From NCBI GenBank assembly GCA_050951545.1, contig JBMNJG010000011.1, positions 64,001 through 128,000 on the forward strand: a DNA stretch of 64,000 nucleotides. Direction: 5' to 3'. The stretch's first letter is position 1. Each line of letters opens with the position of its first letter. The translations under genes were made by a program, and so were the position numbers. The DNA comes from Limnochordia bacterium. Lineage in GTDB: Bacteria > Bacillota > Limnochordia > DTU080. Under the pieces are notes generated by a model. It ran no database searches, had not been told where the DNA came from, and saw only the letters and a list, made by a program, of their open reading frames with translations. Shown here in pieces: positions 1-64,000 of the stretch.

Positions 1-572
1 GCTACCTGCCAGAACTGCTCCACCTGCTCAGGTGTAAGAAACTGCATCTGCTTCTTTGGCACCTTTGGACGATCCACGGCGGCAGCTACGTTCTGCGGTA
101 CCATATCCCACCTGTGGGCTTGCCTAAGAGCACGATGCAAGACAGCATGAATGAACTGGACACTTCGTGGCGACAGCCCCTCTTCGAGCTTGCGTGAGTA
201 GAGCTGTTGCAGGTGAAGAGGCGCGAGCTTGTTAAGGCGCAGGTGGCCAATCTCAGGGTTTATGTGCAGGCGAACGAGCTGTTCGTACCTCTCGTAGGTG
301 GTATCCTCTATGGTTGGCCTGGCAGTATCCTCCAACCATCTTGTCATGTACGTGGCCACGGTGAGCTTCTCCATGTCTGGCGGTAGGCCAGTGCTTGGGT
401 CCTGCTTCAGCTTTTCGAGCTTCTCCTGCACTTCGGCCTTCGTCTTGCCGTAGACGGTCTTGCGTATGCGCTTGCCTTGGGCATCGTAACCAAGCGAGAG
501 CTTACCCTCCCATCGACCGTCATCCCTCTGAGAGATCGACCCTTCTCCCCTTCCTCTGCGAGCGCGGGCCAT
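1..572 (-). CDS. int: Tyrosine recombinase/integrase, N-terminal part (continues beyond window start)
   Basis: Manual translation from ATG at 572 (RBS AAGGGGAG): MARARRGRGEGSISQRDDGRWEGKLSLGYD...TVATYMTRWLE...RLNKLAPLHLQQLY...SVQFIHAVLHRAL. This matches the arm-binding and core-binding domains of ICEBs1-like integrases. Not in the ORF track because it runs off the edge. Confidence 0.93.
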   Translation of the reverse strand, partial: MARARRGRGEGSISQRDDGRWEGKLSLGYDAQGKRIRKTVYGKTKAEVQEKLEKLKQDPSTGLPPDMEKLTVATYMTRWLEDTARPTIEDTTYERYEQLVRLHINPEIGHLRLNKLAPLHLQQLYSRKLEEGLSPRSVQFIHAVLHRALRQAHRWDMVPQNVAAAVDRPKVPKKQMQFLTPEQVEQFWQV

Positions 573-608
573 GGCTCATCTCCCCTTCCTGTCAGTCGCG
601 TTTGCAAC

Positions 609-1475
609 CTACTTCGTTGCTTTCGTGCTAGCCCTACGGCGGTGCTTGGCAACCTGCACCTTGTTGTTACAGGCGCGATTACAGTACTTCGCGCGCTTGT
701 TTGCGGGGACAAAGACTCTACCACAACCAGGGCACTTGCGGATGCGATGCGGCGCTACCATATCTAGGACGGTGCGAAACCTTATCCAATCGAGCAGCGA
801 GCGGCACTGCCCACCCAATTCCCACTTACTAGCGTCCTTGTCATACACTGGGGCAAGCTGGCATCCGTGTAGGGTGAATAGGCGGCATACTTCCGGTGCC
901 TCCCAGGTGTTGCCTTCCTCTGCCGCGCGAACGGCCCGGTCCACGTCACGCTGATAGGCTCCCGCCGCGGCACAGAAGGTTTCAAGCGGTTCGCAAAACG
1001 TGTGCAGGTACTTGCCTGAGGGGTTCACTCCCTCAGGGGAGGGTCTGTAACGTTCGCTTAGATACCATCCGGAGCAAGGCCGGTCTTCGAATCCCTTGGG
1101 TGGCTTTTTTTCCTCAGCAAGGAATGGCTCCAGATTGCGGTACTCAGGAACCTCCCAGAGTCCAAGCAACCCCCACTTGTTGACGAACTCTAATATGGCG
1201 TCCCTACTAGAAAGATCAAGCCGCGCCAAGTGCATGTGTGGAGTGCTTTGGTAGGCGCTGTCCTCGTCGCGGTATGCCCCTTGAATTGCTGGAAGTTCCC
1301 CTTCGTGAAGAGGGTCATACCATTCCAGTTCGGATTCCTCCAGCGCCGTGATGACAGGCACGGTGGGTTCATGTGATTCGGGTGGCTGCGGTTCCTCAAC
1401 AATCTCATACTGCAAACGCCACCAACTATCCCTCCTTTGGAAAGCATCTCTCCCCTGTTCCTCGGCTTCGAACAT
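609..1475 (-). CDS. CGNR/ABATE-like zinc-finger protein
   Basis: C-terminal CPGCGRVFVPANKRAKYCNRACNNKVQVAKHRRR fits a CxxC..CxxxC CGNR-type zinc finger. Start taken as ATG 1475 behind GGGGTGA. Confidence 0.7.
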   Translation of the reverse strand: MFEAEEQGRDAFQRRDSWWRLQYEIVEEPQPPESHEPTVPVITALEESELEWYDPLHEGELPAIQGAYRDEDSAYQSTPHMHLARLDLSSRDAILEFVNKWGLLGLWEVPEYRNLEPFLAEEKKPPKGFEDRPCSGWYLSERYRPSPEGVNPSGKYLHTFCEPLETFCAAAGAYQRDVDRAVRAAEEGNTWEAPEVCRLFTLHGCQLAPVYDKDASKWELGGQCRSLLDWIRFRTVLDMVAPHRIRKCPGCGRVFVPANKRAKYCNRACNNKVQVAKHRRRASTKATK

Positions 1476-1528
1476 CCCTATCACCCCTGCCATGCAGTGT
1501 CGCCGCATTCGGCGCGATGTAAGCTGTG

Positions 1529-1564
1529 TGTAATCTTTACAGGTTACATCCCCTGTCCTATAGT
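1529..1564 (+). promoter_or_regulatory. SigA-like promoter of the xis operon overlapped by a palindromic operator
   Basis: TTTACA(1536)-17 bp-TATAGT(1559). Imperfect palindrome TGTAATCT-ttac-AGGTTACA (1529-1548) covers the -35. Confidence 0.6.
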
Positions 1565-1619
1565 GTAGGCGAGACGTGGCTATTATGCAAGCGCACGAAC
1601 AAGGAAAGGGGTTAAGCCA

Positions 1620-1877
1620 ATGAGTGACGCGAAGCAGCGAGACGGACTAACGACAGTGAGAAAAGCGGCTGACTACCTGGGGCTATCGAGGGCGGCGGTG
1701 TATCGCTTAATGGACCGCGGTGACTTGCCATATGCCAAGTTGGGATATGCCAGGCGAGTGCGATGGGCAGATGTGGAGGCCTACGTAGAGGCAAGCATGG
1801 TGCGGCGTCGATGGGTAGCTGGCATGTTGAGCAACGACAACAACGACAAGCGCCACCGTGGCAAGCGGTGGCGCTAG
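1620..1877 (+). CDS. xis: Excisionase-family HTH (HTH_17) DNA-binding protein
   Basis: LTTVRKAADYLGLSRAAVYRLMDRGDLPYAKLGYARRV; divergent from int. Confidence 0.88.
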   Translation: MSDAKQRDGLTTVRKAADYLGLSRAAVYRLMDRGDLPYAKLGYARRVRWADVEAYVEASMVRRRWVAGMLSNDNNDKRHRGKRWR

Positions 1878-1888
1878 GAGGTGCCTTC

Positions 1889-2494
1889 ATGGAGACACGA
1901 CACACTACTAGTTTACCACAGACGAAAGCCAATGTGCACCTGTTCGCTGCCATGCTGCAGAACGGCGCACCTGAACCCGTAGCTGAACGCGTAGTCATGG
2001 ACCTGTTGCGCCAAGAGACCGGTGCCAGCGAGACGGCCCGGAAGGACGGTAAGCAGCGCCTTATCCATGTGGCTGAATGCCTGGCCCGGTATTTCGTACC
2101 GCGGCCTATTATTCGCGAGATTCTGACTGAGCTAGAGCAGCAGCATGGCCTTCTTCTAGGCGATAAGGAGCTGCAGAAGCTTATCACGGCGGCGATCACG
2201 GCGACAGGTGAACCCGACGAACCAAGACGGCAACCGGTTCCCCTGGCGCTGGAGCTGAATGCCCCTCCTGACGGTTGGAGGCGGCATGTCATTCTAGGAG
2301 CTACGGGCGATGACCGTCACAAGACGATTCGTTCTCTGGCAGGAAGCCTGTTGGCCCGGGGTGTCGATCCATACGTTACCGCGGCATTGGTGACTGCTTG
2401 GGCATGGATGCGATGTGAGCCACCTGTTCCTGCTAACGAGGTGCTTGGCATCGTCAATTGGGTCGCCAAGCGCCATGCAGAGGGGGTGGCGTGA
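1889..2494 (+). CDS. Primase C-terminal (PriCT-1-like) domain protein
   Basis: RBS AGGAGGTG before ATG 1889. GDDRHKTIRSLAGSLLARGVD...CEPPVPANEVLGIVNWVAKR resembles PriCT-1. Confidence 0.72.
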   Translation: METRHTTSLPQTKANVHLFAAMLQNGAPEPVAERVVMDLLRQETGASETARKDGKQRLIHVAECLARYFVPRPIIREILTELEQQHGLLLGDKELQKLITAAITATGEPDEPRRQPVPLALELNAPPDGWRRHVILGATGDDRHKTIRSLAGSLLARGVDPYVTAALVTAWAWMRCEPPVPANEVLGIVNWVAKRHAEGVA

Positions 2495-4242
2495 TGCAAG
2501 AGCTGGACGGACTGGATGCATTGGCCAAAGCGAAGGAGCAGCAAGACGACGAATCCGCGAAGGGCAAGCCTACTCAAAGGGAACTGCTGATTGAGATTGC
2601 CAAGACAGCGGAGCTATGGCACACGCAGGACTTCGAGCCTTGGGCGACTGTAACTTGTGATGAGCATCGGGAACATTGGCCCGTGATGTCTAGCGGCTTT
2701 AGGCGATGGCTAGAGGCGACCTACTACGCACAGCACGAGAGCGGCCCATCGAGCCAGGCAATGACCGATGCACGAAACACCATTGCCGCGATGGCTTGCT
2801 ACAGCGGCCAGCAGCACGAGGTGTTTATGCGTGTAGGTGAGGTGCAGGGGCGCATCTATATCGATCTAGCCAACGATGCTTGGGAGGCGGTGGAGGTTAC
2901 GGCCACAGGCTGGCGGGTGGTGTCGAATCCTCCTGTGCGCTTTCGGCGGGGGCGTGGCGTGGCTCCTCTCCCCCGTCCTGTGGCGGGTGGCAGCATTGAA
3001 GAGCTTTGGCCTTTCGTCAACGTACCAGATGATGAACAACGGGTAATGGTTGTATCTTGGTTGGTAGCGGCCCTGCGGCCTACAGGTCCCTATCCTGTGT
3101 TGATTTTGCAGGGCGAACAGGGTTCGGCGAAAAGCACAACAGCGCGCGTCCTACGTTCGTTGGTAGACCCGTCAAGCGTATCGCTAAGGACGGCACCGCG
3201 GAACGAACAAGATTTGGCCATACATGCTAACAACGCATGGGTAGTGAGTCTTGACAACCTTTCAGGTGTTCCTGTGTGGCTGTCGGATGCGATTTGCCGC
3301 GTGGCAACGGGCGGCGGTTTCGCTACTCGGGAGTTGTACACAGATGGCGAAGAGGCCCTGTTCGACTACCAGCGGCCCGTGATTCTTAACGGCATCGACG
3401 ACGTTGCTACCCGCCATGACTTAGCAGACCGTTCGCTGAATCTGGTTCTACCACCCATCCCCGATGCTGAAAGAAAAACCGAGGCAACCTTCTGGCGAGA
3501 TTGGGAGCTTGTTCGCCCGCGGGTATTTGGTGCGTTGCTTGATGGCGTATCGACTGCGCTTCGGCGGGTGGATTCTGTCCACCTGCCGCGCAAGCCGCGC
3601 ATGGCTGACTTTGCGGTGTGGGCAACGGCAGCAGAGGAGGCTTTCGGGTGGCCCGAGGGCACAGCGCTTAAGGCGTATGCCGAGAACCGCGCCGAAGCGG
3701 TAGAGCTAGGGATCGAGAGTGACGCAGTAGCCTTCACTGTGTGCGAGCTGTTGAAGCACAAACCGGACGGCTTCGAGGGCACCATGACCGAGCTGTTGGA
3801 TGAGTTGGAAGACCACGCGAGCGAGAAGATGCGAAACGCCAAAACGTGGCCCGGTTCGGCCCGGAGTCTGTCTAACCGGTTGCGGCGGAGTTCTACGGCT
3901 TTGCGACAGGTTGGCATTAATGTTGACCTGGACAGGCGCGCCGGCGACAAAAAGGGGACCCGACTTGTGAGGATAGATAGTACCCACAAAGTAGCGTCAG
4001 ACACGTCAGATGCGTCAGATGTGGCCCCTAAAGGCGATAACAACGGGGTTTCTGCGTCTGACGCAACGTCTGACGCAAACCCATCATCGAACATACTTGC
4101 GTCAGATACATCGTCAGACAGGAAAAGCCCTTCGTTGCGCGGTTTACAAGGTATGTCTGACGCAACTGACACATCTGACGCAAGAAAACACACACTATCT
4201 GCCGCGGAGGGGAATAAGGCTTCGGAGGTGTTCGAGCTATGA
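2494..4242 (+). CDS. P-loop ATPase, putative replicative helicase of the element
   Basis: Walker A GEQGSAKST, Walker B-like VSLDNLS, TGGGFATRELYT and RPVILNGI motifs. ATG overlaps the previous TGA. Confidence 0.8.
   Translation: MQELDGLDALAKAKEQQDDESAKGKPTQRELLIEIAKTAELWHTQDFEPWATVTCDEHREHWPVMSSGFRRWLEATYYAQHESGPSSQAMTDARNTIAAMACYSGQQHEVFMRVGEVQGRIYIDLANDAWEAVEVTATGWRVVSNPPVRFRRGRGVAPLPRPVAGGSIEELWPFVNVPDDEQRVMVVSWLVAALRPTGPYPVLILQGEQGSAKSTTARVLRSLVDPSSVSLRTAPRNEQDLAIHANNAWVVSLDNLSGVPVWLSDAICRVATGGGFATRELYTDGEEALFDYQRPVILNGIDDVATRHDLADRSLNLVLPPIPDAERKTEATFWRDWELVRPRVFGALLDGVSTALRRVDSVHLPRKPRMADFAVWATAAEEAFGWPEGTALKAYAENRAEAVELGIESDAVAFTVCELLKHKPDGFEGTMTELLDELEDHASEKMRNAKTWPGSARSLSNRLRRSSTALRQVGINVDLDRRAGDKKGTRLVRIDSTHKVASDTSDASDVAPKGDNNGVSASDATSDANPSSNILASDTSSDRKSPSLRGLQGMSDATDTSDARKHTLSAAEGNKASEVFEL
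3994..4181. repeat. Iteron array (GCGTCAGA / TCTGACGC), putative replication origin
   Basis: Ten copies arranged 3 forward (3994, 4003, 4012), 2 reverse (4057, 4069), 2 forward (4099, 4111), 3 reverse (4156, 4165, 4174). Confidence 0.8.
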
Positions 4243-4673
4243 CACCCATGCAGTTGCTGATGGAGTGTAGACGGCGTGGCATCGAGCTATCGGTAAACGG
4301 CGACAAGCTCCGCGTGGTAGCTAAGAAGGGCACCATGACCGACGAGCTGCGGGCGGCCTTGCAGCAGCACAAGGCTGCGCTTATGGAGCTGTTGCGTGGG
4401 CCAACAGACGAAGACATAGCTGAGGCCATGCAGCAGCTAACCGCTAGAGGTTGGGCACTGATGGATTCGGCTGCACTAGGTGAGCAGGTGGCGCTATGCA
4501 AGGACGTGGCGACCGCCAGACAACACCTAGCCAGTGGCACGGTAGCCTTCACGTTGGAGGAAGCCCTGTCAGCCATTGATGCGAACCTGTCAGTAATCGA
4601 GCTGCACGCCGTCGTCAAGGCAAAGCTGCTGCTAAACGGGACAATGACAGGCACTAGGGAGGTGCAATCATGA
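4239..4673 (+). CDS. Hypothetical protein with TubC N-terminal docking-like domain
   Basis: LLMECRRRGIELSVNGDKLRVVAKKGTMTDELRAALQQHKAALMELL; ATGA overlap with the helicase gene. Confidence 0.65.
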   Translation: MTPMQLLMECRRRGIELSVNGDKLRVVAKKGTMTDELRAALQQHKAALMELLRGPTDEDIAEAMQQLTARGWALMDSAALGEQVALCKDVATARQHLASGTVAFTLEEALSAIDANLSVIELHAVVKAKLLLNGTMTGTREVQS

Positions 4674-4852
4674 GGGAGAGGCGCTACGAAGTCCGAGATA
4701 GTTTCGGCAGGTGTCCGGAGTGCGATAGGGCTTCATTCCGACGGCGGGAACGTTACGACAAGCTACGGGACAAGCTGCGGATCGAGCAGCGGTGTCTAGA
4801 CTGTGGCCATAGGCGCTTCAGCGTCAAGGAGGGGGTGCCAGCATGGCTGTAA
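4670..4852 (+). CDS. Small zinc-ribbon protein
   Basis: RBS GGGAGGTG, ATGA coupling, CPEC...CLDCGH motifs. Confidence 0.6.
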   Translation: MRERRYEVRDSFGRCPECDRASFRRRERYDKLRDKLRIEQRCLDCGHRRFSVKEGVPAWL

Positions 4853-5120
4853 CCTATGCGTGTCCAACATGCAGGCGTTCGTTGACCGTGTACGTTGGCA
4901 AGAGGAAACCTGTCTGCACTCGTTGCTGCAAACCCATGGAACGCAAACCGAAGCGAAAGGCAAAGACGGCGTAGTTGCCAGCCAGCCTCGCGCGCGCGCG
5001 TACTGGTCTGCAAACCCCGCGTGTGGCGTTGTGCAAACCAGCCTCGCGCGCGCGTAGGTGTGCCATTCGCGGCACCTAAAACCCCTCTTGATAAAATTAT
5101 ACAAATCGGCCTGCACACTT

Positions 5121-5149
5121 TAGACTGATATTTTCTGGCCAGCTATAAT
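5121..5149 (+). promoter_or_regulatory. SigA-like promoter with no convincing downstream ORF
   Basis: TAGACT-17 bp-TATAAT. Confidence 0.5.
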
Positions 5150-5637
5150 GCATGACGGCTGCATGTGTAAGAAGGGGGGGTGGGGGGGCGGGGGTACCCT
5201 CCTGCTTGCCCGTGTCACGTTGCGTGCCACAACGGGCGAAACCGCGACACCATACGTGCCAAGACTGGCGAAGGCATCCCTGCTGCAGGCGTATCATCAC
5301 ACCAGCGGCACGAGGAGGGCCCTATAAGCGACGCAAACCCTGTACGGGTGTATTTGTACCCGCCACCTGTCTGCGCGGCTAAACAGGGCCTTAAAACGCC
5401 TCGCCAAACACTCCCGCCTTCCTTGGGTTGATTTACGACCAATAGCTTTCGGGAACACCAAACCAAGCGCTTCACGATGGGCATTAGCAGGTGTGGTCTT
5501 CTACGACCAAAGTACGACCAATGGGCAAGAAACGGGCATGAAAGCACGGACGCAGAGAGAATCCAGAAATGGCCTTAAGCGCAGGTAGAGTACGGTATGG
5601 AACGTGTATAGACGTTGTGGGAAAGCAATCCAACCGA

Positions 5638-5683
5638 ACTTTTAATCCGGGTGTCCAGGGTTCGAGTCCCTGCGGGCTCACCA
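5638..5683 (+). other. att core: 3' half of tRNA-Lys(UUU), not a complete tRNA
   Basis: ACTTTTAATCCGG anticodon loop, T-arm CAGGG-TTCGAGT-CCCTG, acceptor end CGGGCTCACCA. No 5' acceptor strand or D-arm upstream. Confidence 0.85.
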
Positions 5684-5685
5684 AG

Positions 5686-5727
5686 AAAAAACACCTCCAC
5701 GAAGCGGTTTTCGGGAGGTGTTTCTTG
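5686..5727 (+). terminator. Terminator-like hairpin after the tRNA fragment
   Basis: AAACACCTCC...GGAGGTGTTT stem followed by a T-rich run. Confidence 0.7.
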
Positions 5728-5781
5728 TTTGTTGGGGGTGATCCAAACGGCGTTTTACGACCAAAGTACGACCAATAGAAT

Positions 5782-6050
5782 CTAGCGAGCGCCTTTCTCC
5801 TTGCCGAAAAGCTCATCGAGTTTGGCGGCGGCATCCCTCTGCAGTGTGGGCATGACGTGGCTGTAGGTGTCCAGGGTGAGGTTAATGCTAGAGTGGCCCA
5901 GACGTTCCTGCACGATCTTGGGGTGAACCCCCTTGGCGAGAAGCAACGTGGCAGCGGTGTGGCGCAGATCATGAAAGCGAATGTCGGGAAGCCCGGCTTC
6001 TTTCAGCAGAGGTTTGAACGAACGACGCACTAGATTCTGCTTGCGGATAG
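5782..6050 (-). pseudogene. int: C-terminal catalytic fragment of a second tyrosine integrase, truncated by IS3
   Basis: IRFHDLRHTAATLLL...VQERLGHSSINLTLDTYSH (HxxR, H and Y catalytic motifs). The N-terminal part is absent on the far side of the IS. Confidence 0.9.
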
Positions 6051-6076
6051 CGCGCTAACCCCCTATAATTGGACAC

Positions 6077-7010
6077 CTAGAGCCGGATAGCGGTTGGTCT
6101 CGCAGTATTGCTCACACATGCTTCATGGTACTCGGCCGGGGGTACATCCCGCAAGGAGCCGTGAAGCCTGCGGTGGTTATAGTAATCCATGAATTCAACG
6201 ACTGTCACGTAGGCCTCAGCGAAGCTGTTGAACTCGTACCGGCTGAAGCATTCATCTTCCAGTATCGAGTGAAAGGCTTCGATGTGGGCGTTTTTGTTCG
6301 GAGTCCTTACTGGTATGCATTCATGCTCCAATCCGAGTCCCTCGCATGCTGCTTGGAAGCGATGGCTCACGAATTGCGGTCCGTTATCCGAGCGGATAAT
6401 CACGGTAGCATCGCCAGTCTCAGTAGCTCGGCGCTGGCAGGCCCCCTGAATGCTTGCAGCGGCTTCCTCGGCCGTGCAACTGAGCCCAATGTGATAGTCG
6501 AGCACCATGCGATCGTACACATCTATCACCGTCTGTACGAAGAAGAAGCGACGTTCTTCGGCAATGTAACCATACTTGATGTCAGTCTCCCACAGCTGGT
6601 TGATACCTGTGATTTCCCTGTTCGTGGCTACCTTGCGTTTCGCAAGGCGAGGCCGCAATCGACGTTGAGTCTGCTTGATTCTGAGCCCGTGCTCTCTCTC
6701 TAACCAGCTCGTCAGCTTGCGATAGCCATAGGGGCAGCCGTCGCCGCTGATGGCAGCCAAGAGAAGCTCCTTTATGCACTCGTCACTAACGATCTCGCCT
6801 TTCGTGGTGAAGGAGAATCCGGGAATTGGTCGCCCACGCGAGCCGCCTTGCTTTCGCTTTTTGCCTCCTTTCGGGTTTTGGAGGCGCCAGTAGTACGTTG
6901 AGCGCGAAACACCCGCGAAGCGTAGAACCCAAGACACTGGGTAGCCTTTTGCGATCCATTTGTTGGCTACCTCGAGACGCTCATCTAAAGATGGGTCCCC
7001 TTTTCTCGAG
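6077..7010 (-). CDS. IS3 transposase OrfB (DDE/rve domain), probably reached by frameshift
   Basis: WETDIKY, RSDNGPQF, NAHIEAFHSILEDE, YNHRRLHGSL motifs; overlaps the orfA end at GAAAAGGGG. Confidence 0.88.
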
Positions 7011-7298
7011 GTCACGCAAAATGGCAATCTTGAGGTCTTTCTCGCCCAGAAGGCGCTTAAGCTGGTCGTTCTCCCGCTCAATCCCCTGCGTACGTGGATC
7101 AGGCCCCCCGCTAGAACGCGAGCGCTCTAGCGGGGAGGTAAGGGCGTCAACACCATGCTCTTTGTAGCTTCTGGCCCATCGGTTTACGACTGCGGGGGCG
7201 AGTCCGTAACGTCTGGCCACAATACTCCCGGTGGCAGTTTCGATAGCCTCCTGAACAACTCGGACCTTGAAACCGACATCGTACTTTTGGCGGCTCAA
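6981..7298 (-). CDS. IS3 transposase OrfA (HTH)
   Basis: TTG start behind GGAGGGAG; KYDVGFKVRVVQEAIE..VARRYGLAPAVVNRW..ENDQLKRLLGEKDLKIAIL. Confidence 0.85.
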   Translation of the reverse strand: MSRQKYDVGFKVRVVQEAIETATGSIVARRYGLAPAVVNRWARSYKEHGVDALTSPLERSRSSGGPDPRTQGIERENDQLKRLLGEKDLKIAILRDLEKRGPIFR

Positions 7299-7665
7299 GA
7301 TAAACGCTCCCTCCGTCTTTTCAAGCGAGAGGCGAAGGGGGTGTGACACGGTTTCAGCTCGCCTCCCCCGGGGGAGGCGAGGACCCAACACCCTTCTTCC
7401 ATACCTTACCGTATCTGGTCCGATTGTCCAATTCCATTAGGGGGCCTAAGAGGACCAACTCTCGGGTAGGGTTTCCGGTAAGTGTGCCCATCGTGCGGAT
7501 GCCTACCGTATGCAGAGAAATCCTCGTACGTGTCAATGTTGAAAGCCGTGTTCTGCGTCGCCGATAGATGACAGCTCCAGACTTTGGCCCGGAGCTATTT
7601 CCTTGGTTGGGCAACGTAAGATAGGAATATGAGCACACAACTGAAACTAAGAATTATGGTAGACA

Positions 7666-7983
7666 GTGAGCAACAAGCAGCAGGTGAAGCTGGCCAGGGA
7701 AGGAAGATCTCAACTGCGACGGTTAGGAAAACGCTTTTTGGCAGGGCTTGTCAGTCGCCGAAATGTGGGTTATGATGAAGAACATGAAACGGCAGAGGGG
7801 AGGGAGTCCCTGGTGGCTGAGTTGATCGAGAAGTTCCGCCGGGTACAGTTGCCGCCACATCAGGAAAGAGGGATGGGGCTTCAACCCAACTGGAAAGACG
7901 CTATAACCAAGGAGTTCGCAGAGAAAGTGTTCGACGCTGCGCAGAAGCACCGTGACGCTATCAGAGAGCTCGAGAAGCACTGA
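7666..7983 (+). CDS. Putative antitoxin of the Doc toxin (true start may be GTG ~7812)
   Basis: Lies directly upstream of doc. Tail EFAEKVFDAAQKHRDAIRELEKH resembles the C-terminal helix of Doc-associated antitoxins. Confidence 0.55.
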   Translation: MSNKQQVKLAREGRSQLRRLGKRFLAGLVSRRNVGYDEEHETAEGRESLVAELIEKFRRVQLPPHQERGMGLQPNWKDAITKEFAEKVFDAAQKHRDAIRELEKH

Positions 7984-7996
7984 TATTAGTGCTCAA

Positions 7997-8500
7997 ATGA
8001 GTGCGGTTTACCTACCCCATGTTCTTTTCATCCACTTTGTCGGCATCGACATAGTGTTCGAAGGGTATGGTTCTCCGAAGGAAAGCCGTGGGCTTCGCGG
8101 TAAAGGTGAACTCCTGCAATCTGCTCTTGCTCAACCCTACCAGACTTTTGGTGGGGTTGAGCTATATCCCAAGACCTTAGACAAAGCCGCCGTCTTACTC
8201 TTCGGGCTGACTAACAACCATCCATTCGTGGACGGTAACAAGAGGACAGCGCTGCTTACTACAGCTACATACTTACTGCAAAACGGGTATGATATTAGGG
8301 CAACTGAAAAGCAATGGGTAAGGCTGATGCTTGAAGTGGCCTATGGGAAATCGCAGCGAGGTATCCGTTTATGGTTGAAGAAGCATACGATCTTGATTAA
8401 GGATTTGTCAAAACATAAGGTGCTCGATCCGAAACTGGCAAAACGCAAGGTGACATTCCTGGAGGCTTTTGTGAGGTTTCTCGGTAGAGATCGTCAATAG
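7997..8500 (+). CDS. doc: Doc/Fic family toxin (death-on-curing)
   Basis: LQSALAQPYQTFGGVELYP and Fic motif HPFVDGNKRT. Confidence 0.92.
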   Translation: MSAVYLPHVLFIHFVGIDIVFEGYGSPKESRGLRGKGELLQSALAQPYQTFGGVELYPKTLDKAAVLLFGLTNNHPFVDGNKRTALLTTATYLLQNGYDIRATEKQWVRLMLEVAYGKSQRGIRLWLKKHTILIKDLSKHKVLDPKLAKRKVTFLEAFVRFLGRDRQ

Positions 8501-8501
8501 G

Positions 8502-8533
8502 ATGCCCCGGGCCCTGACTGTCCGGGGTTCCTA
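8502..8533 (+). terminator. Terminator-like hairpin after doc
   Basis: CCCCGG...CCGGGG stem right after the stop codon. Confidence 0.5.
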
Positions 8534-9019
8534 TTGTGTGGTAGATTAGCCATACCCACCGCAGCGCCCATCCAGGAGTCGTGTCCACCCGCCAGTCCAT
8601 CGCGCCCGTCATATGGCGAACTCATTGAGGCCCGTCAAATCGAGCTAGGCTTTGACTGAAAAGGACGCCGGCCGAGATCCCAGGTTTGGTAGATGGGAGG
8701 GAAGAGGGTGGTCGTCCCTCTGGTACTAGTCTTGCCTGGCGCTAGTGGCGCGTTCCTACTTCGCCTCCGGCCAAGCGGGGCATGTGTATGGGTGACGAGA
8801 TTGATGTCGCGTGATCGGACGGCCACGCTTGGATGGCAGGTGAAGGTGCCAGAGCCCTTCGCCCTTCGGGGGCAAAAGCTTGGTCATGAGTTGGTCATGA
8901 CTCGGACCGCACGGGGCAAGATGGGGCCGCTCTAGGCGGACCGGTTGTAGGCAACGGGCCAGCGAGACGCATTACGAGTAGCCGCGGCGGCATACACCAG
9001 ACTCGGGCAATGCAACCTC

Positions 9020-9060
9020 TAATGCGGGTGTCCTGGGTTCGAGTCCCAGCGGGCTCACCA
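9020..9060 (+). other. Second att core: tRNA 3' half with a Lys-type acceptor end
   Basis: TAATGCGGGTGTCCTGGGTTCGAGTCCCAGCGGGCTCACCA, followed by a hairpin (9065-9102) similar to the one after the first core. Tandem 11-bp repeat TTGGTCATGA at 8880/8891. Confidence 0.8.
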
Positions 9061-9447
9061 AACGAAAACGCCTTCCCTAAGCGGTTTCTGGGAGGGTGTT
9101 TGGCTTTGTTGGGGGGGGTGGACAAGGTGACGATCTCAGATCTGCCATCCGGTCTGTCCTCCATTTGCGCTGGTCCCTGTGGGTACACGCAAGCTCGCCG
9201 GGCGTATCTGCCTACAAGGGCATGAGGCTCCTGCTAGTGAACCTCAGACGATGGTAATACACAAAGCAGTAAGGAATGGGGCAAGACGAAAAGGAAATAA
9301 ACACGCCGCTCGTAAATAATAAATAGTCATTGAGTATCCATGGCATGAGACATACCTGATAATGCGGGCTGTCTTGCAGCTCCTTGACGGACTAATGTCC
9401 CTTTGCCATGAAGGATGCCTCAAGAGTGATACCATAGGAGGGGTATT

Positions 9448-9634
9448 ATGCAGCGGTCATGCTCAATGTACTGGCTCAGATTTCTGCTCGTGTTACTTAT
9501 CGTTGTTGGGGTTAGCCATTTCGCTGCCGCAAAGACCACGATCACTCTGCTTGCTGGTAACGTTAACGAAAACATCTGGAGTGCGGCACTTGCGTCGTTT
9601 GAGCGGGACAATCCGGATATCGAAGTGCGGTACG
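9448..9634 (+). pseudogene. N-terminus of a carbohydrate ABC solute-binding protein, cut by IS3
   Basis: Signal peptide followed by TITLL...FERDNPDIEVRY; the IS starts at 9635. Confidence 0.8.
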
Positions 9635-11208
9635 TGTCAAGCCCTGTGAGACACCTACATACAAAGTTTAACTGAACTGACGAGGTCACATCATCTCCTT
9701 GGGGCGGGTTGATCCACACGGCCGTTGGAACTGCAGCGGATCGGGGGGGCGGGCCCCCACGAAACGCTCCGGATGTGCCGCATAGGCGGCGTCAAGGATC
9801 TGCTGCCTTCGGGGCCAACACCTCATCGGCACGGCCGTAGTGTAGCGTTTCCGGGGTGAGAAGGCCAATTCCGGAGTGCCGATGACGCTTGTTTGTACCA
9901 GTCGAAGAAGTGCTGGCAGAAGGCTCGGGCGTCCTGAATCGAACCGAAACGTTTGGGGAAATCAGGCCGATACTTCAGCGTCTTGAACTGGGCCTCTGAG
10001 AACGGATTGTCGTTGCTGGTATGGGGTCTGCTGTGCGTTTTCCGTGATGCCCAGGTCCGCCAGCAGGAAGGCAACAACAGCCTTGGAGGTCATCGCTGAC
10101 CCACGATCGGCGTGTACTGTAAGTTGGCCAGGCGAAACCCCCTGTTTGTCCACGGTGAAGGCAATAAAGCGTTCGGCAAGAGCTGCGCTTTCACGTTCGG
10201 CTATCATCCAACCGACGACGTAGCGGCTGAAGATGTCCATGATGACATAGAGATAGTAGTACGTCCATTTGGCTGGTCCAAGCAGTTTGGTGATGTCCCA
10301 GGACCACACCTGGTTTGGGCCTGTGGCAAGCAGCCTCGGGCTTTTGGTAGTTGGATGGCGCAGTTGGTCACGGCGCTCTCGCACCTCGCCGTGTTCCTCC
10401 AGGATGCGGTACATGGTCCTGATGGAGCAGAGGTAGATCCCGTCCTCGTCGAGTAAGCGTGGCGTAGACGCTAGCAGGGGCTTGATCGACAAAAACGCTC
10501 TGAGCGAAGCACTTTGAGCACCTCTTCCCTTTCGTCATCACTTAACGCCCGGGCCGGCTTGGCCCTTACCGCATCGCCTGTCTGCTGCCTGGGATTGCGC
10601 GCTTCCGGTACACGGTCGCCCGGGGGACACCTAGCACACGGCACGCCTCCGCTGTACCGACAAGGCCTGAAAGCTCCTCTACACCCTCGATCAGCTGCTC
10701 CCGCCACTGGAGGAGCCCTGAGTCGGAAAGCCAAGCAGATCTGAGATTTTTTTTTGCACCTCGATGACCGTTTCGGCTTTCTCTAGCCTCGCCTTTAGCT
10801 GCTCCACCTCACGCTCTAGTTCAGCAATTCGGCGTGCCTTGGCCCGATCGGCGTCTTGCTTTGGGCCCCGGTTTCTGCGTGGCTAGTCCCGCTAGCAGAA
10901 CCCTTTTCCCTCTGCTGCCGCCAATAGGTCAGATGTGAGGCATACAGTCCTTCGCGGCGCAGCAAAGCGCCCCTTTCCTGGGCCGTACAAGCCTCCGCTT
11001 CCTTTAGGATTCGTAGCTTGTACTCCGCTGTGAAAGTCCGTCGCGGTTGCCCGCGGCACCACCTCCGGGTTTGGTGGTACCTCTAGACCTCTGGCCATGC
11101 CTTGTCCGTACACCCTTGTTAACGTCCGCCCTTGCTGTTCATGCCATCCACCTCTCCCACCCTCTACACTAAATTCGGGATGGAAGGGTGGTCTCACCTA
11201 TCTTGGCA
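9635..11208 (-). mobile_element. IS3-family element with frameshifted transposase
   Basis: TG...CA termini with IRs TGTCAAGCCCTGTGAGAC / TGCCAAGATAGGTGAGAC. Fragments contain WSWDITKL, HADRGSAM and NDNPFSEAQFKTLKY. A-run slippery site near 10746-10754. Confidence 0.9.
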
Positions 11209-11211
11209 CAG

Positions 11212-12408
11212 AGGGTGGAACCGATTTTCGTCGCGTGGGATGCTGCCGACGATAAGTTCGTCACCATGGTAGCGGGTGGCTCTGCGCCGGATGTGTTCCT
11301 GGCAGAACTCAGTGTACGGGTGGCCTACATATGCATATAAGGGGCTGCTACTGGATCTCTCACCGCTTGTAAACAAAAACAAAGACCAGATCAAATACCA
11401 GGATGTCCTTCCCGTCGGCTGGAACAATGCCATGGTTGGAGGAAGATTGAGCGGCTTCGCTGGACTGTCTTCTGGGTTTGGCGTAAAGGTACAACGCTAC
11501 CCTATTTGAGGAAGCTGGCCTGTCTCTGCCGCCTACAGACTGGAACGATACCTCGTGGAACTGGAATACGATGGGTTGACTATGCTCGCAAAGTGACAGT
11601 GGTCAACAGCGATGGACAGGCCACTTGTATGGGTGTTGACTTCTGGGATGCTGACAATCTCATTGGTTACGCCTGGGCATTTGGAGGAGACTGGTTCAGT
11701 CCCGAGTCCTATCCAACAGGGGTTGTCGACCAAGTGACATTGGTCACGCCACAGAACATAGAAGCCTACGAGGCACTTGCCTCTCTGAAGGCTGAGACGG
11801 GGGTACGTCCGGGTGGTCGGATCCCGTCAGCTTTTCCGATAGGCGGAGCGAATAGCTTCTTCACAGGAAACGTGGGCATGTGGATCGATGCCACTGAGCT
11901 GGTAAGTGCGGCAAAGAACCCGGCGGTTGCCGATTTCAAATGGGGCCTGGCTCCTTTCCCATTTCCTGTCAATGGCAAGCGCGAGGGGACCTTCTCTTGG
12001 AGCGGAGCCTATGCAGGGATTTCAGCAGACAGTAGGCACCCAGATGAGGCTTGGCGCCTGATCGCGTATCTGACTGCCGACACGACCGATCAGGCAGTCC
12101 GTGATGCTTCGTACATGAATCCCCGTAGATCGTTTTGGATGCGGCGCATCAATGACTGGCTGAGTGAAGGTTTGTCAGCTTTGGGTTCGAGGGAGCTGCA
12201 GCAAGTGACCTTTGGTGCACTGGAGCGAGCCCTGCCGCTTCCTCGCGTCACCATGGTGGGTGCCGATGAGGTGTGGAAGAGCGTGCAACAGTTTGTCGTT
12301 CCAGCCTTGGGAGGTCGGACCAGTGTGAAAGGCGCCTTGGAGCAGGCACAGTCGGTTGCGGAAGGTAGAGTGGTGGAGTATACCAAACAGAACGTTGGAG
12401 GGAACTAG
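11212..12408 (+). pseudogene. Carbohydrate ABC solute-binding protein, 5'-truncated and frameshifted
   Basis: RVEPIFVAWDAADDKFVTMVAGGSAPDV, GLLLDLSPLV and HPDEAWRLIAYL lie in different frames. Confidence 0.8.
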
Positions 12409-12789
12409 AGAAAGGGAGAAATCGGGGTATGCGCAGCATGTCGAGGACGACTCTGGCATGCCTGCTTGCATTGATCCTGGTTATCTCTGCCACCAGCATG
12501 TGCGAGCATTTGCTCGCACATGCTGGTATGAGTGCGGAATGGGATCCAGTGAGCAATGCAGGTTGGTTTCTGACACATCAAGGCACCTACATAGACGAGA
12601 GTGCGCTAGATCAAGGTCACGTGCTTTGGCGCACCAGTGAGTCGAGCAAGGCTTATCCTGCTGGACAGATGGCCTTCCCGTAATCAATAGGACGGGCGGT
12701 AACTGTAACAACGCACTTCTCCTTCGTCCCCTCTACAGGCGAGCATAAGATATGCCTTGCTGGTTTGGCAACCAGCCCCAGCTACTTGC

Positions 12790-13410
12790 TCAATGCGGGT
12801 TTTCCTCTAGGAAGGCGCGAATGCGCCGGCTGATCTCGCCTACAGCCGTCTTGGGCTCCGCCTGGTTAGCCCACACGGTGTTTAGTTCACCGTCAATGAT
12901 CCGCTGAAGATCCTGCCTGCCAAGCGCGACAACACGCGACGTGGTGGCCATCAGAATGTCAGGATAGATCCCCGGGTTGATAACAGTTTTCGAAAGCCAG
13001 GACAACTGAATGGGACGCGCCGGGGTGCGCCCCGCTAACCGCGCGTTCTGCGCTGCTCCGACTGGCCCTGCCGTATAAGCCACCAAGCGCCACGCGGCGT
13101 CGACATAGCGCGTTGCTCGAGTGATCGAGATACTCCAACTACCGAGATCTGACGTATAACGGCGGTCGTAGATCATGTAAAAAGCGCTCATCAGCAAAAA
13201 CTCATGATAACCGGCATGTCGATGTTCACTACATGGCGAACGGTAGCAGCAGCTATAAGCGCCACCAAACCGATCACGATAGCCCGATTGCACACGCATG
13301 CGCTCAACTCTGATGTCCGGGTTGTCCTTTTCGAAAATAGCGATGCTTTCCGCAGCCGCCTGTTCAGTAGCCTCGACTCCCGCCTGGTACATGTACTCAA
13401 TGACATGGTT
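12790..13410 (-). pseudogene. Internally deleted ABC solute-binding protein remnant
   Basis: FEKDNPDIRVE N-terminal motif joined after a short span to WSISITRATRYVDAAWRLVAY; the middle of the gene is missing. Confidence 0.75.
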
Positions 13411-13529
13411 GACCCCCCTCCCGACCAGGCAACCACGCCTGCACCGATTTGCAGACACGGCAAGCGGTGCCATGACATAACCAGCAGTTCGCCGCCATTT
13501 CCCGTGTGCGCCCGAGTGATCGCAGCCTG

Positions 13530-13630
13530 TTGTGTTCTCCTCGTACGCAGGCGCAGGACAACGCGCCCAAGCCAGGGAACGATCCCACGGCTGCGCTGTG
13601 AAAGCTACCGAGAGTTGCTTCGTAGCGATG
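13530..13630 (+). pseudogene. Remnant of an rsgA paralogue (leader fragment fused to a coding fragment)
   Basis: 13530-13568 matches the rsgA leader (reverse complement of ~18240-18278). 13569-13630 encodes SQGTIPRLRCESYRELL versus SQGAIPRLRYESYRKLL in rsgA. Confidence 0.75.
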
Positions 13631-13859
13631 CCGCCGGATGAGAACATTTTCCAACATGGAAGGTGCTTGGAAGGCATTTGAATAAGGCGGGATTCCTATG
13701 CCAACTTCTGTCCCTGGGCGGCTCCCTCGATTGTACCTCATCGCTCTATTGTGCTTTGCCGCATTACTGCCACTTGTCGCAAGTTGCGTGTCCTTCTCGA
13801 CGAGCAGGACGTCCCCGAATCCCTGGAGGTGAGACTCCCCGCTGGCAGCTATTACCCTC

Positions 13860-15589
13860 GTGGTAGTTTGTGAAGCGGAAACCAATGCATTGGTGCTTCC
13901 CTCAGAGCAACAGCTTGAGGTGATAGCCGGCCAACAGGATGTAGGAGATACCCCGCATGACTTCAGTCTGGCGCACGGATTCTACCCCCATGCGGCAGGC
14001 GTGTGGCGCCAGGGCTTGGTGCAGCTATCTCTCGCTGTCTTCTTGCTCGCTTGGGAGCGGTACCTGGTCCAGCGCCACAGGCAGTCACCTGGGGTTCTGG
14101 TAGGCAGGGCAGTGGCTCTCGCATCCATTCTGTCTGTGGCTACTTTCGGTCAGCATGCGTACCAGTGGCAGCAGTGGTGCTCACTGATGTCCGCAGGAAC
14201 TGAATACTACTTTGGTAGTACGGGATCTCTTCTGCGAGATTGGCAGAGCGTGGGAGGAACCACTTCATTGCTGCCCACTGGCGAAAAAGAGCCTACCTTC
14301 AGTGTAACGGCCTACGATATCGATCTGGTGCTGCCACAGGACGATGAAGAACCATCGGCCATAGTGATAATGGCAGTGACCACAAGCGGCGAGGAACGCT
14401 TGTTTTTCACGCTCGCACATGCCATGCACGTGGAATCGGTGGAGTACTGCTCCGATACCAAGGCGCATCTTGCAGAGCAGGATTCCTTGGCCTGGCGAGA
14501 AGCTGGCGGTTCCTGAGATGGCTGGCGCAGAGGGCAATGTGGCTTTGCGCATGAAGTACTCAATAGCAACGGAACAGCTCTGGCGAGGAGTTCAGGGTCG
14601 CCAGCTCATGCAGTTTGCAGGCGATCAAGGTGCGTATTTGAACGCCCGATTGGGCTGGTATCCTTTGGCGGGAGGGTGGTGTCTGGCAACAACAATAACC
14701 GCTATCTTTCGTCCAGGCAAACCAGTGCATGTGATGCCCGGCCTACAGGTCTTGGACCGCGAAGAGACACACCGGCACTGGCTGAACGCGGATTTCCAGC
14801 TTAGGGTGAAGGCAGCCCCGGGCCAGCTGGTGGGCGACCAACCTGTCGCCCAAGGGGGCTGGGTCAGATGAGTGGCGAGGACATGCAGGCGGCGTGTCAC
14901 TTTATGTGGCGTCGATGAGTGCCTTCACAGCTCCTGGTCTAGAGATAGTCGCTCCGAAGCAGGCCTTGCGGAATGCCGAGGTCATGCGTGATGTCTTTGG
15001 GGTGCTCGAGGGATTCTACCGCGACGTGTTGGCGATTGACCTGCCACCCGTACGCGTCACAGTGATACCGCGCTGGCTTGATCGTACTTACTCGCGTTGG
15101 ATTGCTGGCAGTACGGGGCACTTGAGGGTTAGTACTCTCCTGGGTACTGAAGCCTGGCGTGAAGAGGAGACGGCGATTGTCCTGCGAGATGCTGAGCGAT
15201 GGATGGTTGCAGGCAAGCCGAAGGGCAACTTGCTCGTCTGGGCCAGTCGATCGCTCCATGCGGCTATCCACAAAGCCCTGTGGAGTGGCCTGGACGCGCA
15301 AGGGGACTACACCCGCAACCCAGTTGCCGAGGGCGTAGTGCAGTATCTCTCAACTCTCTGGTTGGACTATGCATTGGGCGCGGACGGACCTGCTGAGTAC
15401 CGTCTTTCCCTCCAGCACTACCGATCACAGGCTGAGCTGGGCAGTCAGGTGGCACAAGTTGTCATGCGATTGGGCGAGGAACGCCAACGCGGTGGTGAGG
15501 CACCTGTGGGGCTGCTACTGCGCCAACTGAGAAGCCAGAACGACAAGGGCGAGCTGTCTTGGGGAGACTGGGTCCGTCTGACGCAATAG
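13860..15589 (+). pseudogene. Fragmented ABC-2 permease / M1 aminopeptidase-like gene
   Basis: Three consecutive ORFs (13860-14516, 14419-14871, 14894-15589) with TM helices, VTAYDIDL, WYPLAG and degenerate LHAAIHKALW...AEG motifs. Confidence 0.5.
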
Positions 15590-15629
15590 GGTGCCCGCGG
15601 GTTGCAGAACTCGTGCGAGGTGGTTGAGC

Positions 15630-15929
15630 ATGGCTTGGTGGCAGTGCTTTCGTTATACTCTACGCATATGTTGGGCTTCTCACCTGTGGCTGCTGCTCGC
15701 TGTGATGGCAGTGGCTACGACAGCGATTGTTGTGGAAGGGTACGCGGAACCACTAGCCAGAGCTCAGGCGTGGGCGTTGACGCTTGTGGAGGTGGTAGCT
15801 CCCCTGGTAGCTATGGCGGCTATGAGCCATGTCTTGACGATCGACTCTGATGCTGGATTCCTCGAGGTGCTGAGGAGTCACTCGTTGAGTGGCATGCGGT
15901 TGGCTTGGGAGCGACTAGCTGCAGACTGA
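15630..15929 (+). pseudogene. Truncated membrane protein (ABC-2 permease-like)
   Basis: Two hydrophobic helices followed by an abrupt stop. Confidence 0.4.
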
Positions 15930-15933
15930 TTCA

Positions 15934-16375
15934 GTGAAAGGCAGGGCTGGTGTGGAGGGAAGTGCAAGGGCCCTCAACGACGAGGATATCGTAGCAGCCT
16001 TGCGTCAGCGCAGTGACGTTGGCGTAGAACAGTTGCTGGCCACATACCATGCGCCACTGCTGGCCTGCGCTTTTCGTCTCTTGGCTGATCGTCATGCCGC
16101 GGAGGATGTGGTGCAGGAGTCGCTTCTGCGCTTCCTCAATTACCTAGATGATCTGCGTGATCCCGCCAGGCTGCGTGCTCAGGGAGCTTGCTCCCGCACA
16201 TGCTGAGGTCCTGATCCTTCGTTTCTACGAGGACATGGAGTTGGAGATGATTGCAGACATTCTGCGACTGCCAGTGGGCATAGTGAAGTCACGACTTCAC
16301 TATGCCCTGAAGCGCCTGCGGTGCTTGAGTCAGGCAAGGGTAGCAGAACAGAGGGTAGGGGGGGTGGGCTCATGA
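15934..16375 (+). pseudogene. ECF sigma factor with internal deletion/frameshift
   Basis: Region 2 (AEDVVQESLL) and region 4 (EVLILRFYEDM..IADIL..GIVKSRLHYALKRLR) are in different frames with the linker missing. Confidence 0.82.
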
Positions 16376-16593
16376 GCCGTAAACTGCAGCGTATGTATGT
16401 CGAAGCGGGCCTACCGAACGTTGACGAGCAGACAGCAACCTACCTGGAACTGGGCTTGGAGAATGAGAGAGTGCCCCAGCCAAGAGCAGCGGAAACGTCC
16501 CACTTACAGGCTGTGCTAAGCGAGCACATGGCTACTGCCCAGCCGCTTCGCTACCGCAAGCTCGTGGAGAGAGAGCGCCCTCTGGCTGAGTAG
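16372..16593 (+). pseudogene. Possible truncated anti-sigma factor N-terminus
   Basis: ATGA-coupled to the ECF sigma; call is positional inference only. Confidence 0.3.
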
Positions 16594-16777
16594 CGCAGTG
16601 GTGATAGCATCTGACCCCGGGGCAATGGCTGGAGTACCTAGCCCGCTTGAACAGGCGCGAGGGCAGGTATGGCAGCCGCCCGGTGCCGCAGCAGTCATTC
16701 CCACTCTTGATGATGTTTGTGAGCTCTTGGCGGAGGGCCACTTGACCACCACTGGAGCAGATAGCGAGGACTAGAAC

Positions 16778-16817
16778 AGAAAGCGACGGCCCAGCATAAG
16801 CTGGGCCTCGTCTTTCT
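16778..16817 (-). terminator. Terminator after rsgA
   Basis: AGAAAG..GGCCCAGC-ATAA-GCTGGGCC..CTTTCT hairpin. Confidence 0.65.
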
Positions 16818-16847
16818 GTTGGGGGGTGAGACTGGTCCAGATGCGCC

Positions 16848-18188
16848 TCACTGGTGCGCGCCGGGCAGAGCCAGCCCAGCCCGACTGAGTGGGAAAGGGG
16901 GCATAGCCAAGGGCTTTACCGCCAGCGAGAGTAGGAGCAGCTCGTTGTCATCGGCAGCGATTCTGTTGGAGGCCAGCGTGCCGCATTCGCTGCAGCGATG
17001 AATCACAGCCCACTCCCCGCCATGTCTAATCCAGATCGCGATGGGCTCCATCTGCCCTTCGCAGTACGACGCCCTATCGCCGGGTCGTCTGTCGAGGTGC
17101 ACACTCCACAGGCAGTGGGGGCAATGGTTGCGGTGGCGGGTACCTGCCCCTTCTGGGACTACGTGGGCCCCGCAGTGCGCGCACTCAAAGGAGCTGTCGC
17201 TGCAACTGTCCGCATGGGTGTGGCGCTGCTGGGTGGCCTCGCCAGTGTCTGCGCCACAGAGCAGCTTCCGGTAGCTCTCATAGCGCAGCCGAGGGATGGC
17301 TCCCTGGCTTACTCCGGCTTTCACCTGGCAACCGGGTTCGCCCACATGTGTGCAGTTGCCGAAAGCACACTGACCAGCATAGGGCGCAAACTCCGGGTAG
17401 TATTGCTGTAGTTCGCAGGCTGTTACATCACCCAGACCGAACTCGCGGAAGCCTGGGGTATCGATGACTCTTGTGTTGGGGCCGAGTTGCAGAAGGGTGG
17501 AGACCGTGGTGGTATGCCGCCCTTTTCCATCTGCCCCGCGCACCGCGCCGACTCGCTGCTGCACCGAGGGATTGAGGGCGTTTAGCAGCGAGCTCTTTCC
17601 TACTCCGCTATGACCGAGCAGCACCGATGTCTTGCCGCACAGCAACCTCAGCAATGCGTCAAGCCCGAAGCCAGTGTGCGTTGAGCATGCCAGTACGGGG
17701 ATCCCTAGTTTCCTGTAGGGCTGAAGAACGGCTAATTCGGTTTCAAGCGCGTGATCATCGAGCAAGTCCACTTTGTTGACGCATACCGCTGGCTCAAGTC
17801 GACCTCGATAGACCGCTACAAGGCAACGGTCGATGAGCCGTGGACGCAAGGGCGGGGCGACAACAGAGACCACAATGACTGCTAGGTCTGCGTTCGCCGC
17901 GATGGCTCTTTCCGTGCTCAAGTGGGGGTCGGCCCGTGTAAGCACCGTGCGCCGAGGCCGGGTCTCCACCACGGTATACTGTTCTGACATTCTGGCAACG
18001 ACGACGTTGTCGCCTGTCACTGGTTTTGTCATGGCCTTCTCAGCGTCACGACGCAGGGAACAGGTCACTAACTCGTCCTTTAGAGCCACTCGCCAACTGT
18101 GGCCATAAGTGGCTACCACTAGGCCCTCCTCCAGCACGGTGGCTGTATGCTTTGCTTTGGCCGTAGTCTTAGGGGAATGCTTAGCCAA
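16848..18188 (-). CDS. rsgA: RsgA-family circularly permuted GTPase fused to a C-terminal RNHCP domain
   Basis: NKVD, GHSGVGKSS, GRHTTT, DTPG and zinc motif CAFGNCTHVGEPGC, then FECAHCG..RHRNHCPHCLWSVHLD..PGDRAS.C.G.MEP..HRCSECG..NRIAADD. TTG start behind GGAGGA. Confidence 0.93.
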   Translation of the reverse strand: MAKHSPKTTAKAKHTATVLEEGLVVATYGHSWRVALKDELVTCSLRRDAEKAMTKPVTGDNVVVARMSEQYTVVETRPRRTVLTRADPHLSTERAIAANADLAVIVVSVVAPPLRPRLIDRCLVAVYRGRLEPAVCVNKVDLLDDHALETELAVLQPYRKLGIPVLACSTHTGFGLDALLRLLCGKTSVLLGHSGVGKSSLLNALNPSVQQRVGAVRGADGKGRHTTTVSTLLQLGPNTRVIDTPGFREFGLGDVTACELQQYYPEFAPYAGQCAFGNCTHVGEPGCQVKAGVSQGAIPRLRYESYRKLLCGADTGEATQQRHTHADSCSDSSFECAHCGAHVVPEGAGTRHRNHCPHCLWSVHLDRRPGDRASYCEGQMEPIAIWIRHGGEWAVIHRCSECGTLASNRIAADDNELLLLSLAVKPLAMPPFPLSRAGLALPGAHQ

Positions 18189-18192
18189 CTCT

Positions 18193-18350
18193 TGTCCTCC
18201 TCGAATGCATGAACTACGGGGTTCAACGACAACAGCCGTAGGCGCGTGATCCTGCGCCTACGGCCGAGGAGAACACAAAGACCGTCCCTGTGGACGGCCC
18301 GAGTATCAAGGCAGGTGGTGGTGGTACACAGCTGACCTTCAGGCTTCCCT
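18193..18350 (-). promoter_or_regulatory. Structured 5' leader of rsgA (candidate attenuator)
   Basis: uORF GTG-YHHHLP-TGA (18329-18306), hairpins at 18281-18298 and 18235-18264, anti-SD TGTTCTCCTCG (18275-18265) complementary to the RBS region CGAGGAGGACA (18203-18193). Confidence 0.65.
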
Positions 18351-18616
18351 CGAGACGAGGCGCAGAGCATATTCTACCTGGCGGTAGACAAGCACAATGA
18401 CCGTATCCATACTCTACGTCTCTCCTCGACTGTCTGAGATCTCCTTGCGCACCCATTATAGATTCCGGTTGCCCTGGCGTCAACAGGGCAATCGGCTATC
18501 TTGGCACGCAAGCCGTACTTACGAATAGTCAAGCCTTCTCATTCCCTCCGATCGCGCATCACCGTATATATGTGTTGCCAAGAGGCAAGCCCCAGAGTCT
18601 CAGGAGGTGCATGCAA

Positions 18617-19138
18617 GTGGGATTCCAGTCGCCGCAGTTTGATTTCATCGACAACCGGTTTCTCCATCGGCGGATCAAGACCCTTGAGGTAATCTGCTCG
18701 GAGCAAGTGCAGGCCACGCTTGATGATCCGATAGGCCCCAACCCCATCGGTGGTATTCTCGACCCTTCAACAGGTGAGTTGCTCCCCGGTCTGAGGATCG
18801 TCGTCACCGACATCGACCCTGGCGTGGGTGTAGTACCCAACAAGGTATGTAACGTGTTCGTGATCTCCTTCCAGATCGTTAACCCTTCCGGCGTGGTTCT
18901 GCTCGGAGCCACTGCGACGGTGTCAGATGCAGTGCGTTGTCCTGGCGCAGGTACGGGCCCTGGACAGACGGTGGTCCAGAAGCACGATATTCAGGTTGGC
19001 TTCTGTCTGATCCCTGTCGATACCAACGAGGACGGCATCTTCGACGCCTTCTTCATCACCCTTGACATTGAGTACTGCCTAGTCGTAGCCAAGGAGACCG
19101 TTCTTAAGATCAACGCCGCGGCTCCCTTCTGCCCATAA
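18617..19138 (+). CDS. Cys-rich hypothetical protein, spore-coat-like (copy 1)
   Basis: RBS AGGAGGTG; beta-strand-rich; DTNEDG motif; near-identical to the next gene. Spore-coat role is inferred. Confidence 0.7.
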   Translation: MGFQSPQFDFIDNRFLHRRIKTLEVICSEQVQATLDDPIGPNPIGGILDPSTGELLPGLRIVVTDIDPGVGVVPNKVCNVFVISFQIVNPSGVVLLGATATVSDAVRCPGAGTGPGQTVVQKHDIQVGFCLIPVDTNEDGIFDAFFITLDIEYCLVVAKETVLKINAAAPFCP

Positions 19139-19227
19139 CGACAATACCAGGCAGAGGGTCCGACACGAGGCGGGGCGGACCAGGTGGCCCGCCTCGCAAG
19201 CCCCAAACCTTCAGGAGGTGCATATGA

Positions 19228-19749
19228 ATGGGATTTCAGTCGCCGCAGTTTGACTTCATCGACAATCGGTTCATGCATCATCGGATCAAGACCCTTGAGG
19301 TAATCTGCTCGGAGCAAGTACAGGCCACACTCGATGACCCTCTGGGCCCGTTTGGCACGAGCGGTATACTCGACCCCTCAACAGGTGAACTGCTCCCCGG
19401 CCTGAGGACAGTCGTAACGGACGTTGATCCCGGTGTAGGCGTGAAGGCCAACAAAGTGTGCAACGTGTTCGTAGTCGCCTTCCAGATCGTCAACGCCACT
19501 GGTGCCGTACTGCTGGCGGATACCGCGACGGTGTCAGATGAGGTACCTTGCCCTGGCGCAGGTATAGGCCCTGGGCAGACCGTAGTGCAGAAGCATGACA
19601 TCCAGATTGGTTTCTGCCTGATCCCCGTCGACACCAACGAAGACGGCATCCTCGACAGCTTCTTCATCACCCTTGACATTGAGTACTGCCTTGTGGTGGC
19701 GAAGGAGGCCATCCTCAAGATTAACGCCGCAGCTCCCTTCTGCCCATAG
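19228..19749 (+). CDS. Cys-rich hypothetical protein, spore-coat-like (copy 2)
   Basis: Tandem paralogue of 18617-19138 with the same RBS context and mostly synonymous differences. Confidence 0.7.
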   Translation: MGFQSPQFDFIDNRFMHHRIKTLEVICSEQVQATLDDPLGPFGTSGILDPSTGELLPGLRTVVTDVDPGVGVKANKVCNVFVVAFQIVNATGAVLLADTATVSDEVPCPGAGIGPGQTVVQKHDIQIGFCLIPVDTNEDGILDSFFITLDIEYCLVVAKEAILKINAAAPFCP

Positions 19750-19977
19750 CAGCAACACTGGGCCAAGGGATACGCACGAAGCAGGGCGGGTCAGGTGGCT
19801 GGCCCGTCCTCTTATGGTTAGGTATCCTCACACTAGTAGAGGCCCCTGGTGGAACCCAGGAGCCTCAGCTTTTCCAGCCGTGTTCCTCTGACACCAGTTG
19901 ATCCGTGGTCCTAGCGTGCTTTGCCCCGCGGGGTCCTAACCACTGTGGTGACCCGCACTCCTTGCGCTGCGGCACTC

Positions 19978-20913
19978 CTAGTCCCCGCCCCGGGGCCAGA
20001 CGAAGCCACTGAGCCGACGGCTCCTTGCCCGGGCTGGCAAACCCGTCGGTGGCTGCGCTGGCCAGGACGGCAGAGATGCAGGTAGCACCCCCCCGGCCTG
20101 TGCGCTTCTTTCTGTACTGCGAGAGGTTGGCGGGTCTACACGCATCTGCATCACCGGGACGACGCGCACAGGGCGAGGGGAGGCCTGGCGTGTTGGCGCC
20201 TCGGTCTCGGCTCTCTCAACCTCTGGGGGCTCTGGCATCGCCTCAGCGGGCTCTGCTGGTCTGGCTTCTGTAGACGCTGGCGAAGCCGATTCGAAGGCCG
20301 CGTCTCGGTCTCTCCTCACAAATGGGGTTGCTTCTTCCACCTGAGCAGCAGCGACTTGCTCACTGTGCCAAGCGGCTAGTCCCGTCGCTATGCCCTCTGC
20401 AGCTCTACTGATCCAATCTGCACTCTTCAGCAGGGCCTCGTCTTTTCGGCTCGAGATATGGCCTAGCTGGACTACGATGGCAGGGACACGGGCTCCTTTC
20501 ACTTCTAGCAGGCCGAGCACTGGCACAATACCCAGATCGGATAAGCCTCCCGATGATAGCACCAGGTTCTTTTGCACGGATTGCGCCAACAGAGCACTGA
20601 AGCCATCACCGCGGGCGTAGAGCGTACTGATACCGTCGACGCTTTCATCGCTGGCCTTCCCACAGTGCATACTGACGAAAGCCTCGCTACCGGTCGCATT
20701 GGCCCTGGTTACCCGAAGGCGCCGGTCCTGCGAGGCGTCTTCTGACAAGGCGCTGTCGTCTTCACGGGTGAGCAACGCTTCGTGCCCGAGCTGTGCGAGC
20801 TTGTCCCGCAAGCTAAGGCATGCAGTGAGTGCCGCATGGGCCTCACTAAGCCCCGTTGGTCCCATCACCCCAGGGTCTTCTCCACCGTGTCCTGGGTCCA
20901 AACACACCCTCAT
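19978..20913 (-). CDS. N-acetylmuramoyl-L-alanine amidase (Amidase_3)-like protein with Pro/Ala-rich tail
   Basis: LDPGHGG, E, LTRE, R..RAN and VSMH motifs; the usual catalytic VELG reads VQLG. Confidence 0.85.
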   Translation of the reverse strand: MRVCLDPGHGGEDPGVMGPTGLSEAHAALTACLSLRDKLAQLGHEALLTREDDSALSEDASQDRRLRVTRANATGSEAFVSMHCGKASDESVDGISTLYARGDGFSALLAQSVQKNLVLSSGGLSDLGIVPVLGLLEVKGARVPAIVVQLGHISSRKDEALLKSADWISRAAEGIATGLAAWHSEQVAAAQVEEATPFVRRDRDAAFESASPASTEARPAEPAEAMPEPPEVERAETEAPTRQASPRPVRVVPVMQMRVDPPTSRSTERSAQAGGVLPASLPSWPAQPPTGLPARARSRRLSGFVWPRGGD

Positions 20914-20951
20914 TTTCTCACTCCTCTGCCAATCCTTCTGTCACACAGGTC

Positions 20952-20978
20952 ATCATATGAGAGGCATTGGTGGTTGGT
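20952..20978 (-). promoter_or_regulatory. SigK/SigE-like sporulation promoter
   Basis: AC-17 bp-CATATGAT upstream of the amidase gene. Confidence 0.45.
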
Positions 20979-21053
20979 CCGAGCCTAGTCCAGTACTGGC
21001 GGGCGAACCTACCTTCAGGGTGTGCTTGGTGTCCACGGTCATGTCAGGATGCC

Positions 21054-24000
21054 TCATCTTTGGCGGTGTGCCGCTAGGAGGTTATCGATGAGCATTGCCG
21101 CGTTAGCGGGATTTTGGCTGCCGAACATCTCGTGTCCGCCACTGTAGCCCAAGTTGGAGCTGGTGAGATACAAGATGCCCTCGCCTATGTCCAGGCGTAG
21201 CAAATAGGATAACAGTTCGTCGTTGCTCATGCGCATTCTGGCCATTACCGACCAGGCATCGGTCAACGGACGGTAGCCTGACGATGGGGTGAGCCTCTTC
21301 TCAATCACGGTGCTCAGTGCATGCGGCTGGCGCTGCCAACCACCGTTGTCATGCCACGCGGTGACTCGGTTGGGGTGAATACCCCAGCCACCCCACTGCA
21401 CGGCTGCCCCTGGACCGAACCATCTTTCGAAGGGTATGGCCCCAGTAGCGGCCATGAGTACCATGCCGCCCTTCTGAAGAAAGGGTCCCAGATGGTCGTT
21501 CGCAAACTCGTCGGATAACCTGGATCCGGAGGGATGTCTTAAGACGACGACATCAGCGCCTCCTCGTAGGGCGGAAATAAGTTCCGCTTCTCCTATCGGT
21601 ACCTTGGCGGTCGTGAAGCCCAATTTGGCCAGTTCGGCTCCCAAAGCATCTGCGCGCATCGGATCGCCCTTGCCACTGACATCATACAAGAGCAGGCGCT
21701 TTTGCTCGGGAATGGTTTCTACCAGCGTTACTGTGCCAAAACCAGCTGTGTTGTGGTACGAGGCATCGGGCCAGCCTGTGTTTGGACGGCGACTCGCTCC
21801 TGACCGCTTGAAGGACATTTTCCAAGAGAACGGTGGGAAGCCCTTTGCCGCCTGCTGGCGCTTAATGCCAAACGACTCAAATGGTAGCTCGACATCGAGA
21901 ATCCATGCGGACTCACCGATACTGGTCTTAGCCGTCCAGACCGGGTCGCAGGATGTGTCGAAATCCATCGTGCCATCTGAGCGGGCGTCGTAGCGTACCC
22001 CCTTGGCGTTAGCTACCATGTGGAAATAGGCGGCGGGATGGTTCGGATCAGCTAAGAAGAACTCAATGCCGTCGTCCCCGAACATGCTGGCATCGTGGTG
22101 CTCACCTGTAATCCTCAGTTGCTCGATCTGCGCATCGTGATTGACGAAACGCAGGTAGAGCGCTCTCTCGTCCCACAGAGCGTATGCGTCGGTTGCTTCA
22201 AGAGCATCAGTGCCCTGGTTGTCTTCGAACGAGGGCAGTCGAGCGGCGTGCTTCCACGCAGGATCGTCGGCTCGCCCGTCCATGGCAGGCTTGACGGTAG
22301 CCAGGGGCGCATAGACTGCAAAACGTGCGGCTCTTCCCTGCTGGAGGAGATAGTCCTGGCGCCACTTGTCCAGCATGGCTGCTTCTAGCGTGATCTGAGC
22401 CTCGATGCGCTCGCGCGTTTCGGCGTCGTTAACGCTCCCCAGGGCCTGACGTGCCAGCTGAAAGTACCCATCGGCCTTCTGCAAAAGCTCGCTTGAGATG
22501 AAGGTGCTCGCAAAGCCCGAGGGCGGCTGCAGGAAATAGGTCAGTTGCTGGGGATTCGAGCGCCAGGCGTGATCCATCAACTCGTAGTAGGCAGCCATTG
22601 CGTTCGCTGCTGGTCCGAAGACGTGCTGTGCCCAGTCGCGCATGATCTCAGATGGTTTGATCTCGGTATTCCACATGGCTTGGGCCGCAGCATATAGCGG
22701 CATGCGGTTTGTCACCCAGTTTTGGTTCTGAGGCAACGTGCCAACCGGCCAGCCGAAGGGGGTAACCTCTGAAGTCCAGCCCTTTAGGCCCTGCTGTTGG
22801 GCCCAGGCGATCTCCTCGACGATGAGCGAAGTAATAGGCGAAAGCATTCTCTCATTGAAGTTGATGAACTGGTAGCCGCGGATGCCCACTGGCACTCCTA
22901 GGTCTTGCCAGGCCTTGATTTCTTCCCTGACTTTGGCGTTCGAAGCGTCGGTGATCGGTTTGGTGTAGTTGATGTTGTACGTCGTATAACCAACCATATC
23001 GAACGGGGCGACTTCGGTGGGCACATCGCGATAGGCTTGGTAGGCTAGAGTCTCGTACTTTTTTCCGGGATGAGTCTGGTTGACCAGCTCGATCACGGTT
23101 CTGGAGAACTTCTGCCAACGAGTACTGACATCGGGGGCATAGGCCAGGCAATCGTCGCACTCGCAGAAGTGAGTGTGGTCTGCACCAAAGAATCTAACAC
23201 GGTCAATCTCTGGGTTGCGGTCCCACCACTGAGCGATCACTTTGGCCAGGGCTTCTTGCACACCTGGGTTGGACCAGCACAGATGCGGTGGATGCGAGGA
23301 GGGCTTTTGGCGCCGGCCGCCATACTCGGCCATGTACTCCGGATGGGCGTTCAGCACTGCCTGCGGGAGCACGGCGTTATGACCGCCTATGACGACCTGG
23401 AACCCCCGTCTTTTCATTGGGGGAATCCGCGAAGCTGATCCCTGCAGGTTGTGCACGTTCATCCGGTTGCGCGCCATCCAGATCAGGGTGCTCTCATCAT
23501 AGTGTGGGCTGTTGATCGCCAGCGAGCGTACCTCAAGGCTTGGTATGTGCCGGAGATCCAGCTCCTCAATGGCAATGCGCTCTTGTTGCGGCACATACTC
23601 GCCGCTCAGACCCGGCCAAAACCAACGCATGCCCAGGCACTCTTGCAGAAACGTGTAGGTCGCATAAAGCGCTGCCCGCGGCGTGGGCCCAGCCAGAGTA
23701 CAGCAACTCACCGCTTCTGACAACGCGCACCTCTGTCTGGGTTGTCGGCTGCAAATAGGTCAGCAGTCTCGATGGCGGTAGAGCTCTGCGGCGTGCCAAT
23801 GAGTATGTGGAAAGGAAGACCTTCCTGCGGCTGGTCAGTGATAGGCACTTTTGCTCCACACATTTTGTGAAGGGCGCGCTGTAACTCTTCCGCGGCATAC
23901 TGCTCGGGACCAGCGGCCGCTGCACCTACGACGATCTGCGCTTGGGGCTGTCCATTGCCGGCCACTACGAAGCTGCTGCCGGGGCTCGCCGCTTTTACGG

Positions 24001-24061
24001 CGACAGATGGCAGTAGCAAAACGGCGATGGAACCGAGCCAGACCAAATGATACCTGAGCAT
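21054..24061 (-). CDS. Secreted DUF4838 + CBM9-like carbohydrate-active protein (apparent frameshifts near 23700-23735)
   Basis: Signal peptide and AAEELQRAL N-domain; LGMRWFWPG, HLCWSNP, FCECDDC, LAYQAY; CBM9-like DGRADDPAW..DDGIEFF. Removing two single bases restores DNPDEVRVVRSGELLYLAGPTPRA. Confidence 0.78.
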
Positions 24062-24087
24062 CTCAGACCTCCTCAGCATTGTCCAAT

Positions 24088-27012
24088 TCAGTAGTTGTAC
24101 CCTGTGAAGACCACTTTGCCGATCTGAACGGCTTCCTTGGCGATGGCGTCAGAGAGCGTGAGTCGGAACTGGTTCCATGTGCTATCATCCCTATCCAGGA
24201 AAAGCTCGATCTCCAGGCGATCCCATTCAGCGCTATCCTTTGTGCGTAGCTGTGAGTAGGGCACCCGCTGCCACTGATCGCCACAGGCCGATACCTCCAA
24301 GAAAAGGCCTTTTTCAATCGGAGTGTTGGGGTGTGCGTACAGTGTTATCGTGGCATCTCTTAGATGTGGCGTCTCCCAAATCAGGTATTCGGAGGCGTCA
24401 GTGGCTCTGACCAGGCGCTCGCGATCGCCAAAAAAGAGCTCCGGTTGATCGGTTGCGTATATCCAGCCCTCGGAACGGCTGGCTGTGTCGAGGTAATCGA
24501 ACGTCTCAGAAAGACCGAACCAGGCGTAGGTTGCTGGCGGGCGCATGTCCTGCACCAACTCCCACAGGTTCTCCACCACAATCTTCAGTGACTGGCGAAA
24601 CGGCCCCCACTCCTGGTGAATGACCCCCACTGTGACAGTGTGAGGACCCTCTTCCAGCGTACGAGTATCGATCTCTAGTTCATCCGGTTGCGGGAGCTCC
24701 GTTCCTTCGTAGAGGATGTTACCATCTATGTCGATGGTCACTTTGGTGAGAGCAGCCTCATGTGCAGCATGTAGAAGCGAGATCTCGAGGGGGATGACCC
24801 CTGATACTTTGGCGCCCTCACGCGGTGAACCAAATCGCATCCGTACGGTGGGGTGCTCGGGCAACCGTTCGTAGAGCATGTCCATGTAACCGCCAGTCCG
24901 AGCTCTTGCCAAGAGGGTCGCACCCCAAGTGCCATACCAGGCGTAGCCCGATTGCCGTTCTTGGTCAATCTCAGAGATGTCGTAACGGATGATACCATCT
25001 CTCCCAACGAAGATGGGACGGTTCGTACCGATCTCGTAGAAGCGAGCCCAGCGATCATCAGGAAGCCGGACCTCCTCCAACCACTCCAGTGCGCAGAGAA
25101 TGGCTTGCGACACTTCGGGCGAAGGATCTGGAATGGACTGTAGCAGCTGCACGATACCCACCGACTCGCCTCCCGAGATAGCCGCAGGTTCGAAGACGCG
25201 GTAGGGCCGCGGTTCATAGGAGAAAGGATCGTGTTGCTGTCCCCAGGCAGTGAGACGACCATCTACCTCGATTTGTGCTTTCAGGATGAAGTCCACAGCC
25301 TTCATATAGGCTTGGTCAAGGCGCGCCTTGTAGACATCCGTGATAGATCCAAAGGGAGGTCTGCCCTGTAGAATGTCTTGAATGAAGTGCATTACCTCAG
25401 CCATGGCATCGTCATTGAAGGTCACGTAGATCCCATTGCCTTTGGGATCGGGGAAGTCATTCGGCCAACCGCCGGATGGATATTGGGCAGCGAGAAGGTA
25501 ATCCAAGCCTCGGTAGAAGCCCTCTACGTAGCGTTGCTCGCCTGTCGCTTCGTACACCCTGGCCAGGAAGCGCATGGGGTTGAGGGTACCGTTTCTTCCA
25601 GGACGCCCTCGCTCGATCTCCCCCAGAGCTGCTCCTGTGCGAGTCATATTCCCGGGCGAATAAGGCAGAACCGCCCACGCTTCGTCCCTAAACCACCCTC
25701 CACTGGGCAACTGCCACGTCAGAAGGTTGTCACCAATGTACACTGCTTCCTCCGACTGCCACCACGACGGGCTGCGCGACGCATAGTCTGCATACCGAAA
25801 GCGTTTAATGCTTTCCTTTGTCGGAATACGAGCCATGGCTGTCTCTAACGCAGAGTAGTCTAGTGCGGAGATAATGTCGGTATCGAAGGGAGGACGCTGG
25901 TTTGAGATGTCCCCTAGCAACGACGGAATGGCACTCCATGTCGCTTGGGCGTACATGTCTAGGTGCAGATCGCGGTTCTTGTACTTGGGGTAGACTGTCG
26001 GCCAGCCACCACTGGCATACTGGGCTTTTAGGAGAGTATCTAGACCCTTGCCAAAGGCCTCTTTGTATCTCGGTGCGCCAGTTGTGGCATATATGTGAGC
26101 CAACACGCTTAGTTGGGTGGCCAGTATGCCGTCTGGTACGGTTAGCGCGGCCAAGGGGATGTCAATGGTGATCTCATCAGACTTCATCCTGTGGACAATG
26201 CGCTCTGCAAGAAACTGAGCCTCATCTGTTTTCCACCACTCTGGGGGCCGCTGAGCCACATCGCTGTACTCAATCCAGATGGGACCAGCTTGCTCGGCCC
26301 TCCGACGCAGATCCTCCTCAGCATTGGGCCCAAGGCTCCACACCTTTACATCCCCATAGACGAACTCACCCTTGACCGCTTGGCTCTGGGCGAAGACCAG
26401 CTCAGCACCAGCCCATGAGTCAATGGCTCTGCCAAAGGTCAACGGTTCACTGAGCGGCACCTGCATGTCGTTAAGGTGAAAGACGACTTCCTGTTTTTCG
26501 ATATCGGCTACAAGACGGATGCGGTTCCAGCCCTCTTGGAGCTTCCCGAGCATGACCGCACTCCGCTGTGCCCCAACCCCTTGGTTGAAGTACAAGTGGT
26601 CAGCAGCGACCCACCAGTGTAGCCGGTGACTGCCCGCTTTGCTGATATACATATTGTTCTTTTCCTGTGAAGATCGAATGCGGTGTTCGATCACGATGGT
26701 CTTGGCTTCATGTGCTGGCGGATCCGACAACGGAGCACTGATAGACGTGTTGTTCAGCTTCGGATCGGATGTGATGCGGACTGCTCGCCCCGTGTTTAGT
26801 TCGGCAGCAGGGACGACGGTGACATGTCCGGCTCCGGCGTGAATGGTCCATCCTGCAGGTGGATCCCCAAACTGATCCTCGGCAAAACGATCTGTGAACA
26901 GGAGTCTCGCAGCAGAAACCGCCGACTCCTGGGCGAGCGAGTTATATCCCAGAAAACTGATTAGCACGGCAGTGAGGATGACCGAGACAGCAACCTTTTG
27001 AACACTTGGCAT
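24088..27012 (-). CDS. Secreted multidomain pectate lyase, PL10 family
   Basis: AQYPSGGWP, TFNDDAM, WGQQHD, R.FEPAAI, WARFYEIGTNRPIF and ERQSGYAWYG motifs; signal peptide; extra N- and C-terminal domains. Confidence 0.85.
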   Translation of the reverse strand: MPSVQKVAVSVILTAVLISFLGYNSLAQESAVSAARLLFTDRFAEDQFGDPPAGWTIHAGAGHVTVVPAAELNTGRAVRITSDPKLNNTSISAPLSDPPAHEAKTIVIEHRIRSSQEKNNMYISKAGSHRLHWWVAADHLYFNQGVGAQRSAVMLGKLQEGWNRIRLVADIEKQEVVFHLNDMQVPLSEPLTFGRAIDSWAGAELVFAQSQAVKGEFVYGDVKVWSLGPNAEEDLRRRAEQAGPIWIEYSDVAQRPPEWWKTDEAQFLAERIVHRMKSDEITIDIPLAALTVPDGILATQLSVLAHIYATTGAPRYKEAFGKGLDTLLKAQYASGGWPTVYPKYKNRDLHLDMYAQATWSAIPSLLGDISNQRPPFDTDIISALDYSALETAMARIPTKESIKRFRYADYASRSPSWWQSEEAVYIGDNLLTWQLPSGGWFRDEAWAVLPYSPGNMTRTGAALGEIERGRPGRNGTLNPMRFLARVYEATGEQRYVEGFYRGLDYLLAAQYPSGGWPNDFPDPKGNGIYVTFNDDAMAEVMHFIQDILQGRPPFGSITDVYKARLDQAYMKAVDFILKAQIEVDGRLTAWGQQHDPFSYEPRPYRVFEPAAISGGESVGIVQLLQSIPDPSPEVSQAILCALEWLEEVRLPDDRWARFYEIGTNRPIFVGRDGIIRYDISEIDQERQSGYAWYGTWGATLLARARTGGYMDMLYERLPEHPTVRMRFGSPREGAKVSGVIPLEISLLHAAHEAALTKVTIDIDGNILYEGTELPQPDELEIDTRTLEEGPHTVTVGVIHQEWGPFRQSLKIVVENLWELVQDMRPPATYAWFGLSETFDYLDTASRSEGWIYATDQPELFFGDRERLVRATDASEYLIWETPHLRDATITLYAHPNTPIEKGLFLEVSACGDQWQRVPYSQLRTKDSAEWDRLEIELFLDRDDSTWNQFRLTLSDAIAKEAVQIGKVVFTGYNY

Positions 27013-27227
27013 GGTCACACGCCCCTTTCGTGTTGGCTGTTTCAGCGGCACGACGTTCTTCGCACCGTGATAACAGGGTTCCTGCGTCGCGATCTATTCT
27101 TCCTGTTGTTTCGTTAGTAAGAAGCTCAGGGGGATCGCCGCTAGTCGGCTTAGCCAAAAGAGGAGCAGGAGAGGGGCATCAAGACTAGAATTGCGGCTAT
27201 GGCAACTTAGACCAAGATCAGTTAGGG

Positions 27228-28511
27228 GTGTTTGGTGTGAGTAGAGAAAAGTCTGCGTTTCTGGTAGTCTTGGGAGCAACAATCCTTACAATGGTCCTTA
27301 TGATGGGAGCAGCTGCGAAGGAGAGCATTGCTTACAGCTTCTGGGGTCAACCAGAACAGGTTGACTTGATGTTAAAGGTTCTGAGTCGATTCGAGGAAAA
27401 ACACCCGAACATCAGCGTAGAACCCCGTTATTCGGTTTTTGGGACGTATCATGAGAAGCTGTTGGTAGAGATGACATCCGGGTTGGCAGCCGACGTGATT
27501 CTCGTCAGTCCGGCTTACTTCCCGCAGTTTGTCGACCACAATGTCTTTATGGACCTTACGGATTTGGCCAAGCGAGACCTGAAGATGAATGATTACTTCC
27601 CTACTGCCCCGGTTTACTATGAAGGGCGCTTGTACGGTCTGCCTCATATCCTTGACGTTGAGATGATGTACTTTAACCAGGACCTCTTTGAAGCCGCTGG
27701 TGTTGATCTGCCTCACGAGAGTTGGACCTGGGACGAGGACTTCCTGCCCGCAGTACGGAAGCTGACGCGGAAAAACGGCGAAGGTGCGGTTACGCAGTTT
27801 GGCGCGTTTCGCAACGCAGGAAGCATCTATACCCTGTGGTCCGCTATGACGGCCCGTGGCGGTGGGTTCTATGACGTGGCGCAGAAGAAGGTGCTGGTGA
27901 ACCAGCCCGAGTCGATCGAGACCCTACGCTTCTTTCATAGCTTGGCGCATGTCTATGGCGCAGCCGCGGCCCCGGGCATCCCCACCGCTGGGGGTGGCAA
28001 CTGGACCAACGGGACTGTGGCCACGAACATCGGATGGAATAGCGGGATCGGCTACAACCATGCTCGCAATTTGCCCTTCGAATGGCATGCATCGGTGATG
28101 CCCGGATGGAGTGGTGGCAAGCGAGTCACGGAATCCCATGCGACGGCGTTCATGATCAACGCCTCGACGAAGAAGGTAGAGACAGCCTGGACGCTGGCAA
28201 AGTACCTTGGCTATGAGCCGGAGGCTACTCTGGTGGCTGAGGGGGCGTGGGGACCAGCGAAGCGGCAATCCACGTGGCGGAGCTTTCTGCCTCAGATCGA
28301 GCGAGTGGTTCCTGGCCATCAACAAGACTGGGAGGCCGTTTTTCGCTCCTTTGAGTTTGGCCAGAAGTTCCCTTGGACAGCGGAGTACACACAGGTGCAA
28401 CAGGCCCATAGCCGTCATCTTGCAGTTCTGTGGGCGAACACAAGCGGTCCTGAGACTGTGGCAGAGCAGTTTGCGGACAGCCTCCAGGCTATCCTATCCT
28501 ATAGCAGATAG
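27228..28511 (+). CDS. Carbohydrate ABC transporter solute-binding protein
   Basis: FEEKHPNISVE, LYGLP, YFNQDLFEAAGV..WTWD and AWTLAKYL motifs; no lipobox. Confidence 0.92.
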   Translation: MFGVSREKSAFLVVLGATILTMVLMMGAAAKESIAYSFWGQPEQVDLMLKVLSRFEEKHPNISVEPRYSVFGTYHEKLLVEMTSGLAADVILVSPAYFPQFVDHNVFMDLTDLAKRDLKMNDYFPTAPVYYEGRLYGLPHILDVEMMYFNQDLFEAAGVDLPHESWTWDEDFLPAVRKLTRKNGEGAVTQFGAFRNAGSIYTLWSAMTARGGGFYDVAQKKVLVNQPESIETLRFFHSLAHVYGAAAAPGIPTAGGGNWTNGTVATNIGWNSGIGYNHARNLPFEWHASVMPGWSGGKRVTESHATAFMINASTKKVETAWTLAKYLGYEPEATLVAEGAWGPAKRQSTWRSFLPQIERVVPGHQQDWEAVFRSFEFGQKFPWTAEYTQVQQAHSRHLAVLWANTSGPETVAEQFADSLQAILSYSR

Positions 28512-28524
28512 AGAGGTGATACTG

Positions 28525-31440
28525 GTGATTGGGCAACGCTTGATGAAGGCCACCGTGGTGCTGGCCTTGGTCCTTGGTCAGGGGGCCCACGCATCTGATG
28601 AGGTTGGCCTAAGGGGACTGAACTTGGTGCGCAACGGTGGTTTTGAAGTGCTCAGCGGCCCGCATCGACCCGATGAATGGAATCAACGGATTGAACCGAA
28701 GGGTGGCCAAGCCTACTCTATCTGGGTAGATGAAGAAAACATCGTGGAAGGTCAGTATGCCCTGCGGCTGGAGGGAGCATCGACCGAGGGCCGGGCGCAT
28801 GTCATTCAGCAACATATTCGTGTCACGGACTACCGTGGCAAGACTCTTGTACTCCGCGGTTGGTACAAGGGCGAAGACGTGGTTAAGGGCCCCAGCGCAC
28901 AGCTTTACCTGAACGTTGAGTTCCTGAACGAGGCACAGAACAAACTGATCGCCCCATCGGTGGTGATCACTCCGCCCAGTGGCTCGACAGACTGGGTGTT
29001 GCTCGAGCAGGAATTGACGGTTCCTCCCGAAGCGGTCTATGTCTGGATTAATGCGAAAATCCAGAACGCCAGAGGGACGGTGTGGTGGGACGCTGTGGAA
29101 CTGCGAGAAGGGAAGCTGCCACAATCCGCTCACCAGCTGGGGGTACCGCCATTGAGTTTTGATCTGACGAAGGCCACCTTTGACGTGCCGCCTCTTTCTG
29201 AACTGCGCGGCCAGATTCCGTCTGCACACCCGCGCCTGTTTGTGCGTCCCGAAGGCCTGGCTGATCTGCGTGAGAAGCGCCAACGCAGTCTGTTCACACA
29301 GATGATCTGGAGGAACATTACTACCGAAGCGCTCAAGGCACGTGTAGCGGTGATGCCTCCTGAGCCACCCAACGCTAAGCCCGGTGGGGAGCTAGAGATC
29401 ACGGCCTGGCGTGAGGGTATCACGATCGCCAGTGATGTTCTCCAGAGATTGCATGCTCTCGGGTTCGCCTACTTGATCACTGACGATGAGAGCTATGGAC
29501 AAGCTGGCAAGGAGCTTCTCCTGCACGTGGCTGCTTGGGATCCCTATGGAACAAGCGGTCGGGCGTTGAATGATGAGATATCCATGCGTCTGCTGTACGG
29601 TATGAGTCGGGCCTATGACTGGCTGTATCCCCTGCTTAGCGAACAGGAGCGCGAAGTCGTCCGACAGACGATGCGTGAGCGTGGTAACGACGTCTACTTG
29701 ACGATGCGCCGCCGCGATTTCGAGGATCATCTGCTGGACAATCACCTTGTCCGCTCAATGGGATTCCTGGGTGAAGCCGCTATCGCCTTTATGGGTGAGC
29801 TTCCTGAGGCGGAGGCCTGGTTTGACTACATCGTCTCGCTTCTTGTGCTGAAATACCCAGCCTTTGGCGGCGATGAGGGTGGCTGGTCGCAGGGGGTCAG
29901 TTACTGGCAGTCTTACATCTCTTGGGTCTTGGAGTTCCTGGATGCCTTCAAGCTCGCCACCGGGGTTGATCTCTATCAGAAACCCTTCTTCCGCAACACA
30001 GGGTATTTCAAGCTATACGCGCACCCACCGAAAAGCAAGTTCGGCGCGTTTGGGGACCATAGTGATAGCCCGCCGGGCCAGGGAGCAGCACAGGTCGTTG
30101 GTTGGCTAGCTACTGCTTTCCATGACCCAGCATACCAGTGGTACGCGTCAGAGATCTCCGGGATGGGGCGCGTACCAGTGCTGCCTACGAACAACTTCCT
30201 GGGGTATGTCAAAGCACCTGAGACTAACGATGACCTCATTGATCCAGCTCTGCCGGAGGACTTCCCACAGTCGCGGCTGTTTAGCGACATCGGCTGGGCC
30301 TTGATGAACGTGGATATGCGCGACTGGGACAACAACGTCCACGTTAAATTCAAGAGCAGCCCTTACGGTTCACATAACCACAGCCATGCTGAGCAGAACA
30401 GCTTCATGATTGAGGCGTATGGTTCGCCTCTGGCCATACCATCTGGGTATTACCCCTGGTATGGTAGCCCCCACCACAAGACGTGGACCTGGGAGAGCAA
30501 GTCCAAGAACACCATTCTGGTGGACGGTCAGGGTCAGGGCGTCCAGAGCATACAAGCGAATGGCGACATCGTGGCGGCGAGCTTCGGGTCACAATTCGAC
30601 TATGTGCTCGGCGATGCCACACCTAGCTACCAAGGGCGTCTTCAGCGCTTCCTACGCCATCTGTGGTTTGTCAAGCCCAACCTAATCGTCATCTATGACC
30701 AGCTTGAGTCAGGTCGTGCGGGAACCACCTACGACTGGTTGCTTCATTCCCTTGACGAGATGGTTGTGGAAGCTGAGTCTAATCGGGTCCGTGTGCCAGC
30801 CAAGACGGCGGAGATGTGGGTGTCGTTTGTTACGCCGAAGCAACTGGCCCTTAGCCTGACCGACCAGTTCACTGTGCCTCCAGAAGATCGAGATGCCCAC
30901 AAGCCCAATCAGTGGCATCTCACTGCCAGGGCTAGCTCTGACACAGGAGAGGGCAGGTTCCTGACAGTCTTGGTACCGCGGCCGATCGCTGAGGCCGAAG
31001 AGGCGCCACCTGTGGTGCGTGCAGTGACGGCGACCAACGGACATGGGGTGGCAGTGGATCTGAGGGAGCGCTCCCTCACGATCGCTTTCCGGGACGATGC
31101 GGCATCGCCGCTGGCCGTACAAGCTTTTGTCGCTGAGGCCACTGCCCTGGCCGTCTGGCAGGAAGGTGTCCAAGAGGGCCTGATGGTGGTCGGCGGGCAG
31201 CGGGTCGAGAAAGACGGGAAGCTGCGTATGTCAGCAAACTACCCAGTAGACTGCGGTGCGACGTGGCAGTGTGCCGGCGAGACGGTGGGCCTTGAACTGC
31301 AGATAGCGGAGGGGACAAGGGCCACGATGGTGGAACTGGCCGTAGCCTGCAAGCCAGACACTGTAATCGTCAACGGTCGGTTGATTGACACCTGGACGTA
31401 TGAGGCAGGCCTCGTTCGGATAGAGTTGCCATTGCCGTAG
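28525..31440 (+). CDS. Secreted DUF4962/heparinase II-III polysaccharide lyase (PL15 oligoalginate-lyase-like) with N-terminal CBM4/9-like domain
   Basis: NLVRNGGFE...VWWDAVEL CBM; HPRLFVRP, GGWSQGVSYW, SSPYGSHNHSHAEQNSF and SKNTILVDG motifs. GTG start behind GAGGTG. Confidence 0.82.
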   Translation: MIGQRLMKATVVLALVLGQGAHASDEVGLRGLNLVRNGGFEVLSGPHRPDEWNQRIEPKGGQAYSIWVDEENIVEGQYALRLEGASTEGRAHVIQQHIRVTDYRGKTLVLRGWYKGEDVVKGPSAQLYLNVEFLNEAQNKLIAPSVVITPPSGSTDWVLLEQELTVPPEAVYVWINAKIQNARGTVWWDAVELREGKLPQSAHQLGVPPLSFDLTKATFDVPPLSELRGQIPSAHPRLFVRPEGLADLREKRQRSLFTQMIWRNITTEALKARVAVMPPEPPNAKPGGELEITAWREGITIASDVLQRLHALGFAYLITDDESYGQAGKELLLHVAAWDPYGTSGRALNDEISMRLLYGMSRAYDWLYPLLSEQEREVVRQTMRERGNDVYLTMRRRDFEDHLLDNHLVRSMGFLGEAAIAFMGELPEAEAWFDYIVSLLVLKYPAFGGDEGGWSQGVSYWQSYISWVLEFLDAFKLATGVDLYQKPFFRNTGYFKLYAHPPKSKFGAFGDHSDSPPGQGAAQVVGWLATAFHDPAYQWYASEISGMGRVPVLPTNNFLGYVKAPETNDDLIDPALPEDFPQSRLFSDIGWALMNVDMRDWDNNVHVKFKSSPYGSHNHSHAEQNSFMIEAYGSPLAIPSGYYPWYGSPHHKTWTWESKSKNTILVDGQGQGVQSIQANGDIVAASFGSQFDYVLGDATPSYQGRLQRFLRHLWFVKPNLIVIYDQLESGRAGTTYDWLLHSLDEMVVEAESNRVRVPAKTAEMWVSFVTPKQLALSLTDQFTVPPEDRDAHKPNQWHLTARASSDTGEGRFLTVLVPRPIAEAEEAPPVVRAVTATNGHGVAVDLRERSLTIAFRDDAASPLAVQAFVAEATALAVWQEGVQEGLMVVGGQRVEKDGKLRMSANYPVDCGATWQCAGETVGLELQIAEGTRATMVELAVACKPDTVIVNGRLIDTWTYEAGLVRIELPLP

Positions 31441-31465
31441 CTACGGTACAAGTGATCCCGAGTAG

Positions 31466-32803
31466 TCATTCCTTTGGAGGCTCGCTGAGTTCTAGCCCCA
31501 TGATCTTGGCGAGCCTCTTGGGAACCTCCGTATTGGAGTAGACGCCCCCCTCAAAGGCCGTCGCTCGGGCCCCCAATGCATAAAGGGGCACGTCGGTTGC
31601 CGTGTGCCCAGCCGTACTCCAGTGGAAGCCTCCTCGTTTGCCGATGATCTCGTGCACGGCTGCCCTTACGGCCTTATTGCCAGTTGCTGTCCGCAAGAGC
31701 GATCTTTCCAGCGAACTCAGAGAGCCAAGACCAGCGTGTTTTCGCAGAAGAGACTCTGCTCCAGAAGGATTGGCAACCACTTGACTGACGAGGCGGTTGA
31801 TGGAGCTCTTCAAGCCGCGCAGCACTTCACCGTTCACTTTGGCCTCGAGTTGCAGACCGCCTGTCTCGTGATCAGCCGTGACAACCAACAGAGTGTCCGG
31901 GTGCTGATTCACGTAGGCAACAGCGACGGCAACTGCCTCATCAAAGGCTAAGGTCTCGCCGATACTGTAGAGGGCATCGTTGTCATGGCAGGCCGTGTCG
32001 ATTCTACCTGCTTCGACCATAAGGAAGAAGCCGCTTGGGGCGTGTGATAGCACACCCAGAGCGGCTTTCGTCATGTCCGCGATGGAGGGTTCGGTGGTGG
32101 TGGGTCGGCGGTCAAAGGTGTAGGTCATCGCTGCGCTACCTACACCGCCGAAAAGGCCTAGCACCAGTTGTGGGGCGAGTGTTGCTAGTTCTCGGTGGTC
32201 GCTCACAACTCGGTAGCCTCGCTCTTGCGCTTCTTCCAGAAGGTGGCGACCGTCTGTGCGTTTGCCTCCCAGGTCCTCAGGGAGAAAGTAGGCGGCCCCA
32301 GCACCCATGATGATACTCTGACCAGCATTGAGAGCCTGAGCAGCGATCTCGGTGTATTCCGTGCGGCTTTTGACGTGGGCGACAAACGCGGCGGGCGTAG
32401 CATGGGCTGGGTGTGTGGTGGTAATGGTGCCTGTCGCTCTACCTGCCTCTTTAGCGGCCTCCAGGATGGTCTTCTTAGGCAAGCCATCGGGGGTGACACC
32501 GATCATGCCGTTGTTGGTCTTGTAGCCAGTAGCCAGAGCTGTTGCCGCGGCCGCTGAGTCTGTGACGGCATGGCTCGCCGCCCGAGTACTCAAGGCGGCC
32601 TGTACTGGTAAGGTCTCCATCACCAGGGAATCGCCCTTGTATGCCGCGGCGAGTCTTACCTGATGTGGTCCCATCCCGTCGCCAATCATCAGGATTACCG
32701 ATCTGACCGCAGGCTCGGCTTGGCCAGCGGTTGACAGAATCGTCAGCAGCATCAGGCAGACAAACAGCACAAGGCTTCGAAGGCGGGTGCGTGGTACGCT
32801 CAT
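31466..32803 (-). CDS. Alkaline phosphatase
   Basis: ILMIGDGMG, VTDSAAAAT, HATPAAF, EAGRIDTACH, TADHETGG and HTATDVP motifs. Confidence 0.93.
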   Translation of the reverse strand: MSVPRTRLRSLVLFVCLMLLTILSTAGQAEPAVRSVILMIGDGMGPHQVRLAAAYKGDSLVMETLPVQAALSTRAASHAVTDSAAAATALATGYKTNNGMIGVTPDGLPKKTILEAAKEAGRATGTITTTHPAHATPAAFVAHVKSRTEYTEIAAQALNAGQSIIMGAGAAYFLPEDLGGKRTDGRHLLEEAQERGYRVVSDHRELATLAPQLVLGLFGGVGSAAMTYTFDRRPTTTEPSIADMTKAALGVLSHAPSGFFLMVEAGRIDTACHDNDALYSIGETLAFDEAVAVAVAYVNQHPDTLLVVTADHETGGLQLEAKVNGEVLRGLKSSINRLVSQVVANPSGAESLLRKHAGLGSLSSLERSLLRTATGNKAVRAAVHEIIGKRGGFHWSTAGHTATDVPLYALGARATAFEGGVYSNTEVPKRLAKIMGLELSEPPKE

Positions 32804-32966
32804 GTTCGTCCCTCCGCTTTTAGTGGCAGTAAGCATTTTCGAACACCCCTCCGATAGTCCTGCCTTCTCGTTGGCCAAGAAGGATGTCCTGACGGGAGGA
32901 AGAACCAGGATGAAAAGAGTACTTCTCTATAAGAGCCGATGCTCAACCATACAAGGGGGGCTGGTT

Positions 32967-33896
32967 ATGCGTATGTGGTGTCATTCGAGAAGTGCGTTGA
33001 CAGTCCGGATCATGCTCACGGTTGGTTGTATCTGGGGTATGCTCACGCTCTCGACCTTGGCTGCTGATCTGGAACTCATCGGCAGCGGGGTAGTATCATC
33101 GCCATCGAGCAGTGGGCGAGGATTGAGCCTTTCGCCAGACGCGAAGAGCTTGTACGCGGCTGGCATACAGGATCGCTGGCTCGTGAAGCTTGACTTGGCA
33201 TCACAGAAGGTTGTCGCTACGGCTGATCTCACGAAGGTGCATCCCGGGGCCTATGGCAAGGCGGTCTGGGTCGATGCCGAAGGCAGCGTATGGGCGCCTT
33301 TGACCGAGCCGATCTTGGCAGTCTACTCAGCGGACCTAGAGCTGAAGACTTCCTACAATCTGTCAGCCCATGGCGTCGTCGCTCCTGAAGGGGCTGCGGT
33401 CTCACCCGCAGGTGACGTATACGTTACTGACCGCAAAGGGCGTGGCGGCGTCTTCAAATTCCGCATGGAAAATGGGGCTTTAGTTCCAGCAAAAGAGTGG
33501 GGCACTGACGGTCACGTGAGCGTCGGTAAGGATCTCAGGCAGCCCACGATCACCCCAGCAGGCGATCTCTTGGTGGGTTCATTCGGTGACAAAGGGATCT
33601 ACCTAATTCGGGCGGCAGACGGGCAGCTTTCGGTTGTGAACGAGAAGATCAGTGATCCCTATCATATGGCCACTGATGCTTCGGGTCAGATCTACGTGGC
33701 ACATTACGGTCGCTTTGATGTGGCTGTAAGCGTGTTGAACGCCGATGGTTCGGTGACCAAAACGTGGACTCCGGCGAACTTGCAGATGCAGACGGAAACC
33801 TCTGGTATCGAGGTTAGTGCGGATGGGACTGTTCTTTATGTGCTTGATCAGCGTACGGGTCAGGGCGGCATAGCGCGTATATTCAAGGTGAAGTAA
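32967..33896 (+). CDS. Secreted NHL/beta-propeller repeat protein
   Basis: Signal peptide; repeats such as PEGAAVSPAGDVYVTD and PYHMATDASGQIYVA. Confidence 0.75.
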   Translation: MRMWCHSRSALTVRIMLTVGCIWGMLTLSTLAADLELIGSGVVSSPSSSGRGLSLSPDAKSLYAAGIQDRWLVKLDLASQKVVATADLTKVHPGAYGKAVWVDAEGSVWAPLTEPILAVYSADLELKTSYNLSAHGVVAPEGAAVSPAGDVYVTDRKGRGGVFKFRMENGALVPAKEWGTDGHVSVGKDLRQPTITPAGDLLVGSFGDKGIYLIRAADGQLSVVNEKISDPYHMATDASGQIYVAHYGRFDVAVSVLNADGSVTKTWTPANLQMQTETSGIEVSADGTVLYVLDQRTGQGGIARIFKVK

Positions 33897-33962
33897 AGAA
33901 GACCATAGATTCTCGGTGCGCTGGCGTCGAAGCAACGGGTCAGTTGTGAGGGGGCGTACTTA

Positions 33963-34967
33963 GTGGTGCGGTTGTTGAACGTGTTTTATCCGGGCGAAGA
34001 ACGATTCTTGGCCACGTTTCCTACTCCGCTGTTGGATGAGTTGCGAAGCTTGGTTGACTATCGGGCTATACCTAGGCCAGCTCGGGGAGAGATGCAGGAT
34101 CCTACGTACCTGGCGGAGCTGTATCAGGCTGAGATCTTGCTTACTGGGTGGGGAACGCCTCTGCTGCCCACCGACTTGGCTCAGAGGGGCAAACTCAAGT
34201 ACATCTGTCATGTCACAGGGGGCGTGCGCGGCATGATCCCGCGGGAGCTTTTTGAGCAGGGCGTGCTGGTGACCAATTGGGGCTCGGCAATCAGTCGGAC
34301 AGTGGCTGAGGCCTCACTCATGATGATTCTCGCCTGTCTTCGGCGTGTACGCCCCATTCAAGAAGAGTTGCACAATCGCGGCGGCTATCGCAGCGTACCG
34401 CAGCCCGGTAGCCTGTTTGAACGGCGGGTAGGTTTGCTAGGCTTCGGCGCTATCGCTCGCGAACTGGTCTCCTTACTGCGTCCGTTTGATGTCGAGATTA
34501 GGGCCTATGATCCTTATGTGCCTGAGGAGCGTTTCTCTGCCCTAGGCGTTGAACGTGTGGGGAACGTGCGTACGCTGTTCGAGGTATCTGACATCATTTC
34601 CCTGCATGCAGCGCGTACGGAAGAAACCTCTGGGGTAGTAAACAAAGAGCTCCTGCGCTTGCTACCTGATGACGGGGTCTTGGTGAACACTGCCCGGGGG
34701 GCACTTATTGATGAGGACGACTTAGCGGCAGAATTGCGGGCGGGCCGTCTGTGGGTCGGGCTGGACGTGTACCAGCGAGAGCCTTTAGCTGCTGATTCGC
34801 CGCTACGAGAACTCGAACGTCTGTTGTTATTCCCGCATCAGGCGGGTCCTACTCCCGATCGCTGGATCGATATGGGTCGGATGGCAGTGGCCAATATCCG
34901 CCGTTATCTGGCTAACGAGCCTGTGTTGGCGCAAGTGACAGCGGAGCAGTATGACATTATGACCTGA
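33963..34967 (+). CDS. D-isomer 2-hydroxyacid dehydrogenase family protein
   Basis: GLLGFGAIA, LVNTARGALIDE, LDVYQREP and PHQAG motifs. Confidence 0.92.
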   Translation: MVRLLNVFYPGEERFLATFPTPLLDELRSLVDYRAIPRPARGEMQDPTYLAELYQAEILLTGWGTPLLPTDLAQRGKLKYICHVTGGVRGMIPRELFEQGVLVTNWGSAISRTVAEASLMMILACLRRVRPIQEELHNRGGYRSVPQPGSLFERRVGLLGFGAIARELVSLLRPFDVEIRAYDPYVPEERFSALGVERVGNVRTLFEVSDIISLHAARTEETSGVVNKELLRLLPDDGVLVNTARGALIDEDDLAAELRAGRLWVGLDVYQREPLAADSPLRELERLLLFPHQAGPTPDRWIDMGRMAVANIRRYLANEPVLAQVTAEQYDIMT

Positions 34968-34984
34968 TGTTTCCAGGTTGAGGA

Positions 34985-35017
34985 AGGGCCCTGGCTTCGT
35001 AACTGGGGCCTTTTTTC
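34985..35017 (+). terminator. Intrinsic terminator
   Basis: GGCCCTGG...CTGGGGCC followed by TTTTTT. Confidence 0.65.
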
Positions 35018-35118
35018 GCGTCAGTTCGGCAGGAGTCGGGACGCGAATCGGGTATCATAACATGTTAGCAACGAAAGCGAAGACGGTGGTCTTCTACTAC
35101 GAGTGGAGATGGTCTACT

Positions 35119-36483
35119 ATGTCCGGAGTGCACAGCAACGTCGACGGCCCGGGGCCTGTTCGGGTTCTTATTCTTGGGGCCGCTGGCCGCGACTTCCACA
35201 ATTTCAATACGTTCTATCGCAATAACCCTCGTTATCGGGTGGTGGCTTTTACTGCCACCCAGATTCCCGACATCGCGGGGCGTCTGTATCCGGCCGTCTT
35301 GGCTGGCGAGGGCTACCCAGAAGGTATTCCGATTCTGCCTGAATCAGAGATGGCCGATATCATCCGGGAGCAGCAGGTCGACGAGGTCGTCTTCGCCTAT
35401 AGCGACGTCTCTCACATGAATCTCATGCACGTCGCGTCACAAGCTATGGCCTGCGGAGCCGATTTTCATCTGCTTGGTCCGAAGAGCACCATGATCAAGG
35501 CCAAGGTTCCCGTTGTCTCTGTAACGGCCGTACGGACAGGCGCTGGTAAGAGCCAGACGACGCGCCGGGTAGCTGAGTTCCTCACGCAACAAGGCCTGAA
35601 GGTGGTTGTTATTCGCCACCCCATGCCCTACGGCAAACTAGAGGAGCAGGCGGTTCAGCGTTTCGCAAACTACGCTGATCTGGACAGGCATCAGTGCACG
35701 ATAGAGGAGCGCGAGGAGTACGAACCACACATCGACAGGGGTAACATTGTCTACGCAGGAGTAGACTACGGTGCCATTTTGGAACAGGCTCAGGCTGAGG
35801 CGGATTGTATCTTGTGGGATGGGGGAAACAACGATTTCTCCTTCTACCAGTCTGACCTCTTGATCACAGTGGTCGACCCGCACCGTCCCGGGCACGAGAC
35901 CTCCTACCATCCTGGCGAGACAAATCTACGTATGGCGGACGTCATTCTCATCAACAAGGTGGATTCGGCTACTCCTGAGCAGGTCACCGCGGTGCGCGAG
36001 ACCGCAGCACGTTTGAACCCACAGGCGGTCATCATCGAGGCTGCCTCTCCCATTACGGTAGACAATCCCGAGGCCATTAGGGGCAAGAGGGTTGTCGTGG
36101 TAGAGGATGGCCCGACACTCACGCATGGTGGCATGGCCTATGGCGCAGGCGTCATCGCTGCCCGAAATGCGCAGGCTACCTTGGTAGACCCGCGTCCGTA
36201 TGCAGTCGGTTCATTGCAGGCTACGTTCGCGAAGTACTCGCACCTGGCAGATCTACTGCCAGCTATGGGCTACGGTGCCCAGCAAATTCGCGAGCTGGAG
36301 CAGAGCATCAACAACACTCCAGCTGATGTGGCCGTGATTGGTACGCCCATTGATCTGGGACGAATCCTCAAGCTCACCAAGCCCGCCGTGCGTGTGCGCT
36401 ATGAGCTGGAGGAGCTGGGCAAGCCATCGCTGGCAGACATACTCCGGGAAAAGATACTGCACAAGGTGTCCAGACGAGGCTAG
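35119..36483 (+). CDS. COG2403 P-loop protein (cyclic 2,3-diphosphoglycerate synthase-like / arginine synthetase ArcE-like)
   Basis: GAAGRDFHNFN, VRTGAGKSQT, RHPMPYG, TIEEREEYEPHI, WDGGNND and EDGPTLTHG motifs. Confidence 0.82.
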   Translation: MSGVHSNVDGPGPVRVLILGAAGRDFHNFNTFYRNNPRYRVVAFTATQIPDIAGRLYPAVLAGEGYPEGIPILPESEMADIIREQQVDEVVFAYSDVSHMNLMHVASQAMACGADFHLLGPKSTMIKAKVPVVSVTAVRTGAGKSQTTRRVAEFLTQQGLKVVVIRHPMPYGKLEEQAVQRFANYADLDRHQCTIEEREEYEPHIDRGNIVYAGVDYGAILEQAQAEADCILWDGGNNDFSFYQSDLLITVVDPHRPGHETSYHPGETNLRMADVILINKVDSATPEQVTAVRETAARLNPQAVIIEAASPITVDNPEAIRGKRVVVVEDGPTLTHGGMAYGAGVIAARNAQATLVDPRPYAVGSLQATFAKYSHLADLLPAMGYGAQQIRELEQSINNTPADVAVIGTPIDLGRILKLTKPAVRVRYELEELGKPSLADILREKILHKVSRRG

Positions 36484-36613
36484 TCCTCTTACAGATGGCG
36501 ACAGACTGCAAGGCGCGTGGTGAATTGGGGCCACGCGCCTTTCTGAAAAGGGTCACCTGCGGTCATGCCCACAGTACTAAGCTGATAGGCTTCTCGTTCC
36601 TCCTAGTGTATCC

Positions 36614-38002
36614 TCAAGACTCACCGAAGGCCTTCTTCGGGCCACGCGTCACGGCTTTGGAGCGCCAACGTCCACTGCGGTAGTATGTGAGATGCAGTAG
36701 GAAGCCCGAAAAGGCACTGATGGCGATGGCTGTCCAAACCCCAGAGATGCCGTATCCCTGCTGAACTAGATGGCGCGCCAGAGGCACCCGAACGCCCCAT
36801 AGCGACAGCAGCGATAGCACCATGGTGGCCATGGTATCTCCCGTTCCTCGCAAAACACCACCTAGCGTGAACATCAACGCCAACGGGATGTAGGCGAGGC
36901 TCATATATCGCAGGTAGCGTGCTCCTTCAGCTAGAACCCCAACGTCTTTCGTGAACATCGACAGCAGCAGATTGGGGCTGAAGATCGCCACCAGACTGAC
37001 CAATGCGGTGATGCTGGCCGCTAGCATAAGGGCCCACTTAACGGTTTCTCTTACGCGATCATCTCGATCCGCCCCCAGGTTCTGCCCGACCAAGGCGGAA
37101 GCGGCCGCACCCACACTCATCGCTGGCATGAAGGCGAATTGGTCCAAGCGCGCTGCTGACCCAAACGCGGCCACGACTGTGGCGCCAAACGAGTTGACGA
37201 TGGAGTTGACCACCAAGGCACTCAGTGAGACAAGCACCTGCTGAAGACCAGCCGGGAGCCCAATGCGAAACGTCAGTCTGGTGATACCCCAGTCTGGTCT
37301 GAAGGTACCCGGCTGGTAGGTGACAATGCCTGAGCGCGCGTAGAGGTAGTGTAGAGCGAGAATCGCGGAAATGCCTTGTGCAATCACTGTAGCCAGCGCT
37401 GCACCGCTCACACCCATCGCCGGGATAGGCCCTAAGCCAAAGATGAGTAGTGGGTCAAGAAACACGTTGATCACTGTGGCGTAGATGAGGAAGCGCAGGG
37501 GGGTTCGCGAGTCACCGAGCCCTCGCAAGATGGCTCCAGCGGTGTTGTACAAAAACATGACGATCAGGCCGGATAGGTAGATCCCCAGATAAGAAGAGGC
37601 CTGATCGATGATCTCTGCGGGAGTGTTGATCAGCCGCAGTAAGGGTGTGCGGAAGGCGAATCCCAAGACAGAGACAACTCCGCCCAAGACTGTCAGCATA
37701 AGCAGCGAGTTGTTGACAGTCTTCATCACACGTTCGTGCTGGCCAGCGCCGAAGTACTGGGCGACCAAAATGGTCGAGGCCATGGCAATGCCCATGACTA
37801 GAGCTACCATCGCAAAGATGACTGGAAAACCTACTGAAACAGCAGCTAGGGCGTTTGCTCCTAGAAAGCGGCCCACCCAGATGCTGTCGACCGTGTTATA
37901 GAAAGCCTGCAGTAGGTTCCCTAGAAACATCGGTGCCGAGAAAGCGATGAGATGTCTGGGGATGCTCCCTTCCGTGAAATTCGTGATCTGTTTGCTCTGC
38001 AC
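36614..38002 (-). CDS. MATE family efflux transporter
   Basis: GNLLQAFYNTVDSIWVG, LRGLGDSRTP and NVFLDPLLI motifs; ~12 TM helices; GTG start behind AGGAG. Confidence 0.93.
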   Translation of the reverse strand: MQSKQITNFTEGSIPRHLIAFSAPMFLGNLLQAFYNTVDSIWVGRFLGANALAAVSVGFPVIFAMVALVMGIAMASTILVAQYFGAGQHERVMKTVNNSLLMLTVLGGVVSVLGFAFRTPLLRLINTPAEIIDQASSYLGIYLSGLIVMFLYNTAGAILRGLGDSRTPLRFLIYATVINVFLDPLLIFGLGPIPAMGVSGAALATVIAQGISAILALHYLYARSGIVTYQPGTFRPDWGITRLTFRIGLPAGLQQVLVSLSALVVNSIVNSFGATVVAAFGSAARLDQFAFMPAMSVGAAASALVGQNLGADRDDRVRETVKWALMLAASITALVSLVAIFSPNLLLSMFTKDVGVLAEGARYLRYMSLAYIPLALMFTLGGVLRGTGDTMATMVLSLLSLWGVRVPLARHLVQQGYGISGVWTAIAISAFSGFLLHLTYYRSGRWRSKAVTRGPKKAFGES

Positions 38003-38148
38003 TCCATCGACTCCTTTGACAATGATGTGATGCTGTGCGGGCATGTCGGCGGCGGCAGACACGCGTACTCCCTTGCGTGCGTCTCGCAGTAGTATGCCGT
38101 AGGTTAGCTGCTGAGTCAAGGTAGGGAGGGGCTCGGGGAAGGGCTGAT

Positions 38149-39588
38149 TCAACAAGAAGCGGGCGTCGTAGCGCAGACATGCCTAGCTACGTGGATTCCT
38201 GAAGCGGAGGCCTGGGCTAGGCTGCGTGTGATACCTGCGCCGTCGCCAATGGCGTATAGCCCTGCAATGGCCGTCTCGAGGCTGCGAGTGAGCCGGGGGC
38301 GAGCGCTGTAGAGTTTGGCTTCGACGCCGTAGAAAAGCGTGTGTTCGGAGGCGATGCCGGGGGTCACCTTATTCAGCGCTTGTATCATCTCCAACAGTGC
38401 TTTCATGGTGTTGTAGGGAAGAACGAGTCCCAGATCTCCGGGAACCGCCTCCTTGAGGGTTGGCTCTATGAAGCCTTCCTGGATACGTTTCACGGTCGAA
38501 CGGCGACTGCGCAGGATATCACCACATTTTTGTACGATCACCGATCCGTTGGAGAGATCGTTGGCCCTTCGGCTGATCTCTTTCGCGTATTCAATCGGCT
38601 TGTCGAAGGGTTCCGTAAAGACGTGGGAAACCAGGAGGGCGAAGTTGGTATTGGGGCTTCCCAGACTTGGGTCATGAAAAGCATGTCCATTTGCCGTCAT
38701 GACACCCGAGTGGTTTTCGATGACGACATGACCGCTTGGATTGGAGCAGAAGGTGCGGACCCGTGTGCCCACCGAGGAGTTGAAGATGAACTTCGCCTCG
38801 TAAAGGTACTCGTTGAGCTCGTGCATGATCACATTGGTGGTTTCCACGCGCACCCCAATATCCACTTGGTTGCTGCTCATCGTCAATCCATGCGATTTGA
38901 GCACACTGGACAGCCACTCAGCGCCGTCACGGCCGGGGGCCAGGATGACCTTCTCCGCGAGCAGCTCCTCTCCGTCGGTAAGAATGACACCTTTGATCAC
39001 GTCATTGTGTTCCCGGTTTTCCACGAGGATGTCTTGGACCTGAGTTCTAAAGCGGATCTCGACGCGCTGACTCAGGGTCTCATAGAGGTTTTTCAGGATC
39101 TTGAGGTTCTCCTCGGTTCCCAGATGTCTGACGCGTGCCTTGAGCAGCTTGAGTCCTGCAGAGGCGGCGCGGCGTTCTATGGAGGCTACTTCTGGGGTGT
39201 CAGGGTTGGTAGCGGACGTGGTGGCACCGTGATCCAGGTTGATCCGATCTGCGTACTCGATGAGCTGGAGCACTTTCGATGGGGCCATGTACTCCTGCAG
39301 CCAGCCTCCAAACTGCGTGGTGAGGTTGAACTTACCATCGCTGTAGGCGCCTGCGCCTCCCCAACCCGTGGTAATGGAGCAGGCCGGAACACATCCCGCA
39401 TACTCTTTGCCGTTGACTGCAGGGGGACACTTGCTCGTTTTGCCATCGAGGATCGGGCAACTCCGACTCTCGAGGCGGCGTCCTTTTTCAAGGATCAGTA
39501 CCCTAAGACGTGGATTGAGGAGCGTCAGCTCATAGGCGGCGAAAATGGAAGCTGGTCCAGCTCCGACAATGATGACGTCGTATGACAT
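38149..39588 (-). CDS. FAD-dependent oxidoreductase (COG2509-like)
   Basis: IVGAGPA, GGAGAYSDGK, DIGVRVE, RTFCSNP and GDGAGITRSL motifs. Confidence 0.9.
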   Translation of the reverse strand: MSYDVIIVGAGPASIFAAYELTLLNPRLRVLILEKGRRLESRSCPILDGKTSKCPPAVNGKEYAGCVPACSITTGWGGAGAYSDGKFNLTTQFGGWLQEYMAPSKVLQLIEYADRINLDHGATTSATNPDTPEVASIERRAASAGLKLLKARVRHLGTEENLKILKNLYETLSQRVEIRFRTQVQDILVENREHNDVIKGVILTDGEELLAEKVILAPGRDGAEWLSSVLKSHGLTMSSNQVDIGVRVETTNVIMHELNEYLYEAKFIFNSSVGTRVRTFCSNPSGHVVIENHSGVMTANGHAFHDPSLGSPNTNFALLVSHVFTEPFDKPIEYAKEISRRANDLSNGSVIVQKCGDILRSRRSTVKRIQEGFIEPTLKEAVPGDLGLVLPYNTMKALLEMIQALNKVTPGIASEHTLFYGVEAKLYSARPRLTRSLETAIAGLYAIGDGAGITRSLAQASASGIHVARHVCATTPASC

Positions 39589-39593
39589 GTAAG

Positions 39594-40076
39594 TCACCTT
39601 CTTGGTATAGCGTAGCGGTTTAGTATAGGCACTATCCGCTCAAGACCCACGGCGTCGTCAGAGCAAAAGCGCGCTGGTATCGGACTATCTACATCGAGCA
39701 CACCGATCAGGCTTTCACCGGAGATCCAGGGCATGACAAGCTCGGAGCGCGACGCCACATCACAGGCGATATGCCCGGGAAAGCGATGCACATCTGACAC
39801 CACAATGGTTTGTCGTGTCTGGGCGGCAGTGCCACAGACCCCCCGCCCCAGCGGAATGCGTACACAAGCTGGCTTTCCCTGGAAGGGCCCCAACACGAGC
39901 TCTTCGCCTTGCATCAGGTAGAACCCGACCCAATTGGTCTCAGCCAACTCATGATACAGCAAGGCAGCCGCATTCGCCAGATTGGCTAGCCAGTCGCTTT
40001 CGGAGCCTATCAGAGCCTCGAGATGCGCCGCGAGTGTCTCGTAGAACGCCGCTGTAACTCTCCTACGTTCCGACAT
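39594..40076 (-). CDS. msrC: GAF-domain free methionine-(R)-sulfoxide reductase
   Basis: NWVGFYL..LVLGPFQGKPACVRIPLGRGVCGTA..FPGHIACD..SELVMP..VLDVDSP. Confidence 0.9.
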   Translation of the reverse strand: MSERRRVTAAFYETLAAHLEALIGSESDWLANLANAAALLYHELAETNWVGFYLMQGEELVLGPFQGKPACVRIPLGRGVCGTAAQTRQTIVVSDVHRFPGHIACDVASRSELVMPWISGESLIGVLDVDSPIPARFCSDDAVGLERIVPILNRYAIPRR

Positions 40077-40363
40077 AGATGCTGACCTCCCGGTAAATCG
40101 TGTTACGCCGTGCGGGTATGTCGGCAGCTGCTCCCAGTGGTCACCGTCTGTTACAGAGTCACTACCTGCCGACAATGCGCACCCTCTCTTCATGATCCCT
40201 TCGCCGCATAGGTCTTGTACCCTGGGAGAGAGAAGTCACACTGAGGCTTGACGTTACACCCGTGGTGTTTTCCTACGTGCAGACAGGTATTTCCCGACAT
40301 TGTGCGAAGAGATCTATTATAATCGCATGTTACTCGAAAAACATCTCGCGAGGAGTGGGCATC

Positions 40364-43300
40364 GTGGCTAAGTGGTCCTTTGCTGGATTCCAGCGATGGT
40401 ATGTGCAGACGCTCAACGATGAGGAGGTGAGCGCTGCCCTGGCTGAACTGGACCCTCCACCCAGGGGATTGGGGGAAGCCTCCCCTCAAAAGCGACGGGA
40501 GATGCTTCTCAGGCTCTGGCGCAAGCATCCCCAGGCGAGTGTTACCATAGGCTGCTATCTGGGCTCAGTTTGTGCCGGGCTACGCGAGGCTCTTAGGCCG
40601 TGCACCGTGGACGGTATTCGTTCGCGTCTTGACGATCTTGTCGAGACGCATGGGGTAAGAGACCTAGCCTGCGCACTCTTCATCGACACGTCAGAATACC
40701 ACCGCGAGTTGGGGGCGGAGGTCTTGACTCGGTGGGGCGACATGGCTGTTCGTCCAGCATCGGCAGAGGCCGAAATAGCCACGGCGCAAGAAGAGATGTC
40801 GCCAGTTTTCTCCGCAGACCAGGCGAAAGCCCAGCTCTCGAGGATTGCCTCTTGGCTGCAGGGGGCACCGCCGGGGGCTGTTGCTGAGGAAGCATTCGTG
40901 GCGGCCCTTAGTGCGGTGCAAAGTGCCTGGAAAAGCTACACACAACGTTCAGTTGCCAGGCAGGTGCATATTGAGGCCTTGCGAGGATGCCTGAAACGAC
41001 TCACCAAAGACCTAGCCGCCGAGGTGGCTTACTTTGAGTTGGCAGACGTATTGCCGCTGGAGATAGCGACCTACCTTGCGGGCACGTTGGATCTCGAAGA
41101 GGCGAGTCGGCGGATGCAGACGATCTGCCTGCACTGTGAAGCTGCCAGCGAGTTGCGGCAACAGTTAGGAGTAACCATAGGGCGCGACCAGGCGATCGCC
41201 GCCCGCCTGCGCGAAATCGGGGAGCAGATCCAAACGATTGCTGGAGCCCTGTGCAAAGGCCTGGCCGGCACGCCCTCCAGTACGCACTCAGATATACCCG
41301 AGCCACCTGAGCCACCTGAGCCACCTGAGCCACCTGAGCCACCTGAGCCACCTGAGCCACCTGAGCCACCTGAGCCACCTGAGCCACCTGAGCCACCTGA
41401 GCCACCTGAGCCACCTGAGCCACCTGAGCCACCTGAGCCACCTGAGCCACCTGAGCCACCTGAGCCACCTGAGCCGCCCGAGCCGCCCGAGCCACCCGAG
41501 CCGCCCGAGCCGCCCGAGCCGCCCGAGCCGCCCGAGCCGCCCGAGCCGCCCAGCCCGCGAGCAGAACAGTTCTGGGGAGCTATAGAGCGTTCAGATTTCG
41601 CTCTGGCCTATTGGTTGGCCAGGGAGCACGAAGATGGGGGAGGGGAGGCCGGACAGCTACTGCCGTCTTGGTTCGTGATGGCCTTGGGTATCGGTGTTCA
41701 GGGTGATCTTTCACAGGTTCAGATGCAGGAAAGATGGCGCGACATTGCCTATGCACACCCGGATCCTTTGCTCGACCTTCACGGCTACTGGGGAGAGTCC
41801 GCAGTAGCTCAGCTGGCCACTGCGGCAAGTCTGCGCCCAGCATTGCTGGCTCCCGAAAGTGGCGCTGTTGGGTGGCTACGCGAGGTGCAGGAAGAGCTGA
41901 GTCCTGCGAATGCTTCGGGCGAACTTCTTCACGCGGTGGTGGAGTTCGCCCAGCGAGGCGTGGCTTTCGACCCCACGCGACTGGCGGGCTCCTTGGCGGA
42001 CGAAACGCGCCGCAAGCGATTGGCAGACGTTGCGCGAGAGATGCATGAGTGGCGGGAGCAGACTACACAGGCAAAAACGGCCTATGCCACCGCCACACGA
42101 GTGATGAAACACCTTGCTTCATCTGCAAGTGAGACGGGAGCGGTCGTGGAGGCCGTCTTGGCGGGAGACCCCAACGCGGGGGAGGCTGCGCGGCAGCTTC
42201 TCGCACGGCGTCTTGCCAGCGAACGGCTGATGAAAGACTATGTGAGCGCGGCTACCTCGGTGGGCCGCGGCCCTCAGGGCAAGGCCAAGGAGATCCGTGG
42301 GCAACCCCTTGATCAAATTCTGCGGCGTCTCGAGCATCTGCAGAACATCCTTGAGCGTTGGTTGCGTCTCACACGCGTTGGGCAGGAGAGCAGTGATGAT
42401 TGGCGCACGCGAGAAGCCGTTGCCCTTCGCGAGCGTTTCATGCGAGCCTGGCCGCAAGTCGAGCAAGAACCCATGACCGGGCCGGGTGGTGATGGTGACG
42501 AGGTTGCTTGCGTGATGCGGGCCGTACCCACGATAGTAAGGACTCTTGCGGCGGTAGCTCAGGAGCTCTTTTTTGGTCCCGATGGCGGTACTGTGAGCGA
42601 GCAGGGCTGCTGGCAGGAGGCCCTGAGACGTCCACTCCTGCTGATTAGCCCGCCACCGGCCCACGTGACTGATCCCTGGAGCCCCGAAGCATTTCGGCCG
42701 CAAGTCTCGCTTCTATCTGCAGTGCTCGAGGGTCGGACGCTTCGACAAGCATTTGATTTGCATCTTGACAGCGGATACCCGGAAGTGGCTGAGATGGTGC
42801 TGACTGAGCTCGAACGGGTCATTCCGGAAGAGAGCGAGCTTCTGCATGACCTTGTGGTGGCCGCCACAACTAAGGCAGAGCGGGCCTTGGCCGCCCGGCT
42901 AGAGGAAGTCCATCTGCAAGTGGAACGGGGATTCTTCGACCACAGTATTGGTGTTGAGGATTACTCGCATCTGCAGGGACGCCTACTCTCCGCTGAACAG
43001 GAAGCGAGCAACGGTAGGCGTCATTTTTCGGAGATCATGCAGGAGGTCTGCAGTGTCGAAGGTGAGATCGCCAGCCTACGTCACCGACGGGAACAGTCGC
43101 TGAGAGACTTGCTTACTCAGATTCGGGAGGAGTTGGGGGGTGGGGAAGGCCCCACTCTCGCCGAGGACGAAACCCGTTTGCGCTGTGTGGAGAAAGCTGA
43201 GGAGGCCTTGGTGAGTGGTGACCTGCCCCGAGCAGACGAGTACCTAACCTACGCTGAGATAGGGGGCGCACCGAGTCAGTCGGAGGATCTTGAGGACAGC

Positions 43301-46102
43301 AGCGTGGTAGAGCAGTTCTGCGCTGTGCAGGAGGACATTCAGCAGGCATTGCAGCGCCACGGCGAGAAGCTCGTCAATATGCTCAAGAACCGCAAGCGCG
43401 GTTTGGGGATCGACATGGGTCAGGTGCCGGGGGCCCGGGATTCTGAGATTGACGATGGACTCAGGGCCTACTGGTGGATCAAACGGCAGGATACGCTGAC
43501 AGCGAGCGGCATGATGCGGCGCAACATTACGCAAGTGCTCACATACTTGGGCTTTCATGAACCTAATGTCAGTATGAAGAGGATCGAAGAGCAGGCCGCA
43601 CATTTCGCGGCAACCATGAAGGCTGGTACGCTTTCGCCACTTCCGGAGTGGGGCTCTCTATGTCGGGATCACTACGATGTGGTCTTGGCGCGTGATCGCC
43701 CGAGTGCGGAGATGCTCGCTCAGGCGATCACCAGGTTTGGGCTGAGTGCCTCCAATCCGATTATCCTGTTCTTCGGGCGCCTCACCCAGCTGCAGCGAGA
43801 GGAATGGAGTGCCTACTGTCGGCAGCACAAGATGAGCGCTCTACTCATCGACGAGGTACTTCTCCACTTTTTGGCCTCGCGGCGCCAGACTCGGCTTCCT
43901 GCCGCTATCAGCTGCGGGGTTACTTGGGGCTACGCCAACCCCTATCGCTCCTCTGGGGCCATACCACCCGAGATCTTCAAGGGTCGCCACCATATGGTGG
44001 TCGACATAGCGAAGCCGATGGGGACATCACTTGTGTACGGTGGCCGCCAGTTTGGCAAGTCGGCACTGTTGCGGACAGTACAGCGCACCTACCATTGCCC
44101 TGAGCAGGGCGTTTTCGTCCTTTACGAGGATATCAAGACGTTGGGCGATCCGGAGGGTCATCACCTTGCCCGCGACATCTGGGTGAGACTACGTGATGAC
44201 TTGGCGACGGCTAGGATAGTGCAGCCGACTGCCAGCGAGTCACCGGACGCGTTGGGCAGACGCGTTCTGGATGTGCTCGAGCAAAAGCCGACGATGCGCA
44301 TTCTAGTCCTGCTCGACGAGGCAGACAGCTTCCTTCAGGCAGATGCCAAGGAGAATTTCCCCGAAGTACATGAGCTCAGGCGGATCATCGACGCTAGCCA
44401 AGGGCGGTTCAAAGTGGTCTTTTGTGGCTTGCACAGTGTGCAGCGTTTCTGTGCACGGCCGAACCATCCGTTCGCCCAGCTAGGGAACGAACTGGTGGTG
44501 GGGCCACTGGAGCCGCGCGCCGCCTTGGAACTCATCCAGGGGCCGATGGCGGCCATCGGTTTCGCGCTTGGTGAGGATGTCGCTCTACGCATCCTATGCT
44601 ACACGAACTATCACCCAGCCCTTATCCAGCAGTTCTGCTTGGAGCTGGTTACTCTTGTGCGTCAACGTCTCGATAGGCCGCCCTATGTCGTGACCATGGC
44701 CGATGTAGAAGCTGTGTACCGCAAGGCTGAAGTGCGCGGCTTTATGCGGGAGCGTTTTGAGTGGACGCTCAGACTCGATGAACGATATACGGCTATGGTC
44801 TACGCCATGGTCGCAGCCCAGTTCGAGGACATGGATGGTTATCGCCGGGAGTTCACTACGGGAGAGGCACTGGAAATCGCCAAGTCTCACTGGCCCGCAG
44901 GCTTTGCCTATCGGCAACTGGACGAGGCGAAGTCACTGCTTGATGAGCTGGTGGGTTTGGGAGTGCTTGTTCGTCGGGACAACGGAAAGTACCGGCTTCG
45001 GAATGGCAATGTGGCTCGTCTGCTGGGGGCGCAGGATGAGATCAGGGACAAGCTCGAGCAACTGGCTACAAAACCAGCCCCTGTGGAGTTTGACCCGGAT
45101 CAGACTCGCTTTGTTATCAGCGAAGAGGGCGAAAGGCGCAGCCCCCTCACACAGAAACAGGCTGGCGAGCTGACGCGTCCTCGGTCGGGTGTTGGGTTAG
45201 TCTTCGGCAGTGAGGCACTGCATCGCTCAGGCGTATTGGATGCCTTGGGGGTTGTGATGCGTGTCGCGCGTCGCGATGGGCAGATCATCACTACCGCTAG
45301 CCGGTTGAGTCCTCACGTGTCTAGCCTTCGAGAGGTGGAGGGCCAGCTGCAGTTACAGCGAGCAAAAAAGGCTGGTCGCTATCTGCTATACGCACCGGCC
45401 AACCATCTGGCCCTGACTCAGGAAGGTTTGCATACCAGTGTGGCCGAGATCAATCGAGTGCTGAGCAAGTACAAGAGCCGCCAGCGTTCTGTTCGCTTCA
45501 TCGTCTCATTTGGAGCGGCGGACTTGTATCGCTGGCTCATTGAGGAGTCGGGCGCCTGGGAGGGGATCGAAAACACTGTAGATGCCACGGCGGTCATTGC
45601 CCGCTGGAGTCGGCAGATGGTTGAAAAACTCCTTGAGAGCAAGGAGGTTCCCTGCACCGATCTGATCGTTGACGATGTTATGGCGATCACAGGAGGCTGG
45701 CCCTGGCTCCTCTTTCATTTCCGGCAGGGCGTCGATGCTGAACGAGACAAGGGTCACGCACCCGATCCCCGTCGGGTGGCCCGACAGCTACGCGAGAGGC
45801 TGCAGGATGACTCTGAGTTGCGGGCGGCCTTTGTCGATGCCCTGGAGGTAGATGATGTCCCCTATGGGGCAGCTCTTCTACATCTCATCCAGAGTCTAGA
45901 GCCGATAGAGTGGGATGATATCCCCTACCTCTTAGAGACCAGCGGGGAGCCGACAGTCCAGAACCTGCCTCTCCCAGAGGCGAGGGCCGCGGTGCAGACC
46001 CTGGCGCGCACGGGCCTGTTGGATGAAGGTGAAGATGGGCTACGCGTAGAGCCCGTGGCAGCTGCGGTAGTACTCCAGGAGGCGGTGGCCAGTCGTGCAT
46101 GA
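40364..46102 (+). CDS. Giant STAND-class P-loop NTPase (~1900 aa) with EPP repeat linker and degenerate second STAND module
   Basis: NPY..G...F.GR, Walker A YGGRQFGKS (44036), Walker B LVLLDEAD, TNYHPALIQ, winged-helix-like LDELVGLGVL; C-terminal VFGSEALH..TGGWP..LARTGLL. GTG start behind AGGAG. Confidence 0.85.
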   Translation: MAKWSFAGFQRWYVQTLNDEEVSAALAELDPPPRGLGEASPQKRREMLLRLWRKHPQASVTIGCYLGSVCAGLREALRPCTVDGIRSRLDDLVETHGVRDLACALFIDTSEYHRELGAEVLTRWGDMAVRPASAEAEIATAQEEMSPVFSADQAKAQLSRIASWLQGAPPGAVAEEAFVAALSAVQSAWKSYTQRSVARQVHIEALRGCLKRLTKDLAAEVAYFELADVLPLEIATYLAGTLDLEEASRRMQTICLHCEAASELRQQLGVTIGRDQAIAARLREIGEQIQTIAGALCKGLAGTPSSTHSDIPEPPEPPEPPEPPEPPEPPEPPEPPEPPEPPEPPEPPEPPEPPEPPEPPEPPEPPEPPEPPEPPEPPEPPEPPEPPEPPEPPEPPSPRAEQFWGAIERSDFALAYWLAREHEDGGGEAGQLLPSWFVMALGIGVQGDLSQVQMQERWRDIAYAHPDPLLDLHGYWGESAVAQLATAASLRPALLAPESGAVGWLREVQEELSPANASGELLHAVVEFAQRGVAFDPTRLAGSLADETRRKRLADVAREMHEWREQTTQAKTAYATATRVMKHLASSASETGAVVEAVLAGDPNAGEAARQLLARRLASERLMKDYVSAATSVGRGPQGKAKEIRGQPLDQILRRLEHLQNILERWLRLTRVGQESSDDWRTREAVALRERFMRAWPQVEQEPMTGPGGDGDEVACVMRAVPTIVRTLAAVAQELFFGPDGGTVSEQGCWQEALRRPLLLISPPPAHVTDPWSPEAFRPQVSLLSAVLEGRTLRQAFDLHLDSGYPEVAEMVLTELERVIPEESELLHDLVVAATTKAERALAARLEEVHLQVERGFFDHSIGVEDYSHLQGRLLSAEQEASNGRRHFSEIMQEVCSVEGEIASLRHRREQSLRDLLTQIREELGGGEGPTLAEDETRLRCVEKAEEALVSGDLPRADEYLTYAEIGGAPSQSEDLEDSSVVEQFCAVQEDIQQALQRHGEKLVNMLKNRKRGLGIDMGQVPGARDSEIDDGLRAYWWIKRQDTLTASGMMRRNITQVLTYLGFHEPNVSMKRIEEQAAHFAATMKAGTLSPLPEWGSLCRDHYDVVLARDRPSAEMLAQAITRFGLSASNPIILFFGRLTQLQREEWSAYCRQHKMSALLIDEVLLHFLASRRQTRLPAAISCGVTWGYANPYRSSGAIPPEIFKGRHHMVVDIAKPMGTSLVYGGRQFGKSALLRTVQRTYHCPEQGVFVLYEDIKTLGDPEGHHLARDIWVRLRDDLATARIVQPTASESPDALGRRVLDVLEQKPTMRILVLLDEADSFLQADAKENFPEVHELRRIIDASQGRFKVVFCGLHSVQRFCARPNHPFAQLGNELVVGPLEPRAALELIQGPMAAIGFALGEDVALRILCYTNYHPALIQQFCLELVTLVRQRLDRPPYVVTMADVEAVYRKAEVRGFMRERFEWTLRLDERYTAMVYAMVAAQFEDMDGYRREFTTGEALEIAKSHWPAGFAYRQLDEAKSLLDELVGLGVLVRRDNGKYRLRNGNVARLLGAQDEIRDKLEQLATKPAPVEFDPDQTRFVISEEGERRSPLTQKQAGELTRPRSGVGLVFGSEALHRSGVLDALGVVMRVARRDGQIITTASRLSPHVSSLREVEGQLQLQRAKKAGRYLLYAPANHLALTQEGLHTSVAEINRVLSKYKSRQRSVRFIVSFGAADLYRWLIEESGAWEGIENTVDATAVIARWSRQMVEKLLESKEVPCTDLIVDDVMAITGGWPWLLFHFRQGVDAERDKGHAPDPRRVARQLRERLQDDSELRAAFVDALEVDDVPYGAALLHLIQSLEPIEWDDIPYLLETSGEPTVQNLPLPEARAAVQTLARTGLLDEGEDGLRVEPVAAAVVLQEAVASRA
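41300..41551 (+). repeat. Coding 9-bp VNTR encoding (EPP)28
   Basis: 19 perfect GAGCCACCT units (41300-41470) followed by 9 GAGCCRCCC units (41471-41551). Confidence 0.97.
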
Positions 46103-47330
46103 TCTGCACTTGGCCGCTCTTCGTTTACCAGAGCCTCAGCGGCGTTGCCAGCAACTCGCCGATGAGCTTATCCAGGGACGTAGTGTAGTGTGGGTAATGC
46201 CCCGCGATACCGAAAGTGCAACCATGTTAGGTTCAGTTTTGCAGCGTTGCAGACAGAGTGGACTTCTGCGCTATGAGCAGTTCGATCTCATTTCCGGATG
46301 CGGGGACTCACCAGCCATTCAAGTTGCTGATCGATGGGGGCTCGCGGATAGCATTTCGCCAAGTCGTCTCTACCGCGAGCTACATACCTCACAGGCGCTT
46401 CCCGAGTTGCTCGTGCTCGAGGGTCTGGCCCAGTTGCCCGAGGCGGATGTCGCAGCGTGGGTACGCTTCGTCCGCGCTTGGGTGGACGCTGCTCGTACGG
46501 TTGGCTCGGCGACGACCCCAAAAGCGCTCTTGGTGCCCGTGGACTCGTGGGAGATCGCAGTGCAATTTTCAGCCGACACCTACTTGGCGATCTCGTGGCT
46601 GTGGGGTTGGGTGGGCGTGCCGGAGGTAATGCTCCTGGCTCGCAGTCTGAGTCGGGAGAGGGGCTTGGCGCCGGATGCGTCTCTTTGGGTGCAAAGTGTG
46701 TACACCCACTTAGCTGGTGGTGACATCGAGTGCTTAGCCTGGCTTGTGGATCGAGGTGCGCCGCCCATCCAGGATGACAGAGTCCATGCCCTGCTGGTGG
46801 AGTATGCTGAACATAAGGGGTGGGGGAAGCATCTGCTCAATGGGCAGAGGAGGATTGCCGCCACTTCGAGTCCTTATCAGAGGTTGGCTCCGCCGGAGTC
46901 CTTGCGGCCTCTTTGGCATGTTGGGGCTGTGGACGATAACGATGGGCACCCCAAGTTCCACGCCGCCTTGCTTGCGGCGGCAGGTCGGAGGCGAGACATT
47001 CGCTGCCAAGTGTGGGCTGCGCAGGCGAGTTGCTTGCTTCCCCTGATGGATCGCTGGCGACTTAACGCCTGTGATAAATTGGCCAGTACCTACTCCGATT
47101 GGTCCAGAGCCTGCGCCCAGGACGAGCTAGCGACGGCAGTATCGGGTGGAGCTACTGCAGTGGAGTTTGCTGACATGGACAACTTCCTGGCGAACCCTCG
47201 TCTGCGTCCGCCAGCGGATCGTGAGCTGAAGCGTCGCACGACAAGGTTACGCCACCGGCGCAATCAGCTTGCGCACTGCGTGCCGTTGTCGTGGGAGGAG
47301 TTTCAGGAAGTCTGCACAGACTGCAGATGA
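46095..47330 (+). CDS. Partner protein: degenerate P-loop/STAND-like N-terminus and C-terminal HEPN-like RNxxxH motif
   Basis: 8-bp overlap with the giant ATPase; GRSVVWVMP, LLVLEGL and LAGGD; C-terminal helix LRHRRNQLAHC (47259-47276). Confidence 0.65.
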   Translation: MHDLHLAALRLPEPQRRCQQLADELIQGRSVVWVMPRDTESATMLGSVLQRCRQSGLLRYEQFDLISGCGDSPAIQVADRWGLADSISPSRLYRELHTSQALPELLVLEGLAQLPEADVAAWVRFVRAWVDAARTVGSATTPKALLVPVDSWEIAVQFSADTYLAISWLWGWVGVPEVMLLARSLSRERGLAPDASLWVQSVYTHLAGGDIECLAWLVDRGAPPIQDDRVHALLVEYAEHKGWGKHLLNGQRRIAATSSPYQRLAPPESLRPLWHVGAVDDNDGHPKFHAALLAAAGRRRDIRCQVWAAQASCLLPLMDRWRLNACDKLASTYSDWSRACAQDELATAVSGGATAVEFADMDNFLANPRLRPPADRELKRRTTRLRHRRNQLAHCVPLSWEEFQEVCTDCR

Positions 47331-47737
47331 TCAGATGCCAGTGCCGCTAGAGGTTGCCAGAAGCGTGTCTTTTTCAGGTTGATTGGTCGTCCATCTCGGT
47401 TTACAAACGCGTGCCGGGTGCTGCCCGTAGCGATAGTCGTAGAGTCCTCGCTCCGTACCACATAGTCCATCTTGAGGCGTACAGGAGTCAGGTGCCGGAG
47501 AATAGCTTTCACTTCCACCAGCTGATCGTAGTAGGCAGGGCGCAGGAACTGGCACTCCATGTGGGTCACCATGATCAGCACCCCTTCAGCCTCAAAAGAG
47601 GAGTAGGGGAGGTTGATGTTGCGGAAAAAGGCACTCCTTGCCGCCTCGAACCATATTGGGTAGACGGCGTGGTGAACCACTCCCATCTGGTCAGTCTCGG
47701 CGTAGCGGACACGGACCTGAATGCAGTGTGGGCGCAA
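47303..47737 (-). CDS. Acyl-CoA thioesterase (YbgC/FadM hot-dog fold)
   Basis: RVRYAETDQMGVVHHAVYPIWFEAAR. Confidence 0.93.
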   Translation of the reverse strand: MRPHCIQVRVRYAETDQMGVVHHAVYPIWFEAARSAFFRNINLPYSSFEAEGVLIMVTHMECQFLRPAYYDQLVEVKAILRHLTPVRLKMDYVVRSEDSTTIATGSTRHAFVNRDGRPINLKKTRFWQPLAALASDHLQSVQTS

Positions 47738-47913
47738 GGTATGTCAGCTCCTAGAATGGCGTCGGTCTTTTCCATGCGTGATCGCAGACCAAGAAGTGTT
47801 TGATGTCTACTGCTAGAATACCTTCGCAGTCAAGCTTCAGTCAATCAGTTGCGGCGGGCTGTGTGATAGAATTGAATCTAAGGGCATCAGTCCTTGGAAA
47901 GGGTGAGTGGTAG

Positions 47914-48789
47914 ATGCGCATAGCTTGCCTACTTTGGGAGGGGAACGAGCGACTGGGGATCCTAGACTGTGAGGGTCAGCAAATAGCAGTGAAAGCACTA
48001 TCGCCGCAGGAGTATTGGGCGACGAGTTTCTTGGAGCGTTCGAAGACACTAGCTGGAGCCAGAACTGTTGTGAACTTGTCGGTAACTGAGGCTGAGTTAC
48101 TTCCACCGGTGCCGCGGCCCCCGAAACTGCTATGCGTGGCTGTTAACTACTTGGAGCACATGCGCGAAACAGGTAGGCACGAATCAGTGGGCGATGTGCG
48201 TCCGCAGCTATTCATGAAGCCGCCCACGACCTCGCTTCGCGCTCACAAGGCCACCGTCTATCTGCCGCTCACGACTCAGCACTTCGACTACGAGGCAGAA
48301 CTCGCAGTGGTCATCGGTGACTACCTTTACCAGCCAGCCGATCATGAGGCGGCAATGGAGGCGGTGGCAGGCTACTCGGCGTTCAATGATCTGTCGGAGC
48401 GGAAGCTTAAGGTAGACCCTCGCGAGGACACGCGTGACAACACCCCGTTCTTCGACTGGCTAGCTGGGAAGTGGATCAATGGAAGTGCCCCTATGGGTCC
48501 ATGGCTAGTGACCCCCGATGAGATTCCTGATCCCCAGGATCTCACTCTACAGCTATTTCTCAACGGTGAGCTTATGCAGTCATCTTCGACGGCAGCTATG
48601 ATGTGCTCGGTAGCTGATATTGTCTGGTACGCCTCTCAGATCATGACCTTGGAGCCCGGCGACATCATCGCTACAGGCACTCCGGCGGGCGTGGGCATCT
48701 CCAGGCGGATTGCATTGAAGCCGGGTGACACCACTGACGTTGTGATCGAGAAGATTGGTACCTTGACCACCACGTTTGCGGGCGAGTGA
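47914..48789 (+). CDS. Fumarylacetoacetate hydrolase family protein
   Basis: LCVAVNYLEH, DYEAELAVVIG, NDLSER, MGPWLVT and PGDIIATGTPAGVG motifs. Confidence 0.93.
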   Translation: MRIACLLWEGNERLGILDCEGQQIAVKALSPQEYWATSFLERSKTLAGARTVVNLSVTEAELLPPVPRPPKLLCVAVNYLEHMRETGRHESVGDVRPQLFMKPPTTSLRAHKATVYLPLTTQHFDYEAELAVVIGDYLYQPADHEAAMEAVAGYSAFNDLSERKLKVDPREDTRDNTPFFDWLAGKWINGSAPMGPWLVTPDEIPDPQDLTLQLFLNGELMQSSSTAAMMCSVADIVWYASQIMTLEPGDIIATGTPAGVGISRRIALKPGDTTDVVIEKIGTLTTTFAGE

Positions 48790-48815
48790 TTCGCATGGCG
48801 CAAGGAGGGGTGTCG

Positions 48816-50447
48816 ATGTCTGAGCGCGTATCTGCAGTGGCTACGCAGCCAGTACAGTGGAGCTATATCTCTGGAAAGGCCTACGATGATCCGTTCAGTG
48901 CTGTAGACCTGGATGTCTTGTTCGTCGATGTGGCAGGACATGAATGGCGAGTACCAGCTTTCTGGGCTGGCGACATGACATGGTGCGTGCGCTTTGCGCC
49001 ACCGCACACCGGCACCTTTCAGTTTCGGACTGTCTGCTCGGACGCGACCAATTCAGATCTGCATGATCATCGTGGTCTCTTGGAAGCTGGCCCGTATCGA
49101 GGGGAGAACCCGCTTTTTGTTCATGGCGGCCTACGCGTGAGCGAGAATGCACGTCACTTGCAGCATAGTGATGGTATGCCGTTTTTTTGGCTGGCTGACA
49201 CATGGTGGATGGCTCTGAGCAAGCGCCTGGTCTGGCCCGATGAGTTTCAGCTGTTGGTAGAAGACCGCAAGCGCAAAGGGTTTACTGTCATTCAGCTGGT
49301 CGCTGGGCTCTTTCCCGACATGGCGCCGCTAGACACGCGTTCAGCAAATGAGGCTGGGCTGGCTTGGACGTCGGGGTTCGCTCAGGTGAGGCCAGCCTAC
49401 TTTGACATGGCGGATCTACGCATACAGTTTTTGGTTAGGATGGGCTTGGTACCGTGTATAGTGGGCTGTTGGGGGTATTATTTGCCTTTCATGGGCATGG
49501 AGGCGGTGCGCCTTCACTGGCGCTATCTGGTGGCTCGTTACGCGGCCTATCCGGTGGTCTGGTGTGTGGCAGGCGAGGCTGCCATGCCGTACTATCTATC
49601 CACTGATAAAAAGAGGGATCGGGCTAGTCAGGTAGCTGGCTGGAGTACAATCGCTCGCTATGTACGGCAAATAGACCCTTTTCGGCGTCCGCTGACTGTC
49701 CATCCAACGGATGCGTCACGCAATCAGATTGACGACGCGTCTGTGCTGGACTTCGAGATGTTACAGACAGGTCACGGGGGGCACGAAAGCATCGCTAACA
49801 CTGTGGAGGCCATTGTAGAGGCTGTGGCGCGTCCGCCGAGAATGCCGGTGGTCAGCGCTGAGGTCTGCTATGAGGGCATCTTTGGGGGAAGTCATGAGGA
49901 AGTACAGCGCATCGTTTTCTGGGCGAGTCTGCTCTCCGGTGCGGCAGGGCATACCTACGGCGCCAACGGTCTCTGGCAGTTTAACCGGCGTGAGCTGCCC
50001 TTTGGCCCGTCACCGCATGGGGCTAGCTGGGGCAACACGTCGTGGGATGAAGCCATGGGTCTACCAGGTTCCGTCCACGTCGGAATAGGCAAAGCGATCC
50101 TGGAGCGCTTTGCGTGGTGGCGACTCGAGCCTCATTCTGAGTGGGTGGAGCCTTGTGCAGGGCCGCACAACTACAAGGCAGCCTATGCTGCGGGCATTCC
50201 GGGCGAGGTTCGCCTCTTTTACTTTCCCACACCGATCTGCCCTTGGTCGCGGCCGGTTCTGCTTAAGGCTCTCGAGGCAGATACTACCTATGAAGCCACA
50301 TGGGTGGACCCCAGAACGGGGGCGGATGCTCCTCTCGGCACGGTAACGCCGAACCCCGACGGGCAGTGGCGAGTGCCCTATCCACCCACCCTGGAGGACT
50401 GGGTGCTGGTGCTTCAGTCCACAGCGGGTACCGCCAGGCGTGCTTAG
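48816..50447 (+). CDS. DUF5060/DUF4038 apiosidase-like glycoside hydrolase
   Basis: WCVRFAPP.TG, DGMPFFWLADTWW, WRYLVARYAAYPVVWCVAGE, QTGH, EVCYEG and GHTYGANG motifs. Confidence 0.82.
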   Translation: MSERVSAVATQPVQWSYISGKAYDDPFSAVDLDVLFVDVAGHEWRVPAFWAGDMTWCVRFAPPHTGTFQFRTVCSDATNSDLHDHRGLLEAGPYRGENPLFVHGGLRVSENARHLQHSDGMPFFWLADTWWMALSKRLVWPDEFQLLVEDRKRKGFTVIQLVAGLFPDMAPLDTRSANEAGLAWTSGFAQVRPAYFDMADLRIQFLVRMGLVPCIVGCWGYYLPFMGMEAVRLHWRYLVARYAAYPVVWCVAGEAAMPYYLSTDKKRDRASQVAGWSTIARYVRQIDPFRRPLTVHPTDASRNQIDDASVLDFEMLQTGHGGHESIANTVEAIVEAVARPPRMPVVSAEVCYEGIFGGSHEEVQRIVFWASLLSGAAGHTYGANGLWQFNRRELPFGPSPHGASWGNTSWDEAMGLPGSVHVGIGKAILERFAWWRLEPHSEWVEPCAGPHNYKAAYAAGIPGEVRLFYFPTPICPWSRPVLLKALEADTTYEATWVDPRTGADAPLGTVTPNPDGQWRVPYPPTLEDWVLVLQSTAGTARRA

Positions 50448-51199
50448 GACGGCGGTAGTCCCTTTAGGCGATATATGGAGGCCGCAGTCTTTCCAAGGCA
50501 CCAGCACAGTTGCTCCGCTGACAGGCGGGCAGTGCGCAACTTGGTCAGCTCCGTGGCGGCGTTGTCGGCGTGGTCCGAACCAAACAGCAGCCTGTGGGCA
50601 CCCAGATTCTCAGCGAAATGACGTACTAGGAAGCCGCCAGTCCAGGAGGTCTCAAGGTATACGTTCGGGCAGTAGGTGGCGACTGTCAAGGCTTCGCTCG
50701 CCATGAGCATATGGCCAGCATGAGCCATGACTATGCGGACATCAGGGAATTGTCGAGCCACAGGTAGAATGTTCGCTGGTAGTGCCCAGGGGATGCCGGC
50801 TCCGGTGTGGATCATCACAGGAATACCGAGCTCTTGAGCGAGGCCAAAGACCATTCTCCCAGCGGCAGAGTCTGGGCTCAGGCAATGACCGTGTGGATGA
50901 AGCTTCACTCCCACAAAGCCTAGCGTCGTGGTGCATCTACGTAGCTCAGCACTGTACTCCTTTTCCGGCAGGTGAGGGTTGGGGTTGGCCATACCGCAAA
51001 AGCGGCCTGGAAAGGCGCATGCCAATTCGGCAATGGCATCGTGTTGCTTCTGGACTGTCCTCAGATCGTGACATATGCCAGGCTGCACAATCGTTGTGTC
51101 GATGCCGTTGGTTTCCTGGCTCTGCAGGAGTTCATCCTTGGTGAAATCATCCTCGAAAACAGTGTCCCAACCTAGATGGGCGTGCACGTCAATGATCAT
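50444..51199 (-). CDS. Amidohydrolase_2 family metal-dependent hydrolase
   Basis: IIDVHAH, GVKLHP, IHTG, MAHAG and LFGSD motifs. Confidence 0.9.
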   Translation of the reverse strand: MIIDVHAHLGWDTVFEDDFTKDELLQSQETNGIDTTIVQPGICHDLRTVQKQHDAIAELACAFPGRFCGMANPNPHLPEKEYSAELRRCTTTLGFVGVKLHPHGHCLSPDSAAGRMVFGLAQELGIPVMIHTGAGIPWALPANILPVARQFPDVRIVMAHAGHMLMASEALTVATYCPNVYLETSWTGGFLVRHFAENLGAHRLLFGSDHADNAATELTKLRTARLSAEQLCWCLGKTAASIYRLKGLPPS

Positions 51200-51938
51200 C
51201 TTGGTGATCCCTCGATTCCTTTCTGGCTAGGGTTGGGTCTGGAATCGAGCGCCGCCAGACGTCTAAGGACTCCTGTAATGCGGCTTCAGCAATAGAGACA
51301 TCCCTTTTGCGAATGGCATCTACGAGCATGCGGTGATGGCTGATGGCGATGCGGCCTCTTTCTTGATGGGCATGGCTGTGGCGCAGGGATCGCGAAAAGA
51401 CCACATAGATCTCTGTGATCAACTCTCGGATAAGCGCGTTGCCGGAAGCCGCGGCCATCAGATCGTGACACTCCAGGTCAAGGGCGGCCATCTCCTCGGG
51501 ACCAGCCTGTCGTTGTCCAGCCTCCGCCATGCGATCGATTGCCCTCTCCATCTCGCTAAGGTCTACCGCATCGGCGTTGGCGATGGCCATGCGCAGAATC
51601 AGTGATTCCATTTCATAGCGGAACTCGAACCATTGTTCGACGGACTCTGTCGTGAACAACAGGCGGAAGACCAAGGGATTGACGATGGCCGGCTTGGGCT
51701 CAGAGGCCACAAAGGTACCCTCGCTACGTCTGATCTCAAGGATCCCCATGAACTGAAGCACCTTAATCGCTTCACGGATGGGGGTGCGACTCACTTGCCA
51801 GATCTCACACAGTTCATTTTCCGTAGGTAGCTTATCTCCTGGACGGAGTTCTCCATCCATAAGAGCGTGCCAGATGCGCTCAATTACCTGACGAGTTACC
51901 GACGATCGGGCTAGAGGCGTTCCGAGGGCCAAGATCAA
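51189..51938 (-). CDS. FadR/GntR family transcriptional regulator
   Basis: LRPGDKLPTENEL..VSRTPIREAIKVL..GTFV followed by an FCD domain. Confidence 0.92.
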   Translation of the reverse strand: MILALGTPLARSSVTRQVIERIWHALMDGELRPGDKLPTENELCEIWQVSRTPIREAIKVLQFMGILEIRRSEGTFVASEPKPAIVNPLVFRLLFTTESVEQWFEFRYEMESLILRMAIANADAVDLSEMERAIDRMAEAGQRQAGPEEMAALDLECHDLMAAASGNALIRELITEIYVVFSRSLRHSHAHQERGRIAISHHRMLVDAIRKRDVSIAEAALQESLDVWRRSIPDPTLARKESRDHQDDH

Positions 51939-51984
51939 CCATCCCTTCACATCCTCAGGGCATCGTGCACGTGCTATACCCCTA

Positions 51985-52141
51985 GGTAATATGTAATACG
52001 ATATGCGGGATGTTTTCCCTTTGTCGACCCAGAAGCTCTGCTGTTGTTTCGGGGGGCGACTCATTTCCATCACATGAAGGCAGGAAATTGGTGCGGGGGA
52101 ATGTAATAACTGCATAGAAAGGTATTATGTACTACGTAATG
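51985..52141. promoter_or_regulatory. Pair of candidate GntR/FadR operators in the divergent promoter region
   Basis: GGTAATATGTAATACGATATG (51985) and GGTATTATGTACTACGTAATG (52121); the second contains the palindrome ATTAnGTAnTACnTAAT. Confidence 0.6.
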
Positions 52142-52205
52142 TGTAGGTCAGGCTGAACTGCAGAGGCGCATCTCACGGCGAGATGAGTAGAAGGAGGCAG
52201 TGGCA

Positions 52206-53468
52206 ATGTCGTTGAGACGTGTACTGGCGTTGATGGCGCTGACACTGATGGCCGTCGGACTGCTAGCAGCAGTGGAAGTTCAGGGACGGGAATCTGTAAC
52301 GCTATTGGTTCACTGGCCCAAGGGTGCTGATGGTTTCAATGCGCTGGAAGAGCAGGTCAATGAGTATGCCCAGCTCAACCCGAGTGTCACTATGGACTTG
52401 ATCTCAGCTTCAGGGGGCAACATTTGGGAGAAGTACATTACCATGCTGGCTGGCGGCGTGGCGCCCGATGCCGTGCACGCCGTGCTGAACTCGGTATCAA
52501 ACCTCGACATGCTCATGCCACTACCGGAAGCAGTGGCTCAGCGCATGCGCAAGGAGTATTTGCCAGCTTCGCTATCGTTGGCAGAACGCAGCGGTAGGAT
52601 CATGGGCTTTCCCACAGAATTCCAGACCGCAGGCATCGTCTACAACAAGCAGATCTTTGCCGAAAGAGGCGTAGCAGGGGCTCCTACACCTGCCAGCTGG
52701 GATGAGTACTACCGGTTGGCTAAGAAGCTTACGCTGAAAGATAGCGATGGCTCTACACTCGTGTGGGGGGCCGAGAGCCAACGCACCTATGTAGAGATTG
52801 TCTCCTATCTTAGCAGCAACGGATATGCCATCATGACTCCAGACGGCAAGCCCCAGCTCAACTCGCCACACGTCATTGATTTCGTTGCTAGGCTGAAGGA
52901 GCTATATGACGAAGGGGTGCTTGCGTGGAATGCCGGGGCACCTACCTCTACGGGCAGGGCGGCCATGGCCTACTGGGAGCCTTGGTTTCGGGTATACGTT
53001 CGCCAGGCCCGTCCCGATCTAGAGAGTTCCATCGGGGTCTCTCCTGTACCGTACGGAAAACTGGGGACTTCCCATGCCTTCGCCTATGGGTACCAGTGGT
53101 GTATCATGCAGGCCTCACAGAACGCCAGCAGTACTCTCAAGTTTCTACAGTGGCTTTGCATGCAGCGCACTGACGAAGGCACTACGCGCATGGGAAACGT
53201 GATGGCGACTCTAGGCTCACTACCCAACACCTACGCTGATCTGACAAACCAGCCCTCTGCAAAGGATCCATTTGTCACGGGATACATGAAGATCGTCAAT
53301 GACCAAGTCCACGTCAAGATCCCCAATTTCCCGGGCGCCAACCAGTGGGAAAACGTGCTCGTTCCGCAGATTGGGCGGATATTTCGGGATCTGGTCACGG
53401 TCATAGAAGGCCTGGAGCAGGCACAGACAGACTGGAAGGCGAGGATCGCTGAGGCGACCGCGCGCTAG
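52206..53468 (+). CDS. Carbohydrate ABC transporter solute-binding protein
   Basis: MLAGGVAPD, IMGFP, VYNKQIFAE and SWDEYYRLAKKLT motifs; no lipobox. Confidence 0.9.
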   Translation: MSLRRVLALMALTLMAVGLLAAVEVQGRESVTLLVHWPKGADGFNALEEQVNEYAQLNPSVTMDLISASGGNIWEKYITMLAGGVAPDAVHAVLNSVSNLDMLMPLPEAVAQRMRKEYLPASLSLAERSGRIMGFPTEFQTAGIVYNKQIFAERGVAGAPTPASWDEYYRLAKKLTLKDSDGSTLVWGAESQRTYVEIVSYLSSNGYAIMTPDGKPQLNSPHVIDFVARLKELYDEGVLAWNAGAPTSTGRAAMAYWEPWFRVYVRQARPDLESSIGVSPVPYGKLGTSHAFAYGYQWCIMQASQNASSTLKFLQWLCMQRTDEGTTRMGNVMATLGSLPNTYADLTNQPSAKDPFVTGYMKIVNDQVHVKIPNFPGANQWENVLVPQIGRIFRDLVTVIEGLEQAQTDWKARIAEATAR

Positions 53469-53573
53469 GGGCCTGCCAGATGTGCCACGACAATGTGAGT
53501 GAGGGAGATCCGAGCGGGTCCACAGGCGGACCCGCTCGGCAGGCTATGGCTTGAGGCATCCGCACCATAGGCT

Positions 53574-54134
53574 CTAGCGCCCGAAACCAAGTTTCCTCAG
53601 ATGGCCGTCTAAGGCCTCCTTCTCAGCCGCTTCGCTGAGGTACTCCCAGTCGACGTCTTCACCGTGGAGGGTCAGCAAACGCGTTACCCATTCGCCGTCG
53701 CTTTCCGATTGCCAGTGCACGTATGCCCTCAGACGATCTAAGACGAGATCCTCGATGCCGATCACGTATGCTGTTAGCCCATCGATCTCAACTTCAGTGA
53801 CTCTGTCAAGACTCCCCGCAAGGGTATCATCAGGGATCTCCACAACGAGGCTGAGCGTCTCGTGATACCAGTGCCGCAAACTGGCACTGCGCTTGAAGCC
53901 TAAGTCCTCCAACTGATCAAGAGCCTCTCGTCGATTTGAGCAGACAAGATCGATATCATAGGTCATATACGCCCCAAAGCTGTAGAACTCAACGGCTGTT
54001 CCCCCTACGATGATGGGCCGAATGTCTCGGTCCTTCAGGGCCTCCGTCCAGACAGCGACAATGAAGAGAGCTCGTTCTAGACGATCAGCGATCTTGGCGG
54101 CTTTTTCTATCTCATCATGATGGTCGGTCGACAT
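53574..54134 (-). CDS. DUF6036-like nucleotidyltransferase
   Basis: IIVGGTAVEFYS.GAYMTYDIDLV and IGIEDLVLDRL motifs. Confidence 0.75.
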   Translation of the reverse strand: MSTDHHDEIEKAAKIADRLERALFIVAVWTEALKDRDIRPIIVGGTAVEFYSFGAYMTYDIDLVCSNRREALDQLEDLGFKRSASLRHWYHETLSLVVEIPDDTLAGSLDRVTEVEIDGLTAYVIGIEDLVLDRLRAYVHWQSESDGEWVTRLLTLHGEDVDWEYLSEAAEKEALDGHLRKLGFGR

Positions 54135-54360
54135 GGAGCCTGAACCTCCTAGGCGCCACACGTTCTAACTTGCCACTGGCGAGAGCCGCGTCCCAGCGAT
54201 CCTGTGCCAGCCGGTCGAGCAAGCCTACCTCACGAGAGTCTCTGGGGCGACGCCGCACCGCAGGCCGATCGCGCTCAGCTTTTTGCCAGATAAACCAAGC
54301 CTGGCGAAAGCGGGCTTGGTGCGCCGCTACATAATCATGGTACGAGCATTTCCGGCGCAT
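54115..54360 (-). CDS. Small basic protein overlapping the nucleotidyltransferase start
   Basis: RBS GGAGG; 81 aa; 20-bp overlap with the downstream gene. Confidence 0.6.
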   Translation of the reverse strand: MRRKCSYHDYVAAHQARFRQAWFIWQKAERDRPAVRRRPRDSREVGLLDRLAQDRWDAALASGKLERVAPRRFRLHVDRPS

Positions 54361-54557
54361 GATAGATCGCCTCCTAGTGCCGGGACGAGGACTTCTTTGA
54401 TTATACCACGCAAATGGGGGCCATGGACTAGGGTGAAAGGAGCAGGAGAAACCGACTCCAAGGGCAATGAGTACACCGATGATCACCAAAACTAGCATAG
54501 AGGCGTTCGAACCTTGGCGGCTGATGCTTGTGCAGGGGCATTCCAGAGAGGAGCATA

Positions 54558-55844
54558 GTGTTGTCCCTTTTCTTTGACGTATTTCCGAAGATCGTTCCAG
54601 TCAACAAGCCAGTGGATATCACCATACGAGCATTATTTGACCACGCTCAGTTCGATCAAGCCACTCGGTATGAGATCAGTCTCTTTCCTGCTGAGGGATT
54701 TGCGGCTCCCGAGGATGGACAGCGAGCGCAGCGTATGCAGCTGCAGCCGCAAGATGGTGCCCTGCGGGTTCCCGTATGCTGCGACGATGAACAGGAGTAC
54801 GTAATATGGATTGAGCGAGTCTCGGGTGAGACGCGCAGTGCCGTCGGTGAGTTCAGGATCTATGCGTTGCGCGAGGATCTGTTCAGCCGCTATCCTTTCA
54901 AAGGCGACTTTCACATGCACAGCAATCGCTCGGATGGTCGGGAGTGTCCAGGGTACGTAGCTGGTGCGTGTCGACGCATAGGGCTGGACTTCATGGCGCT
55001 AACGGATCATCATCGCTATCAGCCATCTCTCGAGGCGGCCAAGGCGCATGCGCGAACGGAGATTGATCTGCGCATCTACCCTGGTGAGGAGGTGCATCCT
55101 CCAGAGACCAGCGTCCACATCGTGAATTTCGGCGGAGATCACAGCGTTAACGGTCTCTTCTCTGGTGACTCTTTCCGCACCGGCGTGGCAGCGCTGGCGG
55201 AGGGTTTCTGCGACATCCCGCCAGCCTATCGCTATCAGTACGCGGCCTGTGTCTGGTCCTTTGAGCAGATTCGGGCGGGTGGTGGACTCGCCATTTTCTG
55301 CCACCCCTATTGGTTTACGGGGCATCGGTACGACGTGCCCGAAGCCCTGACCACACTCCTGTTTGATCGTCAGCCTTTTGACGCGTATGAGGTGATTGGC
55401 GGCTTCTATCGTCACCAGGCAGAATCCAACATACTCCAGGTCACCAGATACCACGAAGAGCGCGCCCGGGGGTGCCAGATCCCCATCGTTGGGGCCAGTG
55501 ACGCTCACGGATGCGAAAGAGGGGAGCTATTTGGCTGGTACTACACAATTGTATTCTCACCCTCAGCAGACCTACCAGCGGTAATAGCCAATGTCAAGGA
55601 GCTTAACTCCGTGGCCGTCGAAGCAATTCCCGGAACACCGGCCCGCGCCCATGGCCCCTTCCGTCTGGTGAAGTATGCACAGTTCTTGCTGCGTGAAGTT
55701 TTCCCGGGTCACGATGAGCTCTGCGCCGGGGAGGGGCGTCTGATGCTAGCCCACTTGGCTGGAGACGAGCAAGCCGCTGAGCAGTTAGCCAGGTGCAAGG
55801 GGCAGGTTCGCCAGTATTACGAGCACCTGTGGGCTCGAGCCTGA
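54558..55844 (+). CDS. PHP-domain metallo-phosphoesterase-like protein
   Basis: KGDFHMHSNRSDG, LTDHH, PGEEVH, CHPYW and GASDAH motifs. Confidence 0.85.
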   Translation: MLSLFFDVFPKIVPVNKPVDITIRALFDHAQFDQATRYEISLFPAEGFAAPEDGQRAQRMQLQPQDGALRVPVCCDDEQEYVIWIERVSGETRSAVGEFRIYALREDLFSRYPFKGDFHMHSNRSDGRECPGYVAGACRRIGLDFMALTDHHRYQPSLEAAKAHARTEIDLRIYPGEEVHPPETSVHIVNFGGDHSVNGLFSGDSFRTGVAALAEGFCDIPPAYRYQYAACVWSFEQIRAGGGLAIFCHPYWFTGHRYDVPEALTTLLFDRQPFDAYEVIGGFYRHQAESNILQVTRYHEERARGCQIPIVGASDAHGCERGELFGWYYTIVFSPSADLPAVIANVKELNSVAVEAIPGTPARAHGPFRLVKYAQFLLREVFPGHDELCAGEGRLMLAHLAGDEQAAEQLARCKGQVRQYYEHLWARA

Positions 55845-55879
55845 CACGACAGTCATTGCTTGGCTGGGGCTGGCCCCTC

Positions 55880-56527
55880 CTATTTCCCTTGGGTGACAGC
55901 CCCAGCTACGCGTGGGTGAGATAAGGCGGTTCTTTCCTCGAGCACCCGGGCAAAGGATTCCACTTCGGCGGATGACGTGAGCCTGATAAACCGGATATGG
56001 CTCCAACGCGGGTCTGTGAAGTGCGCGAGCATGCTCCGGCGCTTGCGTGCATGCTGAGAGATGATCCACCACAGCAAAGAGTCTTCTTTGCGCCAGAGCA
56101 TCAACTGTGGCCAGAAACGTTCGTGATTTGTACCCCACAGCAGCTCCTTGGAGCGCCAACGCCGCCATGAGCGCCTGAGTACGCGCCACACAAGCTGGGG
56201 GAGGGGGAGGTCAAGCCAGATCACAGTCTGCAGGCGCGGCCAAAAGACGCGCTGGCAAAACCGGCTGTAGGAACCTGCCACAACCCAGCCCTCGCCGACC
56301 GTGGCCTCTCGAATGCGCCGCTCGAACTCCTCGGGGTTGGTAGCGTTGAGAGCAACCCAGTCGGGCTTCCAGTTTAGCGCATCTAACTCAACGAATGCTA
56401 CGCCAAGCGCACGCGCCAGTCGGGAGCCCAAAGTACTCTTTCCGGAACAGCTGTTCCCGATCACGTGCACCCGAGCTCCGATTGGTGAACAAGCGGCGGA
56501 GTGCCTAGTATCAAGCGGTCTATCCAA
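55880..56527 (-). CDS. Adenylate-kinase-like P-loop protein (FlaR/topology-modulation type)
   Basis: IGNSCSGKSTL, ELDALNWKPDW and WVVAGSY..IWLDLP motifs. Confidence 0.8.
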   Translation of the reverse strand: MDRPLDTRHSAACSPIGARVHVIGNSCSGKSTLGSRLARALGVAFVELDALNWKPDWVALNATNPEEFERRIREATVGEGWVVAGSYSRFCQRVFWPRLQTVIWLDLPLPQLVWRVLRRSWRRWRSKELLWGTNHERFWPQLMLWRKEDSLLWWIISQHARKRRSMLAHFTDPRWSHIRFIRLTSSAEVESFARVLEERTALSHPRVAGAVTQGK

Positions 56528-56542
56528 TGTGGTCCAGGCTCC

Positions 56543-57769
56543 TCACGTTCTTGTCTTGGCCGCCGCTTCTTTCACAGTCTTGGCAAACAGACGCCCGTAC
56601 TCGGCAGCTTCAGCCAAGGCAGCGGCGTCGGGTACCAGCTTCGTACGAAATCCTGGTTCCACGATCTTAAGCCCAAGGCTCTTGAGGCGATCGTTGATCA
56701 TTTTGACAGCTTCTCCACTCCAACCGTACGAGCCAAAGGCACCAGCCAGCTTGCCCCTGTTCTTCAGGGCAGACATGCTGATGAGGACATCCCATACTGG
56801 TTTGAGGGCATCCCGGTTGATGGTAGGCGACCCCAGGAGCACTGCATCGGACTGGTCGATGTGGGCGATAACGTCAGCGGGCTCGCTTTCGGAAACGTCC
56901 ATCATGGTCACGCCCAGACCCGCTTCCTTCACTGCAGAGGCCATCACCTGGGCGATCTTGCCCGTATTACCGTAGGCAGATACGTAACCTACGAAGATCC
57001 TCTGGGGATCGTTGTGGTATAGACAGCCTCTTGCCCAGTTCTCGACACGTTCCACCGTCTCCCACGGTGCTTGACGCAGAATAGGACCGTGACCCGGGCA
57101 GATGGCATCGATTTGGAGGTTACGGATCTTCTCGATAGCCTCGAGCATGTGACTGGCAAAGGGACTCATAATCACGTCGAAGTAGTACTCCTGTGCCGGC
57201 ACCAGATCCGTTACGACAAGGTCGTTGAACATACGCTCGTCACAGTAGTGGCAGCCAAACACGTCCCCTGGGAAGAGAATCCGGTCCTCAGGGAGATAGG
57301 TAAACATCGAGTCTGGCCAATGGAGGAAAGGGGCGGAGATGAACTGCAGGCTCTTGTCGCCCAGATCGATGATGTCCCCGTCGGTCACCACACGACAGGG
57401 GAAATCGGCATTCACAATCTCCTTCAGAAATGTAGACGCGGCGCGTGAACAAACGACAGTGGCGTTGACGGCTTGAGCGAGAAAATCGCCCAAGGCACCC
57501 GAATGATCGGGTTCGGCATGGTTGATCACGATGTAGTCGATGCTCTTGGGATCAATGACTTGACGTAACGTCTCGAGATGGGCAGCACCGAAGACATCCT
57601 TGACTACCTCGATGAGGGCCCGCTTCTGGGTACCTTCCACAAGAAACGAGTTGTAAGTGGTTCCCCAGCGGGTCTCCATGATCACGTCGAAAATCCGTAG
57701 GTCAGGGTCTAGGGCTCCTACCCAGTGGACTACTCCATCCACAATCTTGATGGGACTTACCTTCCTCAT
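56543..57769 (-). CDS. fprA: Flavodiiron protein (FprA / A-type flavoprotein)
   Basis: GTTYNSFL, NHAEPDHSG, LHWPDSM, PGHG; flavodoxin domain SAYGNT and FGSYGWSGEA. Confidence 0.95.
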   Translation of the reverse strand: MRKVSPIKIVDGVVHWVGALDPDLRIFDVIMETRWGTTYNSFLVEGTQKRALIEVVKDVFGAAHLETLRQVIDPKSIDYIVINHAEPDHSGALGDFLAQAVNATVVCSRAASTFLKEIVNADFPCRVVTDGDIIDLGDKSLQFISAPFLHWPDSMFTYLPEDRILFPGDVFGCHYCDERMFNDLVVTDLVPAQEYYFDVIMSPFASHMLEAIEKIRNLQIDAICPGHGPILRQAPWETVERVENWARGCLYHNDPQRIFVGYVSAYGNTGKIAQVMASAVKEAGLGVTMMDVSESEPADVIAHIDQSDAVLLGSPTINRDALKPVWDVLISMSALKNRGKLAGAFGSYGWSGEAVKMINDRLKSLGLKIVEPGFRTKLVPDAAALAEAAEYGRLFAKTVKEAAAKTRT

Positions 57770-57792
57770 GAACCTTCCTCCATGTTGCAGAC

Positions 57793-57960
57793 TTAGTCGA
57801 GAGGCTCAAAGCTATCCTTGTCGGCACCGCATTCCGGACAGACCCAGTCATCCGGTAGGTCACCAAAAGGGGTGCCGGGGGCGATGCTGCTACCAGCGTC
57901 ACCCTTGGCCGGGTCGTAGACATAGCCACAGACTGTGCACTCATACTTCGTCTTGTCCAT
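57793..57960 (-). CDS. Rubredoxin
   Basis: [14 protein letters not shown]...[18 protein letters not shown]; RBS AGGAG. Confidence 0.96.
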
Positions 57961-58045
57961 GGGATCACACTCCTGTGAAAGCCTTTTACACTGCGGCCTC
58001 GACTCTCGCGTGTGCTTGGCCGCCGACACGCGTATTCCTCAGTGC

Positions 58046-58708
58046 TTATCTCGTCGAAGCTCCGCCGAACTCAAGCCCGACTCGAACCATCGAGCCCCCG
58101 ACCCTGGGAAGCCCAGCTATGGTCTGCCCTTGGAACTTCCACTCACCGAGCGTGGCTAGGTAGCAGCCTTCCAGGTTCAGGAAGATGAAATCGTTCATAC
58201 GGATTTTCATCCCTGCTGTGGGTGCCACGACAAGGAAGCTGTTCTCAAAGCGGGTCTCATAGCGGCCTGCGATAGCTTCGTCAAACGTCGGATTGGCCCT
58301 ATGCATCAGCACGAGCTCCGCACCGCCACCTCCAATCAGGAGGCCTCCAGAGAGCATGACAGGTCCCAAAGGAGCAGTGCGCTGGATGCTGAATCCGCCA
58401 AGCGCCGTCTCCAAACGGGCCTCTTGGGTAGGTGTGGTGCTCTTTATCGTGCCTCCACCACCCCAGCCGCCCACGTTCCACGAAAGAGTTCCCCCAGCAC
58501 CACCGCCGCCCATGACCAGCATGTAGTCATCCAGTGGCGCAAACCCTGCTGTCTGCAGGCTGGTATTCAAGGCGCCAAGATCCATAGCCAAACAACCGAC
58601 AAATGCTCCGCCACTGCCATAGGAACCCCTTGCGCTCGCCTGTACTCCCATCCCAGAAGCTAACATCAGGCAGGCGGCTAGACTCACAATGATCCATCCA
58701 TGTTTCAT
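58046..58708 (-). CDS. Secreted Gly-rich protein, probable small outer-membrane beta-barrel
   Basis: Signal peptide; amphipathic Gly-rich strands; near-terminal VRVGLEF. Confidence 0.6.
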   Translation of the reverse strand: MKHGWIIVSLAACLMLASGMGVQASARGSYGSGGAFVGCLAMDLGALNTSLQTAGFAPLDDYMLVMGGGGAGGTLSWNVGGWGGGGTIKSTTPTQEARLETALGGFSIQRTAPLGPVMLSGGLLIGGGGAELVLMHRANPTFDEAIAGRYETRFENSFLVVAPTAGMKIRMNDFIFLNLEGCYLATLGEWKFQGQTIAGLPRVGGSMVRVGLEFGGASTR

Positions 58709-58878
58709 GCGTTAACCTCCTTCTTCGTACAGCCACACCCAGCGGTTGATACCGCAGACTCATTCAATTCCTGACTCTTCCCTCGATTTCCTGTCTGCAA
58801 CGCCCATAAAGGCGTGAAGAACCCGAAGGGAATCTCAGACTAGTAGGGAAGTAGCAGGCACTTCGTAGCTGCAATGTG

Positions 58879-58906
58879 AAAGGCAACAGGCGGACCTGTT
58901 GCCTTT
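58879..58906. terminator. Perfect 12-bp hairpin, bidirectional terminator-like
   Basis: AAAGGCAACAGG-CGGA-CCTGTTGCCTTT. Confidence 0.6.
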
Positions 58907-59120
58907 GGGGAAACCGCAAGTCTCTCTTCGTGATGCCGGGCACACAACGATCTGGCATGCACCACTATAGATGGCTCATTACCTGGCCATGATCTTGCGA
59001 CCATAGCCGAGCAAGTTGCTACCCACAGTGATGGTATGCTCGACCACACAGGATACCTGTGCGACCTCGCACGGCCTCTCGGCGGTGGGAGATCGGCTCC
59101 TATCCGCGGGTGGATAGATT

Positions 59121-59350
59121 GGCTGTGGTACCCGGCGCAGTCTTCGCTCAACCCCATGCGATAGGTTGGGACCCCACTGCAGTCTGAAGGGGACTGTTAG
59201 TGAAGCCTTTCCCAACCGCAAGGGATCTCCCTCCGAGTGCACGCAGACCCGAGGACCCACATGCAGTCTTTGGCCGATCCTGGCAGATCCCGTAACCACT
59301 AGAACCCGCGAGGATCTGGGCTCAACCGCTGCGCACCCGGCACCTACATG
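59121..59350 (+). ncRNA. Candidate 6S-like structured RNA
   Basis: The 5' segment GTGGTACC..GCGCAG pairs with the 3' segment CTGCGC..GGCACCTAC. Internal GGACCCAC and GGGCTCAA recall Firmicute 6S motifs. No credible ORF. Confidence 0.4.
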
Positions 59351-59483
59351 ATACTTCAGAGAGCCATGAAGTATACGCGCCCCGTACCAGCGCCGTGGGG
59401 GCACTCGTGCAGGGGTTCCGGACTTCTGGGTAGAAGTCCCCAGCGAAGTCCGCACGCCTGGAAAACCTGAACGAGGCATTGGA

Positions 59484-60389
59484 GTGACATTGATGGCAAG
59501 AGGAACCCAGACCTCATCGTTTGGTGTAGGCAAGCGAGAGAGCCATGATGCGAGCGAGTTTTACGCAAGAAATATCTACGGTGGCAGTGGGGCAGCGCTG
59601 TTCGAAACGATCGCGGGCACTCCGCTCGAGCGTCGACCTTCAGTTGAGACCCGACCGCTCGAGGAGTGGGCTGATGGCCTTTACTGCCAGTCTTCCGAGG
59701 ACATGATGCAGATACCCGACGGTTCCGTGGCCTTAGCCTTCACATCACCTCCCTACAACTCTGGCAAGGAGTACGATGAAGACCTCAGCCTGCAGGAGTA
59801 TCTCGGGCTCATCAGCCGCGTGGGGACGGAGGTCTACCGGGTGCTCAGACCAGGTGGGCGCTACGTAGTCAATATCGCTAACTTGGGGCGCAAACCCTAC
59901 ATCCCCATGCATGCCTACTTCTACGCTTGCCACATGGCCATTGGCTTCCAGCCCGCCGGAGAGGTGATCTGGCAAAAGGGTCGAGGCGCGAGCGGTAGCT
60001 GCGCCTGGGGCTCATGGATGTCTGCGAAGGCCCCTCGCTTGCGCGATCTTCACGAATACCTGTTGGTCTTCGTGAAGGGCGACTTCTCACGGCCGGACCG
60101 AGGGACAAGCGATATCAGCAAAGAGGAGTTCATGAAGGCCACACTATCGGTGTGGGAGATAGCGCCAGAACGGGCAAGTCGCGTGGGTCATCCGGCTCCG
60201 TTTCCCGTGGAGCTAGCGACGAGAGTAGTGCAGCTATACTCTTACGTGGGCGATGTGGTGCTGGATCCCTTCAATGGTTCTGGGTCCACCACGCTGGCGG
60301 CGGCTATCCATGACAGGCACTATGTTGGCTACGATATCAGTGCAGAGTACTGCGCAATAGCCCAGCGCCGACTGGACGAAGCCAGATAG
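59484..60389 (+). CDS. Orphan beta-class DNA methyltransferase (N4-mC/N6-mA)
   Basis: FTSPPYN (motif IV) precedes HPAPFP and [11 protein letters not shown] (motif I). Confidence 0.92.
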
Positions 60390-60409
60390 ATTCGAGATCA
60401 ACAGGCTAG

Positions 60410-60446
60410 GAGACCATCTCCTTGTACAGGGGGTGGTCTTTTTGTT
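60410..60446 (+). terminator. Intrinsic terminator
   Basis: AGACCATCTCCT...AGGGGGTGGTCT followed by TTTTGTTT. Confidence 0.7.
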
Positions 60447-60536
60447 TGGATGCGCTCCAGCCGTGGTGCGCTGGTATATTTTCGCGTGTAGCGATGAAAG
60501 CTGAAGGGTGGTTGTTGCTCGTAGCGAGGTGTCAAT

Positions 60537-62750
60537 GTGTCCAGAAACGACCTCTTCATAGGCTTGGATATCGGATCGGCTACAGTGAAGATCGTAGGCA
60601 TCAACCGTGATGGTCAGATGGTTGGCGCGCCTGTCTACCTGCGCCATGACGCTTTTGCCAACCATAGCGAGGCAGTAGCGCACGCTATGCGAACCTACCT
60701 GGAATCGGCACCCGGTAGGATCTCGGGAGTTGGTGTGACTGGCAGCGGGCGGAAACTGATAGGCAGCTTGGTAGGAGCTGACCTTGTTCAGACAGAGATC
60801 TTCGCCCATGCCACCGGGGTGATGCATCTGGCTCGAATAGGCGCTATTCGCGACGATGATGGGGAACCGCTAGCCCAAGTGAGATCAGTTATCGAGATCG
60901 GGGGCCAGGATTCCAAACTCATTGTGCTGGACGAACAGGGTCTACCGATCCACTTCAGCATGAACACGATCTGTTCAGCAGGTACTGGTGAGTTCCTCAA
61001 GCAGTTGGCAGATGAAGCCAGCGTTACATTGGAGGATTTCGGGGGTGTGGCTCTTCACAGCACACACCCAGCCAACATAGACGCCACGTGCACCGTCTTT
61101 TCCAAACGCGATTTTCGTCATCTTACCCAAAAAGGGGTGCATCTTGCGGACAGACTGATGGGCGTATGTGAGGCTCTGGCCCGCAACTATGTGAAGACCG
61201 TTATGCGCGGGTATGCTCTGCCTCGGCCCACTGTGTTTCAGGGAGGAGTCGCCCTCAATTCAGCAGTGCGCCGGGCGTTTGAGAAGGTTCTCAATACTCG
61301 CCTTGTCATCACCCCTCATAGCGGTGTTGTCGGAGCATTGGGAATGGCGGTGGCAGTCTTGGAGAGCATGGGCAGTGGTACGGCCAGGCAGAGCCGTTTC
61401 CAGGCAGGCTTCTGTGAGCAGCAGCCAAAGACCCGCCTGCGCTATTGCCATGGATGCCAGAACGCTTGTGATCTGGTTCAGACTCTCGAGGAACGCCATG
61501 GTGAAGTGGTTGTGCTGGCGACCCTGGGGGGGCGTTGCGATGGGTGTCATAATCCTCGCCACGTCCAGGATCAGCCAATGCAGACTCACGCCTTGCGCAT
61601 CCCTGTTGGACGTGAACAGGCTGTTGCAGGACCTGTCCGCCTGTGGTCGCGACCCTCACGTAACTCTGAGGGGCTCTATTTCGCTGGTATCGACGGGGGG
61701 TCGCGAGGCACCAAGTACGCTTTGATACGTAGCACAGGCACGGAGACTGAGATCGTCACTGCTGGCAATGTGGATACTGGTGGCGATGCAGTGCATGCCT
61801 GTCGTAAGGCGCTGTGCTACCTGAAACAGGCGTTGCCTGCGGCGACCTCCTTGGCCGCTATTGCCACAACCGGAAGCGCTGGTGAGCTATTTAGAGACAT
61901 GATCACTGTCCGCACCGAAAAGACAGCAGATGCTCGTCCCACGGAAATTCTTTCGCACTATGCCTGGGCCAGCCACTGGATGCCTCGGGTGGCGACGGTG
62001 ATCGACATCGGCGGGAATGACAACAAGCTCATCGCAGTAAGCGGCAATGGTCTCAGTTTCGCCATGAATGACAAGTGTGCCGCCGGGACAGGTGCTTTCT
62101 TGGAGACTGTGGCCAGGCGTTTTGGCGTGCCCATCGACGCATACGCTGAGGTGGCTCTTCAGTCCCACAATCCCGCACGGATTGCTGGGCGATGCGCTGT
62201 TTTTGGTGAATCAGACATCATACACAAGGCACGTCTGGGCTTTTCGGCCCCGGACTTGCTTCTGGGTGTGGCTTTCGCAGTATGCCGTACGTATCTGGCA
62301 GATGTAGGTCGAGGCATGCTGCGCCTGCCCATTGTCGCCCAGGGTGGAGCTTTTCTTAATGCGGCCGTACAACATGCCTTTCGAGAGACGCTAGGTTTGG
62401 GGGCGCAAGAGTTCGTGGTTTCGGAAAACTCTCACGACGTGCTTTGCGCTGGCGCTTTGGGCGCTGCGCTTATTGCTCGGGGCCGCTGGGAGCAAGGCTA
62501 TGATAGCCACTTCAAAGGCTTTGAACGGGTGCTAACCAGTAAGTACCACACCGTGACTACTACTTGTACTCACAATGCCTGCTCACGGCGGTGCAATGGA
62601 GTGGTGGTGTTACTCGAAGACGGGGTGCCGATCGCTGGTTACAAGGCGATTGACTGCCCGCACGGTTTCTTTTCCGGCATGTTGGTCAATCACAGGCAGC
62701 GCAGCCATGTCACGCGGTTACTGGCAGAAGCGAAAGGACAAGTGGGGTGA
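60537..62750 (+). CDS. 2-hydroxyacyl-CoA dehydratase activase (tandem BadF/BadG/BcrA/BcrD ATPase domains)
   Basis: GLDIGSATVK, IEIGGQDSK and MNTICSAGTG; second copy GIDGGSRGTK, IDIGGNDNK and MNDKCAAGTG; CxxC zinc-ribbon linkers. Confidence 0.9.
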   Translation: MSRNDLFIGLDIGSATVKIVGINRDGQMVGAPVYLRHDAFANHSEAVAHAMRTYLESAPGRISGVGVTGSGRKLIGSLVGADLVQTEIFAHATGVMHLARIGAIRDDDGEPLAQVRSVIEIGGQDSKLIVLDEQGLPIHFSMNTICSAGTGEFLKQLADEASVTLEDFGGVALHSTHPANIDATCTVFSKRDFRHLTQKGVHLADRLMGVCEALARNYVKTVMRGYALPRPTVFQGGVALNSAVRRAFEKVLNTRLVITPHSGVVGALGMAVAVLESMGSGTARQSRFQAGFCEQQPKTRLRYCHGCQNACDLVQTLEERHGEVVVLATLGGRCDGCHNPRHVQDQPMQTHALRIPVGREQAVAGPVRLWSRPSRNSEGLYFAGIDGGSRGTKYALIRSTGTETEIVTAGNVDTGGDAVHACRKALCYLKQALPAATSLAAIATTGSAGELFRDMITVRTEKTADARPTEILSHYAWASHWMPRVATVIDIGGNDNKLIAVSGNGLSFAMNDKCAAGTGAFLETVARRFGVPIDAYAEVALQSHNPARIAGRCAVFGESDIIHKARLGFSAPDLLLGVAFAVCRTYLADVGRGMLRLPIVAQGGAFLNAAVQHAFRETLGLGAQEFVVSENSHDVLCAGALGAALIARGRWEQGYDSHFKGFERVLTSKYHTVTTTCTHNACSRRCNGVVVLLEDGVPIAGYKAIDCPHGFFSGMLVNHRQRSHVTRLLAEAKGQVG

Positions 62751-64000
62751 CGTCGCACGTGGCACTTCAGCGGGGATTCACTCGCCCGGATAAAACCGCC
62801 AAAGTCGGTATTGTGTTGGCTTTTACCGGACACTATCAAGCGGTACAGATTTTGGCACGATTTCTGGAGCTCATGGGTCTCGACGTGGTATCGAGTCAGT
62901 CTACCACCCCAAAGATCATGGAGGCGGGAACCACATTGGCTAGCTCTGATTTGTGCTTGCCGCTTCGAGTTTACGTGGGTCATATCTACCATCTGTTACA
63001 GGAGCATCCCGATCTGGATTTCATCGTTGCTCCGAATGTGCATAGTCCGGACGCGAAGAGCTCTACCTGTGCCAAGTATCGCGATCTGGGTGGCGTAGCC
63101 ATTCGATCCCTAAGTAGCACAGTCTCTTATCTGCAGCAACACGCACCGGGATACTGGGTGGATGAGTTGCACCACTTGGCAGGACCCGGCGTTCCGCCAG
63201 AATCTCACCTGCCACGTTTTCTCATGCCCGCCATCCGTGCCATGGATTCCACTGAAATGCGCAACATCTGCTATGACGTCTACGCAGATATCAGAGGTTG
63301 GTGGCCCCTATCCAAGGCCCGGTTGTGGCTGCCTCGTCGAGACACCGATGTCATCTCAGTGCTAGAGGTTGCCGCTGACCGCGCCTACAACGAGGTGCTC
63401 GCTAGGCGTCTTGATCGCGCGGCTGATCTGCTGCAGGAGACGACGCGGCCACGTCTGGCACTTGTAGGCCGGCCCTATCTCATTTGCGATCCGCTGCTCA
63501 CTTGTGATCTCAAGCGTTGGTTTGCGCAGCGCGGGGTCGCTGTGATCACCGCTCGTGATGTTCCGGAGCATGCACTGAAGACAGATGAGGTGGACGGCTT
63601 CTACGATAGCCACCGAGAAGGTCAGGCCTTCATCGACTGGGCGTATCAGAGAGTGGATGGTGTCGTGTGTGTGGGATGCTTTGGGTGCCACCCCGATGCA
63701 TTTCAGGTCGATTTCCTGGCAGATTACGCTCGTCGTCTGGGGGTTGCCTGCTGGAGCTTCCGCTTCGACGAGTCTGTTAGCCAAGCAGGTTTCCACACCC
63801 GGTTTGAGACGATCCTGACGTTCCTGGAAAAGCGTCGCGATGCTCGGTTGCAGCGCCGTACGCCATCAGTGGTCTTGCCTTTGAAAGAGGGGGAGGCGAA
63901 TGCAGATGCGCCAGATCACTTCCTCTCTCATGAAACCGCCCGAAGACCAGTGTTCTTGTGGCCCTACATGGGTGAGATCCTCAACGTAGTTCTCGAGGAG
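62747..64000 (+). CDS. DUF2229 / dehydratase-activase partner protein (runs off window end)
   Basis: Manual translation from GTG overlapping the previous TGA: KVGIVLAF..SSQSTTPKIMEAG..SDLCLPLRVYVGH..STCAKY..LVGRPYL..GCHPDAF..GFHTRFE. Confidence 0.85.
   Translation, partial: MTSHVALQRGFTRPDKTAKVGIVLAFTGHYQAVQILARFLELMGLDVVSSQSTTPKIMEAGTTLASSDLCLPLRVYVGHIYHLLQEHPDLDFIVAPNVHSPDAKSSTCAKYRDLGGVAIRSLSSTVSYLQQHAPGYWVDELHHLAGPGVPPESHLPRFLMPAIRAMDSTEMRNICYDVYADIRGWWPLSKARLWLPRRDTDVISVLEVAADRAYNEVLARRLDRAADLLQETTRPRLALVGRPYLICDPLLTCDLKRWFAQRGVAVITARDVPEHALKTDEVDGFYDSHREGQAFIDWAYQRVDGVVCVGCFGCHPDAFQVDFLADYARRLGVACWSFRFDESVSQAGFHTRFETILTFLEKRRDARLQRRTPSVVLPLKEGEANADAPDHFLSHETARRPVFLWPYMGEILNVVLEE

Follow-up and report, generated by a model that had tools for sequence, protein, structure and literature searches.

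The window, that is, the whole stretch of 64,000 nucleotides that was analyzed, carries a cassette of two overlapping genes encoding a giant ATPase and a small partner, which probably constitute an uncatalogued mobile conflict system in which an NTPase gates a HEPN RNase; its role would most likely be anti-phage abortive infection. The cassette has a defined anatomy with conserved catalytic motifs. The family is widespread and unnamed, and it looks like a phage-defence system.

Organization and Distribution of the Cassette

The large gene is located on the plus strand (40364–46102) and encodes 1912 aa from a GTG codon at position 40364; its frame is open from 40262 (40262–46102, 1946 codons), and residue numbers of the large protein refer to this 1946-codon ORF. 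The small gene (46095–47330, plus strand, 411 codons, 411 aa) overlaps it by 8 nt, GTGCATGA, and AGGAGG lies 12 nt upstream of the small-gene start. This start/stop overlap fits translational coupling of the two genes. The ORF calls agree with the original prediction of two genes of about 1900 and 411 aa overlapping by 8 bp. The GTG at 40364 is likely the true start of the large gene, because the N-termini of homologues align from this position, a promoter-like site and GAGGAG are located just upstream and the public record of the large protein starts there too. The promoter-like site (CCGACA-18-TATAAT, 40294–40323, plus strand, 10/12 matches), followed by the GAGGAG ribosome-binding site and the GTG, is a consensus match only, two such sites being found against 2.0 expected in shuffled sequences. 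Short contigs from four RNA libraries of four studies map on both genes with an identity of at least 99%, and one of them crosses the gene junction (46058–46229), which is a weak sign of expression of both genes. Such RNA-library contigs may derive from contaminating DNA.

In the window, the cassette is flanked by a GAF-domain gene, the putative msrC of the original prediction, and, as had been predicted, an adjoining 4HBT thioesterase gene; these are housekeeping genes and not a defence island. The window region 36000–52000 was compared using BLASTN with the syntenic loci of two genomes of the same genus (L104 in G002 and L105 in G001). Homology ends at 40026 and 40046 and restarts at 47349 and 47339, respectively, with 206 and 169 bp between the homology blocks in these relatives. 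The segment of about 7.3 kb that is absent from both (40047–47338) contains exactly the two genes, and neither direct nor inverted repeats flank its edges.

The cassette is present in 6 of 61 relatives and, across a sample of 401 genomes from the phylum, in nine. The two genes co-occur, as the original prediction supposed, and are strictly linked: all seven genomes in which the small homologue is full-length (G030, G041, G008, G062, G350, G334 and G250) carry the large gene immediately upstream of it on the same strand, and so do 74 of 80 metagenome loci, with contig ends accounting for three of the six exceptions. At least 390 homologues of the large protein (about 1900–2050 aa) and at least 1249 cluster representatives of the small protein (E ≤ 1e-3; nearly all 400–460 aa, the 150 best all being 460 aa or less) were found. 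Since each protein has hundreds of homologues that match it in length and layout, the gene pair is not due to chance. The source names of the homologues cover several phyla, relatives occur on 25 plasmid records and the flanking genes vary between loci; no matches to the cassette were found among 50,697 phage records. The cassette is accessory and patchily distributed, and it is read as mobile because of the clean indel, its rarity, the spread over several phyla, the plasmid records and the differing flanks.

Domain Structure of the Large Protein

The large protein begins with a head domain (40364–40861, plus strand) that belongs to no known family, has no Pfam match and varies across the family: in 37 of the 59 N-termini that are complete, the family profile aligns from position 65 or before, and in the remaining 22 from position 85 or after. 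Further along is an (EPP)28 linker (41294–41551, plus strand; residues 345–430), a feature of the original prediction that is real, since TRF detected a 9-nt tandem array at 41296–41547 (period 9, 28 copies, 97% matches). The linkers of homologues at this position are P/E/S-rich and non-repetitive. The region that follows, about 650 aa long (41552–43507, plus strand), is helical or coiled-coil and is kept across the family from an AYWLA motif on; it was modeled from residue 1001 onward, the modeled part being helical, its conservation was taken from the consensus of alignment A3, and no sequence match was found in Pfam or PDB.

The AlphaFold2 model of residues 1001–1946 (pLDDT 87.1) consists of three parts, namely an alpha/beta domain (about 1083–1222), an NBD-lid-winged-helix module (1226–1590) and a second AAA-like module (about 1605–1946). 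The alpha/beta domain (43508–43927, plus strand; AlphaFold2 secondary structure, model residues 83–222) has no family assignment. It contains invariant PxFGS and D(E) positions (F98, P126, G131, S132 and D197 in A3 numbering), and structure comparison gave no fold assignment.

The second part is an apparently active P-loop NTPase module (43937–45031, plus strand), in which the predicted structure has the NBD, helical lid and winged helix arrangement. Its Walker A motif is GGRQFGKS (44039–44062, residues 1260–1267) and its Walker B motif is LVLLDE (DE at 44315–44320, residues 1352–1353); both are invariant in 49 aligned sequences (G260–K266 and D352–E353 of A3). R1395, located after strand 4, is invariant as well. 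The only Pfam match of the large protein (P0001) above cut-off is AAA_22, in this module (E 1.1e-7, 32.6 bits vs. a cut-off of 27), AAA_16 being sub-threshold; among homologues, nSTAND1 is passed by four large proteins (28.8–35.7 vs. 27.1 bits) and ATPase_2 (PF01637) matches weakly. Structure comparison gave the archaeal Walker-type ATPases PABY2304 (2qen; Z 20.4, rmsd 4.3 Å, 322 of 350 residues aligned) and SSO1545 (2fna; Z 19.2) as the best fold matches over the whole module, followed by a wheat NLR (Z 17.1), ORC2 (Z 16.2) and MuB (Z 15.4); NLR, CED-4 and Cdc6/Orc structures as a group have a Z of 14–17, and Cdc6/Orc one of about 15–16.

The third part (45074–46099, plus strand; AlphaFold2 model) also has a winged helix; it carries GLVFGSEALHRSG at the P-loop position, and its sequence contains neither GK[ST] nor DE. 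The Foldseek matches of this region include the tandem-AAA proteins p97 and dynein, and the module is missing in distant variants on viral contigs. Thus, an intact NTPase and a second, decayed module are both present, as had been proposed. The labels "STAND" and "NLR-like" given to them are appropriate in the broad sense, NLRs being among the fold matches, but they do not hold in detail: Pfam assigns AAA_22, the best folds are PABY2304 and SSO1545, Cdc6/Orc and MuB/TnsC match as well, the domain order is unlike that of NLRs and no repeat sensor was seen in the large protein.

The Small Protein and the HEPN Assignment

The AlphaFold2 model of the small protein (pLDDT 92.3) comprises an AAA/STAND-like module (residues 1–298) and then helices carrying RNQLAH (389–394), in agreement with the decayed N-terminal module and terminal motif of the original prediction. 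The module (46095–46988, plus strand) is a degenerate NBD-lid-winged-helix unit with no GK[ST] and no DE in its sequence. Its best structural match is again 2qen (Z 10.7, 253 residues aligned, rmsd 6.2), followed by a TIR-NLR (Z 10.4) and ORC/Cdc6 (Z about 9.7), and Foldseek matches include Apaf-1, ORC2 and the clamp loader. The structure matches listed for the small protein fall within this module (residues 1–297), and residues 299–411 are helical in the model.

The helical C-terminal domain (46989–47327, plus strand; RNQLAH at 47259–47276) is read as a HEPN domain and hence as a predicted RNase. The assignment is made because HEPN_Swt1 (PF18731) is matched by 11 of 70 small homologues (E ≤ 0.01, best 2.9e-6) over the motif helix. 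When ten homologues were scanned singly (E ≤ 1), five matched at profile positions 53–115, over the motif helix, with 13–17 bits vs. a cut-off of 27.5; the window protein (P0002) was not among the five and had no HEPN Pfam match at E ≤ 1. The domain shares with Swt1-like HEPN proteins an Rx4H motif of the RNxxAH type that closes a helical domain, and it differs from them in that most matches are below the gathering score and the window protein has none. The motif itself proved to be conserved: R389 and H394 are invariant in 70/70 small homologues, with N390 and A393 at 90% or more, and Rx4H occurs in 64/64 complete metagenome partners (RNxxAH in 49/64) and in 6/6 viral-contig variants. This conservation pattern indicates that the catalytic motifs of the cassette (Walker A/B and Rx4H) are evidently under selection.

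Comparison with Known Systems

The sole matching two-gene design found in the accessible parts of the published literature on defence systems was nSTAND2. The available text of Kaur et al. 2021 (eLife, PMC8195603) predicts a mobile two-gene operon that pairs an active STAND NTPase with an eroded one, the latter fused to HEPN, which is frequent, or to GT4, as a counter-invader system; it describes the nSTAND2 NTPase as basal, near transposase-type ATPases, and reports a conserved arginine finger in both proteins. Because such an operon had already been predicted, the description of the cassette architecture as undescribed was too strong, and what stands of it is the lack of a PADLOC or NCBIfam model.

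As in nSTAND2 so described, both products of the cassette contain a STAND/ORC-clade module, and an effector, here the predicted HEPN RNase, is joined to the eroded one; the proximity to transposase-type ATPases is paralleled by Pfam AAA_22 and TniB and by a fold close to MuB/TnsC. Unlike in that description, however, the active protein of the cassette reaches 1900 aa and contains a further, dead module, and no GT4-sized partner was seen among the 150 best small homologues; the HEPN form alone was encountered. In addition, no arginine was found among the columns conserved at 90% or more in the dead modules of both proteins, so no conserved arginine finger is apparent there, the invariant R1395 of the large protein lying in its live module; the picture of a ring assembly is therefore weakened. 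Searched against the whole genome at E ≤ 10, the Pfam nSTAND2 model (PF20702) matched nothing, and it was absent from all Pfam tables of the window proteins and the homologues. By Pfam's model, the family is separate from nSTAND2, yet it follows the same design.

The P-loop NBD-helical-winged-helix core is shared with Avs and bNACHT proteins (Avs3, 8dgc, Z 13.0; Avs4, 8dgf, Z 8.0), as are presumed ligand-triggered oligomerisation and nuclease-type effectors. However, an Avs or bNACHT protein is one polypeptide that carries its effector at the N-terminus and a TPR/repeat sensor at the C-terminus, whereas in the cassette a separate gene encodes the effector, the NTPase is in the C-terminal third and no such sensor is apparent; the PADLOC Avs/NLR models did not match the window proteins or the 70 small homologues. 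PABY2304, SSO1545, Cdc6 and Orc1, despite their folds, have 10–16% sequence identity to the cassette modules and are stand-alone proteins of roughly 350 aa without HEPN partners. The combination of a live module with several dead AAA-like ones is reminiscent of clamp loader delta/delta' and ORC. Subunits of both were also matched by fold when the dead module of the small protein was compared, the likeness being one of fold and logic only. The architecture also differs from the bacterial HEPN architectures given in the available text of PMC3710099, namely HEPN N-terminal to STAND-TPR and the HEPN-AAA+ protein Ava_2192.

Proposed Function and Alternatives

The conflict-system reading draws on the strict gene linkage, the conserved catalytic motifs, the HEPN assignment and the accessory, mobile nature of the pair, and it has a precedent in that an operon of active and eroded STAND with HEPN is predicted to counter invaders (PMC8195603, available text). 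Defence-type company adds to this at a minority of loci. Among 94 immediate neighbours, 9 are DEAD/Helicase_C/ResIII helicases, and the other domain matches include 7 SNF2, 4 PLD, 4 MZB, 3 DNA methylases, 1 GmrSD and 1 SMC_N/AAA_15 (25 of 71 families listed). Defence-type domains (helicase-nuclease, methylase, GmrSD, AAA_15) occur in at most about 14 of the 94 by raw count, and most immediate neighbours lack such a domain. This last point speaks against the reading, as do the housekeeping flanks in the window, the mostly sub-threshold HEPN matches and the lack of matches in phage records. We infer that the two proteins bind each other upon a trigger and that the resulting RNase activity serves defence; the sensing and the activation through inactive modules put forward in the original prediction have the same standing. 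The large protein would act as a scaffold and as a switch powered by ATP. The trigger would be received by the variable head, the flexible linker, the long helical region and the alpha/beta domain, which make up its N-terminal two-thirds, and the single live NTPase module would cause it to change conformation or to oligomerise. The small protein, made in a fixed ratio via translational coupling, may use its dead AAA-like module for docking, much as inactive subunits are held in ORC and clamp-loader assemblies. HEPN RNases act as dimers according to the accessible part of Anantharaman 2013 (PMC3710099), and the assembly could pair two HEPN domains into a composite Rx4H RNase site; the cutting of RNA at this site would bring the infected cell to a halt.

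In a sister clade, a sigma-70 factor (regions 1.2–4) is fused at the N-terminus and a PLD-SNF2 helicase occurs in place of the small partner; this form comes from two metagenomes and a plasmid of Brasilonema. Integrated decoys are known from plant NLRs. A bolder reading of the whole family, which we regard as doubtful, is a modular guard platform in which the giant ATPase carries a head that either is a phage-targeted host component or imitates one, the sigma-70 head being an integrated decoy. Engagement of this swappable bait would lead the one live and two dead AAA-like modules of each pair to form an ORC- or clamp-loader-like hetero-oligomer that switches on the partner, i.e., the HEPN RNase here and the PLD-SNF2 nuclease-helicase in the sigma-70 clade.

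It is also conceivable, though unlikely, that the small protein is a nucleic-acid receptor whose dead STAND-like module, perhaps with the HEPN domain, binds RNA or DNA of the invader and passes the signal to the large protein; the response would be executed by the latter or by a further gene such as a helicase-nuclease. Inactive STAND modules have been proposed as nucleic-acid receptors (Kaur et al. 2021, PMC8195603, available text), and an extra PLD-SNF2 or DEAD/MZB helicase is located beside the pair at some loci. At L063, an SF2-helicase-like gene follows the pair and clusters with the PLD-SNF2 partner of L072/L073, with just 22% identity over 573 aa. However, the 80 loci have no third gene common to all, the largest neighbour cluster covering four loci, and the invariant R and H of Rx4H point to catalysis and not to binding alone.

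With a similarly low probability, the pair could be a toxin-antitoxin-like or stress module, in which the HEPN RNase is a growth-arrest toxin restrained by the large ATPase and the pair serves addiction or persistence instead of phage sensing. Two overlapping mobile genes without an integrase would suit such a module, and HEPN toxins are common in toxin-antitoxin pairs according to the available text of PMC3710099 and PMC13000451. On the other hand, an ATPase of 1900 aa with several domains and conserved Walker motifs far exceeds the needs of an antitoxin, and sensor-effector immune systems are called to mind both by the effector swap in the sister clade and by the way the N-terminal heads vary.

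New defence systems are reported constantly, and the cassette might belong to an already named or validated one that is not modeled in PADLOC 2.0.0, Pfam or NCBIfam. This appears quite improbable, as PADLOC 2.0.0 (2023) gave no family at E ≤ 1 for either window protein and, among the 70 small homologues scanned with them, a single marginal match (REase_II, E 0.0081). No NCBIfam model matched either window protein, PF20702 was absent from the genome and the accessible literature led to nSTAND2 only. Relatives of the cassette proteins with a solved structure were not found, and the homologues are named "hypothetical", "ATP-binding" or "AAA family ATPase"/"AAA domain" in all sources. Finally, a housekeeping complex for RNA processing or associated with the chromosome, outside conflict, as the flanks in the window and the ORC/Cdc6-like fold could suggest, is very improbable given the absence of the cassette from the syntenic site in both same-genus genomes and from 392 of 401 phylum genomes and given its varying genomic context.

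Should the cassette be inert or a mere toxin-antitoxin pair, the value of the analysis would lie in the annotation of a common "hypothetical" giant gene only. If the reading as an NTPase-gated RNase conflict system is true, the cassette represents a large, phylum-spanning family of immune-like systems missed by every defence catalogue scanned. Its design is unusual, with one live and two dead AAA-like modules distributed over two translationally coupled genes and a predicted RNase read-out, and it would offer a tractable case for how inactive NTPase modules pass on activation. The sigma-70 sister clade would then provide a case in which the idea of an integrated decoy in bacteria can be put to the test, and the guard reading, if true, would mean a new class of bacterial immune receptor and a new way of sensing transcription takeover.

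Organization and linkage of the two genes

The region 40262-47330 of the window is filled by two ORFs on the same (+) strand, namely a large gene of 1946 codons (40262..46102), used here for residue numbering, and a small gene of 411 codons (46095..47330). The GTG at 40364, the start given in the original prediction, is preferred over 40262 because the motif F-x-(R/K)-W-Y-V-(E/Q)-T that follows it also opens the homologues, because the part of the longer ORF just 5' of it contains a promoter-like site (40294-40323) and GAGGAG, and because a public record of the large protein begins at this codon. The ORF coordinates also confirmed the predicted overlap of the two genes, which is 8 nt long (GTGCATGA). 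AGGAGG is located 12 nt ahead of the small-gene start, and this layout is typical of translational coupling, which would apply to the pair as well. Terminator and promoter scans of the region gave a level no higher than in shuffled sequence.

In 7/7 sampled genomes with a full-length small homologue (G030, G041, G008, G062, G350, G334 and G250), the large gene was found directly upstream of it in the same orientation. Partial or weak matches to the small protein were left aside: in G010 the match was confined to residues 287-408, in G112 it was truncated by a 1.6-kb contig, G123 and G080 gave incomplete matches, and the match in G044 had an E of 0.01. Eighty metagenome loci were then collected with the large-protein profile; nine of them (L025, L029, L042, L045, L078, L081, L086, L087 and L100) were judged by eye to be near-duplicates. 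The small-protein profile matched the next same-strand ORF in 74 of the 80 loci. Three of the six misses (L031, L074 and L096) reached the contig edge, two (L072 and L073) contained another partner gene, and in L076 housekeeping genes came next. The large and small genes form one unit, and the co-occurrence anticipated by the original prediction was observed in both collections. Neighbour clustering over the 80 loci revealed no third common gene, the biggest cluster comprising 4 loci.

Additional ORFs were seen at single loci. In G030 (Limnochorda pilosa according to the protein record name; L009:4624-6799, minus strand), two same-strand ORFs of 160 aa and 563 aa without a Pfam match follow the small gene with few-base gaps and may be extra components of this copy. 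At four metagenome loci (L047:11285-14254, L052:10058-13768, L058:8004-11369 and L049:7408-8670), the small gene is followed by a homologous large gene of 990-1237 aa where complete, which in two of the four overlaps the stop-to-stop ORF of the small gene by 34 nt. This gene could be a third component of a sub-branch.

Accessory status, distribution and neighbourhood

The small protein was detected in 6/61 relatives, in 0/5 other same-family genomes and in 9/401 genomes sampled across the phylum. In both same-genus genomes compared at the syntenic locus, the GAF gene leads straight on to the thioesterase gene, with 169-206 bp between them. Thus, the segment of ~7.3 kb containing exactly the two genes is an indel. 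No flanking repeats, insertion scars or integrase were found at this segment, and the GC content of the pair (0.58-0.64) is slightly higher than that of the flanks (~0.56). A second indel was observed at 36450-38185, where a MatE transporter gene is located (36614-38155, minus strand); both same-genus genomes skip from ~36449 to ~38170-38186, with ~100 bp between.

By source name, homologues of the large protein come from Calderihabitans, Limnochorda, Heliobacterium, Chloroflexi, NC10, Deltaproteobacteria, Entotheonellaceae, Desulfamplus and Blastocatellia, and all are annotated as hypothetical, ATP-binding or AAA family ATPase/AAA domain proteins. Relatives of the alpha/beta-plus-NTPase core were found in 25 plasmid records and 10 IMG/VR contigs, and none in 50,697 phage GenBank records. 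Near-identical DNA was present in at least 13 runs besides two possible source samples, in bioreactor, digester, landfill and sludge studies.

The flanking genes in the window encode a GAF-domain protein, an FAD oxidoreductase and the MatE transporter on one side, and a 4HBT thioesterase, an FAA hydrolase and an apiosidase-like protein on the other. The GAF and thioesterase genes adjoin the pair, as expected from the housekeeping-type flanks described earlier, and no defence-related gene was found among the flanking genes. The neighbour scan of the collected loci covered 94 immediate neighbours, taken singly from either side of each locus once the 9 duplicates were dropped, and the raw counts refer to the 25 of 71 families listed. 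Among these families, 9 DEAD/Helicase_C/ResIII helicases were counted, together with 7 SNF2, 4 PLD and 4 MZB matches that overlap within shared proteins; there were also 3 DNA methylases, 1 GmrSD, 1 SMC_N/AAA_15 protein and 1 IstB. These counts suggest that a minority of the loci lie in defence neighbourhoods; the majority of neighbours, those in the window among them, are ordinary genes.

Contigs of 150-465 nt from 4 RNA libraries of 4 studies, mostly at least 99% identical, map to both genes, and one of them crosses the gene junction (46058-46229). They are weak evidence of expression of both genes, as DNA carry-over is possible and they show neither strand nor level; gene stretches without such contigs carry no meaning.

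Domain architecture of the large protein

A Pfam search of the large protein gave AAA_22 only (residues 1256-1394, E 1.1e-7). An AlphaFold2 model of residues 1001-1946 (pLDDT 87.1) was obtained from an alignment of 49 sequences, namely the query fragment, 46 of the 120 listed homologues and 2 sequences from genomes. The model contains helices followed by three parts: an alpha/beta domain (~1083-1222; window 43508-43927), an NBD-lid-winged-helix module (1226-1590) and a second module (~1605-1946), which is AAA-like and likewise includes a winged helix.

GGRQFGKS and DE of the first module are invariant across the 49 sequences, whereas the second module has GLVFGSEALHRSG at the expected P-loop position and lacks DE, which bears out the predicted combination of an intact NTPase and a decayed module. 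The top structural match of the live module was PABY2304 (2qen; Z 20.4, rmsd 4.3 A, 322 residues aligned), followed by SSO1545 (2fna; Z 19.2), a wheat NLR (Z 17.1) and ORC2 and Cdc6/Orc1 (Z about 15-16). Further Z scores were obtained for MuB (15.4), TnsC (14.9), CED-4 (14.4) and Avs3 (13.0). This fold search with the 946-residue model mainly covered model residues 220-604; very little of it bore on the alpha/beta domain or the second module.

The alpha/beta domain adjoins the live NTPase upstream and contains an invariant PxFGS together with D(E) at the end of a strand. A conserved lysine is absent, and the searches made matched the domain to neither a family nor a fold. The order of its secondary structure elements (alpha-beta-beta-beta-alpha-beta) may resemble that of restriction-endonuclease-like folds.

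The first 1000 residues include an N-terminal head domain of no known family and an (EPP)28 linker. The linker, already noted in the original prediction, is real. Its coding sequence is a nearly perfect tandem array with a 9-nt period (41296-41547; 28 units, 97% matches), which prevented read mapping across it. The near-identity of the units suggests a recent expansion of the array, and linker length possibly varies between strains; the linkers of homologues at this position are non-repetitive. The ~650 residues after the linker are read as helical on the basis of sequence conservation, with the model covering only residues from 1001 onward. PDB sequence searches with single proteins and profiles gave only low-complexity or chance matches, and in the ESM Atlas neither the alpha/beta domain nor the N-terminal part had a usable match.

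The small protein and its predicted RNase motif

The small protein of the window had no Pfam match. It was modelled with a pLDDT of 92.3 from an alignment of 70 sequences, comprising the query, 66 of the 150 listed homologues and 3 sequences from genomes. The third NBD-lid-winged-helix module of the pair spans residues 1-298 and has no Walker motifs, in agreement with the decayed N-terminus proposed originally. The module was matched to 2qen (Z 10.7), a TIR-NLR (Z 10.4) and ORC/Cdc6 (about 9.7), and by Foldseek also to clamp-loader subunits. A comparison of the small- and large-protein profiles using hhalign (probability 0.2) gave no sequence sign that the dead modules arose by mutual duplication.

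Residues 299-411 are a predicted helical C-terminus ending in RNQLAH. In the 70 sequences, which are 20-31% identical to the query, neither R389 nor H394 varies, and conservation at N390 and A393 is at least 90%. Rx4H was found in the last 90 residues of 64/64 complete metagenome partners, with the form RNxxAH in 49 and mostly RNxxSH or RDxxAH in the remainder, and also in 6/6 distant variants from putatively viral (IMG/VR) contigs; the motif noticed originally is therefore conserved. Pfam HEPN_Swt1 was matched at E<=0.01 by 11/70 family members (best 2.9e-6), the single-protein matches lying over the motif helix at 13-17 bits, below the 27.5 cut-off. The C-terminus is very probably a HEPN domain. 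This assignment is based on the motif, the helical structure and the family-level matches and not on fold comparison, because the AAA-like module filled every fold-hit list.

A word-index protein search returned only the query for the small protein, or the query and one other for the alignment, and was too insensitive for this family; therefore, the family counts were taken from another homologue search. When genome contigs were searched for the pair with a single protein, the sole match was a 1.6-kb piece of a near-identical record.

Variants of the pair

A sister clade is represented by L072:5639-16117, L073:5603-16181 and L117 (plasmid CP030123.1):4822-15081. The L072 and L073 large proteins (2367 and 2395 aa, 65% identical mutually) contain a complete sigma-70 (regions 1.2, 2, 3 and 4) near the N-terminus, and their partner is a 1092-1115-aa PLD-nuclease/SNF2-helicase instead of the HEPN protein. 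The Brasilonema octagenarum plasmid pBOCT2 carries a pair of this type, whose proteins are 63% and 80% identical to those of L072, with the sigma-70 region seen via alignment to L072. Thus, both head and effector can be exchanged around a constant core, as they can in immune receptors. A bolder 'integrated decoy' reading would have the same exchange as its basis.

In six distant variants from IMG/VR (L106-L111), the large protein (1507-1926 aa) stops after the winged helix, the second dead module is absent and the next gene (332-364 aa) contains RNxLxH. An Azospirillum plasmid (L116, NZ_CP054617.1:1702-11472) encodes a 3256-aa 'RNaseH domain-containing protein' with the alpha/beta domain and NTPase core, 31% identical over query residues 127-710 and flanked by two more ATPase genes and a DUF6035 gene. 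Similar matches, likewise named, were found on Bradyrhizobium and Microvirga plasmids. Thus, the core seems to be reused in other giant architectures.

Comparison with known systems

There is a small chance that the pair belongs to a system that already has a name. The closest description is nSTAND2 of Kaur et al. 2021 (PMC8195603), a mobile two-gene operon with basal STAND modules in both products, one of which is eroded and carries a GT4 or HEPN fusion, and for which a toroidal hetero-multimer was predicted. It has the same design as the pair and belongs to another family. Pfam PF20702 (nSTAND2) gave 0 matches against the whole genome at E<=10 and never appeared when 5 large and 70 small homologues were scanned with Pfam, and nSTAND1 (PF20703) was passed by four large homologues. 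Naming here follows the Pfam library used; in PMC13449251 (2026), the two accessions are swapped between nSTAND1 and nSTAND2.

Avs and bNACHT have a core fold in common with the NTPase of the pair, but they are single-chain and have another domain order, and their PADLOC models did not match the pair. Neither protein matched any entry of PADLOC 2.0.0 or NCBIfam, consistent with the novelty originally proposed. CoCoNuT (McrBC-type GTPase and HEPN) was rejected, the NTPase being AAA_22/ORC-like and a McrC-like gene absent. No validated system of this architecture was found in full-text literature searches or in the text consulted of PMC3710099, PMC13581612, 10.1101/2024.01.29.577857 and PMC13092281.

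Proposed mechanism

HEPN RNases must dimerise for their active site to form, nucleotide exchange causes ORC/Cdc6-clade and STAND NTPases to switch or oligomerise, and inactive subunits serve as structural members in ORC and clamp loaders. The best-supported reading is that the pair is an NTPase-gated RNase. It contains one live and two dead AAA-like modules, its catalytic motifs are evidently under purifying selection, judging from the alignments, and its genes are strictly linked, accessory and probably coupled. The N-terminal two-thirds of the large protein would sense a trigger, leading to assembly, with the small protein docking through its dead module; the HEPN domains would then meet, RNA would be cut and the cell arrested. 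A complex prediction with large-protein residues 1525-1946 and the whole small protein scored 0.00, which is neutral either way. No conserved arginine was visible in the dead modules in the large- and small-protein alignments; therefore, a classical ring with trans-acting fingers is unsupported at those interfaces.

The original prediction stands as regards two-gene anatomy and linkage, and its interpretation is supported in part; the architecture is uncatalogued, but its design cannot be called undescribed. The pair is a real, conserved, mobile and uncatalogued unit of predicted function, very probably with a HEPN effector, and its design had already been predicted in print as nSTAND2.
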